A stretch of 51,120 bases of DNA. It comes from Chromera velia. Lineage: Eukaryota. The stretch covers positions 1 through 51,120 of the forward strand of contig JAHBMJ010000317.1 in assembly GCA_018398765.1 (NCBI GenBank), given 5' to 3'. The notes under the pieces were generated by a model. That model saw only the letters and a program-made list of their open reading frames with translations. It was not told where the DNA came from and did no database searches. Both the position numbers and the translations under genes were made by a program. Within the stretch, counting starts at the first letter, position 1; each line of letters starts with the position of its first letter. This document shows, one piece after another, positions 1 through 51,120 of this stretch.

Positions 1-85
1 TGAACTCTGACTGACAGACTTAAGGAGGTAAGGTATGGTGAGTCCCCAACTAGACTACGTTCTTAGTCTAGGAGGAAATCTGATG

Positions 86-313
86 GGTGCCAGGGGTGAC
101 TGAATCTGACGTCATCCTCAGAGGTGCCAGGGGTGACTGAATCTAACGTCATCCTCATAGGATCTGTATTTTCAATCATATGATACAGATACTTGTAAGA
201 CAGAGAAGGTTCGTTGTAGCTTATCATAATGTCAGTCTCTTAGCAGTCGTAATAACCTTGCATATGAGAGTCCGTGTGTCAGATAGTCGTCCAGATTAAT
301 CCATATTATTTCT
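86..313 (+). repeat. 5' LTR (portion alignable to the 3' LTR), containing a 37-bp tandem duplication at 86-122/123-159
   Basis: GGTGCCAGGGGTGACTGAATCTGACGTCATCCTCA...CCATATTATTTCT matches 5475-5665 with about 7 substitutions by manual alignment. Confidence 0.9.
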
Positions 314-330
314 GGTACGACGCCAGTGAG
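313..330 (+). promoter_or_regulatory. Primer-binding site (PBS) of the Copia element
   Basis: TGGTACGACGCCAGTGAG directly follows the 5' LTR and begins with TGG, the complement of tRNA CCA. Confidence 0.7.
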
Positions 331-360
331 AGTAAAGGAGGTTTGGAGTAGGCTGTGCAA

Positions 361-3300
361 ATGTCCGCAACGGACGGGAAGCTCGTCTTCCCTCTCTTCG
401 TAGACAAACCTGATAAAGACTTGGCGGTCAATGAGGTCAATACCTTTTCAAGGTTTTACGACTCCTTCTTTTCGATTTTGGATGGAAAAGTAGACCTTGA
501 CGGGGTGAAGCTGGATCGTTGGACATGCGACCAGCTCTATCGGTCAACAAAAGGACACCCCAGGGTAGGGGTGGTCATAGACAATGTATTTCAGAAGAGG
601 AAAGCGGGTGACTATGATGCTCCCAATGGGAGTACCGAGTATGATAAGTACAAAAAGGCCCTTATTGATGCCCTCAAGTCATCGGGGGAGGATAACGATG
701 AAAAGAAACACGATGAGGTAGAAAGAGAGTGGGAGACTTTCCCCGCATTGAGCAGATCAACCGGGACTGAGGTGGTTAATCAGTATAGAAACCTGGTAAC
801 CCGTACCGACAGTCTCAAAGGGGAAGTTCCCATGAGGAAGAGGGCCGATGCTGTACTCAGATCCCTGTTCCAGTCGACGCAGGATGTCTAGTCGGCAACT
901 CTCACATCCGCACAGCTGAAAGATCCAGACGTACTCATTCAAGAACTCATTGAGATGTGCAAGACAGTACACGGAGATGAGTCTGCCCCGCGGAAGGGGG
1001 GGCTTGCACCCAAGAAGCAGGGGGACATACGGGCCGTCGTGAAAGAAGAGATTGCGCTGTTTATTGGAGGTGGGATGGGACTCCCACGTAAAGAAAAACC
1101 CAACAACACCCGTCCTCCGAAGAAGTCAAACAACTCGTCTTAGCCAAAAGGCAACCCCGTCTCGAATTCCGAAAAGAAGTGTTGGCGTTGTGGTCAGAGC
1201 AGCTGCAAGAACCCCAGTACATGCGAATCATTCAAAGAGGGGAATGAGTGCAAGTGCTGTGGTCTTCTGGGCCACTGGAAGCCAACCTGCAGGTGCAGTA
1301 AGTGTATGGCAGAGAAGAATGCCGCCCCACTCAAGTCAAAGAGGAAACAAACAGTTAACCATGTTCGAGGAGATCCGGGTAACCCGGGTGAGTTCGTCAT
1401 TGGAGAGTATGATGTGCTCAACTTCCGCCCTTCCCCTCACACAGCGTTTGATTTCCAGCAATCATCAAACTGTGTCACATATCAGTATACGAACTGTCGG
1501 CATGATGTCGGACGGGCCATGGTAGACACGGGTACCGAGAGGGGAATGGGGAATCGTGAGAGGTTGCAGAGAGCTGGAGTTCTGGTTTGGGAACAGCCGT
1601 ACTCCGCGCGCGTCGGCGTCGCAAAGCGCAACGGCGATGGCCACCAAACGTCCGAGCGCGTTTGGATCAATGTCGATGCGATTGGCACCGTGATTCTGGA
1701 AGACGAGACGGGTGGGCTATTCCACACGTATCTGTACCTCACAGATGATGATGTTCCCACGTTGGTCACATATGATGCCTGCGCAGCGTTTGATAGGTCG
1801 GGCGAGACGCCGTCGTACTTTGATGTGCGAGACGTCCGTGGCATTATATATCGCGTCACTGTTGATGCACCGAATGGCCACTGCTGCTCTCGTATCCCTT
1901 CCTTTCCTCTCCCTGTCAATGCAAAGAAAAGGGAAGCAGAGTTCGACCGTGAGTGAGGTGGTGGTAGGCAGGCTCTGTGTATGCAGCGTGAGCTGCGTCG
2001 TTTGGACATGGAGGAGGCAAGAGTCGAGCACGATCGTCTCGGCATCCACTCGGGGGCTGAATATTTCCGTCTCACCCTCGAGGAGGACGGAAAGTCCATC
2101 ACAGCAGCCATGGCAGCAGAGATTACTGCCACTTGCCGGACTTGCCAGCAGAAGCAGGCAGTCAACAAGTCGTTGAGGGCAGCAACTCGAGAGAAGAGCC
2201 GGAGAAGCAAGGTGAAGGAATTCGGGGATGAGGTGTATTTGGACACGTGGTTTCCTGGGAATGAGGATGCAGAGGTTAGTGGGTTCCCGTGTGGGAATCT
2301 TTGGACATATCTCCACACTCGTAGCAAGTTTGACACTCCGATGCATGGCCGCTGCGATGCTGTAGATTCTTTGATGGATTGGATCGATTACTACGGTGTC
2401 GTTCCAAAGAAGATGCTCACAGACAGGGCCCCAGAGTTGATTGGGGGTAAGTTTATCGAAACCTGCAGGTCGTTCAGCCCACCCATCCTCCCAGAAAGGG
2501 CCCCGACTGGAATCAAAAGGATTTTGGGATTCGCTGAGAGACCTATCCGCACTCATCAGAATCAGGTCAGGGTGGCTCTGGACAGGTGTTTGGTTCCGAG
2601 TGAGGGGGGAAGATGGGGAGAGCGAATTCCCCATAGTCTTGCACATGAGATCAGCATAGCAGTAGCCATAGAAGGAGATAAGATTGTCCATCCCACTGAC
2701 AGAAAGAGTGCGTATGAGCGGAGGACCGGGGAAAAACCAGATCGTAAGTTTGCGTTAGGGGATTGGGTTATGATTCGTCACGGTCCTAAGGACCTTTCCT
2801 TCCCAGGCAAGCTTTGTATATTTCTCTACACTTGGTCCCCCTGTGTCACAGCACTCTTGTACTACAACGCACAGAAACACCGCATTCAGGTTTTCAACAC
2901 ACACCCTTTCCTCGTGGAGCCCTTGCACGATGGTCCACTTACGGGGTGGCGTATGGTGAAGAGAATCCTGGAGACCCCTGTGAAGGGAAGGCTTGTGTCT
3001 GGGGGTGAAAATGTGCTTTTGCCCTCTGCTCCGCAGTTTTCTGGTCAGAACCTTCCCGCCGTCCATCCAAAAGGTGGTAGGGCTCCCCCGCAGATCGGTG
3101 CGATTCAGGGGGGGGCAGCTGCTACTCAAGAGGACGGGGGGGGTGCAGAAGGCGCAGGAGGCGACGACTAAGATCTAGGGGTGGAAGTCCAGGTAGAGGT
3201 TCTACAGCAGGGAGCAGGCCCTCCGGGAGACGGCCAAAGGAAATACATAGGTTTGCTTGTGGAAGCGAATGGCAGGCGTCTTGTGATGATGCAGACAGGG

Positions 3301-5397
3301 AAAGCGTATCACAAGTCCATCCCTGTAGCATGGCTCCAGCCAGTGGGGGATGGGAGTAGGAAGTGGCGTGTAGAGGGAATAGCACCCAATCCCATTCGGA
3401 AACAGCAAGTGCTGCGTTATTTCGATTTCGTAGACGACCATCTGCCTGCCGAGATCGAATTCCAAGTATCCCCAGGCCCCCCTCCGATTCGTGTCGGTCC
3501 GTCCGCACAGCAGCAGGGTGTTGTGAATGAGGGGGTGCCGCCAGACGCGGGTGGGGATGCACCCGCAGCCCCTCACCCTGATGGCATTCCTCCTGATGAC
3601 TCTTTGTTTGGTTCTGACCTCCTCAGAAATCCTCAGCATGAGGGGGGGGCAGAACAAAGGTCAGTGCATTTGGAATCGTTGGAGGCGCTGGCAGCCTTTG
3701 ATTTCAAGAAAGGCTCCACCAACATTCCAGCAAAGGAGGAAGAGGTGAGGGAGGCGAAGTTCAATGAGGCGATGAGAGATGAGTGGCTCCAGAACATCTG
3801 TGGGCAGGAGGTGTTTAGGAGGGCGGTTCCGAGGGAAGAGGCTAAGATGGTGATAGATCTCGGCTGGAGGCTCACATGGAAGGAGAAGGAGGCAGAGAAA
3901 GGAAAGGGGAAGGAAAGAAAGTACAGAAGTCCGTCTCCCAGTCATTCTCCTCCCACAGCAACAAAGAGAGTGCCAAAAGCCCGATGCTTCGGGAAGGGCT
4001 TCCGGGACAAGAGAAAGATTGATACCTTCACAGGTACCCCTGTCCCCGCTCTGATTTTTTTCTGCATGATCTGGGCACTCGCGTGTGCTTTGCAGATTTT
4101 TGTGGGGGATGTGAAGGGGGCGTTCCTTCAGTCTACCGACACGAATGCAGAGAGAGTTTATGCGTGCATGCCTGTGTGGATGTCTCCGATCCCAGACGTG
4201 TGCCCCTATCCAGACATGAAGCCCGAGAATTGGGAGAGAGTGAAAGAGTACGCCAGATCTCTCTTGCCAGGACAGATCCGGGAGGTCGTTCGCGGTCTCT
4301 ACGGCATGCCTGTCTCGTCCAAACTTTTTGACAATAAGTGGGTTGGGATAACGAGACGGGCAGGGTTTGAGAGAATAGAGTTGGGGATTGCAGTTGATAA
4401 AAAGAAAAATGTTCTCATCAATTGGATTGATGACGTTTTTGGCCTGATTGCTTTTGGGCAGGTTGAGAGGGTGATGCGACATCTACAGGGGGAGATGGAG
4501 TTTGGGAAAATGACGAGGCTTGACATGGCTTCATACAAATTCAAGTATGCGGGAATGGACTTTGAAGGAGACAAAGGGGAGTGCAGAGTCTCGATGTCCT
4601 CGTATCTTGAGGGGGTGGATACAAACAAACTGTTCAGAGAATACAAGATCCCTCGGAGAGGAGTGGGGGGCACGTCTTTATGCAAAGAAAAGGATTTTCA
4701 TCTGCAGGAAGGTAAGCAACCTGATCTGTCTCTGAAAGACATCTACAGCAGTGTGATCGGGTGTTTGGGTTGGGGGGGACGTCTCTCTCCTTTCCGTCGT
4801 GTGTGGTACGATATTCTTTCTCGCTATAGGAAGACACCGACCCACAGGCATCTCGCGATTGCTGTCAGAATCCTGCACAAAATCAAGAAAGATCCAGAAG
4901 GTCTGAATTTCCACCGTCTGTCTCGCTCTCCTCTTCTCAAGATGGTTTTCTTCATTGATTCCTCTCATGAGAAAGACACATACGAAGGAAGCCATGCATG
5001 GATTGCTCTTCTGGTTGATCATGCCTGGAAGCCAGGAGATGAATTGTTTAACATTTTCGCATGGCGTTCGATGCGTTTGACCGTCAAGCTGGGCAGCTCC
5101 ACAGCTTCAGAATTGGTTGGGTTTGAGCAGTGCCTCAAGCGTGTGCCTCGACTGATTTCTTTTGGCCGGAATTTTCAGAAAGACATGCCGGTTCAGTTCT
5201 TGATTGACTGTAACCCTTTGCATGATCAGTTCAGATCGGGGGTGGCAGATTCAGACACAAGGATGCAGCATGTTCTCGACTGGTGCATTCAGAGATGCAA
5301 ACAATTGTCTGCCAGTGTTGTTTGGATCCCTTGTGAGATTCAGGCAGCCATTGCACTCACTAAGCCTATTGCTTTTGGTCAATCGATCTATGATTGA
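361..5397 (+). pseudogene. Copia gag-pol polyprotein in one reading frame, interrupted by 4 in-frame stops (889 TAG, 1141 TAG, 1954 TGA, 3169 TAA)
   Basis: ORFs 355, 955, 1306, 1981 and 3181 share one frame and the gaps between them are open. Motifs: CCHC knuckle CKCCGLLGHWKPTC (1249-1290); protease MVDTGT; integrase HDRLGIH...CRTC plus [21 protein letters not shown] (DDE); RT KARCFGKGF, GDVKGAFLQ, RGLYGMP, WIDD; RNase H FIDSS, STASEL, LIDCN, ALTKP. Confidence 0.92.
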
Positions 5398-5420
5398 AGT
5401 GTGGATCATTCGCCTGTCAT

Positions 5421-5431
5421 GAGGGGGTGAG
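5421..5431 (+). promoter_or_regulatory. Polypurine tract of the Copia element
   Basis: GAGGGGGTGAG lies just after the pol stop and before a TG-starting segment leading into the 3' LTR homology. Confidence 0.65.
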
Positions 5432-5432
5432 T

Positions 5433-5665
5433 TGTGAGTTAGATTCATGACAGTCTCAGAATGGAGATGTCAGGGGTGCCAGGGGTGACTGAATCTGACG
5501 TCATCCTCATAGGATCTGTATTATCAATCATATGATACAGATACCTGCAAGACAGAGAAGGTTCGTTGTAGCTTGTCATAATGTCAGTCTCTTAGCAGTC
5601 GTAATAACCTTGCATATGAGAGTCCGTGTGTCAGATAGTCGTCTAGATTAACCCATATTATTTCT
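5433..5665 (+). repeat. 3' LTR (start inferred from PPT + TG; 5474-5665 matches the 5' LTR)
   Basis: Direct-repeat identity with 123-313; the left boundary could be 5428 or 5433. Confidence 0.8.
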
Positions 5666-7555
5666 AAGAGCACCTTTTAGAAGTACTTTTAAACTAACTT
5701 CCTCGTGAACTTATTATTCAACTCAAAGTTTTAAACATCTTTCAACTCTAGTTTCAACCTTAGTTCTAGTCCTAGTTGTTATTGTACGTTTGTCTCTACT
5801 AGTGTTTCTACTAGACAGAAAGAGGAGGATCGTCTCAGCGCTCAGCAGCAACAGAAACTCAGTGTAATGCTTGAGCAGTGTGAGGAGAACGGAGGCCAGA
5901 CAATTTGCGTTGCTGACCTAAGGCTTCTAAGTGATTACAAGGCCATCACGAAGATTAGGTAAATATGGTGGTCTTTACTCCTGCTTTCGCTTCCTTTGTT
6001 TTGTGTGTTCATTTCAGACGGTCCACGTATTCATCCGAGAGACGCTGTCAGTTAGATAGGCACAGACACAAAGACGCACACACATACACATACGTCTGTG
6101 GTGGTTCTCTCAGACACATCTGACGTCCTTCTTGCTTCCCTCCTCTGAGAAATGCCGGGTGATGGACTAGGTGATAGACCAACTGAGTGTGAGAGACGCG
6201 AGAGAGATAGAGGGAGTGACCCAGTCCGTCGTTTCACCATTCATGCTAATTAAAAAATGAATGAAATCTGCGTGTATGGCACTGCACGTAGCGACCATCG
6301 CAAAAGGGGATTATAGGGACGAAGGCGAGTAGGCGGGCAAAGGGAAAAGGGGGCTCTCTTTTGTCCTATGTAAAGAGTGACAAGAAAGATGGATGCATGG
6401 ATGCAGACAGAAGAGCAGACAGAGGAGAAGTTCTTTAACTGGCTCTTTGACGATATCTAGGATGATATACATTTTGAAGCTTTAGTCGAAGCTAGTTTTG
6501 GTCAATCCTTTTGAGCGTCTACCAAGCTAAAAATGAAACTGGGATCCTAGATATGAATCATATGATTCAAACTCTAGTTGAAGCTAGTCATTTAACCTTT
6601 ATTTTTTTTTACATATACAATAAAATTTTGAAAAAAAAAAAAAGAATAGACGTTTTCAGATTTTTTTTTTTTACCACTGTGCATCGCCTAGTATATATTT
6701 AGGCTTTCCCTAATATAATAATATAAATATAATATAATATAATATATTCTCTCTATAACATAGAGTATATAATCGAAAAGAAAAAAAATAACTAAACAAT
6801 TGATGAAAAAAAGTATAGACTAGAAAAGAAGTATAGCTATTGCCTCTGTCGATGCCTCCTCTACGAGCCCTTCTGCAGTTGTTTCTTCTCATGTGGCTTA
6901 GCGATAGTGGCTGCCCCTTCTTTTGCTGCTACAACCAGTCAGGCAAAGGCCGCAGAGACTAGCGCAGAGCAGGAAGAATGAGAATTTTTCAGGGATTTTG
7001 GGAGGCTTAGGGAGTCATAGGACTAACGACATGTGAATGCGTGTGTGCGGATTGATATAGGGTAATGCATTGACTTCTGTACATAGAGGGACAACGCCGC
7101 CAGCCAGGGTGTGCCTCCGTGGTATAAAGTGAGTGAAGGGCACTTACATAATCAGTACAGTCCATGCAATTATGCAGAGATGGGAAATGCAAGCTTGAAT
7201 TTAGCAGGTTGATTTGAAGCTAGCAAAAACGGTTTGAGACAGAATTTCAAAGGCAAAAGAAAGCCGACCGTTTCATTAGAAATATAATATAAATTATATA
7301 ATATAATATATAATGTAGAATAATGTTCATAATTAAGTTTGTATTACATTACATTAAATTATATTATATAAGGGTTTTGTCTGAAATATAATATATATTG
7401 AATCCGAGCCTAGAATAGAATATTAAGTTAAACTTATTAAAATGTGCATGTACATCAAAATTGTAATTAAGAGCCTAGTTAAAAGCTTTATACTTAAAAT
7501 TGTTGCCCCCTTCAAGACTGAGTGAATTTTTAAATAAATTAAATTTAAGTGAAAT

Positions 7556-8127
7556 TGTTATATGGTACTTTGCACTCAGTAGAAGGCTCTTGGATTCGGG
7601 GACGTTTGGATATAAAGTAAGGAAGAGCACAAAGGAGATCAGAGTTTGGAGATGGGGCAAAAGATGTGCAAGGTCCAAGCACGCATGCATGCCACCAGAA
7701 TTGGCGCGCGTTGTGGCCCTGTTACACTCGCGCGGCCCGCTTGCACACGCCCGCCGCTTGGAGGGTTGCGCCGCCTTACGCGCGACCACATTCTCACGTA
7801 CCTAAAATTGAATTCGACCATATTCTCACTGAAATTGAATTTGACTTCGATCGCGGCCTGTCGCTGATTTCGATCGCAGCCTGTTGCATGCAGCTGCGTG
7901 GCGAGCCAGAAATACCATGAAATGCCAACTTAAATTTGAGAAATCCAAAATCTTGAAATCGCGCGTTGTGAGATTAAAACTTAGTTCACCAACTCAGAGT
8001 TTCGATCAACATAATCGCATCACACCAAACTTCAACTTCAGACCTCTTTTTTATAGATTGCCTTCTCAAGAGTCAACTGACAATGAAGTTTTTATTGTAC
8101 TCCCTAGTGCCAGAGTACGACAGAACA
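7556..8127 (+). repeat. 5' LTR of the non-autonomous element
   Basis: Gap-free alignment to 8717-9288, about 90% identity by manual count; TG...CA termini. Confidence 0.93.
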
Positions 8128-8716
8128 CGTGGTGACGCCAGCGAAAGAACGTCCAAGGCTGAACCAAAGATTAACGGAGACGGCAAGACGCCATCTATAT
8201 GTTGAAGGTCCGTTCTGCTCTTGTTTACCCTCTCTCCACAGAGAGACAAAGAGATTTTCGTACCTCTGTGAAGGATGCTTCTGCTCCTCTGTCTTCTGTT
8301 CAGTGTTCCTGTATTTCTGGGTCTGCAGGTCTCACGATATCTTTAACAAATGGAATTCTGCATTCAACTTGGAAGAAGATTGACGGAATGATTTAGGTAT
8401 AGAGAAGAAGAAAAGAGACGAGACAAAGAGGAGACGGGGAATCTTGAGATCTGTCTGATAGTGTGTAGGGACAGCGCCTGACATACCATGTCACTGTATC
8501 AAGTCTTTCTCCACCATCATTCTCTCTCAACAGAAACTGACCATTCGTTTCAGGAAGAGCATACCAGGAACAGTGCTACTTGCAAGTGTATCTCAGAAGA
8601 GAAAAAGCAGGGGAGACGTGTTATGAGGACTTTCAGCTGCATGCTAAAGAAGAATGCAGCCCTAGAAGAAGTATAATTAGACGGCCGTGGAATGCCGTCT
8701 TGAGCAGAAGGGGCCA

Positions 8717-9288
8717 TGTTATATGGTACTTTACACTCAGTAGAAGGTTTTTGGATTCGGGGACGTTTGGACACAAAGTAAAGAAGAGCACAAAGGAGAT
8801 CAGAGTTTGGAGACGGGGCAAAAGATGTGAAAGGTCCAGGCATGCATGCATGCCACCAGAATTGGTGCGCGTCGCGGCCCTGTTACGCTCGCGCGGCCTG
8901 CCTGCATGCGCCCGCCGCTTGGAGGGTCACGCTGCCTTACGCGCGACCATATTCTCACGTACTTGAAATTGAATTCGATTATATTCTCACTGAAATTGAA
9001 TTTAACTTCGATCGCGGCATGTCGCTGATTTCGATCACGGCCTATCACATGCAGCTGCGTGGCGAGCCAGAAATGCCGTGAAATGCCAACTCAAATTTAA
9101 GAAATGCAAAACCTTGAAATCGCGTGTTATGAGATTAAAACTTGGTTCACCAACTCAGGGCTTCGATCAACACAATTGCATCGCACCAAACTTCAACTTC
9201 AGACTTCTTCTTTATAGATTGCTTTCTCAAGAGTTAACTGACAGTGAAGTTTCTATTGTACTCTCTAGCGCCAGAGTACGACAGAACA
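8717..9288 (+). repeat. 3' LTR of the non-autonomous element
   Basis: Gap-free alignment to 7556-8127; TG...CA termini; followed by TSD AAAT. Confidence 0.93.
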
Positions 9289-9833
9289 AAATTCGTGAAT
9301 TTATGTAAATTTCAACAGCTGAGTGAATTTACATGAATTTAAGTGAACTTATAAGTGAATTTTTAATTAATTTGAAATACATATTTCTAGGCATATTTAC
9401 TTATAAATTTAAATTAGCCTAGAAATTGGCTTTAAATTTATGAATTGTAAAATGAATTCAAGACTAGATCGAATGTTATTCAGACGGTCTAGAGCGTGCG
9501 TAAATTGCAGCGTAATTAATTCATGCTAGACCCTAGGCCAGACCTAGATATACTGGGAAGGCCCTAGTCTGAGGGCAGAACAAATCAATCAACTAATCAA
9601 TCAGTCAATCAATCAATCATGCTTTACCGGGCGGTGCAAACACATGCACCAGCTACCACCGTGATACCAATATGATTACCAAACGAGTTACCAAAGTTCA
9701 CCTACATTGGTAATCATAAAATAATTTGGAATATGATGGTGATGATGATGATGATTTGGGGTGTGCAGCACTGACTATATATTGTAAGAATCTAGGTAAG
9801 AATATAGCAGCAAACAAACGATGCATGGAGCAT

Positions 9834-11819
9834 TCATGTGACAAAGTCTAGGACAAAGTGAGCAGGAAATTGGTCAACCTCAAACGCGTCAAAAGAAAAA
9901 CCTGGGTCAGAATTTAAGACGAAAGGATGGTCTGAGGGGAGACCAACTTTGCGAGGCCATCGGGGACAGGTTTTCCCCAACAGCGATGGTTCGCTCCCCC
10001 CCCCTCTGTCTGCACGACCGTCCCTGACTCCATCCCGACATTCCCAATCCACCTCACCCGTTCCCTCATCTTCCTCTGATCCCCTCTCCAGGACTGAGAC
10101 GGAAGAAAGAGGACGTCCGGAGAGGCCTCCTTGTAGGGAGAAGGTTCTCTTGGCCTTTTGGTAGTGCTCTCCCAAATTCTTTAGCGCCATGTACGTGAAA
10201 CGATTTGATGAACCTTCTTGAGAAGAAAAGTTGCCCCCGTCTAATCCGACCTTTTGGCTTTCAGTCCCTGTGGGTTGCAAAAAGTCTGTCCCTGTGGGGG
10301 TGTCCGTTGGATCGGCAATGCAGCCTCTTGCCCTCTTCAACAGACGGTCTTCTTCTTTCTCTGGAGCACAATCAGATGCTCCTACATCACCCCTGTCAAC
10401 ATCCCCATCCTCGTGTTTCCTCTTCCCAGACACCCGAGACAAGTCCGGAGACGACTGTCGACCCAAGCCTGAGGGAAGATGAGGACTGTTCTTTTCTGAA
10501 GGTGTAAGTGCAGAGAGGATGAGTGTAGCCAGACGGGCAGTGAAGGCTTTAGAGACCATCGGGGCGTGGGGGGGGAGGACGGGGGTGGTGGTGGGAGGAA
10601 AAGGGGAAGCATTGAGGAGAGAGGAGACGGGGACCCCCTCGGTGTCCTTGGATTTGGCTGTCTTCTCTCTTTGATTGGCCGAAACAGCCCACTTTCCATT
10701 CACCCCTTGCTCCTGCTGTGTTTTCTCCTTCTTTGCTTTGCCTCCCTTGACCCCGTGCCGCCTGCCCGTTTGGGAGACGATGAAATCAGCTAGTGCAAAA
10801 CGGCAGCAAGGAGACGCGATTGCAGAGGAGGCAGTCAGCCAGACAATTGAAGTCCCGGCAGCAGGTGAGGGAGAAGACTGAGGAGGGGGAAACCCACTTC
10901 CCTTCTCTCTTTCCCCTATCCCCCCTTGTTCATCTGTAGCCATGAACGCAGAAGCATCCACATAATCCACATGCTTCTCTTCCTTGGCCCTCTTTCCTCC
11001 CCGGCCAAGTGGAGGACAGGCTTCCGACGCCATCGCTTCTCTTGAACGAGGAAACACCACTGAAGTTCGCGCAATGCGCACAGACCGTGTCTCGGAGGGC
11101 ACCTCAGTTCTCGGGACGAGACACTCCTTCGCTAACTTGCTGTCAAAAACAGCGCCCCCAATCACGAGAGTGGAGATGGGTACTGACGACTCAGCAGAAC
11201 AGAAGCTTCCCTCTCCAGGCGAAGACACGATCCTGCACAAGCACACGAGCATGTGCGTTCGTCAAGCAGACTGTTCTTTTGTCTCTCCACTTGGTTGATG
11301 AAAAAGGTGGTTCCAGACCCATACTGGCCGAGGGGGGTCCTACAGACATGATTTTGCCATCTCACCCCTCCCACTAATCGAAAAAAGCAAACAAGCATGT
11401 GTGGCAAGCTGCACAAGTCACAGACAAAAGAACTCAATTAGAGAAACAAACCTGCCCGCCTACCTGCAGAACACCCCATAAGACCGGAGTCCCCGCTCCA
11501 ACTCGACAATTGCCTGTTCACTTCCCTCTCCTCCTCTTCGGAATGTTTTACGTGTCGTCCTTTCTGCCCTCCGGCTTCTTGAGACCCTCAAAGCCAGTCT
11601 CCTTCCAAGCACTCCCGACAGAATGCCGCCCTGCCAGCCCAGACCGCCCCACCTCCTCAGCTTGTCAGAGCAGCTGAAGGAGACGGTCCGTCTCCTCGGA
11701 GGAAGGTCCGACCTCCCCGCCTTCCAACGGAGACGGCCTCGACCGTGGAAGTTGCCCCCTTCTTCTCTCTGCATACACGCACAGGCACGCATGCAGGAGG
11801 CAAGCGGCATGCATGAGAG

Positions 11820-11876
<57 letters not shown>

Positions 11877-13441
11877 AGAGGGGGGNNNNNNNNNNNNNNN
11901 NNNNNNNNNNNNNNNNNNNNNNNNNNNNNNNNNNNNNNNNNNNNNNNNNNNNNNNNNNNNNNNNNNNNNNNNNNNNNNNNNNNNNNNNNNNNNNNNNNNN
12001 NNNNNNNNNNNNNNNNNNNNNNNNNNNNNNNNNNNNNNNNNNNNNNNNNNNNNNNNNNNNNNNNNNNNNNNNNNNNNNNNNNNNNNNNNNNNNNNNNNNN
12101 NNNNNNNNNNNNNNNNNNNNNNNNNNNNNNNNNNNNNNNNNNNNNNNNNNNNNNNNNNNNNNNNNNNNNNNNNNNNNNNNNNNNNNNNNNNNNNNNNNNN
12201 NNNNNNNNNNNNNNNNNNNNNNNNNNNNNNNNNNGGGGGGGGGGGGGACGAACACTACATGCAGGAGAGTTGAAGAACAAAGGAGCGAAGCAATTCACGA
12301 TTCACGGTAGGACCAAGAACGTGTATTTCAGCAAACGATCAAAACGCGCCTGCGGGTGTGTGGGCATGCGTGCGACTCGCCTCTCAGGGAGATCGTGCAA
12401 ACAAACGGCAAGCAAATGAACGGAGAAACAGGAAGGAAGAGGAAAAAAAAAAAACGGCAACCGACCGGGTCTTCTTCCTCTCCAAATGCCACCTTTGCTC
12501 CCGTTCTCCAGACGTCTTCTTCTCTTCCTGACCCCCGTCCCTTTTCTCTACCTTTTTCCTCAGTTCTTCTCTCCACACCTTTTTTGCCTTCAGATACTTC
12601 CATCTTGCCTCTTTCTCTGTCTCGTCCCTCTGTGTCTTCTTCTGACTCCCTTCCTTCACCCGTCTCCCCCACCCCACCCGCCAAGAATCCATCTCCTTCT
12701 CCCGACTCTCTTTTTGGATCTCTACCCGGACTCCCCTCCCCCTCTTTCGCTCTCCCTGTTCCTTTGTTCCTTCCACTCACCCCCCTCCCTCCCTGCACCT
12801 CCCCAGCACACAGAGACAGAGACAGAGACGACTGCACAAACGACGGCTCCACCAGAGGAAGGGGAACGAGGGCAGCCTCCCCACAGGGCACCTGCATGAG
12901 GAGGAGGAAGGAAAGTGAAGTGAAGCAAGGAAGCCACGAACAGAGAGATGGACAAAAAGAAAGCTACAGGACAGAGAAAGTCGAGGTGAACAATATACTC
13001 CCGTATTCCGATATCCATCCATATGTGCCCTTCTGTGTGTACGATCCTTTTGCCGAAGATTCGACAGCTTGTCTCTTCTCTTGTGGACAGATCGATGCCG
13101 AGTGAGGAAGCCGAAGCCGAAACGTTTGACGGAGAACCAAAAGGAACAGATGATGAAAAATGCTGTGAATGCAGGAAGGCTGATTCTGCATTCTTCCTCA
13201 TCTCCTTTCTTCACTGACCTGAGAGACGTAGAAGTGAAGCCTGACGTCTTTCCTCAAACGGAGACGGAAGGAAAGGGAACTGAACAGGGACACGAGATCA
13301 TCTGAAGAGTCTGCACAGGGGAGGGAAAAGGACGAAAAAGAAGAAGAAGAACCGCCCCCTTTTTCCTGTGGAGAGACCTCTCCCCTTTCTGGTCTTTCTG
13401 TCTCTAGTCCGTCTACACCCATCAACATTTCCTCATCTGCC

Positions 13442-13476
<35 letters not shown>

Positions 13477-15479
13477 ACAGAGGGCAGAGGCCTCTCCAGA
13501 ACCACCTCGAGGAGAGGAAGAGGAGGGAGAGGACTGGTCTCTGGAACGGCAACTGAAGAAGCGGCTCTGGATGATGGAGCGCAATCTGCCCCTGTGCCTC
13601 CTTTGCTTCCCACCCCAGGTCCGATTTTGGAGACAAAAGTCTTCAGAAGAGCGGCAACACTGTCTAAGGTGGGACAATTCGCATGATAAGATGATGATGA
13701 GGACGAAATTCCCTGTGTTCCTTCCCCTCCCTTTTCTGCCCCACCCTGCTGCTCTACAGGGCAGAAGTCAGCTTCCATCCCTCCCTTCATGGACGCAGAT
13801 GAAGAAGCAACGGCAGCAGCACATGCTGTCGCTGTGTCTTCCTCGCCCCCTCCTTCCTCATGCTCTCCCTCCCTCTTCCTCTTCTCCTCAATTTCCCCCG
13901 TCGCCTTCGACAAACACCCCACAATCCCACCAACTTCCCTCCACAAGTGCCTGCAGAAAGGCAGGCGCGCAGGCGGGCATGGAGGCATGCGGCTGGAGCT
14001 TATCTTGTCGAGATCTTCGAGACATGACAGAAGTCTGTGAATGAATGTCAGCAAAGGGCCCACAGGGGGGGGGGAATCCGGAGAGTTGGAGAGAGAGGCT
14101 TTGACAAACAAATGGACACAGAAACGAAGTCTCAAAGCGCATCCCGAGAAATTCGAAGAACCCTTTCTGTATGTTCCACTCAAAATGAAAAAAACGGGTG
14201 CACGCGTTCACACTGCCTGCCTGCCTGCCTGACTTCTGCACCCACTCACTGACTCACTGACAGTCTGAGGGCCCTCCTGGTGAGGACCTCTGCATGGCAG
14301 TCGTGCACAACGGAGCCGTCTGGGAGAATTCGGTCAAGGCCTGTCTGCACGCAGAGGGAGATGCATGAGAGTGAGGGAACGGCGAGGTGGAAGGGTAGAC
14401 AGATGAATTGAGAAAAGAATCTATTTGGGGAGGGAAGGAATGAAGAGGGAGGCGAATTGTTCAGTCACTTGCTCAAGAGGCCTTCTCGGCGTTCTCTCGA
14501 GTGTGAAGAAAGACTTTCCTTCCACTGCGTCCCATTCAGTGATGACTCTCCGGGTTGAAAGCATTGTGACAATTCGGATGATCTCTTTTTCTCGGGACAA
14601 CAAAGGGCACATCAGAGTCAGAGAAAAAACGGCAGAGTGAAGACGCGAAATGCCGCAACACAACAGCAGAAGAGAAAGTTGACAGAACGCAGTCGCTCCT
14701 CTCTCGTTCAACTGAGTGTCAACGTCAGCATACGTACACATTTTGTTCCAGTGGCGAGACAGACAACCTCCATATTACATGTCGCGACCCTCTTTCCTCT
14801 CTTCCCTGAAGTCGCAACGCCCTCCTGCCGGATGCCTGTGTCGGTGCAAGTGCATGCAACAACGCCCGCCACACATGTCCACTCTTGCCCTGCAAGAGAA
14901 CAAGAAGAACAGCAGACAGCCCCACTCTGGTGTCTCTCTCTGTATGGGCAAGACACCCGCCAGCAGTCAGATTATGCCTGATCGTTCTGTTCCTGCGAAG
15001 TGAAAGGGGGCCAATCACTAAAATCGCCCAGACCGGGAAAGAGAAACTGAGACGAATGAAATGCTCTTAAACTGAAGGGTAACCCAGCAAGTCAGTCGAC
15101 AAACGATATCCAAACAGTGAAATCGAGAAACAAGCCTAAATGAAAGAAAACGAGTACCTCGTTCAGCCAATTGTTCGTCAAGTAGAAACCTTCGGTGGGT
15201 GGGGTCAACGAATCAATTGATATATACATAAGAGAACTCTGTGTACAGTCTGCATGTCTGCCCGCCTGTCAGTCAGTTTCCCAGCTGCCAAACAGCCTTC
15301 CCCCCTTCCCCGGACATTCACTTGAGAATCCCACCCTGCGGCTTTCCGCGTCCTCCCAGAGCCTCATAGGCCTCGATGACCTTCCTTGCAACTTCATCTG
15401 CAGTGCACCCACAGGGCCCTTCTGAACTGCCGTCTCCGTCTCCGTCTCTCTTCCCGTCTCCCAAGTCTCCCCTTTTCAT
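9834..15479 (-). CDS. ADAT1: tRNA-specific adenosine deaminase 1 (ADAT1/Tad1, ADAR-type deaminase domain); multi-exon, spans an assembly gap
   Basis: Ordered family motifs on successive minus-strand exons: ADEVARKVIEAYEALGGRGKPQ (~15400-15340), EWTCVAGVV...VVCLATGTKC (~14890-14740), VHDCHAEVLTRRAL (~14310-14265), VRLHFYVSQ|VPCGEA, DVWRTGAK, RLRWKAGRSDLPPRRRTVSFSCSDKLRRWGGLGWQGGILS, PISTLVIG, AGTSIVW, TYMALKNLGEHYQKAK...WPRK. No dsRBD seen. Start ATG at 15479 inferred; not all exon edges resolved. Confidence 0.9.
11886..12234. other. Assembly gap (N run) flanked by (CT)n(CA)n microsatellite and poly-G
   Basis: Run of n between G homopolymers. Confidence 0.99.
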
Positions 15480-16121
15480 GGGGACGTTGAGAACTGCTTC
15501 GTTTCAGTCAGATCCATGGAATCGTTTCTCACCTCCTTGAACCACGCAGACTATCAGTGAGAGGGGATAAGACAACCCGACACGTTGTGGAAGAGGTCAG
15601 GATTTCTATCTGCACGAACCTATATATTCATCCTTTCTAATTCGCAATTTGGTAACAGAAATTGTCCAAAGCGATGTCAGATCTCCTCTTCTGTTCAGAA
15701 GTGCATAAGACAGCCTTCGGCTCACTTCTTCTCACTTGTGACCACGCGTAGACGGTCAATTTCCATCGATATTCTGGTGAATAAGTGTTCTGAGAGTCCT
15801 GAGATGTCCTGAGAGATACTGCATGCATGAGTCTGCATGCATGCCGGAGCCCCTCATCGCGCGGGCATGCAGTGCATGGGTCCAATGTGTGTATGCATGG
15901 GCCCTCGTGGGCCCGCAGGCGAGCCACACCGGAGACAGACAAGTATACAGGTCGACTTCATCCCGGCCGGCTCCACCGTTTCTCGTCATTCTTTCATGCA
16001 CAGAAGACCCTTGTAGCAACACGGGTGTAAAAGTCGTGAGAGAGGAGCACCTGCACTCAAACCAGGATCCTGGCCGATTGAGCTCTTCTACTGCACTTCG
16101 GGGGAGACGGGAGAAGAAACG

Positions 16122-16853
16122 ATGGGGGTGTTGGGTGCAGTTTCCGCTGCCTTCCTGTTCGTCGTCACAGTTCATTGTAGGGCGAACTCTCACAGTCCGG
16201 GTTTTCTGTGCAGGCCCTTTCAAAGCCATGTCTCTCGGGGTAGTCTTCGGTTAAAAGGGCCTCAAAGTTTACGAGACGGCTCGAGACGGCACTTGTTGAC
16301 ATCACTCCCGTCTCTATCACAAAGTAGTCAGAACTCCCCAATTTCTGCGGAGAAGGAAGGCCTGCGTCCACATGTCGCAGCAGTGGGGGAGTTTACCATG
16401 CAAGGTGTGGATTCTCTTTTGGAAAGAGCTCAAAGGGTGTGGAGAGAAAGAGGGGGCGCCTTTCTTATACTCGCTGTGGTTCTGAGCGTGTCTCTGTTTC
16501 GTCTATGGTGCTCTGTGGGGGGTTCCGTGGTGGGTATCCCTGTAGGCGCGTTGCTTCCCCCCACAGCGGCAGCGTTACCGGGGGAAGAGCTGCTCTTCGA
16601 CTCTAAGTTCCTGTGGTCTCCTCAAACGACTGCGCTGTCTCTAGGGGAACGGATCGGGATGGAGATGACCTTCTTCGCACAAAAGTACAGGACACTGTAC
16701 AATGTGAGGCAGTTCATGACTTTGTTGGTGTCTGTTTCACTGATAACAGGGTTGTATAAATTCGGACTCTCGGCCGTGAAGTTTGTGGAGGCTCAAAACG
16801 AGCAGGTGAAGAGAGACCAAATGGATTTTATGGAAGATGACGACGATATCTGA
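16122..16853 (+). CDS. Hypothetical single-exon membrane protein with signal peptide and transit-peptide-like N-terminus
   Basis: 243-aa ATG-initiated ORF divergent from ADAT1: hydrophobic N-terminus, then an S/R-rich acid-poor stretch starting SPGFL, two hydrophobic segments and an acidic C-terminus. Confidence 0.7.
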   Translation: MGVLGAVSAAFLFVVTVHCRANSHSPGFLCRPFQSHVSRGSLRLKGPQSLRDGSRRHLLTSLPSLSQSSQNSPISAEKEGLRPHVAAVGEFTMQGVDSLLERAQRVWRERGGAFLILAVVLSVSLFRLWCSVGGSVVGIPVGALLPPTAAALPGEELLFDSKFLWSPQTTALSLGERIGMEMTFFAQKYRTLYNVRQFMTLLVSVSLITGLYKFGLSAVKFVEAQNEQVKRDQMDFMEDDDDI

Positions 16854-16954
16854 TTGGGTGTCGGGGTGAAACGGAGACGTGGAACAGATTGGGAATGGAA
16901 ACATGCGACAGAGTGATCGACTACCACAAAACTGATATGGAAAATAGTTTATTT

Positions 16955-17890
16955 ATCTTTGCTCTGCGCAGCTCTTTTGTGCTCTTCCCTCCTCTAGTCT
17001 TTCCTTCTTTTTTTCCCTCTCTCTTTCTCTTCTCTTCCCTAACCTTCCCTTCCCTTCCCTTCCCTTCCGTTCACTTCCCTTGTTTTCTCTTCCTTCTCTT
17101 GCGCTCCCTCCCCTCCCCTTCCCTTCCCTTGTTTTTTCTTCCTTCTCTTGCACTCCCTCCCCTTCCCTTCCCTTCCCTGCCCTTGTTTTCTCTTCCTTCT
17201 CTTGCACTCCCTCCCCTTCCCTAGCTTCCTTTCCATTCTTCCTCTCTTGTCTTTTTTTCCTCTTCTCTTCCCTTCGTTCCCGCCTTCTTGCTGGTTCTCT
17301 CATTTTCACCTCTGGGTTTCTCTCTTCTCACCCCCCTTCTCTCCTACGTCATCATCTTCCTTTCTTTCCTGTTCGGCTGTACTTTTTTGTGTTCTCCTCT
17401 CTCCCTCTCCTCTCCTCTTCTCTCGTGTACATTCTGTCCTCTTGTCTGCTGTTCTCCACCCCCTTCGACTCTTTCCTCTTTTCTTTTGCCCTCTCGGACC
17501 TTCGTTCTATTCTTTTCTCCTGTCCCCCGTTCTCTTTCCTTTCTATTCTTTCCCTTCCCTTCCCTTCGTCTTCTCTCCTCTCCTTATCTCTTCTCTTCTC
17601 TTCTCTTCTCTTTTCTTTTCTTCTCTTCTCAGCTGCTCTCTTGTCTGCCTTCCTATTCTTTTCTCGTCTCTCGTTTCTTCTTTCCTCCTCGCTTCCTAGA
17701 TCGCCTCTCTGCTCCTCTTCCCTCTTCTCCCCTCGTCTCCTCCGTCCTCTCCTCCTCTCTCCTGCGCCTCTCTCTCGTCTCCTCCACTCTACTTTTAGTA
17801 CTTTACTCTCTTCTCTTCCCTTCTCTTCATTCTCCTCTCCTGATTTCTCCGAATCAAGTTTCCTGTCAGGCTCTTCTCTTCTTCTCTTTT
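16955..17890. repeat. ~0.9 kb polypyrimidine/polypurine low-complexity tract with degenerate ~50-bp tandem units
   Basis: Almost only C/T on the + strand; the unit TTGTTTTCTCTTCCTTCTCTTGCRCTCCCTCCCC recurs three times at ~17080-17220. Confidence 0.9.
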
Positions 17891-19622
17891 CAAGTTTCCC
17901 ATTCCTTCAAGTTGTTTCGCAAGTTGTCCGTTTGTGTTCGTTTCGATGTATATTATTCTAACTACTTTCGAATCAAAGTTTCGATCATTTTCATTACTTT
18001 TTAAATCCTTTTTAAATTCACTAACTCTTTGACAGTATTTTTTTCCCGTGTATACTAGCGTGCATGTATATAGGTTGGCTAGGAACTTAGCCTACAGGTT
18101 TAATTTTTTTTAATACTGTTTATTGATTGTGTCTAGGATTTCCAGTGTTCAGTGCTGGTATAAGGAACGTATAGCAGCAGCTAAAACTATAACCAGAGAA
18201 TATCATCATATCATGAGATTGAGATAAAAAAATGTACGTTGAATCAAAAACATAACGTAACGTTGTGTATTATGTGTAATCGTCGCTGGACTGAGCGGAC
18301 TCTATCACACCCCCTGTTAATAGCAATCATATAGCCAGTAAAACTTAGAATGTTTAACATTCATGATATAAAAAATAACTGAATTTAAACTTACGCAAAT
18401 CTATAGAGATAGGGGACATTTTTTTAGTATGAGTTTCTAGCAGCGTTGCCTTATAAGACTTAACTTAAATATAGTTAAATTTACAACTATGGGGGTGTTA
18501 AATCTCTAAACTAGTCTCTTAAAAAAAAATATAGCTACAGATGGTCCTAGACATGGTCCGGTCCCTATAAACTTTAATTTAAGTGTGGGACTTGTCATAT
18601 TAACTTTAGATACTACTAAAGACCAGCCTAGTCACCAGCTAGGTTACTAGCCTTATACTGACAGCATGATGCAAAGATTTTACGAATTCTCACTTTCACG
18701 CATCTCCAGTTGAAGTGTGGATGTCTTTCTTTGATCAACCCACCGCCTCATTGCTCCAAGGACATCAATGCTCCCCCCTTTTCAGTTCCTCCTCTGCGTG
18801 TTTCAATTTGTTTTTGCGCCATCTCAGCCGACCGCCTTCTGAAGGCAGGCTGAGAGTGCATTCCCTCCAGAAACTCAACCGATCCCTGCACGACTGCCTG
18901 CACTGACTGCCCCTGCTGGCGATTTACGATTTCGTGTTTCCTCCACGCAGTCTGCCATGATGCTTTCCCTTCCCCCTCTCTCCCTCATGAAAGAAGCTGC
19001 ATGCCATACCGATCTTCTTTCTTCCCTCCATTGCAGAAAGGAAAGAAATGAAGGAACGCACTTCGCGCATCGCGTCGAAATAACGATTTGTCGCTCGTCG
19101 CTGGTTGTTTGACAGCCGGACTGTGGGGGGTGTTAGTGAACTGAGTGAATACTGTGGTATCATGTGCATGCACGCGTGGCATACAGATGGATGAAAAGGT
19201 ACGTCGGGGAATTCTTGTCGGATAAATAGAACGACCACATGAATGTCGGACAGCGTTTGCCCCCTCCAAAAAACTTTTTTTTTTTCTCCCATCCAGCAAC
19301 TCCCGCATAAGCTTCCATCCCGCTCTACCGCTCTCACGTCTCCTTTTCTTTTCTTTCCTTTCTCTTCATCGCTTGTGATTTTTCATTCGGGGTCCTTCCA
19401 CTTCCATCCTTCCAAGTTTGAACCCTGCCACCAATCAAATTTCCCGTCTCCCGACTTGTAATTTCCCCCCCTCTTGTCCCGCCTCCCATTGGCTTCGAGC
19501 ATCTCACACACTCACGCAGTCTTTCTCCTTCACTCACTCCATGCACTTAAGACGAAATGAAAAAGAACCAAAGAAAAGAAGGAAAACAACGGACAGACAG
19601 ACGGAGACCAACAGTTCGTCGG

Positions 19623-21535
19623 TCACCTCGGTCCTCTGCCCTCGAGCAGCTGCAGCCCTCTGAGGACTGTCGCCAATTTTCCGTACAGACCGACGAACTG
19701 CTCCATGTTCACTGCCATGTCTGCGTCTCTAAAGATCGCATCCAACGCAGACTCCCATGTGGCCTCGTCGGCATCCTGTCCTCCCGCCAGTCTCCTCTCC
19801 CCCAGCTGTCTGAGAACGTTGCGTGCGTCGAAGGTTGAGACCAGGTCGCCGCCCTCTCCCTGCAGACCAACAATTTGAACAGACAGACGCAAAACAGAAA
19901 AATAATACACCCAAAGACAGCCAGAAAGACAAGGTGGGATCACTAAAACAACACGTTTGAGATACCATGCCGGTTGCGGTTATTCAACGCAACTAACAGA
20001 AACAGAGACGTGGCGAGGGAGGGAAGCGACCCGCACACAACCACGAAGACAACATGGCAAGCAGACAAGCAGAAAGGCAGGAAGGTAAAACGGTGGAGAA
20101 AAGAGGAACAATACAGAAGCTAGGACAAGAAGAAGAAGAAGAACAAAAAGAAACGGACGACCACACACAAATACAGACAGACCTGTCCAGCCGGTTCCAT
20201 TCTTGTGAAGACAGAGATGGCCCTCTGTTCGGAGATAGCGTTGGATCGCAGGAGGTCCATAAAATTGTCGAAAGGGACCGTCATGGATTCGTCCAAGGCA
20301 GTCATCACCTGCGCACACGCGTCAATTTTTGTAGAGACGGCAGTATTTATGTATTAATACAAGTGTGCATGTACAACATCACACCAGACCAACATATACA
20401 TCAGAAAAGAAGAGGGAGGACACGAGAGGTGTTGGCTACTTCAGGACATGCGTCGTCAAGAAGAATGGCACGCCAGAAGAGTTTCTTTCTGAGCATCTGA
20501 AGAGAAGCGGATACCTACCAGTCGGTGTTTCGTCAGAGCCCTTCCTTCACAATCTTCTCACTGGATTCCTTTCTTTACAATTCTGCGTCTGGTTGTATTC
20601 GTCTCTCCCTCTCTCTCTCTCTCCCTTTTTTTTTTTTCTGTGCTTGTGTGTGTGTATGTGTGTGTGTGTGTATGTGCGTGCATCTCTGTGCGTGTGTGCC
20701 TGGCGAATGTAATTAGAAAAAACAACATGTGATGTCACCTGCCCTGTCTACATGCCTGGCTCCTTAGCCACTCGTTCAACACATCTTTCTTCCTGCATAC
20801 CGACTAATCACGCTCTCTGCTCTCTATCTGTCTATCTATCTATCTGTCTGCCTGTCCCTCCCATCCTGATGTTTCTGAGTCCGGCATGAAGCCTTTCCTC
20901 TTTCCTACGCCTCCTCTCTGCACCTCGCCCCAGCCTCGTTCTTCAGCCGCCCCCCCACAAACCCCTTCCTAACCTTTTCACCACAGACCTCTGCATCATA
21001 TTCATTTCATGAAACCAAGTCGGCAATCCAGGTGACCGACCTTTTCGTCAAACTCCTCGGGCTTGATCGTAGTGTAGTGCAGAAGGAAGTCCCGCATCTT
21101 CGGAATCGAGTCCAGACCGCACCGTCCCGACTGCTCGGGGTCCCAGGCCTCGAAGATGTCGGACACCAGACGGAAGTCGCAGGCCTCAGGGTCCTGCAAC
21201 ACGTCCTCTCGGGTCAACTGAGAGGAGGCGGGCTCCTGAGGTGGCTCCCATCCACCCACCTCCTCCTGCTGTGCTGTGGGAGAGGCATAGGCAGGCTCGT
21301 ATGGGTTCTCATAGTTCGCACTCGCCGGGGAAGGCTCCTGGGGGGGTTCATCAGCAGGGGAGGCAAAGCTGGGGGGGGGCTCATACGCGTTGGTGGGGCT
21401 GGCTCCTCTGGGTGCGTTCGAGTTGGAGAGTCCTGTCCCGGTCGTCGGAGAGGGGCCTGAGGTGTCGGGCATGTTTGTCAGACGGGTGGTGGTGTTCGGG
21501 GTGGGCCGACCGGAGTTTCCTCCCTTGAATCTCAT
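19623..21535 (-). CDS. EF-hand protein (calmodulin/myosin-light-chain-like, degenerate) with Pro/Ser-rich N-terminal extension; exons 21535-21041, 20308-20183, 19859-19623
   Basis: GT-AG introns join three phase-0 exons in frame: DIFEAWDPEQSGRCG...FDEK|VMTALDESMTVPFDNFMDLL...AISVFTRME|...DARNVLRQLGE...VNMEQFVGLY. Start Met uncertain (21535 or 21472). Confidence 0.72.
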
Positions 21536-22489
21536 CTCATTCTTTGTTGTGGCACCTCCCTGTCTGCAGCCATTGGAGAGCACGGAGAATATGCAAGGGA
21601 AGATTGACAAAGGTAAGAGAAAATCGTATCCGTGCCTCGGACTCACTTGCAACAGGCTGTGAGGTCGCAGTTCGTCAGCGCGTTTCCCATTGTGTCACCT
21701 TCAATTCAAATGCGGACCGATGAGGACGGAGAATCCGAAACAGCAAATGCCTTTCTGGAGAATGGCACACTGTTGGAGAGTGGGTCGTGATTAGACAGAC
21801 AACACAGTGGCACTGTAGGTGCAGACAGAGGAAGGGAACCGAAGTCGTTCCTGTCAATACATTCAGCAACTCAGCTAGTCGAAGTGTCTGCTCAGTGCTC
21901 ACACGGAGACTATGTCATAGGCAGGTGTGCGCCTGTAAACAGCTTGAAACCAGGTGTCTTCTGCCTCCGAACGACCATCGGTCAGTCAGAGACACATGCA
22001 TCGCTTGACTCCGGCGGCTTGAGGGATGCTTGAGGGGCACGTAAAAGAAACTTTTGTTCGGCGGGTCTCCCTTTAAATTCAGCTTCGCACGCGCGGATCG
22101 CATCGGCGCGCGGTCGAGTTTTGACTTTCCCAGCGGTCCCCGAAAGCATGCAGGCGCGTCTGCACGGCGCATGCAGCTATAGAGACAGATCATGACAGAT
22201 AAAAAAATTTCCCGAATGTCCACTTCAATCCCCGGCCCCCTCTTCGTGTTTCTTGCCAGGTGGCGGAAACGGTGAAGTGAATTTTTGAAACCCCGAAGAG
22301 TCCATTGTCACCTGAGCTTTCTGCTTCTTTGCCCTCTTGAATCACTCAAAAGCCCGCAGGACGAACTGTAAAGTCGTTTCTGATTTGGCTCCGCGTGTAC
22401 CGTCGTCTGTTGCCTGATAGTAGTTCACTTCAAAAACAGGAATCCTTTCCCGGAAGGCGCGACCCTTAAAAAAAAAGTATTGACAAAAG

Positions 22490-23185
22490 ATGGATTTCGA
22501 CGGACCTGCTACAGGAGAGTTCGACGCTGCCCCAGGTGGATTTGACATCAGTGATGCTCTTGGGGGTTCTCCGGGAGGGGCGGGGGAGGACTCGCCCTCT
22601 CCGGATCAGCAGCAGGCTCCTGCTGCAGCTGACTGGGGTGCAATGGATGATATGATGGGGTTCACTGAACCCGCACAGCACGCAAATGGTCCGAGCAGCT
22701 ACGAACCCCCCGCACCAATGGAGGGGGTTGCAGCGGAAGAGGTGGAGAAAAACGGTACGACGCAGTATTTCAAGATGGACTCTGCGAATGATCAGAGCCC
22801 TGCAGGTGCAGAGGCAGCACAGAGGGCAGCAGAGAAGACGATTGAGGATGAGGAGAGGGAGAGGCAGGAGGCGTTGCTTCTCGAAAAATCTCATGCAGAG
22901 GAAAAACAACGCACAAAAGTGAGAGAAGAAGCAAATGAGTACAGGGAGAAGTGGTATTCTCAGAGACGGGAAGCAATTGAGAAACGAAAGAAAAGCAACA
23001 GGTTGGAGGAAGAGGAGACCTCCGCCTCCAGAGGGGAGGGCACGTCTTCAGACCCCACTGCTCCGTGCAACTGGGAGCGCACGCTCTCGTACATCGACTT
23101 CTCAAAGGAGAAGCACAACAGAGACACCTCGAGAATGAAGACGATTCTGTTCCAATTGAAGAGTGGGGGATTGCGGCGACCCTGA
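22490..23185 (+). CDS. CLC: Clathrin light chain
   Basis: Intronless 231-aa ORF with acidic N-terminus, coiled coil REEANEYREKWYSQRREAIEKRKKSNR, and hallmark C-terminus NWERTLSYIDF...RDTSRMKTILFQLK. Confidence 0.92.
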   Translation: MDFDGPATGEFDAAPGGFDISDALGGSPGGAGEDSPSPDQQQAPAAADWGAMDDMMGFTEPAQHANGPSSYEPPAPMEGVAAEEVEKNGTTQYFKMDSANDQSPAGAEAAQRAAEKTIEDEERERQEALLLEKSHAEEKQRTKVREEANEYREKWYSQRREAIEKRKKSNRLEEEETSASRGEGTSSDPTAPCNWERTLSYIDFSKEKHNRDTSRMKTILFQLKSGGLRRP

Positions 23186-23313
23186 GGGGGGCGTTTTTTC
23201 TCTTCATCCTGTTTGTCCTTTTTCCTCCATTGTTGCACAGATCGTCTGGGGGTGGAGTGAGGGCAGGACAAGGATTGAATGTGCATTGTTGATGGTTCTA
23301 ACTAACTGTGAAA

Positions 23314-23575
23314 NNNNNNNNNNNNNNNNNNNNNNNNNNNNNNNNNNNNNNNNNNNNNNNNNNNNNNNNNNNNNNNNNNNNNNNNNNNNNNNNNNNNNNN
23401 NNNNNNNNNNNNNNNNNNNNNNNNNNNNNNNNNNNNNNNNNNNNNNNNNNNNNNNNNNNNNNNNNNNNNNNNNNNNNNNNNNNNNNNNNNNNNNNNNNNN
23501 NNNNNNNNNNNNNNNNNNNNNNNNNNNNNNNNNNNNNNNNNNNNNNNNNNNNNNNNNNNNNNNNNNNNNNNNNNN
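23314..23575. other. Assembly gap (N run) followed by poly-G
   Basis: Run of n. Confidence 0.99.
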
Positions 23576-25223
23576 GGGGGGGGGGGGTTGAGTTCATGTC
23601 TTGTGAATGCGTGCATGTATCTGCGTTCTGCCCTCCTTTCTTTGAATGCTCATTCTTTCCTTCCGTCTCTCCTTCTCCGAAAAAGATGTCGTCATACGGA
23701 GGGAGGGAGAGGGAAGGGGGCAAAAAGAAAAAAAGGGAGGGAGGGAGAGGAGGGGGTCTGTTGATCCACCCAGTCACTTCCTTCCTTCCCTTTTCCATCC
23801 ATCATCTTACCTAGGCGGTGTGTCACCGGAGTGTTTTGTTCGCGCATCTTTCGTTCTTTTCCTCCGTCGGTCTCCCCTTTGATGCCCGTTTCGTCTCCCT
23901 CCGTTTGTCTGTCTCAACATGAATGACACCACAGAGGATGCTGTGATGGTCCGATGGACGGCTCATTCTTCCCTCCCTTCCTATTTCGCCTTAATTTTCC
24001 ATAATTCCATTGTGCCTGCCCCCTTGCAACGCTTCTGGTTCCTTCCGGCACATGTACGCTCATTTGTGTGTGCAAGTTGGGGCTTCTCTCTCTCTCTCTC
24101 TGTCTTTTCCGGCAAGGAGGGAGGGAAACAAGAAGGGATAGAAGTCGCTTCACCACTCACTTTGTTTCTCTTACCTGTCCTGTCTCTATTCCACACCCAC
24201 CCCCCACTAACGAATTCCTTCTACAGGAGAAGCAAAGAAGCAGCGAGGATGAGCCTTCTTTCCTGCTTTTTCCGTGTCTGTGTGTTTCATTGACTGATTC
24301 GCTACACCTGTGCAGAGGAGGAAAGGGCCGAGTTACGCACCGTCATGCAGTATTTTCTCCCTCATGCTTGCCTTGTCTGTATTCTCTGCTACTCCACTCG
24401 GAAGAAGAAGGACACAAAGACAGACACAGACGGTTCGTTTCAAGGAAGCCCCTTAAAGAACGTGACAGGGGGTAGGTAGACAGACAGGCCGACAAGGCAC
24501 ACATGCACAGAGAGAGAGAGAGACCTTACTACACCCTTCCCCTTCCCCCCGTCTCCACAATGGCCCCACGATTTGAATCTGTTCGTTCCGCAGTCTTCCA
24601 ACGTCGTCCCCGTCCGTTCTGTGAGATTCTCCTCCTCTTCCCTCCTCCCACTCGAATCCAAGCAATGCAAACAGGCATGCCAGTAAGAGTGAGTGCGGGT
24701 GTGTGGGGAGGCTGCGTGTCCGTCCTTCCTTCCTTCTCCTTAAGGGAGAGAGTAAAAAGAGAAGGCAGGAAGGAAAGAACGCATCGATCAAGCCTGCCTG
24801 GAGACGGAGCCTCAATTCTCGCGTCAGCACGGAACTATTCAAACCCCACTCCGCTCTCCTGATCAATCCCCTTTCTGGTCAGATCAGATCCGACTTCAAG
24901 TCCTCAACTGACTTGCCACTGTGTTTCTTCGCCTCGGTGTTGACAGCCCTCCTCGGTGGGCTTTTCTTTCTATGAAACAGAGGTTTGCGGAGGGAAGGAG
25001 ATTGCTTAAGGGATTGCAATGCATCGATTGCATGGAAGCTCGGTGAACAGTCTGAACAGTCTTGCAAGGGTGTGATCTGGGAAAGTTTGTATACGTCTGT
25101 ATGAAAGTCTGCATGGATGCATGATCGATGTGCAGACACAGAAAGAGCTTCAGACTATAACTATAGGACCATGAGTTCGAAACTATATAAAGAATTAGAA
25201 TTCCTTTTTAATAATGTGCTGAC

Positions 25224-25460
25224 CTAGGCGCTGCACATAAGAAAAAAAAAGAAAAAAAAAAGTGGGAGAGCCCTAATTTTTTTTTCTTTTTTTTTTATTT
25301 CAAGCTAGTGCCTCCAAAAAAAAAAAAATCTCTTTCAACTCTCAAACTTACTTTTCTATATAAGATGTGTACATGACTTTTGACCTTAAAAAAAAAAAAA
25401 GAAAAGTACCTTGGGGAGGCCTATTTTTTTTTTTTTTTTTAATGTACATGCGGCACCTAG
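25224..25460. mobile_element. 237-bp MITE with CTAGG termini and 8-bp TSD
   Basis: TSD GTGCTGAC at 25216-25223 and 25461-25468; left end CTAGGCGCTGCACAT versus right-end reverse complement CTAGGTGCCGCATGT; interior of A/T homopolymers. Confidence 0.88.
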
Positions 25461-26020
25461 GTGCTGACAGTGTTGTATGCATAAATATCCTAGCCTGGAT
25501 CCTAGCCTAGATTGATATCAGCTTAGACACCTGTTTAATAGAACTTGAATCTTAGTAAATCCTAGTTTGAATCTAGACTAATAGATCTAGACTTGGATAT
25601 TAGTATGACAATCTGGCTTGAATCTGCATGTGGTGTCATAAACTTTACTAAATATTACAATCTAACGAATCGTAATGATTCTAATTATAAAGTTGTCGTA
25701 TAATGTCATATAATGTCCACACTGGCAGACTTTTCAAATTAATGTTGACAAATATTAATAAATTTACTAGTAACTTAGTGTTTTTCACGCAACTTTGCAC
25801 ACTCCCTGCAATACTCATACAACATAATACAACACTTGAACAATGGTTGTTTGTCTGGTTTAGTCTAGTTAAGGGGGTAATAAATAAATAAAAATAAATA
25901 AATAAAAAGTTTTCTTCTATACGTTTTCTTTTTTTCTTTCTGGTGTACGGCTTAGAACTCCTATATTTACTTCATAAACACTTTCTTTAAATAAACCTTC
26001 ATATGCGTATTTCGTTCAAT

Positions 26021-28998
26021 TCATGTCAGGCTCTTCATTACTCTCATGTTGCTGTCTGCTTTGAGCCTCTGACTTTCGGCATACAAAACTTCAGGATGTT
26101 TTAGGAAGATGTAGGGAGATGTAGCAGGATGTGTATCGGCCTGCATACACCTATACGAACTCATAGCCAAGAAGCGAAATGAATGCCTGCAACTGAGTGG
26201 GCTGTGTGGCAATTCTCTGGCTCTCCAGTGCAGAGCTAGGGGTCGGTTCAATGGCACTCTCTGGAACCTTTCTTGGTCTTTTGGTGACTCTGTGTGTGTG
26301 TGTGTGTGTGAGTGTGTGTGTGTGTATGTGTGAGTGTGTGTGCGTGAGTGTATGTATGCAAGTACGTATGTGTGCAGGTGGGCAGACGGGTGCATGCAGA
26401 ATTGAGGCAGCAATTCCTGACGAAAACGCCTGACAAGCGAAATATTTGAATCGAAAAGGTACTTTGGTTCAGTTGGTTCGAGAGTCAGTCAGTCTGTCAG
26501 TCAGCTAGCCCCCCTTGCTTCCACATTTGAATTCTTGTTTGCCAAACAAAAGAAAGAAGCTACACCCCCCGATGCATCCCCCCCGCAGGCATTCCACAAA
26601 ACCCCCCACCGCACCCAGATACTGAGGCTGCAGGGTTAGTGCACGAAAGGACACGAAAGGAATTCGTCCAAGACGAGGGCGGGATCACCTCTCTTTCCTC
26701 CTGCTGCTGTTGTGGCTGTTGTTGCTGTTGGTGCCATTGGAGAGAGTTGGATCTGACCGCTTGCACAGGAGGGACAGAAGCGACGGGCGGCACAGAGGGG
26801 GATGGGGAGGTCCCGATAAGCTGAGTCGTGCCTGCAGAGGCAGAGGAGAGGTTCTCTGCATTGGCTGCACTGGACGGCTGCAGAGCCCTCACTGTGCCTC
26901 CATGTCTGTGCTTCTGCTTCTGCTGCTGCTGCTGTGCTCCTCTTTCCTGTCTGACCACGGGGTTGAAGACCTGCGGAGACAGAGGACCCGGTTTGACGGG
27001 AAGGGAGTAGACAGAACCAGGAGGGAAGGTCGGGAGGCCCAGGGCCGCATGCACAGCGTTGATGGCATTCAGGTTGGAGGGGTCTGCCCTGTCTCTGACG
27101 ATGCACCTGCGAGGAAGGAAAGAAAGAAAAGAACAGAGACAGAAGAAAGAACAGAGAGTGAGGTGGCCAGAGTTAGCCTTAGAAACGGAATCTACATATT
27201 GATGCACACAGCAGCATGGTCAGCCACATGAACGAAAAGAGAAGCTAAGAAAAGGAGCCGAACACGGCACCAACAAACGAACAGAGATAGACGTTAGTTT
27301 GAGAATGGAGACACGCTTCCCCACACTCATCCTTTTTGCTCTGCGCGGACTGTTGTCGTGCACAGCATGAGGGGAGGGGACGACAAAGTGACTAGGACTT
27401 ACCGACACACAGCGCGCGGAGATTTGAAAAACATGAGAGGACAAAGAACGATTCTTCCCTTCTCAGAATCGACCAAGAAAAGCGCGGAATAGAAAGACAC
27501 TCACGGAATGTGCCGGACAGACTGAAAAATGTGGATTGTTCCCGGCACATAACAGAGCATTCGTATTGCATCAATTCCTCCCTTCCGTTCTCTTTCTGAT
27601 TCTCCTTGCAGAAACACAAAAACAGCCCATGCACCACCTGACCGACCTATGGAGACACTCTCGTGCGAGTTCGAATTGTCCCAAAGCGAAGAAGCAGTCA
27701 GAGATGCAGAAGAGCGCGGGCTGCGCGCACAACGTGAGTGAGAGACAGTTTGTGCGTCTGTGCATACTAGCGAGAGAGAGACAGATCGAGATAATCGATC
27801 AAGTCCAAGTCACTTAGAGGGACTGCTGAAGAAGGGATTGCACGGAGCCAAAAACAGGAGTTTTTGCTTCGTTTTGTCTCTTTACCTCCGGCAGACTGTT
27901 GGACGGATGGCTAGATTGGTGAATGCGAATGGAGGGGTTCTGTGGAGCGCTTTCATTCGTTGCATCTTCACCGACCAACCCGTACTTGCTTTCCTTCCGC
28001 GACACACAATCCAGGAACACAAAAGAAGTCTTGCACCCATCTTCTCTCTCTTCAACAATCAATGTCTGAGGGAGATACCAAGAGCAAAAACGGAAGGGAA
28101 AAACCAACCGGATAGTCCGAGTCGACTCTCAGAAGCTTCTGAGCCACTGCGATTGCGTTTTGCCAGTCCCCCATTTGCTTGAGCAGAAGCGCCATTGCAG
28201 TCTGCACCTCCATCGAGTCTGGGGCCGAGCTCAGAGCAGTTTCCAGCAGCGCTGAGAAAAGCAGAAGAGATGAGAGAGCGAAGACATAAGAAGCGCCGGC
28301 GATTGCATTTCGCAGACGGGTGCGGAGAGAGTGCTTGACAGGGACAGTGACAGAACATGGAATGACTGATCGACAGAAAGATGAAGAGACAAACAGACGC
28401 TGTAAAGTAAAAATGCTCGGAAGAAATTGTCACAATTCGCAAAGACTAAAGAGACCGCGATGCCCTCCCTGTCCACCTCCACCCTACGCATTCACCTCTT
28501 GCATGATAGAGGTCCCCGAGGTCCTTCGATAAGCGGGCGAGCATGAACAAGAACGGGACGAAGCCTCGCCGCTGCATTCACGCGAAGTGCAACCAAGTGC
28601 ATTCAAGCAGGGGAAGGAAGAAGCATGAGGAGAGGAGAGCAGAAGGACTGCAGGATTTTTTGCGTCCTTAATTAAACCCCTCAAAGGAAAGCGCACACAT
28701 TATCTTATGAGAAGAAACGGGAAAAGCAGAAAGAAATGCGGCAGACAGGAAAGCGCCGCCTGGGTGGGAAGGAAGCAGTCACGTAGGCAGGTTCTCACTC
28801 CAGAAAACGTCCAGATCTCCTTCTGTCCCGTCCACCCATGAACATTTAGCGAACAATTTACCCCTCTCTCTCACTGAAAACGGAAACACACAGACTCACC
28901 TGCACTTCTGCCCTCTGCAACGCGTCTCGTGCTCTCGCCCTCATGCCCTCCTCACAATATGCAGAATAGGCAACAAAGTGAACTTCTGGAGGGATCTG
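26021..28998 (-). CDS. Probable multi-exon hypothetical gene, structure unresolved
   Basis: Several AG/GT-bounded coding-like segments on the minus strand, e.g. IPPEVHFVAYSAYCEEGMRARARDALQRAEVQ at ~28998-28900 and a Gln/Pro/Ser-rich exon at ~27105-26560. No family recognised. Confidence 0.4.
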
Positions 28999-29144
28999 CA
29001 AGAAGGAAAAAATGAAACCTACATGCATGTTCAGAAATACCCTTTCCCAAATGTGTGATACGGAAAGGAGCGAAAAGGATGCAGAGGATCAGCCGAGTGC
29101 CTTTCGCTCAAATGCATGAAGGCACACGCACGCACGCATGCACG

Positions 29145-29187
<43 letters not shown>

Positions 29188-29195
29188 AGGGAGAC

Positions 29196-29231
<36 letters not shown>

Positions 29232-29459
29232 TGCGACATCGACACGTGTCAGTCAGGAAAACGAGTTCACGAAGAGTTACGAAGAAAACGAAAGCCCCAA
29301 AAACAGAGATACAGGGCGAAGGAGATCGAGAAGAAAGAGGCAGCGGGCGGGCGGGGCAGCCGCAGAGGGATGACACACAGACAGAGTCATGCTTCTTGAC
29401 TGAAACGGAGAAGAAGGGAATTAATGATCACCATGGAGGTCCACACACAACCAGATCTT

Positions 29460-30645
29460 TCATGCGCCGACCTGCTTCGTCATTCCTCTCTGCTGCTGTT
29501 GGTGTTGCTGAATCTTATGTTGCTGGTGTGCAAAGTTTCCGTAACCATTCGAGGAGGCCGACGCGGCCTCCCTCTCCCCCGCCTCTTTCTCTTCCTTCTC
29601 CACACGCAGGGCTGCTTCGTATTTCGTCAACAAACGGCTTCGGGTGACAGGGTCGGATATGGGTGCACTTCTGCGGGTGCATACACACAAAAGCACATGC
29701 AGGTTCGATGCGATATGGTGAAATGGCGGTTGGGCAGTCAGCACACTTTCTTGTATTGATGATTCGGCAGGACCTTCAAACAGTCACGCATTCGCCTCAC
29801 AAGACCAAGTACTCTGTACAATAATACCGGAAAAGCAGCTGTGAGAATTCCGAAAGAGCGCCGGAGAGACAATGAACGGACAACCCATTCAGGTCCCCAG
29901 ACGGAAGCGCAGAAGAGGGCAAGCTCAGAAGAAGCGAAGCAGGCAACCTCAATGACATGGAGGGAAAGGAAGTAGAAAAAAAAACGCAAGCCGAAAGGAC
30001 ATCGGAAGATGTACCCAACGATTGACTGCCAGCCTGTAGCGAATGCCAGACAACGCAAATGGAGTGAAGACTGAAGAGAGAAGCCTAAAGTACCCACCTG
30101 CAGCACTTGTCTTGTTCTGTGAACATTTTGTAAATTTCAAAATCCGACCGAGACCGTCCAGACGAAGAAGAGGACGACAGCCCCCCCTGCGGGCCCCCAC
30201 TTCCACTTCCACTGCTTCCACTGATCATTTGTGTGCCCCCTGAGGCCGTGATGGTTGGGGGTCGTGAGGGAATGAAGGTGGAGGAGGGTGTTGAGGACTG
30301 GCTCGTCTTCTTTGTCTGGGGCTGTGAGGCAGGAACAAATCGGGGAGGGCACCCTGCGGAGGAAACGGATGATCCCCCTGCCCCTCCCCCTTGTCCTGTC
30401 ACCCCTGACCGTCCCCTCAGTGACGATGCAAACACCCCTGACAGATCAGGCAACAGAGGAACATCCTCGTAGAAAGATTCCAGGGCTGCTTCCACACTTT
30501 CTGCAGAAGTGTCAGACAGAGACCAGGAAGAGAGTGGGATACACCTCGTGTTCACAAATGCAGCAGTTATTTTTGTCTTTCCAACGACGACGCACAGAAA
30601 CGCGCAAATTGCGGTAGACACCGATTGGTTATGAAGTAATTTCAT
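29460..30645 (-). CDS. Hypothetical multi-exon protein with signal peptide and AAF motif (possible bipartite plastid-targeting leader)
   Basis: MKLLHNQSVSTAICAFLCVVVGKTKITAAFVNTR...; donor at ~30097; further exon-like segments ending ...RGMTKQVGA* at 29460. Confidence 0.55.
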
Positions 30646-30985
30646 TTTATTCCCTTTTGACCTTCTATCACAGGAACAGGGGTATTCCGGAAAGAGACTT
30701 GCCTCAGGAAGTGTACACTTGCAAACAACGCACAAAAATGCGGTGACATACTTCTGCGGAATAGACGCAAGAGACATACGAGGTCCCTTCACGCCGAGCA
30801 AGCTTCTATGTCAAAGAGCAAAGAATGGGAGAAAAGCGCAAGCCTCTGTGAAAGGACAAGAAACCATCGAGGGAAGAATTTTGAGGTTCATCCCTCACGC
30901 ATCAATCGAGACACCCACCCACAAGTGAAAGCAAGCAAGAAAGAAAGAAAGAAAGAAAGAAATCCTGTCCCACAGCCTTTGTTCC

Positions 30986-31725
30986 CTACTGACCGAATTC
31001 CTCGCACTCTTGCCTGACAATTCGCGGCACAAGGCAACAGGTGCCCGTGGTGATGGAGCAGGTGTCTACAAGGTCGCACTCTCTGTCTCTGTTTGCGCTG
31101 CTGGTGTGCGCGTGCATCCCTCCCCCCGAGTGTGGACGTCCTCCCTGCATGGCCCTGTCTCTCCTCTGGTGGTGCGGAGCGGCGGCGCCTCTGTTCCTTT
31201 GTTGGCTTCCTGTGGAGGTGCTGACGTCCGTCTCGTGCGTCTCGCCCCTGTCGTCCACAATAAGTTCCAATCGTACGTTCCTCTGTGATTCAGCGGGGCA
31301 ACAGGTCTGCACGCAACACCGAGACAGCACAAACAGAAAGCAAAAGGACGACAATCCACTGCTTGCTCAAGCCTTCACATGAGGGGAATCGTTCTGTTCT
31401 GCCATCGTATGATTGCTGTCAACTGCGTCCCCCATTTTCTTCCAGGCACGCCACGAGACTCACACAAAAAAAGGAGACGGATACGGGGGCTAACGCAACG
31501 ATCGAAGATTTTCCAACGAGTTGCACAGAATCGCCTTAAACTTCATACGCAGGAATTTCAAGGGATAGGGAAAGCAACAAGAAAAGGGAAACAACAGAGA
31601 TTCAGGATCCTTATGCCTCACAGACTGACAGGAGTGGGCACTTCAGCGAACATTGGGCCCTCTTCGTGTTGGGACGGCCCTCTTGCATATGAATGGTGCG
31701 ATGTGCTTGTGCTGGAGTTCCCCAT
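30986..31725 (-). CDS. Small hypothetical spliced protein with possible N-myristoylation start (MGNSSTS)
   Basis: ATG at 31725, donor-like GTGAG at ~31623, terminal exon-like ORF ending ...CCLVPRIVRQECEEFGQ* at 30986. Confidence 0.35.
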
Positions 31726-33566
31726 GATGCCTTCGACTGTAAAGAGATAGGGTCCTCTTGCAGCAGCAGCAGCACGAGTGGAGGTAGCGAGGCACAACGA
31801 GAGCTGGAGCGAAAAAGGCACAAATGAATCTCCGGAGCGAGGGGAGAGACGGATCTTCCTTTTATTTGAGACGTCGGGTTCTGCAACTTCTACCTGCTCC
31901 TTTCAATCTGTCAACAGAAGTTTTTCTCAGTCAACAGAAGTCCAACTATCCTGCTTCGATTGTAGACTGTTCAGCGCAAAGGTATCGTAAAATATGTATA
32001 TATGATTGGTCGAGAGTTGTTGAGAGTAGGGATTGAGTTCTTCAGTCAGGTACAGTCATGTACAGTCAGGTTCAGTCTGTGATCATATTCTGAAAAAAAA
32101 AAAAAATCTGGTCGTTCATGCATGCGCATTATTGCGCAGTTTGTGCGAAGGCCTATACAGCTATACAAGTGAGTGCGCGCGCTTTGCGCGCGGAAGTGAC
32201 CAAACGCGCGGAAGTAACTAAGGTCTTGTCACCCGACTCTTGTGACTGTGTTAATTATGACGTACGGGCTAAAGGAAAACGTTAAAAAACATAATCATGC
32301 AGTATTACGATCTGATTACTAAATCTTTTCCTGAGTTACTATTGGTATCCAAATCCATCAATTACACCTTCACTGAACTGAATGCATTTAATATCATTAT
32401 GACTTTAAAAAATTATGTATTCAATCAATCAACTAGTCAATTAAATAAGAGCTGTATCATAAAATATTCTAAAATTCATTAGACTTACGGCTAAACACAT
32501 TCTGTAACCTTTCTTAGAGGATACTTTTTGATAAATGCTTTGTATACCAACTATGGAACTCATCGATCGATCAATAGTCAGTCAAAAAAATTTAAAAAAG
32601 TTTTGTAATCTGGTATAAATTTTCCTAAATTTTCTCAAACAGTTTGATTATAAAAGCTTTTTATAACTGTATTCAATAAATTAATGCCGATCGATATTGA
32701 TGATCAACTTATGGATCAAGTATGATCAAGTCAAGGGAATTTATCATGCAATACCATTCAGGCGCCATCATAAAAAAAATGTATAAAAGAGTGATGTTTA
32801 ATAAATGGCGGTCGATGTTGATGATCGAGTACAATCGTATCGAGGAAACTTATTCTGAAATAACTTTCAGACACTGTTATGAAAAAACATGTAAAATAAG
32901 AGGTATACATCCGGAGAGAGAAACAAAAAGGGGGAAGAGAATAAAGAAAGCAGTGATAGAAAGAAAGAAGAAACACAGAACAGATAAAGAAGACAGAAGA
33001 GGTGATGGGAGAAAAGATAGAAGAGCAGAAAAGCGAAATATCGAAGGTTATCAGGATAACAAGTTATTAAAGACAGTCCTTGGATAGGGCGGCCCAGTCA
33101 GAACTTTTCAGTGAACATAGGTAAAGTTTAACAGAAAGATCAAAATTCGGGAAATAAACTAAGTCAGGCAGACAGAATAGGCACCTAGCTAGGATAATGA
33201 GAAAGCAGTCAAACAGACAGGGAGGCAGAACTTTGAGCACACTCAGAAAAGAAAATAAAATTAGAAATATGGTCAGGCACACAAGAAGGCATCCCTGCAT
33301 GACAGCCAACAGGCAGATAGGCAGGAATATGCTGAGTCGTGCCGGAAGGAAACGTCAAAACGGAAGCAGAGTGGGATCATCGCAACTTCTGAATCTCTCA
33401 ATTTGTTTGTAAGGTGGCATGTAAAGATATGTACAGTTGAGAGGTCAGATAAGAGGTCGGAATTGAGAGAAATCGCATGAGAGAGGCAAGATAAGAAAAG
33501 TGAAATGCAAGTGAAGAGATGAGATGTGAGTAAACAGGGTCACCGAGAGAGTAGCCTGTGTCTCTA

Positions 33567-33598
<32 letters not shown>

Positions 33599-34286
33599 CC
33601 TGCCTGCCTGCCTATGTCTGCATGTTTGCATATCTCTCTGCCTTTCTACTATTCTACCAGTGTTATTTTCTCATTTTACGGGTCTGCCTATTCTGCCGTT
33701 TGACATATCTGCCTGCCTGCCTGCCTACCTACCTGTCTGCCTACATGCCCACCTGTCTGCGCCGGGTGATAGCTGGGGCATAAGAGCAATGAGTTGATGG
33801 CTGTGGGCAGAAAAAAACGAGAACCAAACATGAGAGAGAATACAGTGGGAAGAGGCCATACATTGAAATTAGAGCACTGAACTGAGAAGACTGAGATTTA
33901 ATGAGACTCGATGTGAGAGCTGACGTGAGCATGCCAAAAGGCTCGGCGAAGAGGCAATTTAGATGACAGTAGGAATGATGTGGCGTACAAAGGTGCAATA
34001 AAAACAGTGAAACAAAATAGGCAGGACAGTGGATTGTCATGTAAAAGCACGCAGTAAAACCGATTATTGTGGGATCTAGCGGTGACAAGATGAATAGAGA
34101 TTGATATATATATGTTGAGTGAATGCACGATCGAATATGAGTAACAGACCTGCATAAGTGAACATATTAGCGCAGTGAACTAACACGACCACATCATTTT
34201 GAGCAGTTGAAGAGCTGCAGGATACATGCAGACAATGAGGATCATGCTGGATCGTGCAATAACATAGGCAAGCGGGAAGGAGAGAA

Positions 34287-35212
34287 CAGGAAGGTGGGGG
34301 CACCTTTGTTCTTTTAGGGATCTGTCCAGCAGGGAGGAAGCTGAGGGCACCTTTGTTCTTTTAGAGATCTGTCCAGCAGGAAAGAAGCTGAGGGCATCTT
34401 TGTTCTTTCAAGGATCTGTTCAGCAGGAAGGAAGCTGGGAGCACTTTTATTCTTCTTAGGATCTGTCCAGCAGGAAGGAAGGTGGGGGCACCTTTGTTAT
34501 TTTTTGGATTTGTTCAGCAGGAAGGAAGGTAAGGCCACCTTTATTCTTTTTAGGGTCTGCTCAGCAGGAAGGAAGCTAGGGGCACCTTTGTTCGATTTCT
34601 GATCTGTCTTGCAGGAAGGAAGCTGGGAGCACCTTTGTTCGATTTCTGATCTGTCTTATAGGAAGCAAGGTGGGGGCACCTTTGTTCGATTTCTGATCTG
34701 TCTTGCAGGAAGGAAGATGGGGGCACCTTTGTGCTTTTACGATCTGTCCAGCAGGAAGGAAGGTGGGGGCACCTTTGTGCTTTTAGGGATCTGTCCAGTA
34801 GGAAGGCAGCTAGAGGCACCTTTGTTCTTTTTTAGATTTGTCCAGAAGGAAGGAAGGTGGGGGCACCTTTGTTCTTTTGGGGATGTGCGCAACAGAAAGA
34901 AAGGTAGGGGCACCTTTGTTCTTTTTAGGATCTGTCTAGCAGGAAAGAAGGTGGAAGCAGATTTGTTCTTTTACGGATCTGTCCAACAGGAAAGAAGGTG
35001 GGGGCACCTTTGTTCTTTTAGGGATCTGTCTAGCAGGAAGGAAGGTGGGGGCACCTTTGTTCTTTTTAGGGTCTGCTCAGCAGGAAAGAAGGTAGGGGCA
35101 CCTTCGTTCTTTTAGGGATCTGTCCAGCAGGAAGGAAGGTGGGGGCACCTTTGTTCTTTTCAGGATCTGTCCAGCAGGAAGGAGGCTGGGGGCACCTTTG
35201 TTCTTCTAGGAT
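34287..35212. repeat. 47-bp minisatellite, about 20 tandem copies
   Basis: Consensus approximately GCAGGAAGGAAGGTGGGGGCACCTTTGTTCTTTTAGGGATCTGTCCA; CACCTTTGTT recurs at ~47-bp period (34301, 34348 ... 34583, 34630, 34677). Confidence 0.97.
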
Positions 35213-35986
35213 ACCCCATCTTGAATTGACTTGACAATCGCATGACCTGTTGGTCTTTTTTTTGCTTTCTTCAAACCTTTTTATACCCATAATGCGTCTT
35301 GTTGCTCACGATACTAGATACGGTGCTAGCATATGTTATCTCAGGCTGTATAGCTCTACTTATAGCTCTAGTTTACTTTGGCTCTAGTCATTTTAACTAG
35401 ATTTGCTGATAAATTTTGTTTAGATAAGTGCATCTGAAGTTTTAAGTGTATCAAACTGAGTATCAAAGAGAGAAAAAAAACTAATTTTGAATGAAATTTA
35501 TCTTCAATTTTTGTTTTTTTGCCGTAAGAACGGCTAAGGTACTAGGCCTGTAACTAGGAGAAAAAAATCTTGGTAGGAAATTCTAAGCTCTAGTGTATAA
35601 GGTCTATAGCCTACGCTATAGTAAGAGCAAGAGAACATGCACTGTCATACAGAGTTTGTAGGCCCAGAAAACTATTTATGCATAATCCTGGGTATTAATC
35701 CACTAATATAAGTGATAAGTGATTTAGTGCTAAAAATTAGTGGTGCCGTTGAACATTATCGCCGTTTTGTCTTGTAGTACCTCTATAGAATTAAGTGCTG
35801 GAGAAGTTCAACGTCCACGCCGCTGTGTCATTCATGCAGTTGCTAGCAAAGTTGCATCATGTGAAAAAAACTAGAAAAAAAAATAACCCTTTTCAGTTAC
35901 TTTTTTTTCCTGTGATACGGCTTGCTAAAATTCAAGTCATCTAACACCTATATACAAATATTTGTTTTATTGTTTTTAAACATTTT

Positions 35987-37101
35987 CTAGGGGTGGACAC
36001 TAAAGTTTTTTTTATAATATAGTTTGCTTGCAAAACTTTAAAATTTAATTTTAAAACTTTAAAAGTAAACATGCAACCAGACATACAAAAGCTCATTTAA
36101 AAGACATTGCTAGAGAAGTTGGTTTCATTTATATTATTGCAGACAAAGTTGATGCTTTATAAATTACTAGATATACTATAGTTATGCAAAAGCTTTTTAA
36201 ATTTGAAAACGATGTATGTAATGCATTACTATATTAATTACAATTTTCACAAAAATTCCTAGAAACAACGTTAATATAAATTCAAACAACCGGTAGCTTT
36301 GGTCCTCTGGGATCCTTCTCCAAGAAATCCAGTTCTTTTTTTCCAACAATCACTTCTCTTAACAGACGGTGGCGGCTGTTTGCAACTACTACTCCCCCGG
36401 GTCTCTTTTCGATGTATGCCAACGAGTCAAATTGTGTTTCCCTTTCATCTGTCCTCTTTTTTCTTCTTCTCTTTTTGTGCAATCATTCGTGCCTTTAAAT
36501 GCAGATAAGGCAAAGTTAAGTTCGTTTATGTTGTGTGCATTTATGTTGATCGCCTATTGCATGCAGAAAATCTATGTAGTACTCCTCAATCGCTGGACTC
36601 CTTGCCATGTGTTTAATGAATGTCGTGAGCACAAACTCTGTATACATGATTCTTGAATTCAATCTCTTGATGGCTTCATACATAGACTTTCTTTATGTGC
36701 GTTCTTAGGCGCGTTCTTGTGTCAAGTCGCTGGATGAAAGGGAATTCCTGCGTTGCATACCTGATCTGAAATCCATTGATTCTAATGATTGCGAGTGTTT
36801 ACTTCCCGGTGCAAGTACATCCGAACTTTTGATCTGTGATGTCATCCGATCACTTTTCTTCCGATGCTAGATCTGATCGATCTCGCTGATGATTGTTTTC
36901 AATGTGAACATAAATTTCAACCTAAAGAGACTAAGCTTGTGCCATCTTCTATGTAGTTTAGTTATGAGTCTAACTTATGACTGACTTAATTAACGATCTA
37001 CTCAAAAGCTGATTGAAAAATATTTTTTAAAAATAAAGTCTAAAGGACAAAAAAAAAACTTTAACAAAAAAAAATTTTAAAACTTTAGTGTCCAACCCTA
37101 G
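35987..37101. mobile_element. 1.1 kb non-autonomous TIR DNA transposon with CTAGG termini and 8-bp TSD (hAT/P-like TSD length)
   Basis: 23-bp TIRs CTAGGGGTGGACACTAAAGTTTT (35987-36009) and 37079-37101 match 22/23; TSD AACATTTT at 35979-35986 and 37102-37109. Confidence 0.9.
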
Positions 37102-37193
37102 AACATTTTATATAATTTTATTGCTATAACTTTTTTTATCTTACTTATCAAAAAATCTGAAATGTTATATGTTATATATCGCCTGGCACATCA

Positions 37194-37194
<1 letters not shown>

Positions 37195-37230
<36 letters not shown>

Positions 37231-37242
37231 CACATATATATA
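37195..37242. repeat. (TA)n microsatellite
   Basis: Direct reading. Confidence 0.95.
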
Positions 37243-37347
37243 TGAATTTCTATATAAATGCACTGCAAGCTAGACTGCAAGGTAATTATGGGAGTTACTC
37301 ACGCTGTCGGTCTCGGTCCTGAATACATGGATGACGTGTTACTTCTG

Positions 37348-40300
37348 TTATGCCGCAACACGTCTTTTCTTGTCGTGCCTCTTGACATCTTTCAACACAG
37401 GCGCGGAGGGCGCTTCGAGAGGGCCCCGCTTCAACTCGTCCAAAGGACGACGGACCCCCAGGGACCTTCTCAAATTCAAATACGCCAGTCGACCTGCGTA
37501 CCTCGAAAGAAGGGAAGCAACGGATCGTGATTGCCTCTTCCCACCTCCCCGCCTTTCTCCTGCGACCGCGGCTGAAGCGCGTTCGGAACCCTCTCCGACT
37601 CCTTCCCCGAAAAACGTTGAAAGTCCTCCTGCTTGTCCCACAAAAGAGAAGACTTCCTTCTTTGCCGTCTCTTTGACTGCACTTCTAGGGTCCAAAAGCG
37701 AGCCTCTAGAGGCCTCGAGTATCTTCTCCAAAAGAGCAGATAACTCGGCCTTGGACTGTGCGATTGCCAGCGCTGCCCCTGAGCCCTCTCGTCCCTTTCC
37801 ACTCTTCTTCACAGACTTGTGATTGCTTGCAGCCTTTTCTTTCTCTGCCTTCTTCTCTTTGTGTGCCTCCTGTCTTCTTGCCTTCGTGGCAAGTTCCCAC
37901 CTCTTGAATCCCATTCTCTTTGCTGCATCTGCCCTCACGCGCTCTCTCGATGCCCTCATCTGAGAGGACGAATGGGCAGAGTGGACATGGGAAGAGGGAG
38001 CAGCCTGCACAGACAGAGAGCCCGTAGGAGCAGTAGAGGCATCAGTCACTGTTCCTCCTCCTCCTCTGTGTCTTCTCCTCCTGCGTTCCCTGCCTCTGGT
38101 CACCGCTGAGTGAATGTCTTCCAACACACGCACAGAAGAGAAAGAGTGCAGACCCGATGCGGCAGCACTCAACAGAGCAGACTGCAGAACCGAGTCTGCC
38201 TTCTTTGAGGACTCTAAAGTGGCCAGATGAGCGTGTTCTCCTGACATCTCGCTTTCCATCGTCTCTGCCTGCAGGGACACGAATGCCTGCTCTTCTCCTA
38301 CTTCCTCTCCTTCCTCTGCATTCCCAACGCCGGCACTCGAGGAAGGAGCCAGGAAGCTCTGCTGCTGGTGTTGGTGTTGCGCGTCACCCCGTCTCTTCGC
38401 GCTCGCTTTCTTTTTCTCTACCGTTTCCTGCGGACAGCAAAGAGAAAGCGATTTCTCTGATTCTGAGGGAACGTCTGCTTATTCGCAAAAAAAAAAAAAA
38501 GGCGAACAAGAGAGAACACACATTTCGATGTTGACATTCGTGACGTTCCTGTTTTGGAGCAATTCGAATCAAAAACGAAGGAAGACAGACAGAAGACAGA
38601 ACGAACGAACGCACCTGAACACCCGCATCCTTCCTCTCAGCCCCCTGAAGAGCTCCCTGCAAAATAGTCTCTACTTCCCCTTCACTCCCGTCAGACCCAG
38701 AAGGAACCCCGGGGACTCTCCCTGCGCCCTCCATACCCTCCTCCTCCTCCTCAGGCTCAATTGGAGGGAAGGTCTCTGTTCCTTCGGGCCCGCTCATCTC
38801 GTCAGAGGGGTAGAAAGTCTCGAAGTCCTCGTAGTAGCACACCGCCGTGGGCTCGTACAGGGAGGCCACGAGGTAGAGGCCGCCCTTGGACGTGGAGGAA
38901 ATATCAAACAGGGTCAGTCTGCATGCATCAACAGAGGGGGAGAATATTGTACGGTGGTAGAGCCATTACGGTGTTCCTTGGAAATCGTTTTGACTTCAGG
39001 GGAACGTTAGAGCGCACAACAGATTGATGCCGGGACATCAAGTCTTGGTCTGAAAAACCATTCATGCATACATGTCAACTTCAATCGGGGTGCCGAGCAC
39101 AGATGAAAATTGGAAAGCGAAGATGCCGCAGTGAGGCGGCTTGAGAATCAGTCAAAGTGCAGCTTTAAAAGATGGTACCGATGTTTGCAAGACACTACAT
39201 CTCCACTCACAAAGCATCCACTGAGAGAGGCAAAGAGTGAGAGACAGAGAGAGAGAGAGAGACTGACGGAGGAGTAGGAGGGCCAAACTCGGGGGGCCCG
39301 TCCATCACTTCTGTCGTGTATTCCTCTGGAGGTGGGGGAGGCATCTCTGCTTCCTCTGGGAGGTAGCCGGGCTCAGTCTCCAACTCTGTCTCTGGTTCTA
39401 CTTCTGTGATGGTCGTCGTTGTGGTTGTGGTTGTGGTCGGCTCTTGGGTAGTTGTAGTTGTTGTGGTGGTGGTGGAGACGGGTGGGACTGTGGTTGTCTC
39501 AACAAGAATCGGTTCTGTTGTTGTGGAAATCGGAAGTGGTTCCAGTGTGGTGGAAGCCTCCGTGGTTGTGGTTGTGGTCGTGGTCGTTGGTTCAGTCGTG
39601 GTGGTAGAAAGGAGAGGCACTACTGATGGGTAAGTAGCTGAGGCTTGGTCAGTGTCTGATGGTAAGTTCTCCCCGTCCACTGCCTGTGTTTCTGGGGTGC
39701 TTGTGCTGGCGTGTGAGCGCACAGTAGCTGTCTGAGAGGAAGAGGGGTTTGTGGAGTGTTGAGGCGATGACACATCTGAGGATTGTTCTGAGGCTGGCGT
39801 GTCGACAGAGAGGCTTGTAGGGATCTCCTCGGGAATTGTATCAGATCCAATGACTTTCTGGTGTGAGGGGGGGAGGGGTTCACTGCCGGTTGTGGTGTCT
39901 TTTGAATCTGGGCTGAGACTCGGGCTGTTTGCATTTGTTGGGGAAGACAATTTGCTTTTGTCCTCTTTCAATTCCCTTGGGGGCTCTGGAGCTGTTGTCT
40001 TTGGAGTTGTTTCTGTTGTGACTTCCTCCTCGGATTCTGTTTCTCCTGTAGCATCTACTGTCACAGAGAGTTTCGAAGAAGAAGAAGAAGAAGAAGACGA
40101 CTGTGCGTTCTCAGGTTGGTTGTCCTCTTCCTCTTCTTCCTCTTCCTCATCTGACGCCTCCTCTCCATCCTGAGAACCTTGAGAAGAGGAAGGGGACTCA
40201 TCCGTCTCCCGCTCTTCTTCTGAAGGGAGGGCGTGAGTGTCTTCAGAGGGCACTCCCCTCTGTCGAAGCTCTGTGAAGGCTGATGCAGTGGAAGCCAAGG

Positions 40301-42054
40301 GAGTCTCAGAGACCGGAAGGCTAGACAGGATTGAAGGAGAAGAAGGAGCGGAGCCTTTGGAGGCGACCCCTAGTTTTTCTGAAGCTTCAGCAGCAGAGGG
40401 TATGAGCGAGATGACGCTGTCGGTGTGATGCTGCTGCTGTTGTTTACTCACTGCACTCACAGCCGCATTCGGAATGAAAGGCACGTGTTGCCCACCCATC
40501 TGGCCAGAGGGCGACCTCATCTCTTTTGAAGCCATGGAAGGTGCCTGGGAGTCCATAGAACCCCCCCCCATCTCTGAGGAGATTGAGGGCGGCCGCAGCT
40601 GCTGCAGTGTCTCCTCCAATTCCACGGGGCCCCAGTTCGTCGTGTTGAGGTTCTGTCGGGGATTCTTGCTGGAGCCGTACAGCTGCAAGCAGGCAGGTGT
40701 GTGTTGTATTTCAGGCAAGTGGCGTCGATGTCACGCGATTAAATCATAAGATATGTAGTGTCATTGACAAGTAATTATTCAAATGACGAGAGTTATTGTC
40801 TCTGCCAAAGTCCACAAGGAGACGAAATCCATGAAAGGCACATATTTTGCTGATCGCATTTCCACTTGGGAAGGGAAAGGTTATCACAATTAAGACTGGA
40901 CGGGCAGAGAACCCACTTTGATTGCAATTTTCTGTCTTGCCCCGGTGGGTGCCGTGAGGATTTCGAAGAGGTCGTTAAGCATGTCGGCTGTGTTGCGGGA
41001 CTTCATCAGGAACTCCAGCATCTCCTGCATGCTTGCGGTGGGTGGACAGACAACATATCTATCGATCGATGTATCAATTGCTCCTGTCCCCCTGCACTTA
41101 TGCCTCTATGCTGGGGGTTGCCGGGAAATGCATCAAAGTTCCACCGAGCACCTCCGTAGAAACAGTGAAGCGGAGATCTAAAAGAAATATGCTCCTCCCG
41201 TCCTAATCGGAGGTACGTTCGATAAGAAAAAGGAACTTGCCACAAAAGAAAATGCAGAAAAAATGTTTGGGCGCATCAAACGTTATTTCTCTCTCACCCC
41301 CCCATGGACGAACGAACCATTTCTTCCTCAAAGCAGAGACTGTGCGTCCAGATTCTCCTCCACCACCTGCACACGCACGTGCACGACAATGTGACGAAGA
41401 TTCTCAAAGGTATCGAGAGAGGTTTCTCAAAAGGGAGCTCCTGTACAAATGAAAAGAGGGAGATCCCGGGCGCTTTCAAATACCAACAGTCACACAGACA
41501 AAGAAACCTTCCTACGCATACCGTTCTGACCTTCCCCTTCTCCCGACAGACCTCTCAAAATGGTCCCCGAGTGTCATGTCGATAGGGCTGTTCGTCATGG
41601 CAACCTCCTGAAAGGAAAGCAGCAATGGTAGAGGGAAGACATCAAGCAAGGCACAATAAAGGGGGGTTCATGTCAAGATGAGCAAGCCAAGATCTCTCTT
41701 GAGAGGGGCCAGACACTCTGTATTAGTTGAAACAAATCACTTCTTTCTGTCCATGTCCACTCAGACTCCGATGCAAGAAAACCAGAACCCCTAAGCAGGT
41801 CACTGATGTTCCGTGAGTTTCCGTTGATTGTCGTGATTTCAATCATCTTCCTACAAGAAAAAATTTTGCTCCAACTGACTGACGGCCTTGAGACGGAACA
41901 CGTCCTCTTCAGACAGTCCCCCCTCTCCCTCTGAGTCCACTCCTCTCCACTTCTTCCTGAGACTCCCGAGGAGATATTCGATCTCTCCCTCCACGCGGTC
42001 GGGGTCAACAGGGTCGTCGCCTCCTCTGTCGGGGCCCTGCATGAGAGAGAGAGG

Positions 42055-42120
<66 letters not shown>

Positions 42121-45100
42121 AAGAGGTCAAACTCGAAATGCCGCGAAAAGAAGAGAAACGAGATGCGCCAAGGGAACAGAGTGTGAGCACGCCGAGAAAG
42201 ATTGTGAGAAACATAAGAAAGAGAGACTGCGTCAAGTGACGGGCTGAAATCAAAGTAGACAAGCAGACGCAATTAATAAATTCGATTGACATGCAACATT
42301 TACACGAGCCACACAACTTGGAGTCTGGACAGGAAAAAAAGAAGAGCTGAGCATGGAGCCATATAATTTCGTCAAGAAAGCCGACGGCACGGGGGCCGAA
42401 GGAAAGACCTGTACGACGACCCGAAGTTCCGAGACATACATTTACTTTGTGTATGAAAAAGAATTCTGTATGAACGTAAATGTATGGGCCGACCTGTACG
42501 ATGACCCGAAGTTCCGAGACAGGGTAAGTCTCCCCAGCCATCCCGCTGACAACATACCCCAACTGCTTCTCTGTCCTCAGGTACTCAAACACGGGAGTGC
42601 TCAGCATCGACCCGATCTGCGAACAGATACAAGTGAAATATTCTTCTTTTGTTCAAAATGGTTCGACGAAAAACGGATCTCCCTCGGCTTTCCACAATTT
42701 GAACGAACGCTTTGTATTTATGTGGGTGAGGAAACACATCAAACAGCTTGTGCTTTTCTCCACCGATGCACCCTGCCTGCTCTTCCTTTGCTCCTTCGTC
42801 TCTCTCTGTCTATCTCGTTCTTTGTCTGACCATTTCAATCACTGCCTTCTGTGCTCTGACCATTTTAATCACTGCCTTCTGTGCGATGTCCGCAATGCCC
42901 CACTGGTAGACTGCCAGTGTGGCATGGTCCAGGTCTCCTGGAATGGGGTTGGGAATGCGGACGTCCAGAGGGGGGGAGGCGTCTAGGGCCTGCAGGGAAG
43001 TGAGTAGGGAATGGCATTGGTGTCAGGACAAAGAGATGAAAAGTGGCGAGCAGCTTTCCATCGAGAGCGACAAAAAGTGGGTGATCAGGCGAAAGGTGTC
43101 GGGAGGGGCAGTTCGGAAGATCAGAAGAGAATCTCACCAAGTCAGAGGAGACTGAAGACACGGATGTGCAAGAGCGTGAAAAAAAACATTAAACTTATTG
43201 CTCGACCGCGCACTACCCTAATGGCCGAACAACCTTTTCCCTTGTATTTAGGCTTTCTGGCATGTGAACCGCAAACTAGCTGGGACCGTTTAGTTTGTAT
43301 TTCACCTCCCTTGTCCCATCTGACTGACAAAGAACTGCACCGCTTCCGACTGTGCAATTGGCACATGATGGATGGCCCTGGAGGCTTCCTCTGCAAGTCT
43401 GACGGCGTCGTCTGATCCGATGTCCCCAATCATCAGGGCGTCAATGAACGAGAGGGGGCAGATCTCTCTCACAAACTTCACGTAGGTGCTGAAGGAGGAG
43501 GCCTCCGGGTCCAGCAGGAGCTGCAGACAAGGGGACAAACACTCAGTTTTTTATACAGATGATGAGCCTCATATCAGGTCCTGCAGTGGAGAGTGCATCG
43601 ACAAAAGCTGTGTCCGGTAAATCACAATGACTTTTTCCGCGTCAAAGAGTGTTCGCAAATGGCGTAAATGTCCCGGAAAGCTAAGGAAAATTGCGGGCCG
43701 ATCTCTGTACTTGTAACTCTATCCCAGGCAGAAAGAGAGTCCTCTCTTGCAAGTGATTCAGAGGACCTTTTTCAGAAACGCTGTGTGTTGGGTCTGGACG
43801 AGTCAACGCAAACGTGTTTGTCTGCGCACCTCTTTCTTCTCTGTGTCCGTGAAGACGTTAGGTCTCTCAACCGTCTGGAGTGCCTTCATTGCGAGTTGGT
43901 AGGGCTGACTCTCGCTGTAGTCGGCCAGGTCAATGAGCAGCTGCATGCGAAGGAAAGAGAAGGAGGGGAAGGGGGTGGGATGGAAAAGTCGTGAGAGACG
44001 AAGAGGAAAAGGCAGAAGACGAAGGAGACATAAAGAGAGATAGAACAGGGGGGACATCGCGAAGTGAAACGGCTCTGTACACTTGGGGCAGGGTCCAATT
44101 GGGGAAAGGGCTCTCCCAAAACTCAATTGGGTTCAGGTGCACATTTGGGAGCCCTGATATTCATAGCACATGGCGAGCAGAAATGCAGGTGGACAGGCAG
44201 GCTTCCAATGCTTCAATGGCGTTGCACACACGCACAAAAAGCTGTTCACCCAAAGCCGCTCACATGCACTTTCGATCGATCCTTCTGACCTCCTCTCTGA
44301 CAAGTTCAAAGACTTTCTGAGTCTCCGTAATGGTGTCCTTTGCCTTCGCCTTTTCCTCGACGAAGCTGCTCTCTCCTCCCTGAGGTGCCAGAATCTCTTC
44401 ATCTGTCTGACCCCTCATGATGGGATCAAACCCAAATTCCTTCAGAGTCTTCACAAACACGTGCTCGAAGTGTTCACTCCAAGCCTGAAAGAGAAGAAAA
44501 ACAAGGAGGGGTTCTTCGTGTTGAAAGGGAATAAAGAAGTGATCGATGAAGGGCGAAAATTGGGCAGCATGCCCAAATCTTATACTTCTATGATCAAAGA
44601 ATTTCTTTTTTCTTCCAGAAGGGTGCTGCATGGGCCATTTCTCTATCGTCCTTTCTGCTTGTCTGCCCTCTCTAAGAGGGATAGAAACGAATAGACAGTC
44701 TCATTGAAGATGTATGTAGCTGGTCCACGCTTTGATAAAGCTACACACTTGATGTCTCCCCCCCTCCCTTGAACTGACCGCCACTCTGATGGAGAAGCAC
44801 CCTGCCTCAAACTCTACTGCCACCTCCGTAGGGGTCCCTGTGAACTCCGCGAGCTTCCTGTCCAGGAGACGCTCTATCACCAGGGCATGGAGCTCTCCCA
44901 TCAGGGCAGACCTGCAAAGAGGGAGGGAGCAGGTAGGGTGCAAAATGAAAAACAACTTCCAGATTGATGCCCCAAACAGAAGAGACAGTACTGTTCCTTG
45001 TAGGAGCAAAGAGCACACCCTTTTTCAGCTCCTCTCCCATCATGTCCCAACAGCTGAATGTGCACCAACCTCACATATTCGAAACATCAGTTTCACAACA

Positions 45101-48100
45101 CATGCAGTCCGAAAAAGGAGCGTCTCGACGCGACTGACAGAGGCGTCTGTTCCTTCTGCGTGAGACGCAGAATGATGGAGCTGTGGACCCTCGGCTCGTT
45201 GAAGGGTCCCCCGAAGCCCCCCTCCTCCACCACACCCGCACCTGGCACAGGGCCCTTCCACCAGACAGAGAGGCCCGCTGTGTGAAGGACAGGGCAAGGG
45301 GGGGAGAGGCGATTCTGGGGACAGGCGTCGTCCTCTACGCGGGGGGTGACTGCAGAGAGACGGGTCGGGACATTCGTCAAGGGCCCCGGCATGACCACCT
45401 CAGGGGTGAGATGGTGCTGCACACCGTCGGGAGGGGCCCCGGTAAGGATCTGGCTGTCTGCCAATCCGATCTCTCTGTACTTCACATCGTAATGGTCGAA
45501 GTGGGTCCAGGGGGCCAGGGGGGTGTCTGAGGCCGAGGCGTTGGCGTGGGGGTTGATGAGGAAGACGTTGGCGTTGACCTCCCTTATTCTGGACATGACG
45601 TCAGTGACTAGGGAGGCGTTGTAGGAGTCTAGATGAAGGAGGGAATTCGCAGTGAAGGCCATTTGAGGAGGGAAGATCAAAAGGTTTCCAGAAGCCTCGG
45701 GAAGATCTGACATGATGCTGGGAGGGAGTCCTGTCCTCTCTGCGATGCGCATCTCTGCGTCTGTCATGTTGACGACTGATTGGAGGAAGGCCAAGGTTGG
45801 GTCTGTCTCTGCGTCTGCGATCCTCTCCCTCCACTCGAGGATGAACGCGTTGAGAGTGTCCAGAATCTCGCGGTGGCTTTTGATGCCCTGAAGAAACAGA
45901 GTAAAGAGTAGAGAGTAGAGTGGTCAAGGAAAAATGAAACCGAACATGACAAAATCTGATGCAGTTGGGCACATAAGAAGTCAACTTCAATCTGCGTGGT
46001 TCTGGGACACTGGCTGGATTAGTTTGCTGAAGAGGCGGAGTGAATTGTGCTGAAACTGCTGCACACAACCAGACACAAACTTCCTCTGACTTTCGCTCGC
46101 CGACATGTTCAACAAACTACCCAGAAGCGTCCGATCGACTTGGAACAAGATGTGCCGCATGGATAAGCGAACAAAAAAAGACAAACACTGACTACCTGCT
46201 TCACCCACTAGCTGTCTTACTGACCGCCTCGGTCAATCCGATGGACACGTAGAAGAGAGTTGCTGCTGAGGTTGTGTCGTCATCAGCAACGACGTCAAAT
46301 GCGAGGCCTGTAGTGGAATGGATCGGTGGGAGGAGGGAAGGGAAAAACCAGACAACAGAACAAGTGAGGAAAAAAGAGCAAGCTGGGTGCAAGAAGAAGG
46401 GAGGAAATTGGAGGAGGGAAAGCAACTGTGAAGTGGAATGTCTCTGCATGGGAATCAACTGATGACTCTGTCTGAGTTTGCTCGAGGAAGCCAGACGACA
46501 TTTCTGCATGATGCATGGAAGCGCTGCATGACGAGCGGACCTTTCTTCTGCAGGGTGTCGATCAGGCCTCCTGCCCCAGGGTGAGTGAGGAGATGAGTGA
46601 TGTACGTCAGGGGCCTCCAGGGGGATTCCTGTACAGAAAGAAACGGAGTGAGGGGGTGGACGCGTAGACGAATACATAAATGGCTTGGGGGTATTGGAAA
46701 TCCGAAGACATTCGTCGGAAGATAGGAATTGAAAAGGCAAAAGAACGAAGAAAACAGAAAATTGGAAGACGGGTGGGTTGACTGCGGCTTTCTTCCCTTT
46801 CCAGGATCTACCCTGATGGTTTTCTCTTCTGTCGTCTAAAGATTCACCTTCAGAAGCGACGGGAGGGCGTACATAACGGTCAGAGTCGGTTGCCAGCCGT
46901 ATTTGGCCTCCACCTCAACAAACTTTCCTGCATTCGGGTAAGACGCAATAGAAGAGAAGGGCTCGGATGTGCATGAAAAACAACCCGGAAGGGCCTGTTA
47001 GTGGCAGCACCGTCTGTCAGACTGGGTTTTTGACCGAGGCAAGATCAGTTTTGAAAGAAGGATGGGTTGGTTCCGCATGTTCGTTCTAGCTCCTCATATG
47101 GATAGATGGAGAATGCATCATCGAACTTCGATCAACCCCCTCAGACAGACAGATACCATGCATTTCTTCCTCTCAGTCTTTTGCCCCCCTTCTGCCGAGG
47201 AAATCTCTGCCGTGTCCATTCAATAGCCGTTCCAGACTTTTTAATTCGTTTTTCCCAACCCTACATGCATCTGCCTACTCAGGGTCGTGTATTTGCTTTC
47301 ATACAGAATTCTTTTTCAGGGAGCAAATGAATTCTGTATGAAAGCAAATGCATGCATTTTCCCAACCCTACATGCATCTATCTGCCTACCCAGGGTAGTC
47401 CGGCTGAATGGCAGGGGGTCAGTCGGGTTGACGGGATCCTGGCAGACTCCAGATCGGATGGTGCCGAAGACCCTCTCGATGATCTCCCGTAACTCGTTCA
47501 TCGGACGGTCGTTCCTGCATCATGCACATGCAGGTACAAGCAGAATGAATCACGGAAATGCATGCAAGTACACACACGTATACACACAGGTAGACCGACA
47601 AAGTACTGAGCGTGTGAACACACCAGCGAGATGCTCCATTATTTTTTGTACGGCAAAGGGGTAATACGTTATGAAGAAAGGAGGGCTGACACCGAGTAAG
47701 GAAAGCGGCGAGACAAGGAAGAGGGATGACCGTGGAAGGGTGTGACAGAGAGACAGAGAGAGAAAGAAAGACTGAAACGGAGAGAGCAGCAGAAGAAAGT
47801 GAAAGTTGAAGAGAGAGGCACATAGCACGAAGTTGAGAGCAGACGCACAGACCTTATGACCAGGCTCATTCTGTCAGCACAGTAGTACTGATCATGGAAC
47901 TGGTGGAGTCTCTGGGGAACCTCCGTACCCTGTATGGGGGCGGGGGGTAGATAGGGGGAGGGAGGGAGGGAGGGACGGAGGGAGGGAGATGAGACACCAT
48001 GCACGCATGGCAAGGCACCACAAGGAAGGATGAATTCAATGAACAGAATAAAGTCGAGCCTCCGGAAGACTTGTGTTGTTTTTTGTGCATGTGTCTCTTC

Positions 48101-49673
48101 GCTCGCTCGTATGTTGCATGTTTCATCTTCACTTTGTTGACCCAATCAGATGACTTAATTTCTTCTCACCAGAATTCTTCCTTCTAAAATTATTCAGAGG
48201 ACCATCATGCTGCGGTTAATTCTTTCTGTCCTACACTGACTGATTGACCGACCATCTCTTTCGGCTGAATCATCAGAGACTGCAGTGAGCCTGTGGAGAA
48301 TTTTCTCATCGGACTCCCTGGGTGTCCGTCTGCTGGTTGGGCCAGGCTCTGAGAGAGTGCTGATATCAGCCTTCTCTGAGAGGGCATGTTCTTTTTGTGC
48401 TCTGAGTCCACTGCGTAGACCTCTCTCTCATAGGCCTCAGGAAGCATCAGAGGCTCGTTGATCATGTCGGCCAAGCGTTCCAGACTGGCCTCAAGGTCAT
48501 CCTCCGTGTTTGCGTCTCCATCTGCAGTCCCACTCGCAGGGGTGCCGTCTCCTTCTGTCTCCTCTGTGTCTGGTGGGGAAGAGGGGAGAACGGACAACTG
48601 TCCGAAGTAGGTCGTCTGCTCGGCTGTCGTAAACGCGTTGTCGGAGCCTCCGTGGGTGCTCATCCAGTCGTCGAGACCTGACATGGAGTTGAAACGCCGG
48701 GATCCGAGAAAGAGCTGCAGGAGGAGGGAGACACACATCGATCGACACAGCATGAAGAGCTACTCACTGCAGGGTTATGTACACACAATCAAATGGCAGC
48801 TAGAACACGGAATCATAACGTACATTGAAGTTTGATTGATCATCGAAAGGGCCTTTGGGGCAGAATTTAGCGTGCACTGTCTTGTGAAAAAGTGCTCTCG
48901 AACATTGCTGCGGTGCAAGTGACTGTACTTCTGAGGAGCGCAGGGGGAGATATACATATAGCATGTCTGAAAGCATTGCCCACCATGTGTTCAGTCAAGT
49001 GAGCGAGTCCTTGAAGGTCTTCAGGGTCGCTGCAGAAAGAGAGAGAAAGACAGAGGGTGAGGGGGAGGGAGGACAAACGAGAGAGATGAGAGAATGAGAG
49101 GCTGAAAATCCACACAACGAGAGAAGCTTCTTCGCTCAATTCCCACACACACACACATGCACATGGTGTCTCTCCCCTTCATGCATGGGTCATGTAGCAT
49201 CCACCTGACTGTACACCACGAAAACACTATTCTTTTGTGGATGAAACATTGTGAAAACTAATACATTGGGGCTAATGTGACCTCTTTACCTCAGTGCACA
49301 GATGCGAAATGATACATTGTCGATGCATGCATGCTGGAGCTTGAGAGCATGGAAAATGACTGACCTACCTGTAGTAACCAACGCCCACTGTGAGAGAGTA
49401 TGAGAGGTCAGGAGATGTGGGGTCCTCAATGGTCAGAACCTTCAGACCGTTGGCGAGGACGAAGCATTCATACTCTGCAAAGTCCCCTGAAGGCTTCTCT
49501 ATGTGAAATGGACCTGAAGACACGCAGCTGCTGCTGGTGCCCACCAGGCTTCTTCTGCCTAGCGCAAACTCCCCACGACCTTTCTCGAGTTGTGTTGCCA
49601 CACTGATACCCAGAGAACAAATGCACAACAAAGAGGAAAGCCCCCACAAGGGAGGAATGGCAGAACTGGGCAT
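37348..49673 (-). CDS. Secreted M16A insulinase-like zinc metallopeptidase with long Thr/Ser/Glu/Pro-rich C-terminal extension; many exons
   Basis: Exon 1 (49673-49369): signal peptide + EKPSGDFAEYECFVLANGLKVL...VGVGYY. Exon 2 (49029-48984): DPEDLQGLAHLTEHM (inverted zinc motif HxxEH). Exon 3 (48714-48253): LFLGS...GGSDNAFT...EREVYAVDSEHKKN...KFSTGSLQSL. Later FHDQYYCADRMSLVI, FEYLRTEKQLGYVV, RQKIAIK|LYGS, a mucin-like exon at ~40682-39266, and terminal exons to the stop at 37348. Linkage of the last exons is inferred from splice-site-like boundaries. Confidence 0.9.
42043..42118. repeat. (GA)n microsatellite in an intron; similar GA/CA/CT tracts at 11822-11877, 26291-26340, 29150-29229, 51043-51120
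   Basis: Direct reading. Confidence 0.95.
42435..42486. mobile_element. Putative miniature hairpin element, copy 1 (degenerate), between 31-bp direct repeats
   Basis: 11-bp terminal inverted repeat CATACATTTAC/GTAAATGTATG; shares the 21-mer TGAAAAAGAATTCTGTATGAA with the reverse strand of copy 2; flanked by repeats 42406-42436 and 42491-42521. Confidence 0.7.
47286..47356. mobile_element. Putative miniature hairpin element, copy 2, between 36/40-bp direct repeats
   Basis: 26-bp inverted arms at 47286-47311 and 47329-47354 (24/26 match) with a 17-bp loop; flanked by repeats 47250-47285 and 47357-47396. Confidence 0.75.
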
Positions 49674-51039
49674 GATCACCAACTCAGAGAGGGACTGTTA
49701 GACTGGAGGCTTGAATCGTCTCTCTTCTGTTCTGTTCGATTCCCCTAAGTTTGTTATGACAAAAGCATTCGACCTCCTTTCAATGAGATCAGTCGATGAC
49801 GAGACCCACACAAGATCGTGGAGCTTTGGGCCTTCGTTCAGATTGAGTTTTCGTGTCGCGAGCTTGAATGCCTTCAAGGTCGGTCAAAGAATTACGCTGT
49901 ATCGCCTCGGGGGGCAGCTCAGCTCTGCTGAGATCAGCCGAGAGGCCCTGAGATCGCACGCACTCGCATAACGCATTTTTTCATTTTCGGGGGGGNGGGG
50001 GGGGGGGGGTCGCTTCTTTCTCCGTCTGTCACGGTGTCGCCCGAATTCCAAAATGTGCCCCTCAAGCAACTCGCACGGAGCCGCGATCGCATTACTTCGG
50101 ACATGCGTGCCCCTCAAGTAACTCGCACGGAGTTGCAAGTGCATTCGCGCGGTCCCGAAAAGCATACTTCGTGCGCGTTGCCGTGGCCCAAGCCCCCGAT
50201 GGTGTGCATCAATCAAATTTGCAGACCCCCTAAAGGGCCCCCCGAGGCACTCACCCAACTGGTTGGGTGTATCTCGTACATATATAGAGCTTCATGAAAT
50301 TTAGCTGCCATGCATGCACTCGCGTCACTGGGAGTGCACCCCAGATCTGACGTAAGCAAGCTTGCGAACGGCCCCGGAAAGCAAGAAAAATTACAACTAG
50401 TTCACCATGATGCAGTGCCACGCTATATGTAGCTGATTGAAGCCACGCAGAAAGTTGCACTCACATACAGTCAGGGCTAGACTCAGGTAGAGTCAGGGTG
50501 GGGGCATTACTAGGCGTTACCTGGCATTATCCAGACGTATGAAAGATTTAATATGTTTTTCTTAAAAAATATGGTAGAATGAAGACTAAATTTAAGAAAA
50601 TTTAAATAAATCTGTGACATAATTAATTTTCTTATATGAACTATCCTTTATTTTTTGTATAAAAAGCCGAAAAAATGTTTATAAATTAATTAAATGGATC
50701 TGAAATTTACAGGGCTAAATCTATAAACAAATTTATATACAAATTTTATAACTTGTTATATCATTGACTTAGTAAAAAATTTAATGCAAAGACTTAATCA
50801 ATAAATAATTCTTTAATGCTTACTATGGTTTGAACATTGGTTTCATTTATTATGTGGCAATCTTCAAAGTATGTTCACTGCGTTAAGTTCATCTGTTTCA
50901 AGATCAACGACCATCATCTCATTGCTCTTGATTTGTAGACAAAGATCCATAAAACGCGGGACGGAAGGAGAGAAAGAAGGGGTCTCTCTCTCCCCCGTTC
51001 TCGCTTTCTCTCTCTCTTTCTTTCTCTCTTTCTCTATGT

Positions 51040-51074
<35 letters not shown>

Positions 51075-51120
51075 CTCTCTCTCGCTCTCTCTCTCACTCT
51101 CTCTCTCGCTCTCTCTCTCT

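Follow-up and report, generated by a model that had tools for sequence, protein, structure and literature searches.

C-to-T-biased divergence on both strands of an LTR pair and neighbouring repeats in the alveolate Chromera velia

The two long terminal repeats (LTRs) of a short retrotransposon in Chromera velia, an alga that is related to the malaria parasites but lives free, have diverged after insertion mostly by C to T changes on both strands, and both the changes between the pair and those polarised on the 3' LTR follow a pattern that is alike in three repeat families. The order of contexts is CpG > CpA ~ CpT > CpC. These observations come from a 51,120-nucleotide stretch of genomic DNA (GenBank assembly GCA_018398765.1, contig JAHBMJ010000317.1, positions 1 to 51,120), which we refer to in full as the window. 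The explanation that we prefer, and to which we give about an even chance, is that silenced repeats, rather than the genome as a whole, suffer cytosine mutation on both strands, likely via broad-context methylation followed by deamination. Repeat-directed mutation of this sort has been described chiefly in fungi.

The whole element spans 1,733 bp, and its parts and flanking duplications are as follows.

7552..7555, + strand: target-site duplication AAAT, left, 4 bp
7556..8127, + strand: 5' LTR (LTR1), 572 bp, with TG...CA ends and an internal 33-bp duplication
8128..8716, + strand: internal region, 589 bp, with no recognised coding domain; other copies align to it
8717..9288, + strand: 3' LTR (LTR2), 572 bp, with TG...CA ends and an internal 33-bp duplication at 8949-9012
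9289..9292, + strand: target-site duplication AAAT, right, 4 bp

At the local base composition, a 4-bp target duplication would match by chance about 1% of the time. Judging from motifs read in the sequence, a stretch resembling a primer-binding site directly follows LTR1 and a purine-rich tract precedes LTR2. A Pfam search with the longest open reading frame (ORF) of the 589-bp internal region gave no match, and no tRNA genes were found within the 51-kb window. The element at 7556..9288 thus appears to be a non-coding, non-autonomous LTR retrotransposon with a putative primer-binding site, which we take to be TRIM/LARD-like. Further genomic copies are evident from a public DNA run (X1), of which 157 and 68 contigs align in two alignments, and the family is diverse, many contigs being less than 90% alike. 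About 100 bp before LTR2, at 8610-8625, a purine tract is followed by a stretch resembling an LTR start; elsewhere in the family a similar tract adjoins the LTR directly. Upstream of the element, at 7327-7448, summed contig depth in run X1 reaches 2000-3100, far over the surroundings, as would fit an AT-rich repeat in many copies or matches of low complexity. Runs presumed to be RNA match the stretch in short pieces only, and a scan of metagenomes for the LTR motif returned eight loci, all eight being chance matches of 19-26 bp.

Realignment of LTR1 (7556-8127) with LTR2 (8717-9288) is gap-free over 572 bp and yields 52 transitions, 3 transversions and no indels, the same counts that had been given by an earlier, sequence-only reading of this DNA. 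The probability of 3 or fewer transversions out of 55 is 8e-7 at a transition/transversion ratio (Ts/Tv) of 2, 1.6e-4 at 3, 0.012 at 5 and 0.075 at 7. The differences are real, since two public DNA runs contain contigs identical to both LTRs and the internal region over long stretches (7628-7846, 7824-8046, 8017-8215, 8339-8716 and 8876-9203, with no other letters), a check of the longest contig pieces only that covers most of both copies, not each base; assembly error is rejected on these grounds. Both strands have been hit (32 C/T and 20 G/A differences), and at the differing sites LTR1 carries 15 T and 11 A, LTR2 17 T and 9 A, in keeping with the earlier remark that the process is not strand-specific. 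The changes are distributed evenly along the LTRs, with both strands mixed inside each copy and no sign of clustering. At three sites (7746, 7767 and 7885), the same three that had been pointed out before, TG in one LTR stands opposite CA in the other.

When C/G is assumed to be ancestral, the 52 transitions fall in CpG (21), CpA (15), CpT (12) and CpC (4) contexts, which reproduces the earlier tally of 21, 15 and, for CpT and CpC together, 16. Per available site, this amounts to 21/90 (0.23) for CpG, 15/81 (0.19) for CpA, 12/67 (0.18) for CpT and 4/57 (0.07) for CpC; the effect of the 3' neighbour is not significant (chi-square p=0.09), nor is that of the 5' neighbour (p=0.37). Ordinary 5mCpG decay alone is rejected as the source, because 31 of the 52 transitions lie outside CpG and the CpG observed/expected ratio in the LTRs is 1.1, that is, without CpG depletion. 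APOBEC editing of cDNA acts on one strand and before integration, so that both LTRs share the edits, and it leaves a 5' motif; it is likewise rejected here, where the differences are between LTRs, both strands are hit and no 5' preference is seen.

The direction of change was read from contigs aligned on LTR2, a place being counted where at least 55% of the depth shows another letter; the family majority is the summed contig depth, LTR1 included, with few other contigs at some places (2 at 9099-9129). LTR2 carries minority letters at 30 places in run X1 (25 C>T/G>A, 3 reverse transitions and 2 transversions) and at 33 places in a second run, X2 (27, 3 and 3), and the 28 rows passing in both runs alike divide 23:3:2. 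On the LTR1 side the corresponding split is 14:3:2 among the 19 rows listed inside the element. Corrected for site counts, C>T exceeds the reverse change in LTR2 by a 7.8-fold rate bias (p=3e-5). Polarised changes in LTR2 therefore lean towards C>T/G>A (25:3) and are not balanced with T>C/A>G, as the sequence-only reading had predicted. The 25 polarised letters lie in CpG (13), CpA (7), CpT (5) and CpC (0) contexts, with CpG favoured about twofold (p=0.04). The process nevertheless reaches beyond CpG, another point of that reading, with non-CpG C>T at 12 of about 205 sites exceeding reverse transitions at 3 of 277 (p=0.006). Ten of the 25 derived LTR2 letters are common to both LTRs, which suggests that the parent copy had probably decayed before moving.

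Carried back to the 52 pair transitions, this polarisation assigns 15 as LTR2-derived C>T and 3 as LTR2-derived reversals; 23 more are unlisted and have G/C in LTR2, and we take these to be C>T changes of LTR1. The other 11 are unlisted with A/T in LTR2 (out of 26 LTR2 A/T sites), among which 3 look like LTR1 reversals and 2, judged by the internal 33-bp duplication, like LTR2 C>T. The ratio of C>T to reverse changes in the pair thus ranges from 38:14 to 46:6. Reverse transitions (6 to 14) are more numerous than transversions (3), an excess that cytosine deamination does not explain. Family-wide, the differing places comprise 169 transitions and 34 transversions.

Three other repeats in the window bear on whether the bias is peculiar to this element.

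118..5665, + strand: Copia-type LTR retrotransposon, with matched LTR stretches at 118-313 and 5470-5665; outer ends approximate
7072..7244, no strand assigned: dispersed-repeat fragment in the left flank of the element
34288..35210, no strand assigned: 47-bp tandem array of about 20 units, near CpG-free, lying between two AT islands and used as the in-window control

The 196-bp LTR stretches of the Copia element differ by 7 transitions and 1 transversion, and its frame at 352-5397 (1,681 codons) holds four internal stops, one of which might be natural, with no frameshift. The polyprotein is highly divergent and gave no match in a Pfam search; all ten of its relatives (10/10) were found from Chromera velia, in line with the alveolate, non-fungal host proposed earlier, and a fungal origin of the contig is rejected on the same evidence. 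In the dispersed fragment, the 19 differences listed against other copies are transitions without exception, the window carrying A/T at 14 of them and G at 5. The bias therefore extends past the LTR pair, as these two neighbouring repeats attest. The sequence-only reading had spoken of a linked LTR pair, and linkage seems not to matter: 3-4 stops per approximately 134 single C>T/G>A stop routes in the Copia ORF (2-3%) compare with about 4% per C in its LTRs, on small numbers, and with rates so similar no special load is seen on linked LTRs.

The 47-bp array behaves otherwise. In 16 of its approximately 20 units, compared with the majority letter and with irregular and terminal units left out, all differences comprise 40 C>T/G>A, 14 reverse transitions and 35 transversions (Ts/Tv 54:35), or 16, 7 and 18 as distinct events (Ts/Tv 23:18). 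The C>T excess has p=9e-4 on all events and 0.09 on distinct ones, and Ts/Tv differs from that of the LTR pair at p ~1e-5. The many transversions indicate that the genome does not make only transitions, and the far weaker skew tells against a simple reading in which all repeats are alike. Short local duplications, taken as a background control, held 3 substitutions in total.

The element sits between the first two of seven AT islands, none of which is assigned a strand.

5666..7555: island on the element's left side, rich in AT, TpA and CTAG; GC 0.38, 9 CTAG per kb
9289..9830: island on the element's right side, rich in AT and CTAG; GC 0.35, 17 CTAG per kb
17790..18900: AT island
25000..26000: AT island
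32050..33300: AT island
35230..37300: AT island
50400..50960: AT island

A decayed short tandem motif runs on across the insertion site of the LTR element. Host gene-rich stretches strongly avoid TpA (observed/expected 0.39) and CTAG (0.21), whereas in 28 segments of 200 bp with less than 38% GC (GC 0.31) TpA stands at 0.91; in the islands CpA shows no depletion (0.98). The seven hand-picked islands carry about ten times as much CTAG per kb (68 in 8.4 kb) as gene-rich DNA does (25 in 30.6 kb), and every letter occurs next to the island sites. When C>T change is simulated with the measured rates, TpA rises to 0.78-0.84 but CTAG stays at about 1 per kb, so that the CTAG excess is not reproduced; a simulated CpA-only rule gives 5-7 CTAG per kb, against the 8-9 seen, but erases the CpA that the islands keep. 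Transposon relics in the islands are not borne out: six-frame read-through of six of them (36 frames, all but 9289-9830) against Pfam yielded nothing at the curated cut-off, and a search for relatives of the ORF-like frame at 32200-33048 found 0 matches among 1.84 billion representatives. That frame is part of a stretch at 32200-33087 on the + strand which has fewer stops than its neighbours, is rich in K, I, Y and N and resembles a gene in decay.

An equilibrium GC of 0.11 (CI 0.02-0.30) follows from the polarised spectrum or, in the worst case, one of 0.28 (CI 0.16-0.43). Fourfold-site GC is 0.46-0.65 in four host ORF stretches and 0.49-0.51 in five other gene-region stretches, well above 0.11-0.28, which points indirectly to a restriction of the process to repeats. 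Neutral GC in excess of the mutational equilibrium is common in eukaryotes, and this weakens the argument. Among the host genes in the window are one for clathrin light chain at 22490-23185 on the + strand and an intron-rich insulinase (peptidase M16) gene at about 42000-48800 on the - strand. A search for relatives of the clathrin light chain returned the protein itself alone, and one with an insulinase exon gave no match.

How far the bias is confined to repeats is what separates our preferred explanation from an account that we think improbable but still give appreciable weight, namely that mutation throughout the genome is strongly biased towards transitions and from GC to AT, that transposons simply record this bias, and that selection or GC-biased gene conversion keeps up the GC of gene-rich DNA. 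Ordinary nuclear DNA of Bigelowiella natans has a Ts/Tv of 7 and an AT bias of 2.65 (10.64898/2026.01.13.699255), and under such a baseline the LTR pair has P=0.075 for its transversion count and P=0.04 for 25/28; the worst-case polarisation of 38:14 fits (P=0.62), while the best case of 46:6 rejects the baseline (P=0.009). That the pair lies only marginally outside this range is the main reason why a genome-wide bias keeps its place, and it would also accommodate the surplus of reverse transitions over transversions, the lack of a strong context preference and the 34 transversions beside 169 transitions family-wide. It sits poorly with the 47-bp array, where 35 transversions stand against 14 reverse transitions, and with the sharp compositional split inside 51 kb, the AT islands adjoining transposons. 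An origin of the differences before insertion, in an element that recombination or gene conversion pieced together from two older subfamilies and whose LTRs were never identical, is very unlikely. The family is diverse enough for it (many contigs below 90% alike), and some LTR1 letters occur in almost no other copy; yet the target-site duplication is intact, no indel separates the LTRs though there are many in other copies, where the LTRs differ, an A or T in LTR2 is mostly the minority letter, a second LTR pair is equally skewed, and a mosaic would merely shift the bias back in time.

Among mechanisms that act on repeats, true repeat-induced point mutation (RIP), where a homology-sensing process finds duplicates and episodically, perhaps at a sexual stage, leaves clusters of C-to-T changes in them, would account for both-strand C>T without indels, for stops without frameshifts, and for AT-rich islands with TpA and CTAG excess, to whose CTAG density the CpA-only simulation comes near. 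Neurospora RIP prefers CpA. The CpA-centred context of fungal RIP was not found, CpG leading at 0.23 against 0.19 for CpA in the pair and by 13/7/5/0 in the polarised set; this top rank of CpG, the undepleted CpA of the islands, the even spread along LTRs with strands mixed per copy, and linked LTRs not clearly harder hit than the Copia ORF make true RIP unlikely, and DNMT4/RID is seemingly confined to fungi, with none listed for Chromera (PMC12344493). Because the outcome is RIP-like but the context is not, we do not class the process as RIP. Equally hard to favour, and in our view slightly less probable still, is a cytidine deaminase recruited to repeat chromatin that mutates unmethylated C on either strand without 5mC. 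It would suit the weak context preference and the listing for Chromera of neither a DNA-type DNMT (PMC12344493) nor an MBD gene (PMC5890265), and a deaminase has been proposed for the targeted hypermutation in Bigelowiella (10.64898/2026.01.13.699255). At the 5' neighbours, however, none of the TC, CC or WRC motifs is favoured (p=0.37), and the roughly twofold favouring of CpG in the polarised set (p=0.04) also speaks against it.

The process that we prefer would run as follows. LTRs identical at insertion would, as parts of silenced repeats, become cytosine-methylated in several contexts; the methylated bases would then be deaminated and left unrepaired, giving C:G-to-T:A changes on both strands. 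The process would act on integrated chromosomal DNA, across whole elements, and would be confined to repeats or repeat-rich domains, where repeated rounds may produce AT-rich islands. Overall it would amount to a mitotic, broad-context version of RIP. What stands of the repeat-directed methylation and deamination defence proposed in the earlier reading is thus the C>T bias, on both strands, beyond CpG and in several repeats; the context is led by CpG instead of being centred on CpA, and linkage of the LTRs seems not to matter.

Published inventories offer few enzymes for such a process. Supplementary Table 1 of PMC12344493 lists for Chromera velia no DNMT1, CMT, DIM2, DNMT3, DRM, DNMT4, DNMT5 or DNMT6 and four DNMT2, and no methyltransferase for Vitrella; the table is visibly incomplete, with nothing but zeros for Phaeodactylum, for example, so the absence of an enzyme from it is weak evidence. 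The supplement of PMC5890265 gives 5 DNA_methylase genes and 0 MBD genes for Chromera, and 0 for Vitrella. The four DNMT2-type genes are the only C5-methyltransferase candidates for Chromera found in print in these sources, and DNMT2 enzymes are described as chiefly tRNA enzymes (PMC9246332). No chromerid deaminase is named in PMC3239186, and Chromera is absent from those PMC9998398 supplements searched. The term RIP does not occur in the main text of the Chromera genome paper, which puts transposons at about 30 Mb in Chromera and 1.5 Mb in Vitrella (PMC4501334). An earlier remark that no such system had been described in the group agrees with our search of the open-access literature, subscription journals lying outside it, which found no report of hypermutation, RIP included, or of 5mC in chromerids. 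A bolder proposal, possible but rather doubtful, is that Chromera velia evolved by itself a cytosine hypermutation directed at transposons, which relies neither on fungal RID nor on any canonical DNA methyltransferase but on an expanded DNMT2-type family or a deaminase, and which carves AT-rich, CTAG-marked repeat graveyards; it would be the first RIP-like defence in the apicomplexan lineage. If real, a repeat-directed C>T process in a chromerid for which only DNMT2-type methyltransferases are listed would allow the action of such enzymes on DNA to be tested directly, and LTR-based ages in the Chromera genome would then be overestimates.

The nearest known counterpart is fungal RIP, as in Neurospora crassa and other Ascomycota (RID/DNMT4, DIM-2), which likewise makes C:G>T:A changes on both strands of repeats with few transversions or indels, and likewise leaves nonsense codons without frameshifts and AT-rich islands. 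Almost all changes in RIP are C:G>T:A, and here they account for 25 of the 30 LTR2 minority letters and 38 to 46 of the 52 pair transitions; in Neurospora, C>T makes up 91.8% of the mutations that duplicates acquire before meiosis (PMC7296669). Unlike fungal RIP, the changes in Chromera occur in a non-fungal host, in a broad context led by CpG, with no sign of clustering or linkage and with no RID or DIM-2 listed (PMC12344493). The Dim2-dependent mitotic mutation of Zymoseptoria tritici (PMC8016269) also produces C>T and does not need sex; it is confined to repeats, as we suppose for Chromera, but CpA takes more than 98% of its changes and CpG escapes, whereas in Chromera CpG leads, followed by CpA and CpT, and no Dim2 is listed. 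Passive 5mC decay of plant transposons (CG, CHG and CHH) shares the transitions in all contexts with CpG highest, and is faster in transposons than in introns. Wheat transposons, however, have a Ts/Tv of 2.8 against 17 in the Chromera LTR pair (431:156 against 52:3, Fisher p=2e-4; wheat counts from PMC2996936), and no MET1, CMT or DRM is listed for Chromera. The repeat hypermutation of Pucciniomycotina (PMC3318451) is another RIP-like C>T pattern, deduced from repeat alignments, with a CpG-containing target and an unproven mechanism; its target is strictly TpCpG, while TCG in the Chromera LTR pair (4/22) is hit no more than other contexts. Bigelowiella natans (10.64898/2026.01.13.699255) provides a case of transition hypermutation in a non-fungal SAR protist, targeted to integrated viral DNA; there the direction is opposite (A:T>G:C), the context is strictly TpA, and the mutations were seen directly in mutation-accumulation lines.

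Follow-up and report, generated by a model that had tools for sequence, protein, structure and literature searches.

Two short inverted-repeat elements lying in longer introns of an insulinase-like gene of Chromera velia belong to a real multi-copy family of hairpin elements, with unusually long target duplications clustered at splice donors. We are confident that this is a mobile family whose insertion brings the long duplication with it. With distinctly less assurance, we lean toward reading the first of the two (element A) as a non-autonomous terminal-inverted-repeat (TIR) DNA transposon, moved in trans by a putative DDE-type transposase attacking the two strands ~30–36 bp apart. The window, to which all coordinates refer, is the whole stretch of 51,120 nucleotides that was analysed (contig JAHBMJ010000317.1); the features on which the argument turns are these:

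41880..49673, minus strand: examined part of the host gene, an M16 insulinase-like metallopeptidase; the gene extends past 41880
42494..42616, minus strand: exon carrying the target of A, 41 codons (IGSMLS...VSELRVIVQ), with the motif LRTEKQLGYVV and a match to PF22456 (E = 2.9e-8)
42486..42521, minus strand: upstream target copy of A, the 28 bp at the exon end together with intron +1 to +8, GTCGGCCC; its GT (42493-42492) is the donor seen in RNA
42437..42485, no strand: core of element A, 49 bp, short family form
42393..42436, minus strand: downstream (decoy) target copy of A, 44 bp, carrying a single substitution and 8 additional bp directly after the second GT (42408-42407)
42825..42884, minus strand: insert-free 30-bp tandem duplication at a neighbouring donor, exon -24 to intron +6; the upstream donor, at 42860, is the one used
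47357..47396, minus strand: upstream target copy of B, 40 bp with a 4-bp slip, containing 7 exon bases and the donor GT (47389-47388) seen in RNA
47286..47356, no strand: element B, a 71-bp long hairpin with 28-bp arms, 93% complementary
47250..47285, minus strand: downstream (decoy) target copy of B, 36 bp

A preliminary description of this DNA had reported near-identical repeats at 42406-42436 and 42491-42521 with a single difference, and these two 31-mers do agree at 30 of their 31 bases. From the GGGCC preceding both copies it had supposed an original of ~36 bp; the length held, with the amendment that one copy has an 8-bp gap, i.e., 36 bp (42486-42521) align to 44 bp (42393-42436) with one 8-bp indel. 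The duplicated span runs from exon position -28 to intron position +8. Because donors of the host gene are mostly GTCAG-like, we take the upstream GTCGGC as the probable original, with a later gain of the 8 bp in the decoy copy. The duplicated exon end VSELRVIVQ|GT, with its decoy exon end and second donor, was also correctly read: the exon occupies 42616-42494 on the minus strand and is followed by the GT at 42493-42492 and, beyond the element, by that at 42408-42407. Use of the decoy donor is computed to add 85 nt to the message, with a frameshift.

Between the two target copies lies an insert that had been put at ~50 bp with 11-bp inverted ends. We find a core of 49 bp, or 52 bp when the shared junction bases are counted (TG and C are common to the junctions), and perfect 11-bp inverted ends, CATACATTTAC, at 42435-42445 and 42476-42486, which extend no further. 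Element A is a short form, with one arm complete and the other reduced to its outer 11 bp, and its fold is weak (-6.7 kcal/mol; z -2.9/-4.0). The likeness of its arm to the element at 47.3 kb was confirmed, at 23 of 26 positions against 47329-47354, with the 21-mer TTCATACAGAATTCTTTTTCA exact in the other arm; in 200 order-3 Markov sequences of window length, exact matches to the insert peaked at 10–14 bp and never reached 21. We rejected the idea that the shared letters are a common low-complexity motif unrelated to duplications: the motif occurs at only two places in the window, and two further copies of it have long flanking duplications. A profile search of the window with three arms (nhmmer) returned A and B only.

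Element B is a long hairpin (fold z -9.8/-8.6), and the duplication flanking it also covers a donor, spanning -7 to +29 with copies of 36 and 40 bp. The earlier argument that the same insert in two unrelated targets means mobility survives in its second half, the family being found in hundreds of contigs; its first half needs correction, since A is a short form and 47286-47356 a long hairpin, and their sequences differ.

An unbiased scan of the window for duplications (periods 15–300, complex sequence, a 47-bp minisatellite left out) gave five: 86-159, that at A, 42825-42884, that at B, and 50055-50132. All three of the in-gene duplications of at least 30 bp (A, B and the insert-free 30-mer) cover a splice donor. 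Under a null in which duplications fall evenly over the intron and donor positions of 11 introns, with acceptor-side loss ignored, chance coverage is 0.10–0.12 per duplication (~0.11) and 0.001–0.002 for all three.

Of the other two duplications found by the scan, that at 86-159 is an insert-free 37-bp tandem duplication with 2 mismatches, in the size class of the element's duplications, near the start of a retrotransposon-like region; that at 50055-50132, upstream of the insulinase gene, has period 52 with 26 bp matched. Long plus-strand ORFs at 1144-5397, broken by stops and without a Pfam match at E 0.01, resemble, by eye, copia gag, protease, integrase and RT/RNase H, and we take them to be a divergent LTR element. 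Two diverged repeat copies with internal 23- and 32-bp repeats lie ~1.16 kb apart at 7479-8135 and 8630-9308, and the 47-bp minisatellite (~20 units) at 34225-35275.

Three of the seven pieces of minus-strand exon scanned gave Pfam matches (PF00675, PF16187 and PF22456, i.e., Peptidase_M16, M16_M and PqqF-like_C_4), and contigs of the runs X3 and X4 join 10 GT-AG introns within 42130-47560. A plus-strand reading with a donor GACAGG|GTAAGT at 42523 was rejected, because Pfam and all 10 RNA joints place the gene on the minus strand. The status of X3–X6 as RNA is a prediction, with which the spliced contigs agree. In this gene (43329-46225, minus strand) the donors are mostly GTCAG(T/A), as against the usual GTRAGT. 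Downstream of its exons, at 37351-40730 on the same strand, stand long low-complexity ORFs rich in Ser, Thr and Glu, without a Pfam match, possibly a mucin-like tail of the insulinase gene. A protein search for relatives of the large insulinase exon gave no matches among 2624 candidates, and the sole match of another protein search was the window's own clathrin light chain (22490-23185, plus strand, single exon, PF01086); no orthologue without the duplication was obtained from these searches.

At all three duplicated donors the exon, as represented in RNA contigs, stops at the upstream donor copy. The joint at B is 46926-47389 and that at the insert-free duplication 42616-42861 (X3 and X4). 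At A, where the preliminary description had proposed checking which donor is used, the contigs, which come from another strain, end the exon at the first donor: the spliced piece stops at 42493 and its record continues for 976 letters off the compared stretch, without the insert. The acceptor of this intron lies past a long (AG)n tract, outside the compared stretch, and the joint at A is thus seen only as an exon end. Differences from the window at 8 listed exon sites mark these runs as another strain, perhaps one without the insertions; what they reveal is the form of the mRNA rather than the choice of donor on the window allele. Since the RNA contigs end each exon at the upstream donor, the insertions at this gene look neutral, as far as RNA from a different strain shows.

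For a survey of the family, contigs of two DNA runs were aligned to 42130-47560 at 85% likeness, which placed 349 and 342 contigs. Partial fits running on into unlike flanks numbered 103 and 98, a few of them being the locus itself or other repeats. Mean summed depth in the two element bins was 3732/3707 against 30 elsewhere, and in the second run 1983/2100 against 17, or ~120x baseline in these bins only; summed depth is not copy number, and a fair reading is tens to a few hundred loci. The introns at 42676-42857 and 43995-44028 contain other repeated sequences, as raised contig depth and loose ends there show.

Family members take two forms, short (as A) and a long hairpin with a variable loop (as B, 47286-47356). 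In long forms both arms are present, with 7–26 nt of other letters between them, and six contigs per run stop at 47329 and then read CATGCAC, which is the short form as in A. One record (X6 record 29) has additional GAATTCTGTATG repeats, hinting at longer, modular family members. By consensus of the loose-end rows listed (24 of 168 and 24 of 37), the outer end of the family is about (G)TGCATRCATTTRC. The outer G/C is absent in B and in two single flanks, and each of the four measured copies has at least one end that falls short of the family end (G)TGCATRCATTT. Beside the arm, the loose-end consensus reads GTAAGT in 6 contigs and GTGAGT in 5 (among the rows listed), and a 12-contig consensus behind 42486 is donor-like no further than CAC.

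The family also appears in RNA-type runs (32, 69, 20 and 20 contigs). It matched no Rfam family at gathering score, with one sub-threshold match to a generic hairpin, and a structured-RNA gene was rejected on this ground. Exact-pattern scans gave no matches in viral, metagenome and prokaryote genome contigs, and neither these scans nor the rest of the survey turned up an autonomous element or a transposase; no empty allele (target without the element) was seen.

Two further copies speak to the length of the duplication. In copy C the same 24 letters, ending AAGGTAGGT, stand before and behind the element within a 133-nt contig (X11 record 1, X12 record 9), and the repeat ends donor-like, CACAAG|GTAGGT. 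The two records have equal length and different phase, in agreement with a cycle of period 103, and contig depth is raised ~6x and 4x (186 against a baseline of 30 in X1, 66 against 17 in X2); together these indicate that copy C is a tandem array of the element plus ~30 bp of host DNA, the origin of the repeat as a target duplication being assumed. In copy D (X5 record 19; 37 letters before the element, 31 behind) the flanks are identical at 13 of 19 positions and compatible at the other 6, an agreement with a chance of ~2e-4 over 25 offsets. The flank before the element is a two-contig consensus, and the 6 letters fit an apparent tie-break to the alphabetically first letter, a rule that held at 30 of 30 places of another two-contig row of which one member is known (X6, 47352). 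From the geometry of k=31 contigs its duplication would be ~33 bp; no clear donor was found at copy D, nor at several single flanks. That is, all four measurable copies have duplications of 30–36 bp (about 30, 33, 36 and 36), A and B directly and C and D indirectly. The two-sided records X11 record 5 and X6 records 29 and 31 could not show a duplication of such length.

The family combines conserved, symmetrical ends with dispersal in many copies and with direct repeats particular to each locus, the traces expected of non-autonomous cut-and-paste transposition. The strands would be cut 3 to 3.5 helical turns apart, and gap filling between the cuts would yield the duplication; junction overlaps of 1–3 bp and lost terminal bases may reflect imprecise joining by the host at one end or at both, or later decay. 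For the link to donors, survival is the simplest account, and it would need insertion to be biased toward exons or exon (nucleosome) edges; introner-type elements are reported to favour genes, GC-rich DNA and linkers (available portion of PMC9860276). Insertions within exons or across acceptors would presumably be purged, and the neutral ones would be those whose upstream copy preserves the complete exon with its donor up to about +6. Survivors would then gather at donors because only such insertions leave the exon intact, and the right edges at +8, +4 to +6 and +6 would be explained by this need for the donor through about +6. The insert-free duplications could be excision footprints or deletions between repeats, and the tandem array at copy C could have arisen by unequal exchange between repeats.

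Counting against a transposase are the unequal lengths of the duplications, the ragged ends, and the two insert-free tandem duplications of 30–37 bp in the window, evidence that duplications of this kind can occur in its absence. With no transposase found, ragged ends and four measurable copies, capture at staggered breaks is a live rival, which we rate as possible but clearly the weaker reading: host repair would yield tandem duplications of 30–37 bp at staggered breaks (by paired nicks, fill-in and end joining) and abundant hairpin DNA or cDNA would sometimes be captured, the family itself being mobile by an ordinary route. The two duplications without insert in the window (30 and 37 bp) fit this reading, though they could equally be footprints, as do the ragged ends with their 1–3 bp junction overlaps; fill-in of 3' overhangs is a described origin of small tandem duplications in the excerpted text of PMC8355091. 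Yet both filled duplications in the window contain the same family, near-whole each time, as do C and D (which were found via the element and so are no test of filler choice), and random capture should give varied fillers. Origin as a SINE or other non-LTR retro-element seems improbable. Some non-LTR clades make long duplications, and the long, variable duplications and ragged ends seen here, a T5 run within the arm and the presence of the family in RNA-type runs could be taken in that sense; but those RNA-run contigs may equally be pre-mRNA or DNA, both ends are conserved inverted repeats, and A and B have no poly(A) or simple-repeat tail and no tRNA- or snRNA-like Rfam match.

We give least credence to an ordinary MITE, inserted with a short target duplication or none, at which the 30–36 bp duplication arose later by replication slippage on the extruded hairpin. 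Hairpins promote slippage and copy C is amplified in tandem, but to place a flank copy beyond the element two slips would have to be coordinated, the weakly folding A has a duplication as long as that of B (36 bp), and A, B and X11 record 5 have no visible short duplication. The clustering at donors might itself reflect targeting to 5' splice sites through coupling to splicing or transcription (R-loop, snRNP tethering) instead of selective filtering; this view, which we think quite unlikely, is compatible with a transposase. A donor or donor-like site is covered in A, B, C and the insert-free duplication, and the GTAAGT and GTGAGT beside the arm point the same way; copy D and several single flanks, however, are without a donor, and selection predicts the same edge at +6 to +8. 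In the boldest form of the transposon reading, which we regard as speculative and rather unlikely, a new eukaryotic transposase with a ~35-bp staggered cut, a rung above IS481EU, would be aimed at exon ends, and its passengers of 50–100 bp would clone donors genome-wide, leave footprints of 30–37 bp, seed minisatellites of exon end plus donor, and make perfectly spliced introns at exonic AG|GT without a splice signal of their own.

Structurally, DNA transposon superfamilies are told apart above all by the length of the target duplication, for which the literature searched gives ~25 bp as the eukaryotic maximum; a high-copy family at 30–36 bp would indicate a new transposase geometry. That literature (subscription papers and Repbase lay outside its scope) gave no account of the hairpin family or of 30–36 bp duplications for a eukaryotic TIR element. 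A value of 25–44 bp for the duplications of Arnold-type Mutator elements found no confirmation in the literature searched; were it true, the novelty would be less. Standard MITE finders would miss the hairpin family, because they expect short duplications. A duplication long enough to hold a whole donor could directly duplicate donors, shift exon edges and, by the known model of tandem duplication at AG|GT, add introns; with hundreds of natural cases in a single genome, such models would become testable.

Among known systems, MITEs are similar in build, being likewise short and non-coding, with inverted ends (11 bp perfect in A, 28-bp arms in B) and many dispersed copies, in introns. They differ in the duplication, which in MITEs is usually 2–15 bp, short and fixed at intact ends, while here it is about 30, 33, 36 and 36 bp at ragged ends; the hairpin family measures only 50–110 bp, so the duplication reaches up to 70% of the element's length. 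MULE duplications are given as 8–11 bp in the excerpt of PMC6446971. The window also holds, at 25216-25468, a 237-bp TIR element (25224-25460, ends CTAGG..CCTAG) with internal A/T-run hairpins and a perfect 8-bp duplication, GTGCTGAC (25216-25223/25461-25468), which looks like an ordinary hAT-type MITE. From SINEs and other non-LTR elements A and B differ in having no RNA-gene-derived head and no poly(A) or repeat tail.

Direct repeats of IS1549 and IS1634, DDE elements of bacteria, spread over 8–514 bp with no established mechanism in the accessible part of PMC2266710, compared with a narrow 30–36 bp in our four copies. The donor-disrupting stwintrons of Hypoxylaceae are likewise repeated symmetrical elements at donors, but in the portion of PMC8469720 at hand they are without flanking duplication, unlike the hairpin family. 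At A an initial splice could in principle take out the 85-nt GT..AG piece and restore exon|GT; the pyrimidine tract of the decoy AG is weak (0.55, compared with 0.55–0.95 for 12 real acceptors). Introners are likewise non-autonomous TIR elements at exon-intron boundaries, for which splice sites are obtainable from the target duplication; they are, however, the intron itself and have duplications of 3–9 bp or 3–5 nt (as excerpted from PMC9860276, PMC7789003, PMC11282704 and PMC12130899), whereas A and B sit within longer existing introns, the remaining sequence of which is unrelated to them, and duplicate an existing donor.

Long duplications are also known from the non-autonomous IS481EU elements and the prokaryotic IS1202 group, with which the hairpin family shares TIRs of <50 bp, long duplications in helical-turn sizes, hundreds of copies and, in relatives, TG..CA-type ends. 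In the available text of PMC10045372, the duplications of IS481EU, reported in parabasalids only, are 4, 15 or 25 bp long, different lengths occurring in a single family, and those of the IS1202 group reach 24–29 bp; the steps are of one helical turn (about 10 bp) and have no known mechanism. The ends differ, TNT..AYA in IS481EU as against ragged (G)TGC..GCA(C) here, where the loose-end consensus (G)TGCATRCA (among the rows listed) makes the exact termini approximate, and so does the length, 30–36 bp as against about 4, 15 and 25; by analogy, 35–36 bp would be the next step of the IS481EU ladder.

Follow-up and report, generated by a model that had tools for sequence, protein, structure and literature searches.

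The M16 metalloprotease gene and its surroundings

The analysed window comprises 51,120 nucleotides and carries on its minus strand a gene for an M16 insulinase-family metalloprotease (39210..49697), the outer limits of which were placed provisionally from open reading frames. Pfam matches were obtained for four of 12 open reading frames, and matches to insulin-degrading enzyme were found as well. The C-terminal part is probably rich in threonine. A 507-codon open reading frame downstream of the M16 exons (39210-40730, minus strand) is rich in Ser, Thr and Glu, contains poly-Thr runs and had no match in Pfam, and is probably the mucin-like tail of the protease. Upstream of the gene lies a 26-nt direct repeat with a 26-nt spacer (50055-50132), the spacer being unrelated to the hairpin family described below.

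In contigs of two runs (X3 and X4), ten segments of the stretch 42150-47700 that read CT..AC on the plus strand are skipped, and the runs were for this reason taken as RNA. Across 11 introns, ten of them from these contigs and the eleventh with a predicted acceptor, 715 codons remain open. The donors of the gene (42037-47389) have weak exon ends, read GTCAG in six of 11 cases and carry a G at position +5 in ten of 11. The spliced contigs belong to another strain (eight exon differences are listed) that may itself be free of the inserts described here, and they locate the donors, not the splicing of the insert-bearing allele.

Apart from the protease gene, the window contains an LTR retroelement (74-5665) whose LTRs differ at seven of 191 letters. 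By eye, its open reading frames look Copia-like, with zinc knuckles, a protease and an integrase followed by reverse transcriptase and RNase H motifs; none gave a relevant Pfam match, which indicates a divergent element. A 572-nt direct repeat of 90% identity (7556-8127 and 8717-9288) contains an older 33-nt tandem duplication in both copies, and a tandem array of about 20 copies of a 47-nt unit (82% matches) lies at 34194-35290. On the plus strand, a single-exon clathrin light chain gene (22484-23185, PF01086) and an open reading frame whose start looks by eye like a signal peptide followed by a transit-like segment (16017-16853; no match in Pfam or homolog searches) were found. Protein searches gave no match other than the window's own protein. 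The sequence TGCATGCA occurs in 16-fold excess, and this excess and the gene style might hint at an alveolate host, perhaps a chromerid alga.

Two inserts within duplicated splice donors

The first insert (E1, 47286..47356) is a 71-nt hairpin whose 26-nt arms enclose a 17-nt loop. The arms differ at two positions over 26 nt, the calculated DNA fold amounts to about -24 kcal/mol, and the element had the top score among the six inverted repeats that passed a scan of the window, four of the five others being of low complexity. Its right terminus is complete (..ATGCATGCA) and its left terminus is short by 2 nt. The element is flanked by a 36-nt copy (47250..47285, plus strand) and a 40-nt copy (47357..47396, plus strand) of the same target sequence, which differ by a single substitution and an indel of 4 nt (ATCT), so that the direct repeat around a palindrome of about 70 bp with a 17-bp loop described in an earlier note on this DNA is present as 36 versus 40 nt around 71 nt. 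In the 40-nt copy, which has the extra ATCT, lie 7 exon letters together with the donor (47390|47389). Read on the minus strand, the 36-nt copy forms a downstream decoy donor with a G>A exchange at position -1. Element and decoy copy are enclosed in a 462-nt intron (46928..47389, minus strand), the joint of which is seen in both X3 and X4 contigs. The same note had proposed that the duplication holds the end of an M16 exon and its GT donor, and this was confirmed by the contigs, which skip 462 nt ending at 47389, and by the Pfam assignment of the gene.

The second insert (E2, 42435..42486) is 52 nt long and has a single arm, of 33 nt, with a terminal inverted repeat of 11 nt; at each end it stops 2 nt before the majority terminus of the family. 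Its donor-bearing target copy (42487..42521, plus strand) contains the donor at 42494|42493, where the RNA pieces stop (at 42493) and which gives an open frame; the decoy copy (42394..42434, plus strand) consists of 33 nt and an 8-nt indel at 42398-42405, and its decoy donor GTCTTT is without a G at +5. The duplication measures 31 nt ungapped and 33-36 nt with the one 8-nt indel (one or two letters are ambiguous at each end), and it is made up of 26-28 exon letters and the donor. The enclosing intron has 457 nt (42037..42493, minus strand), with the donor derived from RNA pieces and the acceptor, which lies beyond the stretch compared with the runs, predicted from sequence and frame. A related insert of the same architecture in an unrelated target had been reported at a distance of 4.8 kb. 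The target sequence is indeed unrelated, although it belongs to the same M16 gene and likewise spans a donor, whereas the architecture is shared in part, as E2 does not form a full hairpin.

Between E1 and E2, the arms show 3-5 mismatches in 26 letters, whereas the two copies of each duplication are separated by just one substitution and one indel, which points to two separate insertions of similar age. A third arm was absent from the window in a scan that allowed up to 36% mismatch. When low-complexity matches and two repeat arrays were left out, five non-simple local direct repeats were counted in the 51 kb, of which two enclose a member of the hairpin family, and chance was thereby ruled out.

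At both inserts, the upstream donor copy keeps the reading frame open; use of the downstream copy would run into a stop at E1 and shift the frame at E2, so an intact protein needs both inserts to be spliced out. The decoy donors are weaker than the upstream donors: the decoy of E1 has lost the G at -1 that is kept in nine of 11 donors, and that of E2 is missing the G at +5 kept in ten of 11. E1 and E2 are both intronic, as had been suggested for E1. The proposal of intron growth held insofar as the two introns are longer by 111 and 85 nt, but no intron was created.

X1 and X2 are DNA runs, from both of which the assembly may have been built. In these runs, E1 is covered with 0 differences by two contigs overlapping by just 26 nt in the left arm, and it is therefore bridged by no single contig. 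E2 is crossed with 0 differences by one contig in each run, a contig of 5,222 nt being among them. A local misassembly or allele collapse around the repeat might be considered for E1, as the 26-nt overlap lies in a multi-copy arm and the two runs may not be independent of the assembly. The two copies of each duplication differ from one another, both runs have each of them joined to its element with 0 differences, and E2 lies inside a single contig, all of which argues against an artefact. An artefact is considered very improbable.

A dispersed family with ragged termini

A stretch of 5.5 kb was matched by 389 records of X1 and 382 of X2, some of them from the locus itself or from microsatellites. 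The summed depth was 30.4 (X1) and 17.1 (X2) over most bins and peaked on the arm at 10,480 and 6,404, an excess of about 345-375 fold that serves as a rough guide and not as a copy number, and that suggests roughly hundreds of copies. The contigs of both runs show many copies with variable middles, so a dispersed multi-copy family, as predicted in the earlier note, does exist. In other copies, left and right arms are joined by differing middles of 7-26 nt, some copies being short like E2, and substitutions cluster at 47319-47327, which corresponds to the loop. Head-to-tail arm pairs also occur. The loose ends of the copies are heterogeneous, i.e. the flanks differ, and their consensus reads TGCATGC- at the left end, from 14 contigs in each run, and -CA at the right end, from 13 in each, which amounts to TG..CA. 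The majority terminus is TGCA..TGCA; with the outer 2 nt taken as lying outside the element, it is CAT..ATG. Many ends are ragged and 1-4 nt short; eight to nine contigs stop 2 nt short, as do the left end of E1 and both ends of E2.

The family is MITE-like, with conserved arms of TG..CA type and internal deletions. Its members in the window are short and non-coding (52 and 71 nt) with inverted termini of 11 and 26 nt, and copies are many and dispersed. A target duplication of 2-11 bp, as expected for MITEs, was not seen at either window copy, where it measures 33-40 nt; a 4-nt duplication of TGCA is a less probable reading. MITE finders that expect 2-11 bp would miss such long duplications. 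Ultra-short MITEs of the MADE1 type reportedly share with the family the two arms with a short spacer, the high copy number and the variable internal deletions, whereas their duplications are said to be short and fixed (TA for mariner types), in contrast to the 33-40 nt of E1 and E2. It is likely that E1 and E2 are internally deleted, non-autonomous DNA transposons (MITEs) of a family of inverted-repeat elements 50-70 bp in length.

Neither E1 nor E2 has a TGCA site at its target junctions. Among the matches listed, both flanks could be read at two other copies (X3 records 4 and 8); compared by eye, neither of these has a duplication of 2-11 nt. Intact duplications of up to about 28 nt were excluded for record 4, and one of about 10-38 nt for record 8, where a duplication must be at least 39 nt long or absent; the two records fit a long duplication or none. 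The TGCA end is damaged on at least one side in all four copies for which both ends are known (E1, E2 and X3 records 4 and 8). Contigs that end about 30 nt past the element (X3 records 5 and 8, X1 record 6, which equals X2 record 13, and X2 record 15) were rejected as evidence for long duplications, because a toy graph with k=31 yields the same shape whether the duplication has at least 31 nt or has 4 nt and lies in a repeat of which empty copies exist.

Searches for relatives and for an enzyme gave the following picture. No transposase was found in the window. A pattern scan of metagenome and viral contigs found the family at 0 loci, and two isolated 22-mers in a prokaryote collection, both without a second arm, were taken as chance matches. 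In Rfam, the best of four matches was mir-4081, scoring 30.3 bits where the threshold is 70, as might be obtained with a generic hairpin. The literature, as covered outside Repbase and subscription journals, held no description of the family or of terminal-inverted-repeat (TIR) elements that duplicate splice donors. A table of transposable elements in Chromera gives 6.3 Mb of non-autonomous class 2 DNA, with no family detail in the part cited here (PMC4501334).

Origin of the long duplications and their position at splice donors

Duplications of 30-40 bp around a TIR element had been called atypical. They do lie beyond the range of 2-11 bp, but the claim was overstated, as IS481EU, IS1202, IS1549 and IS1634 are precedents. 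For IS481EU of parabasalids, duplications of about 4, 15 and 25 bp were described, and for IS1202 of 24-29 bp, in steps corresponding to helical turns (about 4-6, 15-17 and 24-29 bp) (PMC10045372). For IS1549 and IS1634, they range from 8 to 514 bp (PMC2266710). The sections cited give no explanation, by their own account, of how some DDE transposases come to duplicate 15-29 bp (PMC10045372, PMC2266710). The hairpin family resembles the IS481EU, IS1202 and IS481 elements in its short TIRs (mostly <50 bp there), ends of TG..CA type, non-autonomous families and long duplications (PMC10045372). It differs from IS481EU in that the duplications of E1 and E2, at 33-36 (or 40-44) nt, are above any given in the cited text (PMC10045372), the ends are ragged, the elements have just 52-71 nt, and the terminus is TGC and not the signature TNT..AYA / TGT..ACA. 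IS481EU elements are transposons of parabasalids, to which the present host, judging from its gene style, apparently does not belong. With IS1549 and IS1634 of Mycobacterium and Mycoplasma, the family shares TIRs and long, variable direct repeats of unexplained mechanism (PMC2266710); those elements are bacterial, autonomous and 1.5-2 kb long, and the account cited mentions no link to splice sites.

The flanking duplications are likely to be the mark of an undescribed miniature transposon that would be inserted by an enzyme cutting the two strands unusually far apart. About an even chance is given to the more specific reading that a DDE transposase acting in trans inserted E1 and E2 through nicks about 33-36 nt apart. 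Two nicks on opposite strands at this distance, biased to DNA at 5' splice sites of the M16 gene, would be followed by fill-in that duplicates the exon end and the splice donor. The transposase would be similar to those of IS481EU and IS1202, with a duplication one helical turn past the ladder of 4, 15 and 25 bp. The insertions would survive through use of the first donor, with element and decoy being spliced out, and both decoy donors would have been weakened later. DDE insertion was favoured because two distinct source copies have long duplications, their junctions are not TGCA, and none of the four copies with both ends known has a clean short duplication. The lengths of 36 and 33-36 nt would match the next class of the ladder (n=2) if both indels are taken as later insertions; if the indels are deletions, the lengths become 40-44 nt and this fit is lost. 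Ragged ends speak against this reading, as they are not predicted by precise DDE strand transfer; the head-to-tail arm pairs and the TGC terminus count against it as well. If a eukaryotic family had hundreds of copies and made duplications of about 35 bp, it would lengthen the ladder and provide a large natural sample for the helical-turn idea.

Duplications of comparable size also arise in the window without a hairpin element. An empty tandem duplication of 30 nt (42825..42884) spans the donor at 42861|42860 and consists of 24 nt of exon and GTCAGA. Its second donor, at 42830, is identical, and use of this donor would add ten in-frame codons. The homology at its junction is imperfect, as is typical of slippage; the duplication may be an excision footprint or an aborted insertion, and ordinary slippage explains it equally well. 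For comparison, an empty tandem duplication of 35-37 nt (86..157) lies in the 5' LTR of the LTR retroelement and is absent from the 3' LTR. Each of the two carries one substitution, so that they are like the duplications of E1 and E2 in size and apparent age. This similarity supports a second explanation, which is regarded as somewhat unlikely: the family would be conventional MITEs, which may insert at TGCA and duplicate these 4 nt, and E1 and E2 would be filler captured when the host repaired staggered breaks, a process that would also make the empty duplications of 30-37 nt. Breaks with 3' overhangs do yield small tandem duplications through fill-in and end joining (PMC8355091). In addition, the ragged ends of the elements keep mere remnants of TGCA, and in the majority consensus TGCA flanks both ends, with an ambiguous origin from element or target. 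Random capture does not predict that two of four such duplications hold one family, in two distinct source copies, although the family has a minute share of the genome. Likewise, a precise 4-nt duplication does not predict the damage to at least one TGCA end in all four two-ended copies.

A preference for exon-intron borders had also been proposed. At the 11 introns of the M16 gene, with low-complexity matches filtered, duplications span three of 11 donors and none of 11 acceptors, and none lies wholly within an intron; one acceptor comparison that scored 11 was due to an unrelated internal 11-mer. The chance that an intronic event spans a donor is 0.10-0.13 for each event (about 0.11), which gives p of about 0.013 for the two cases other than the discovery case E1. 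E2 and the empty 30-nt duplication thus add two cases in favour of the preference, but all three events lie in one gene, and no donor-spanning duplications were found in the other genes of the window. Family sequence is also present in RNA-type contigs at other loci, which shows that targeting is not strict. A stronger version, in which the enzyme of a eukaryotic family is guided to 5' splice sites by splicing-linked chromatin or RNA, sets its two nicks about 33-36 nt from each other, duplicates exon end and donor with every insertion and leaves tandem donor pairs, some of them in frame, after excision of the element, is judged unlikely; if true, the family would be a mobile generator of alternative donors.

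Introners of Amoebophrya, Micromonas and Aureococcus are likewise small TIR elements at exon-intron borders of protists (PMC7789003, PMC12130899). According to the parts of these reports cited here, an introner is the intron itself and has direct repeats of 3-5 nt (PMC7789003, PMC12130899), whereas E1 and E2 sit 4-33 nt inside introns next to a duplicated donor and gave rise to no new intron. Provided that the donor bias holds, introns could lengthen and tandem alternative donors arise in a way that differs from that of introners.

Elements of the CRE clade insert into spliced-leader exons with target duplication, and an exceptionally long duplication was described for R9 (PMC3636483, PMC5814959). 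CRE, SLACS and CZAR are similar to the inserts in that the target, a donor-bearing exon and in their case the spliced leader, is duplicated; they are kilobase-sized non-LTR elements with one fixed target, in contrast to a TIR element in three unrelated targets. The duplications of CRE1 and SLACS are reportedly 29 and 49 bp long. This precedent would fit a further, distinctly unlikely explanation, by which a non-LTR retrotransposon whose second nick lies far from the first copied the hairpin through RNA. The family would then be a retro-mobilised MITE or a minimal SINE, and target-primed reverse transcription with template jumps would account for the long variable duplications, ragged ends and head-to-tail arm pairs. 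This explanation is also consistent with the presence of family sequence in the RNA-type contigs. With 52-71 nt, the elements are very short for a SINE, and neither the poly-A nor the simple-repeat tail of SINEs and retro-DNAs was found. DNA transposons moved by L1 do exist, but retro-DNAs in the part of the publication cited are without TIRs and peak at a duplication of 8 bp (PMC11195612), whereas the hairpin family has the same inverted terminus at both ends.

A motif CAGGGT(A)AGTC, which resembles a donor on the antisense strand, was observed at 42520-42530 and 47391-47400, at the same-side boundary of the E2 and E1 targets. Ten of 11 letters are shared, and the motif occurs nowhere else in the window. 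This post hoc observation (p 0.02, or about 0.07-0.10 after four comparisons) speaks weakly for insertion of an RNA-copied hairpin.
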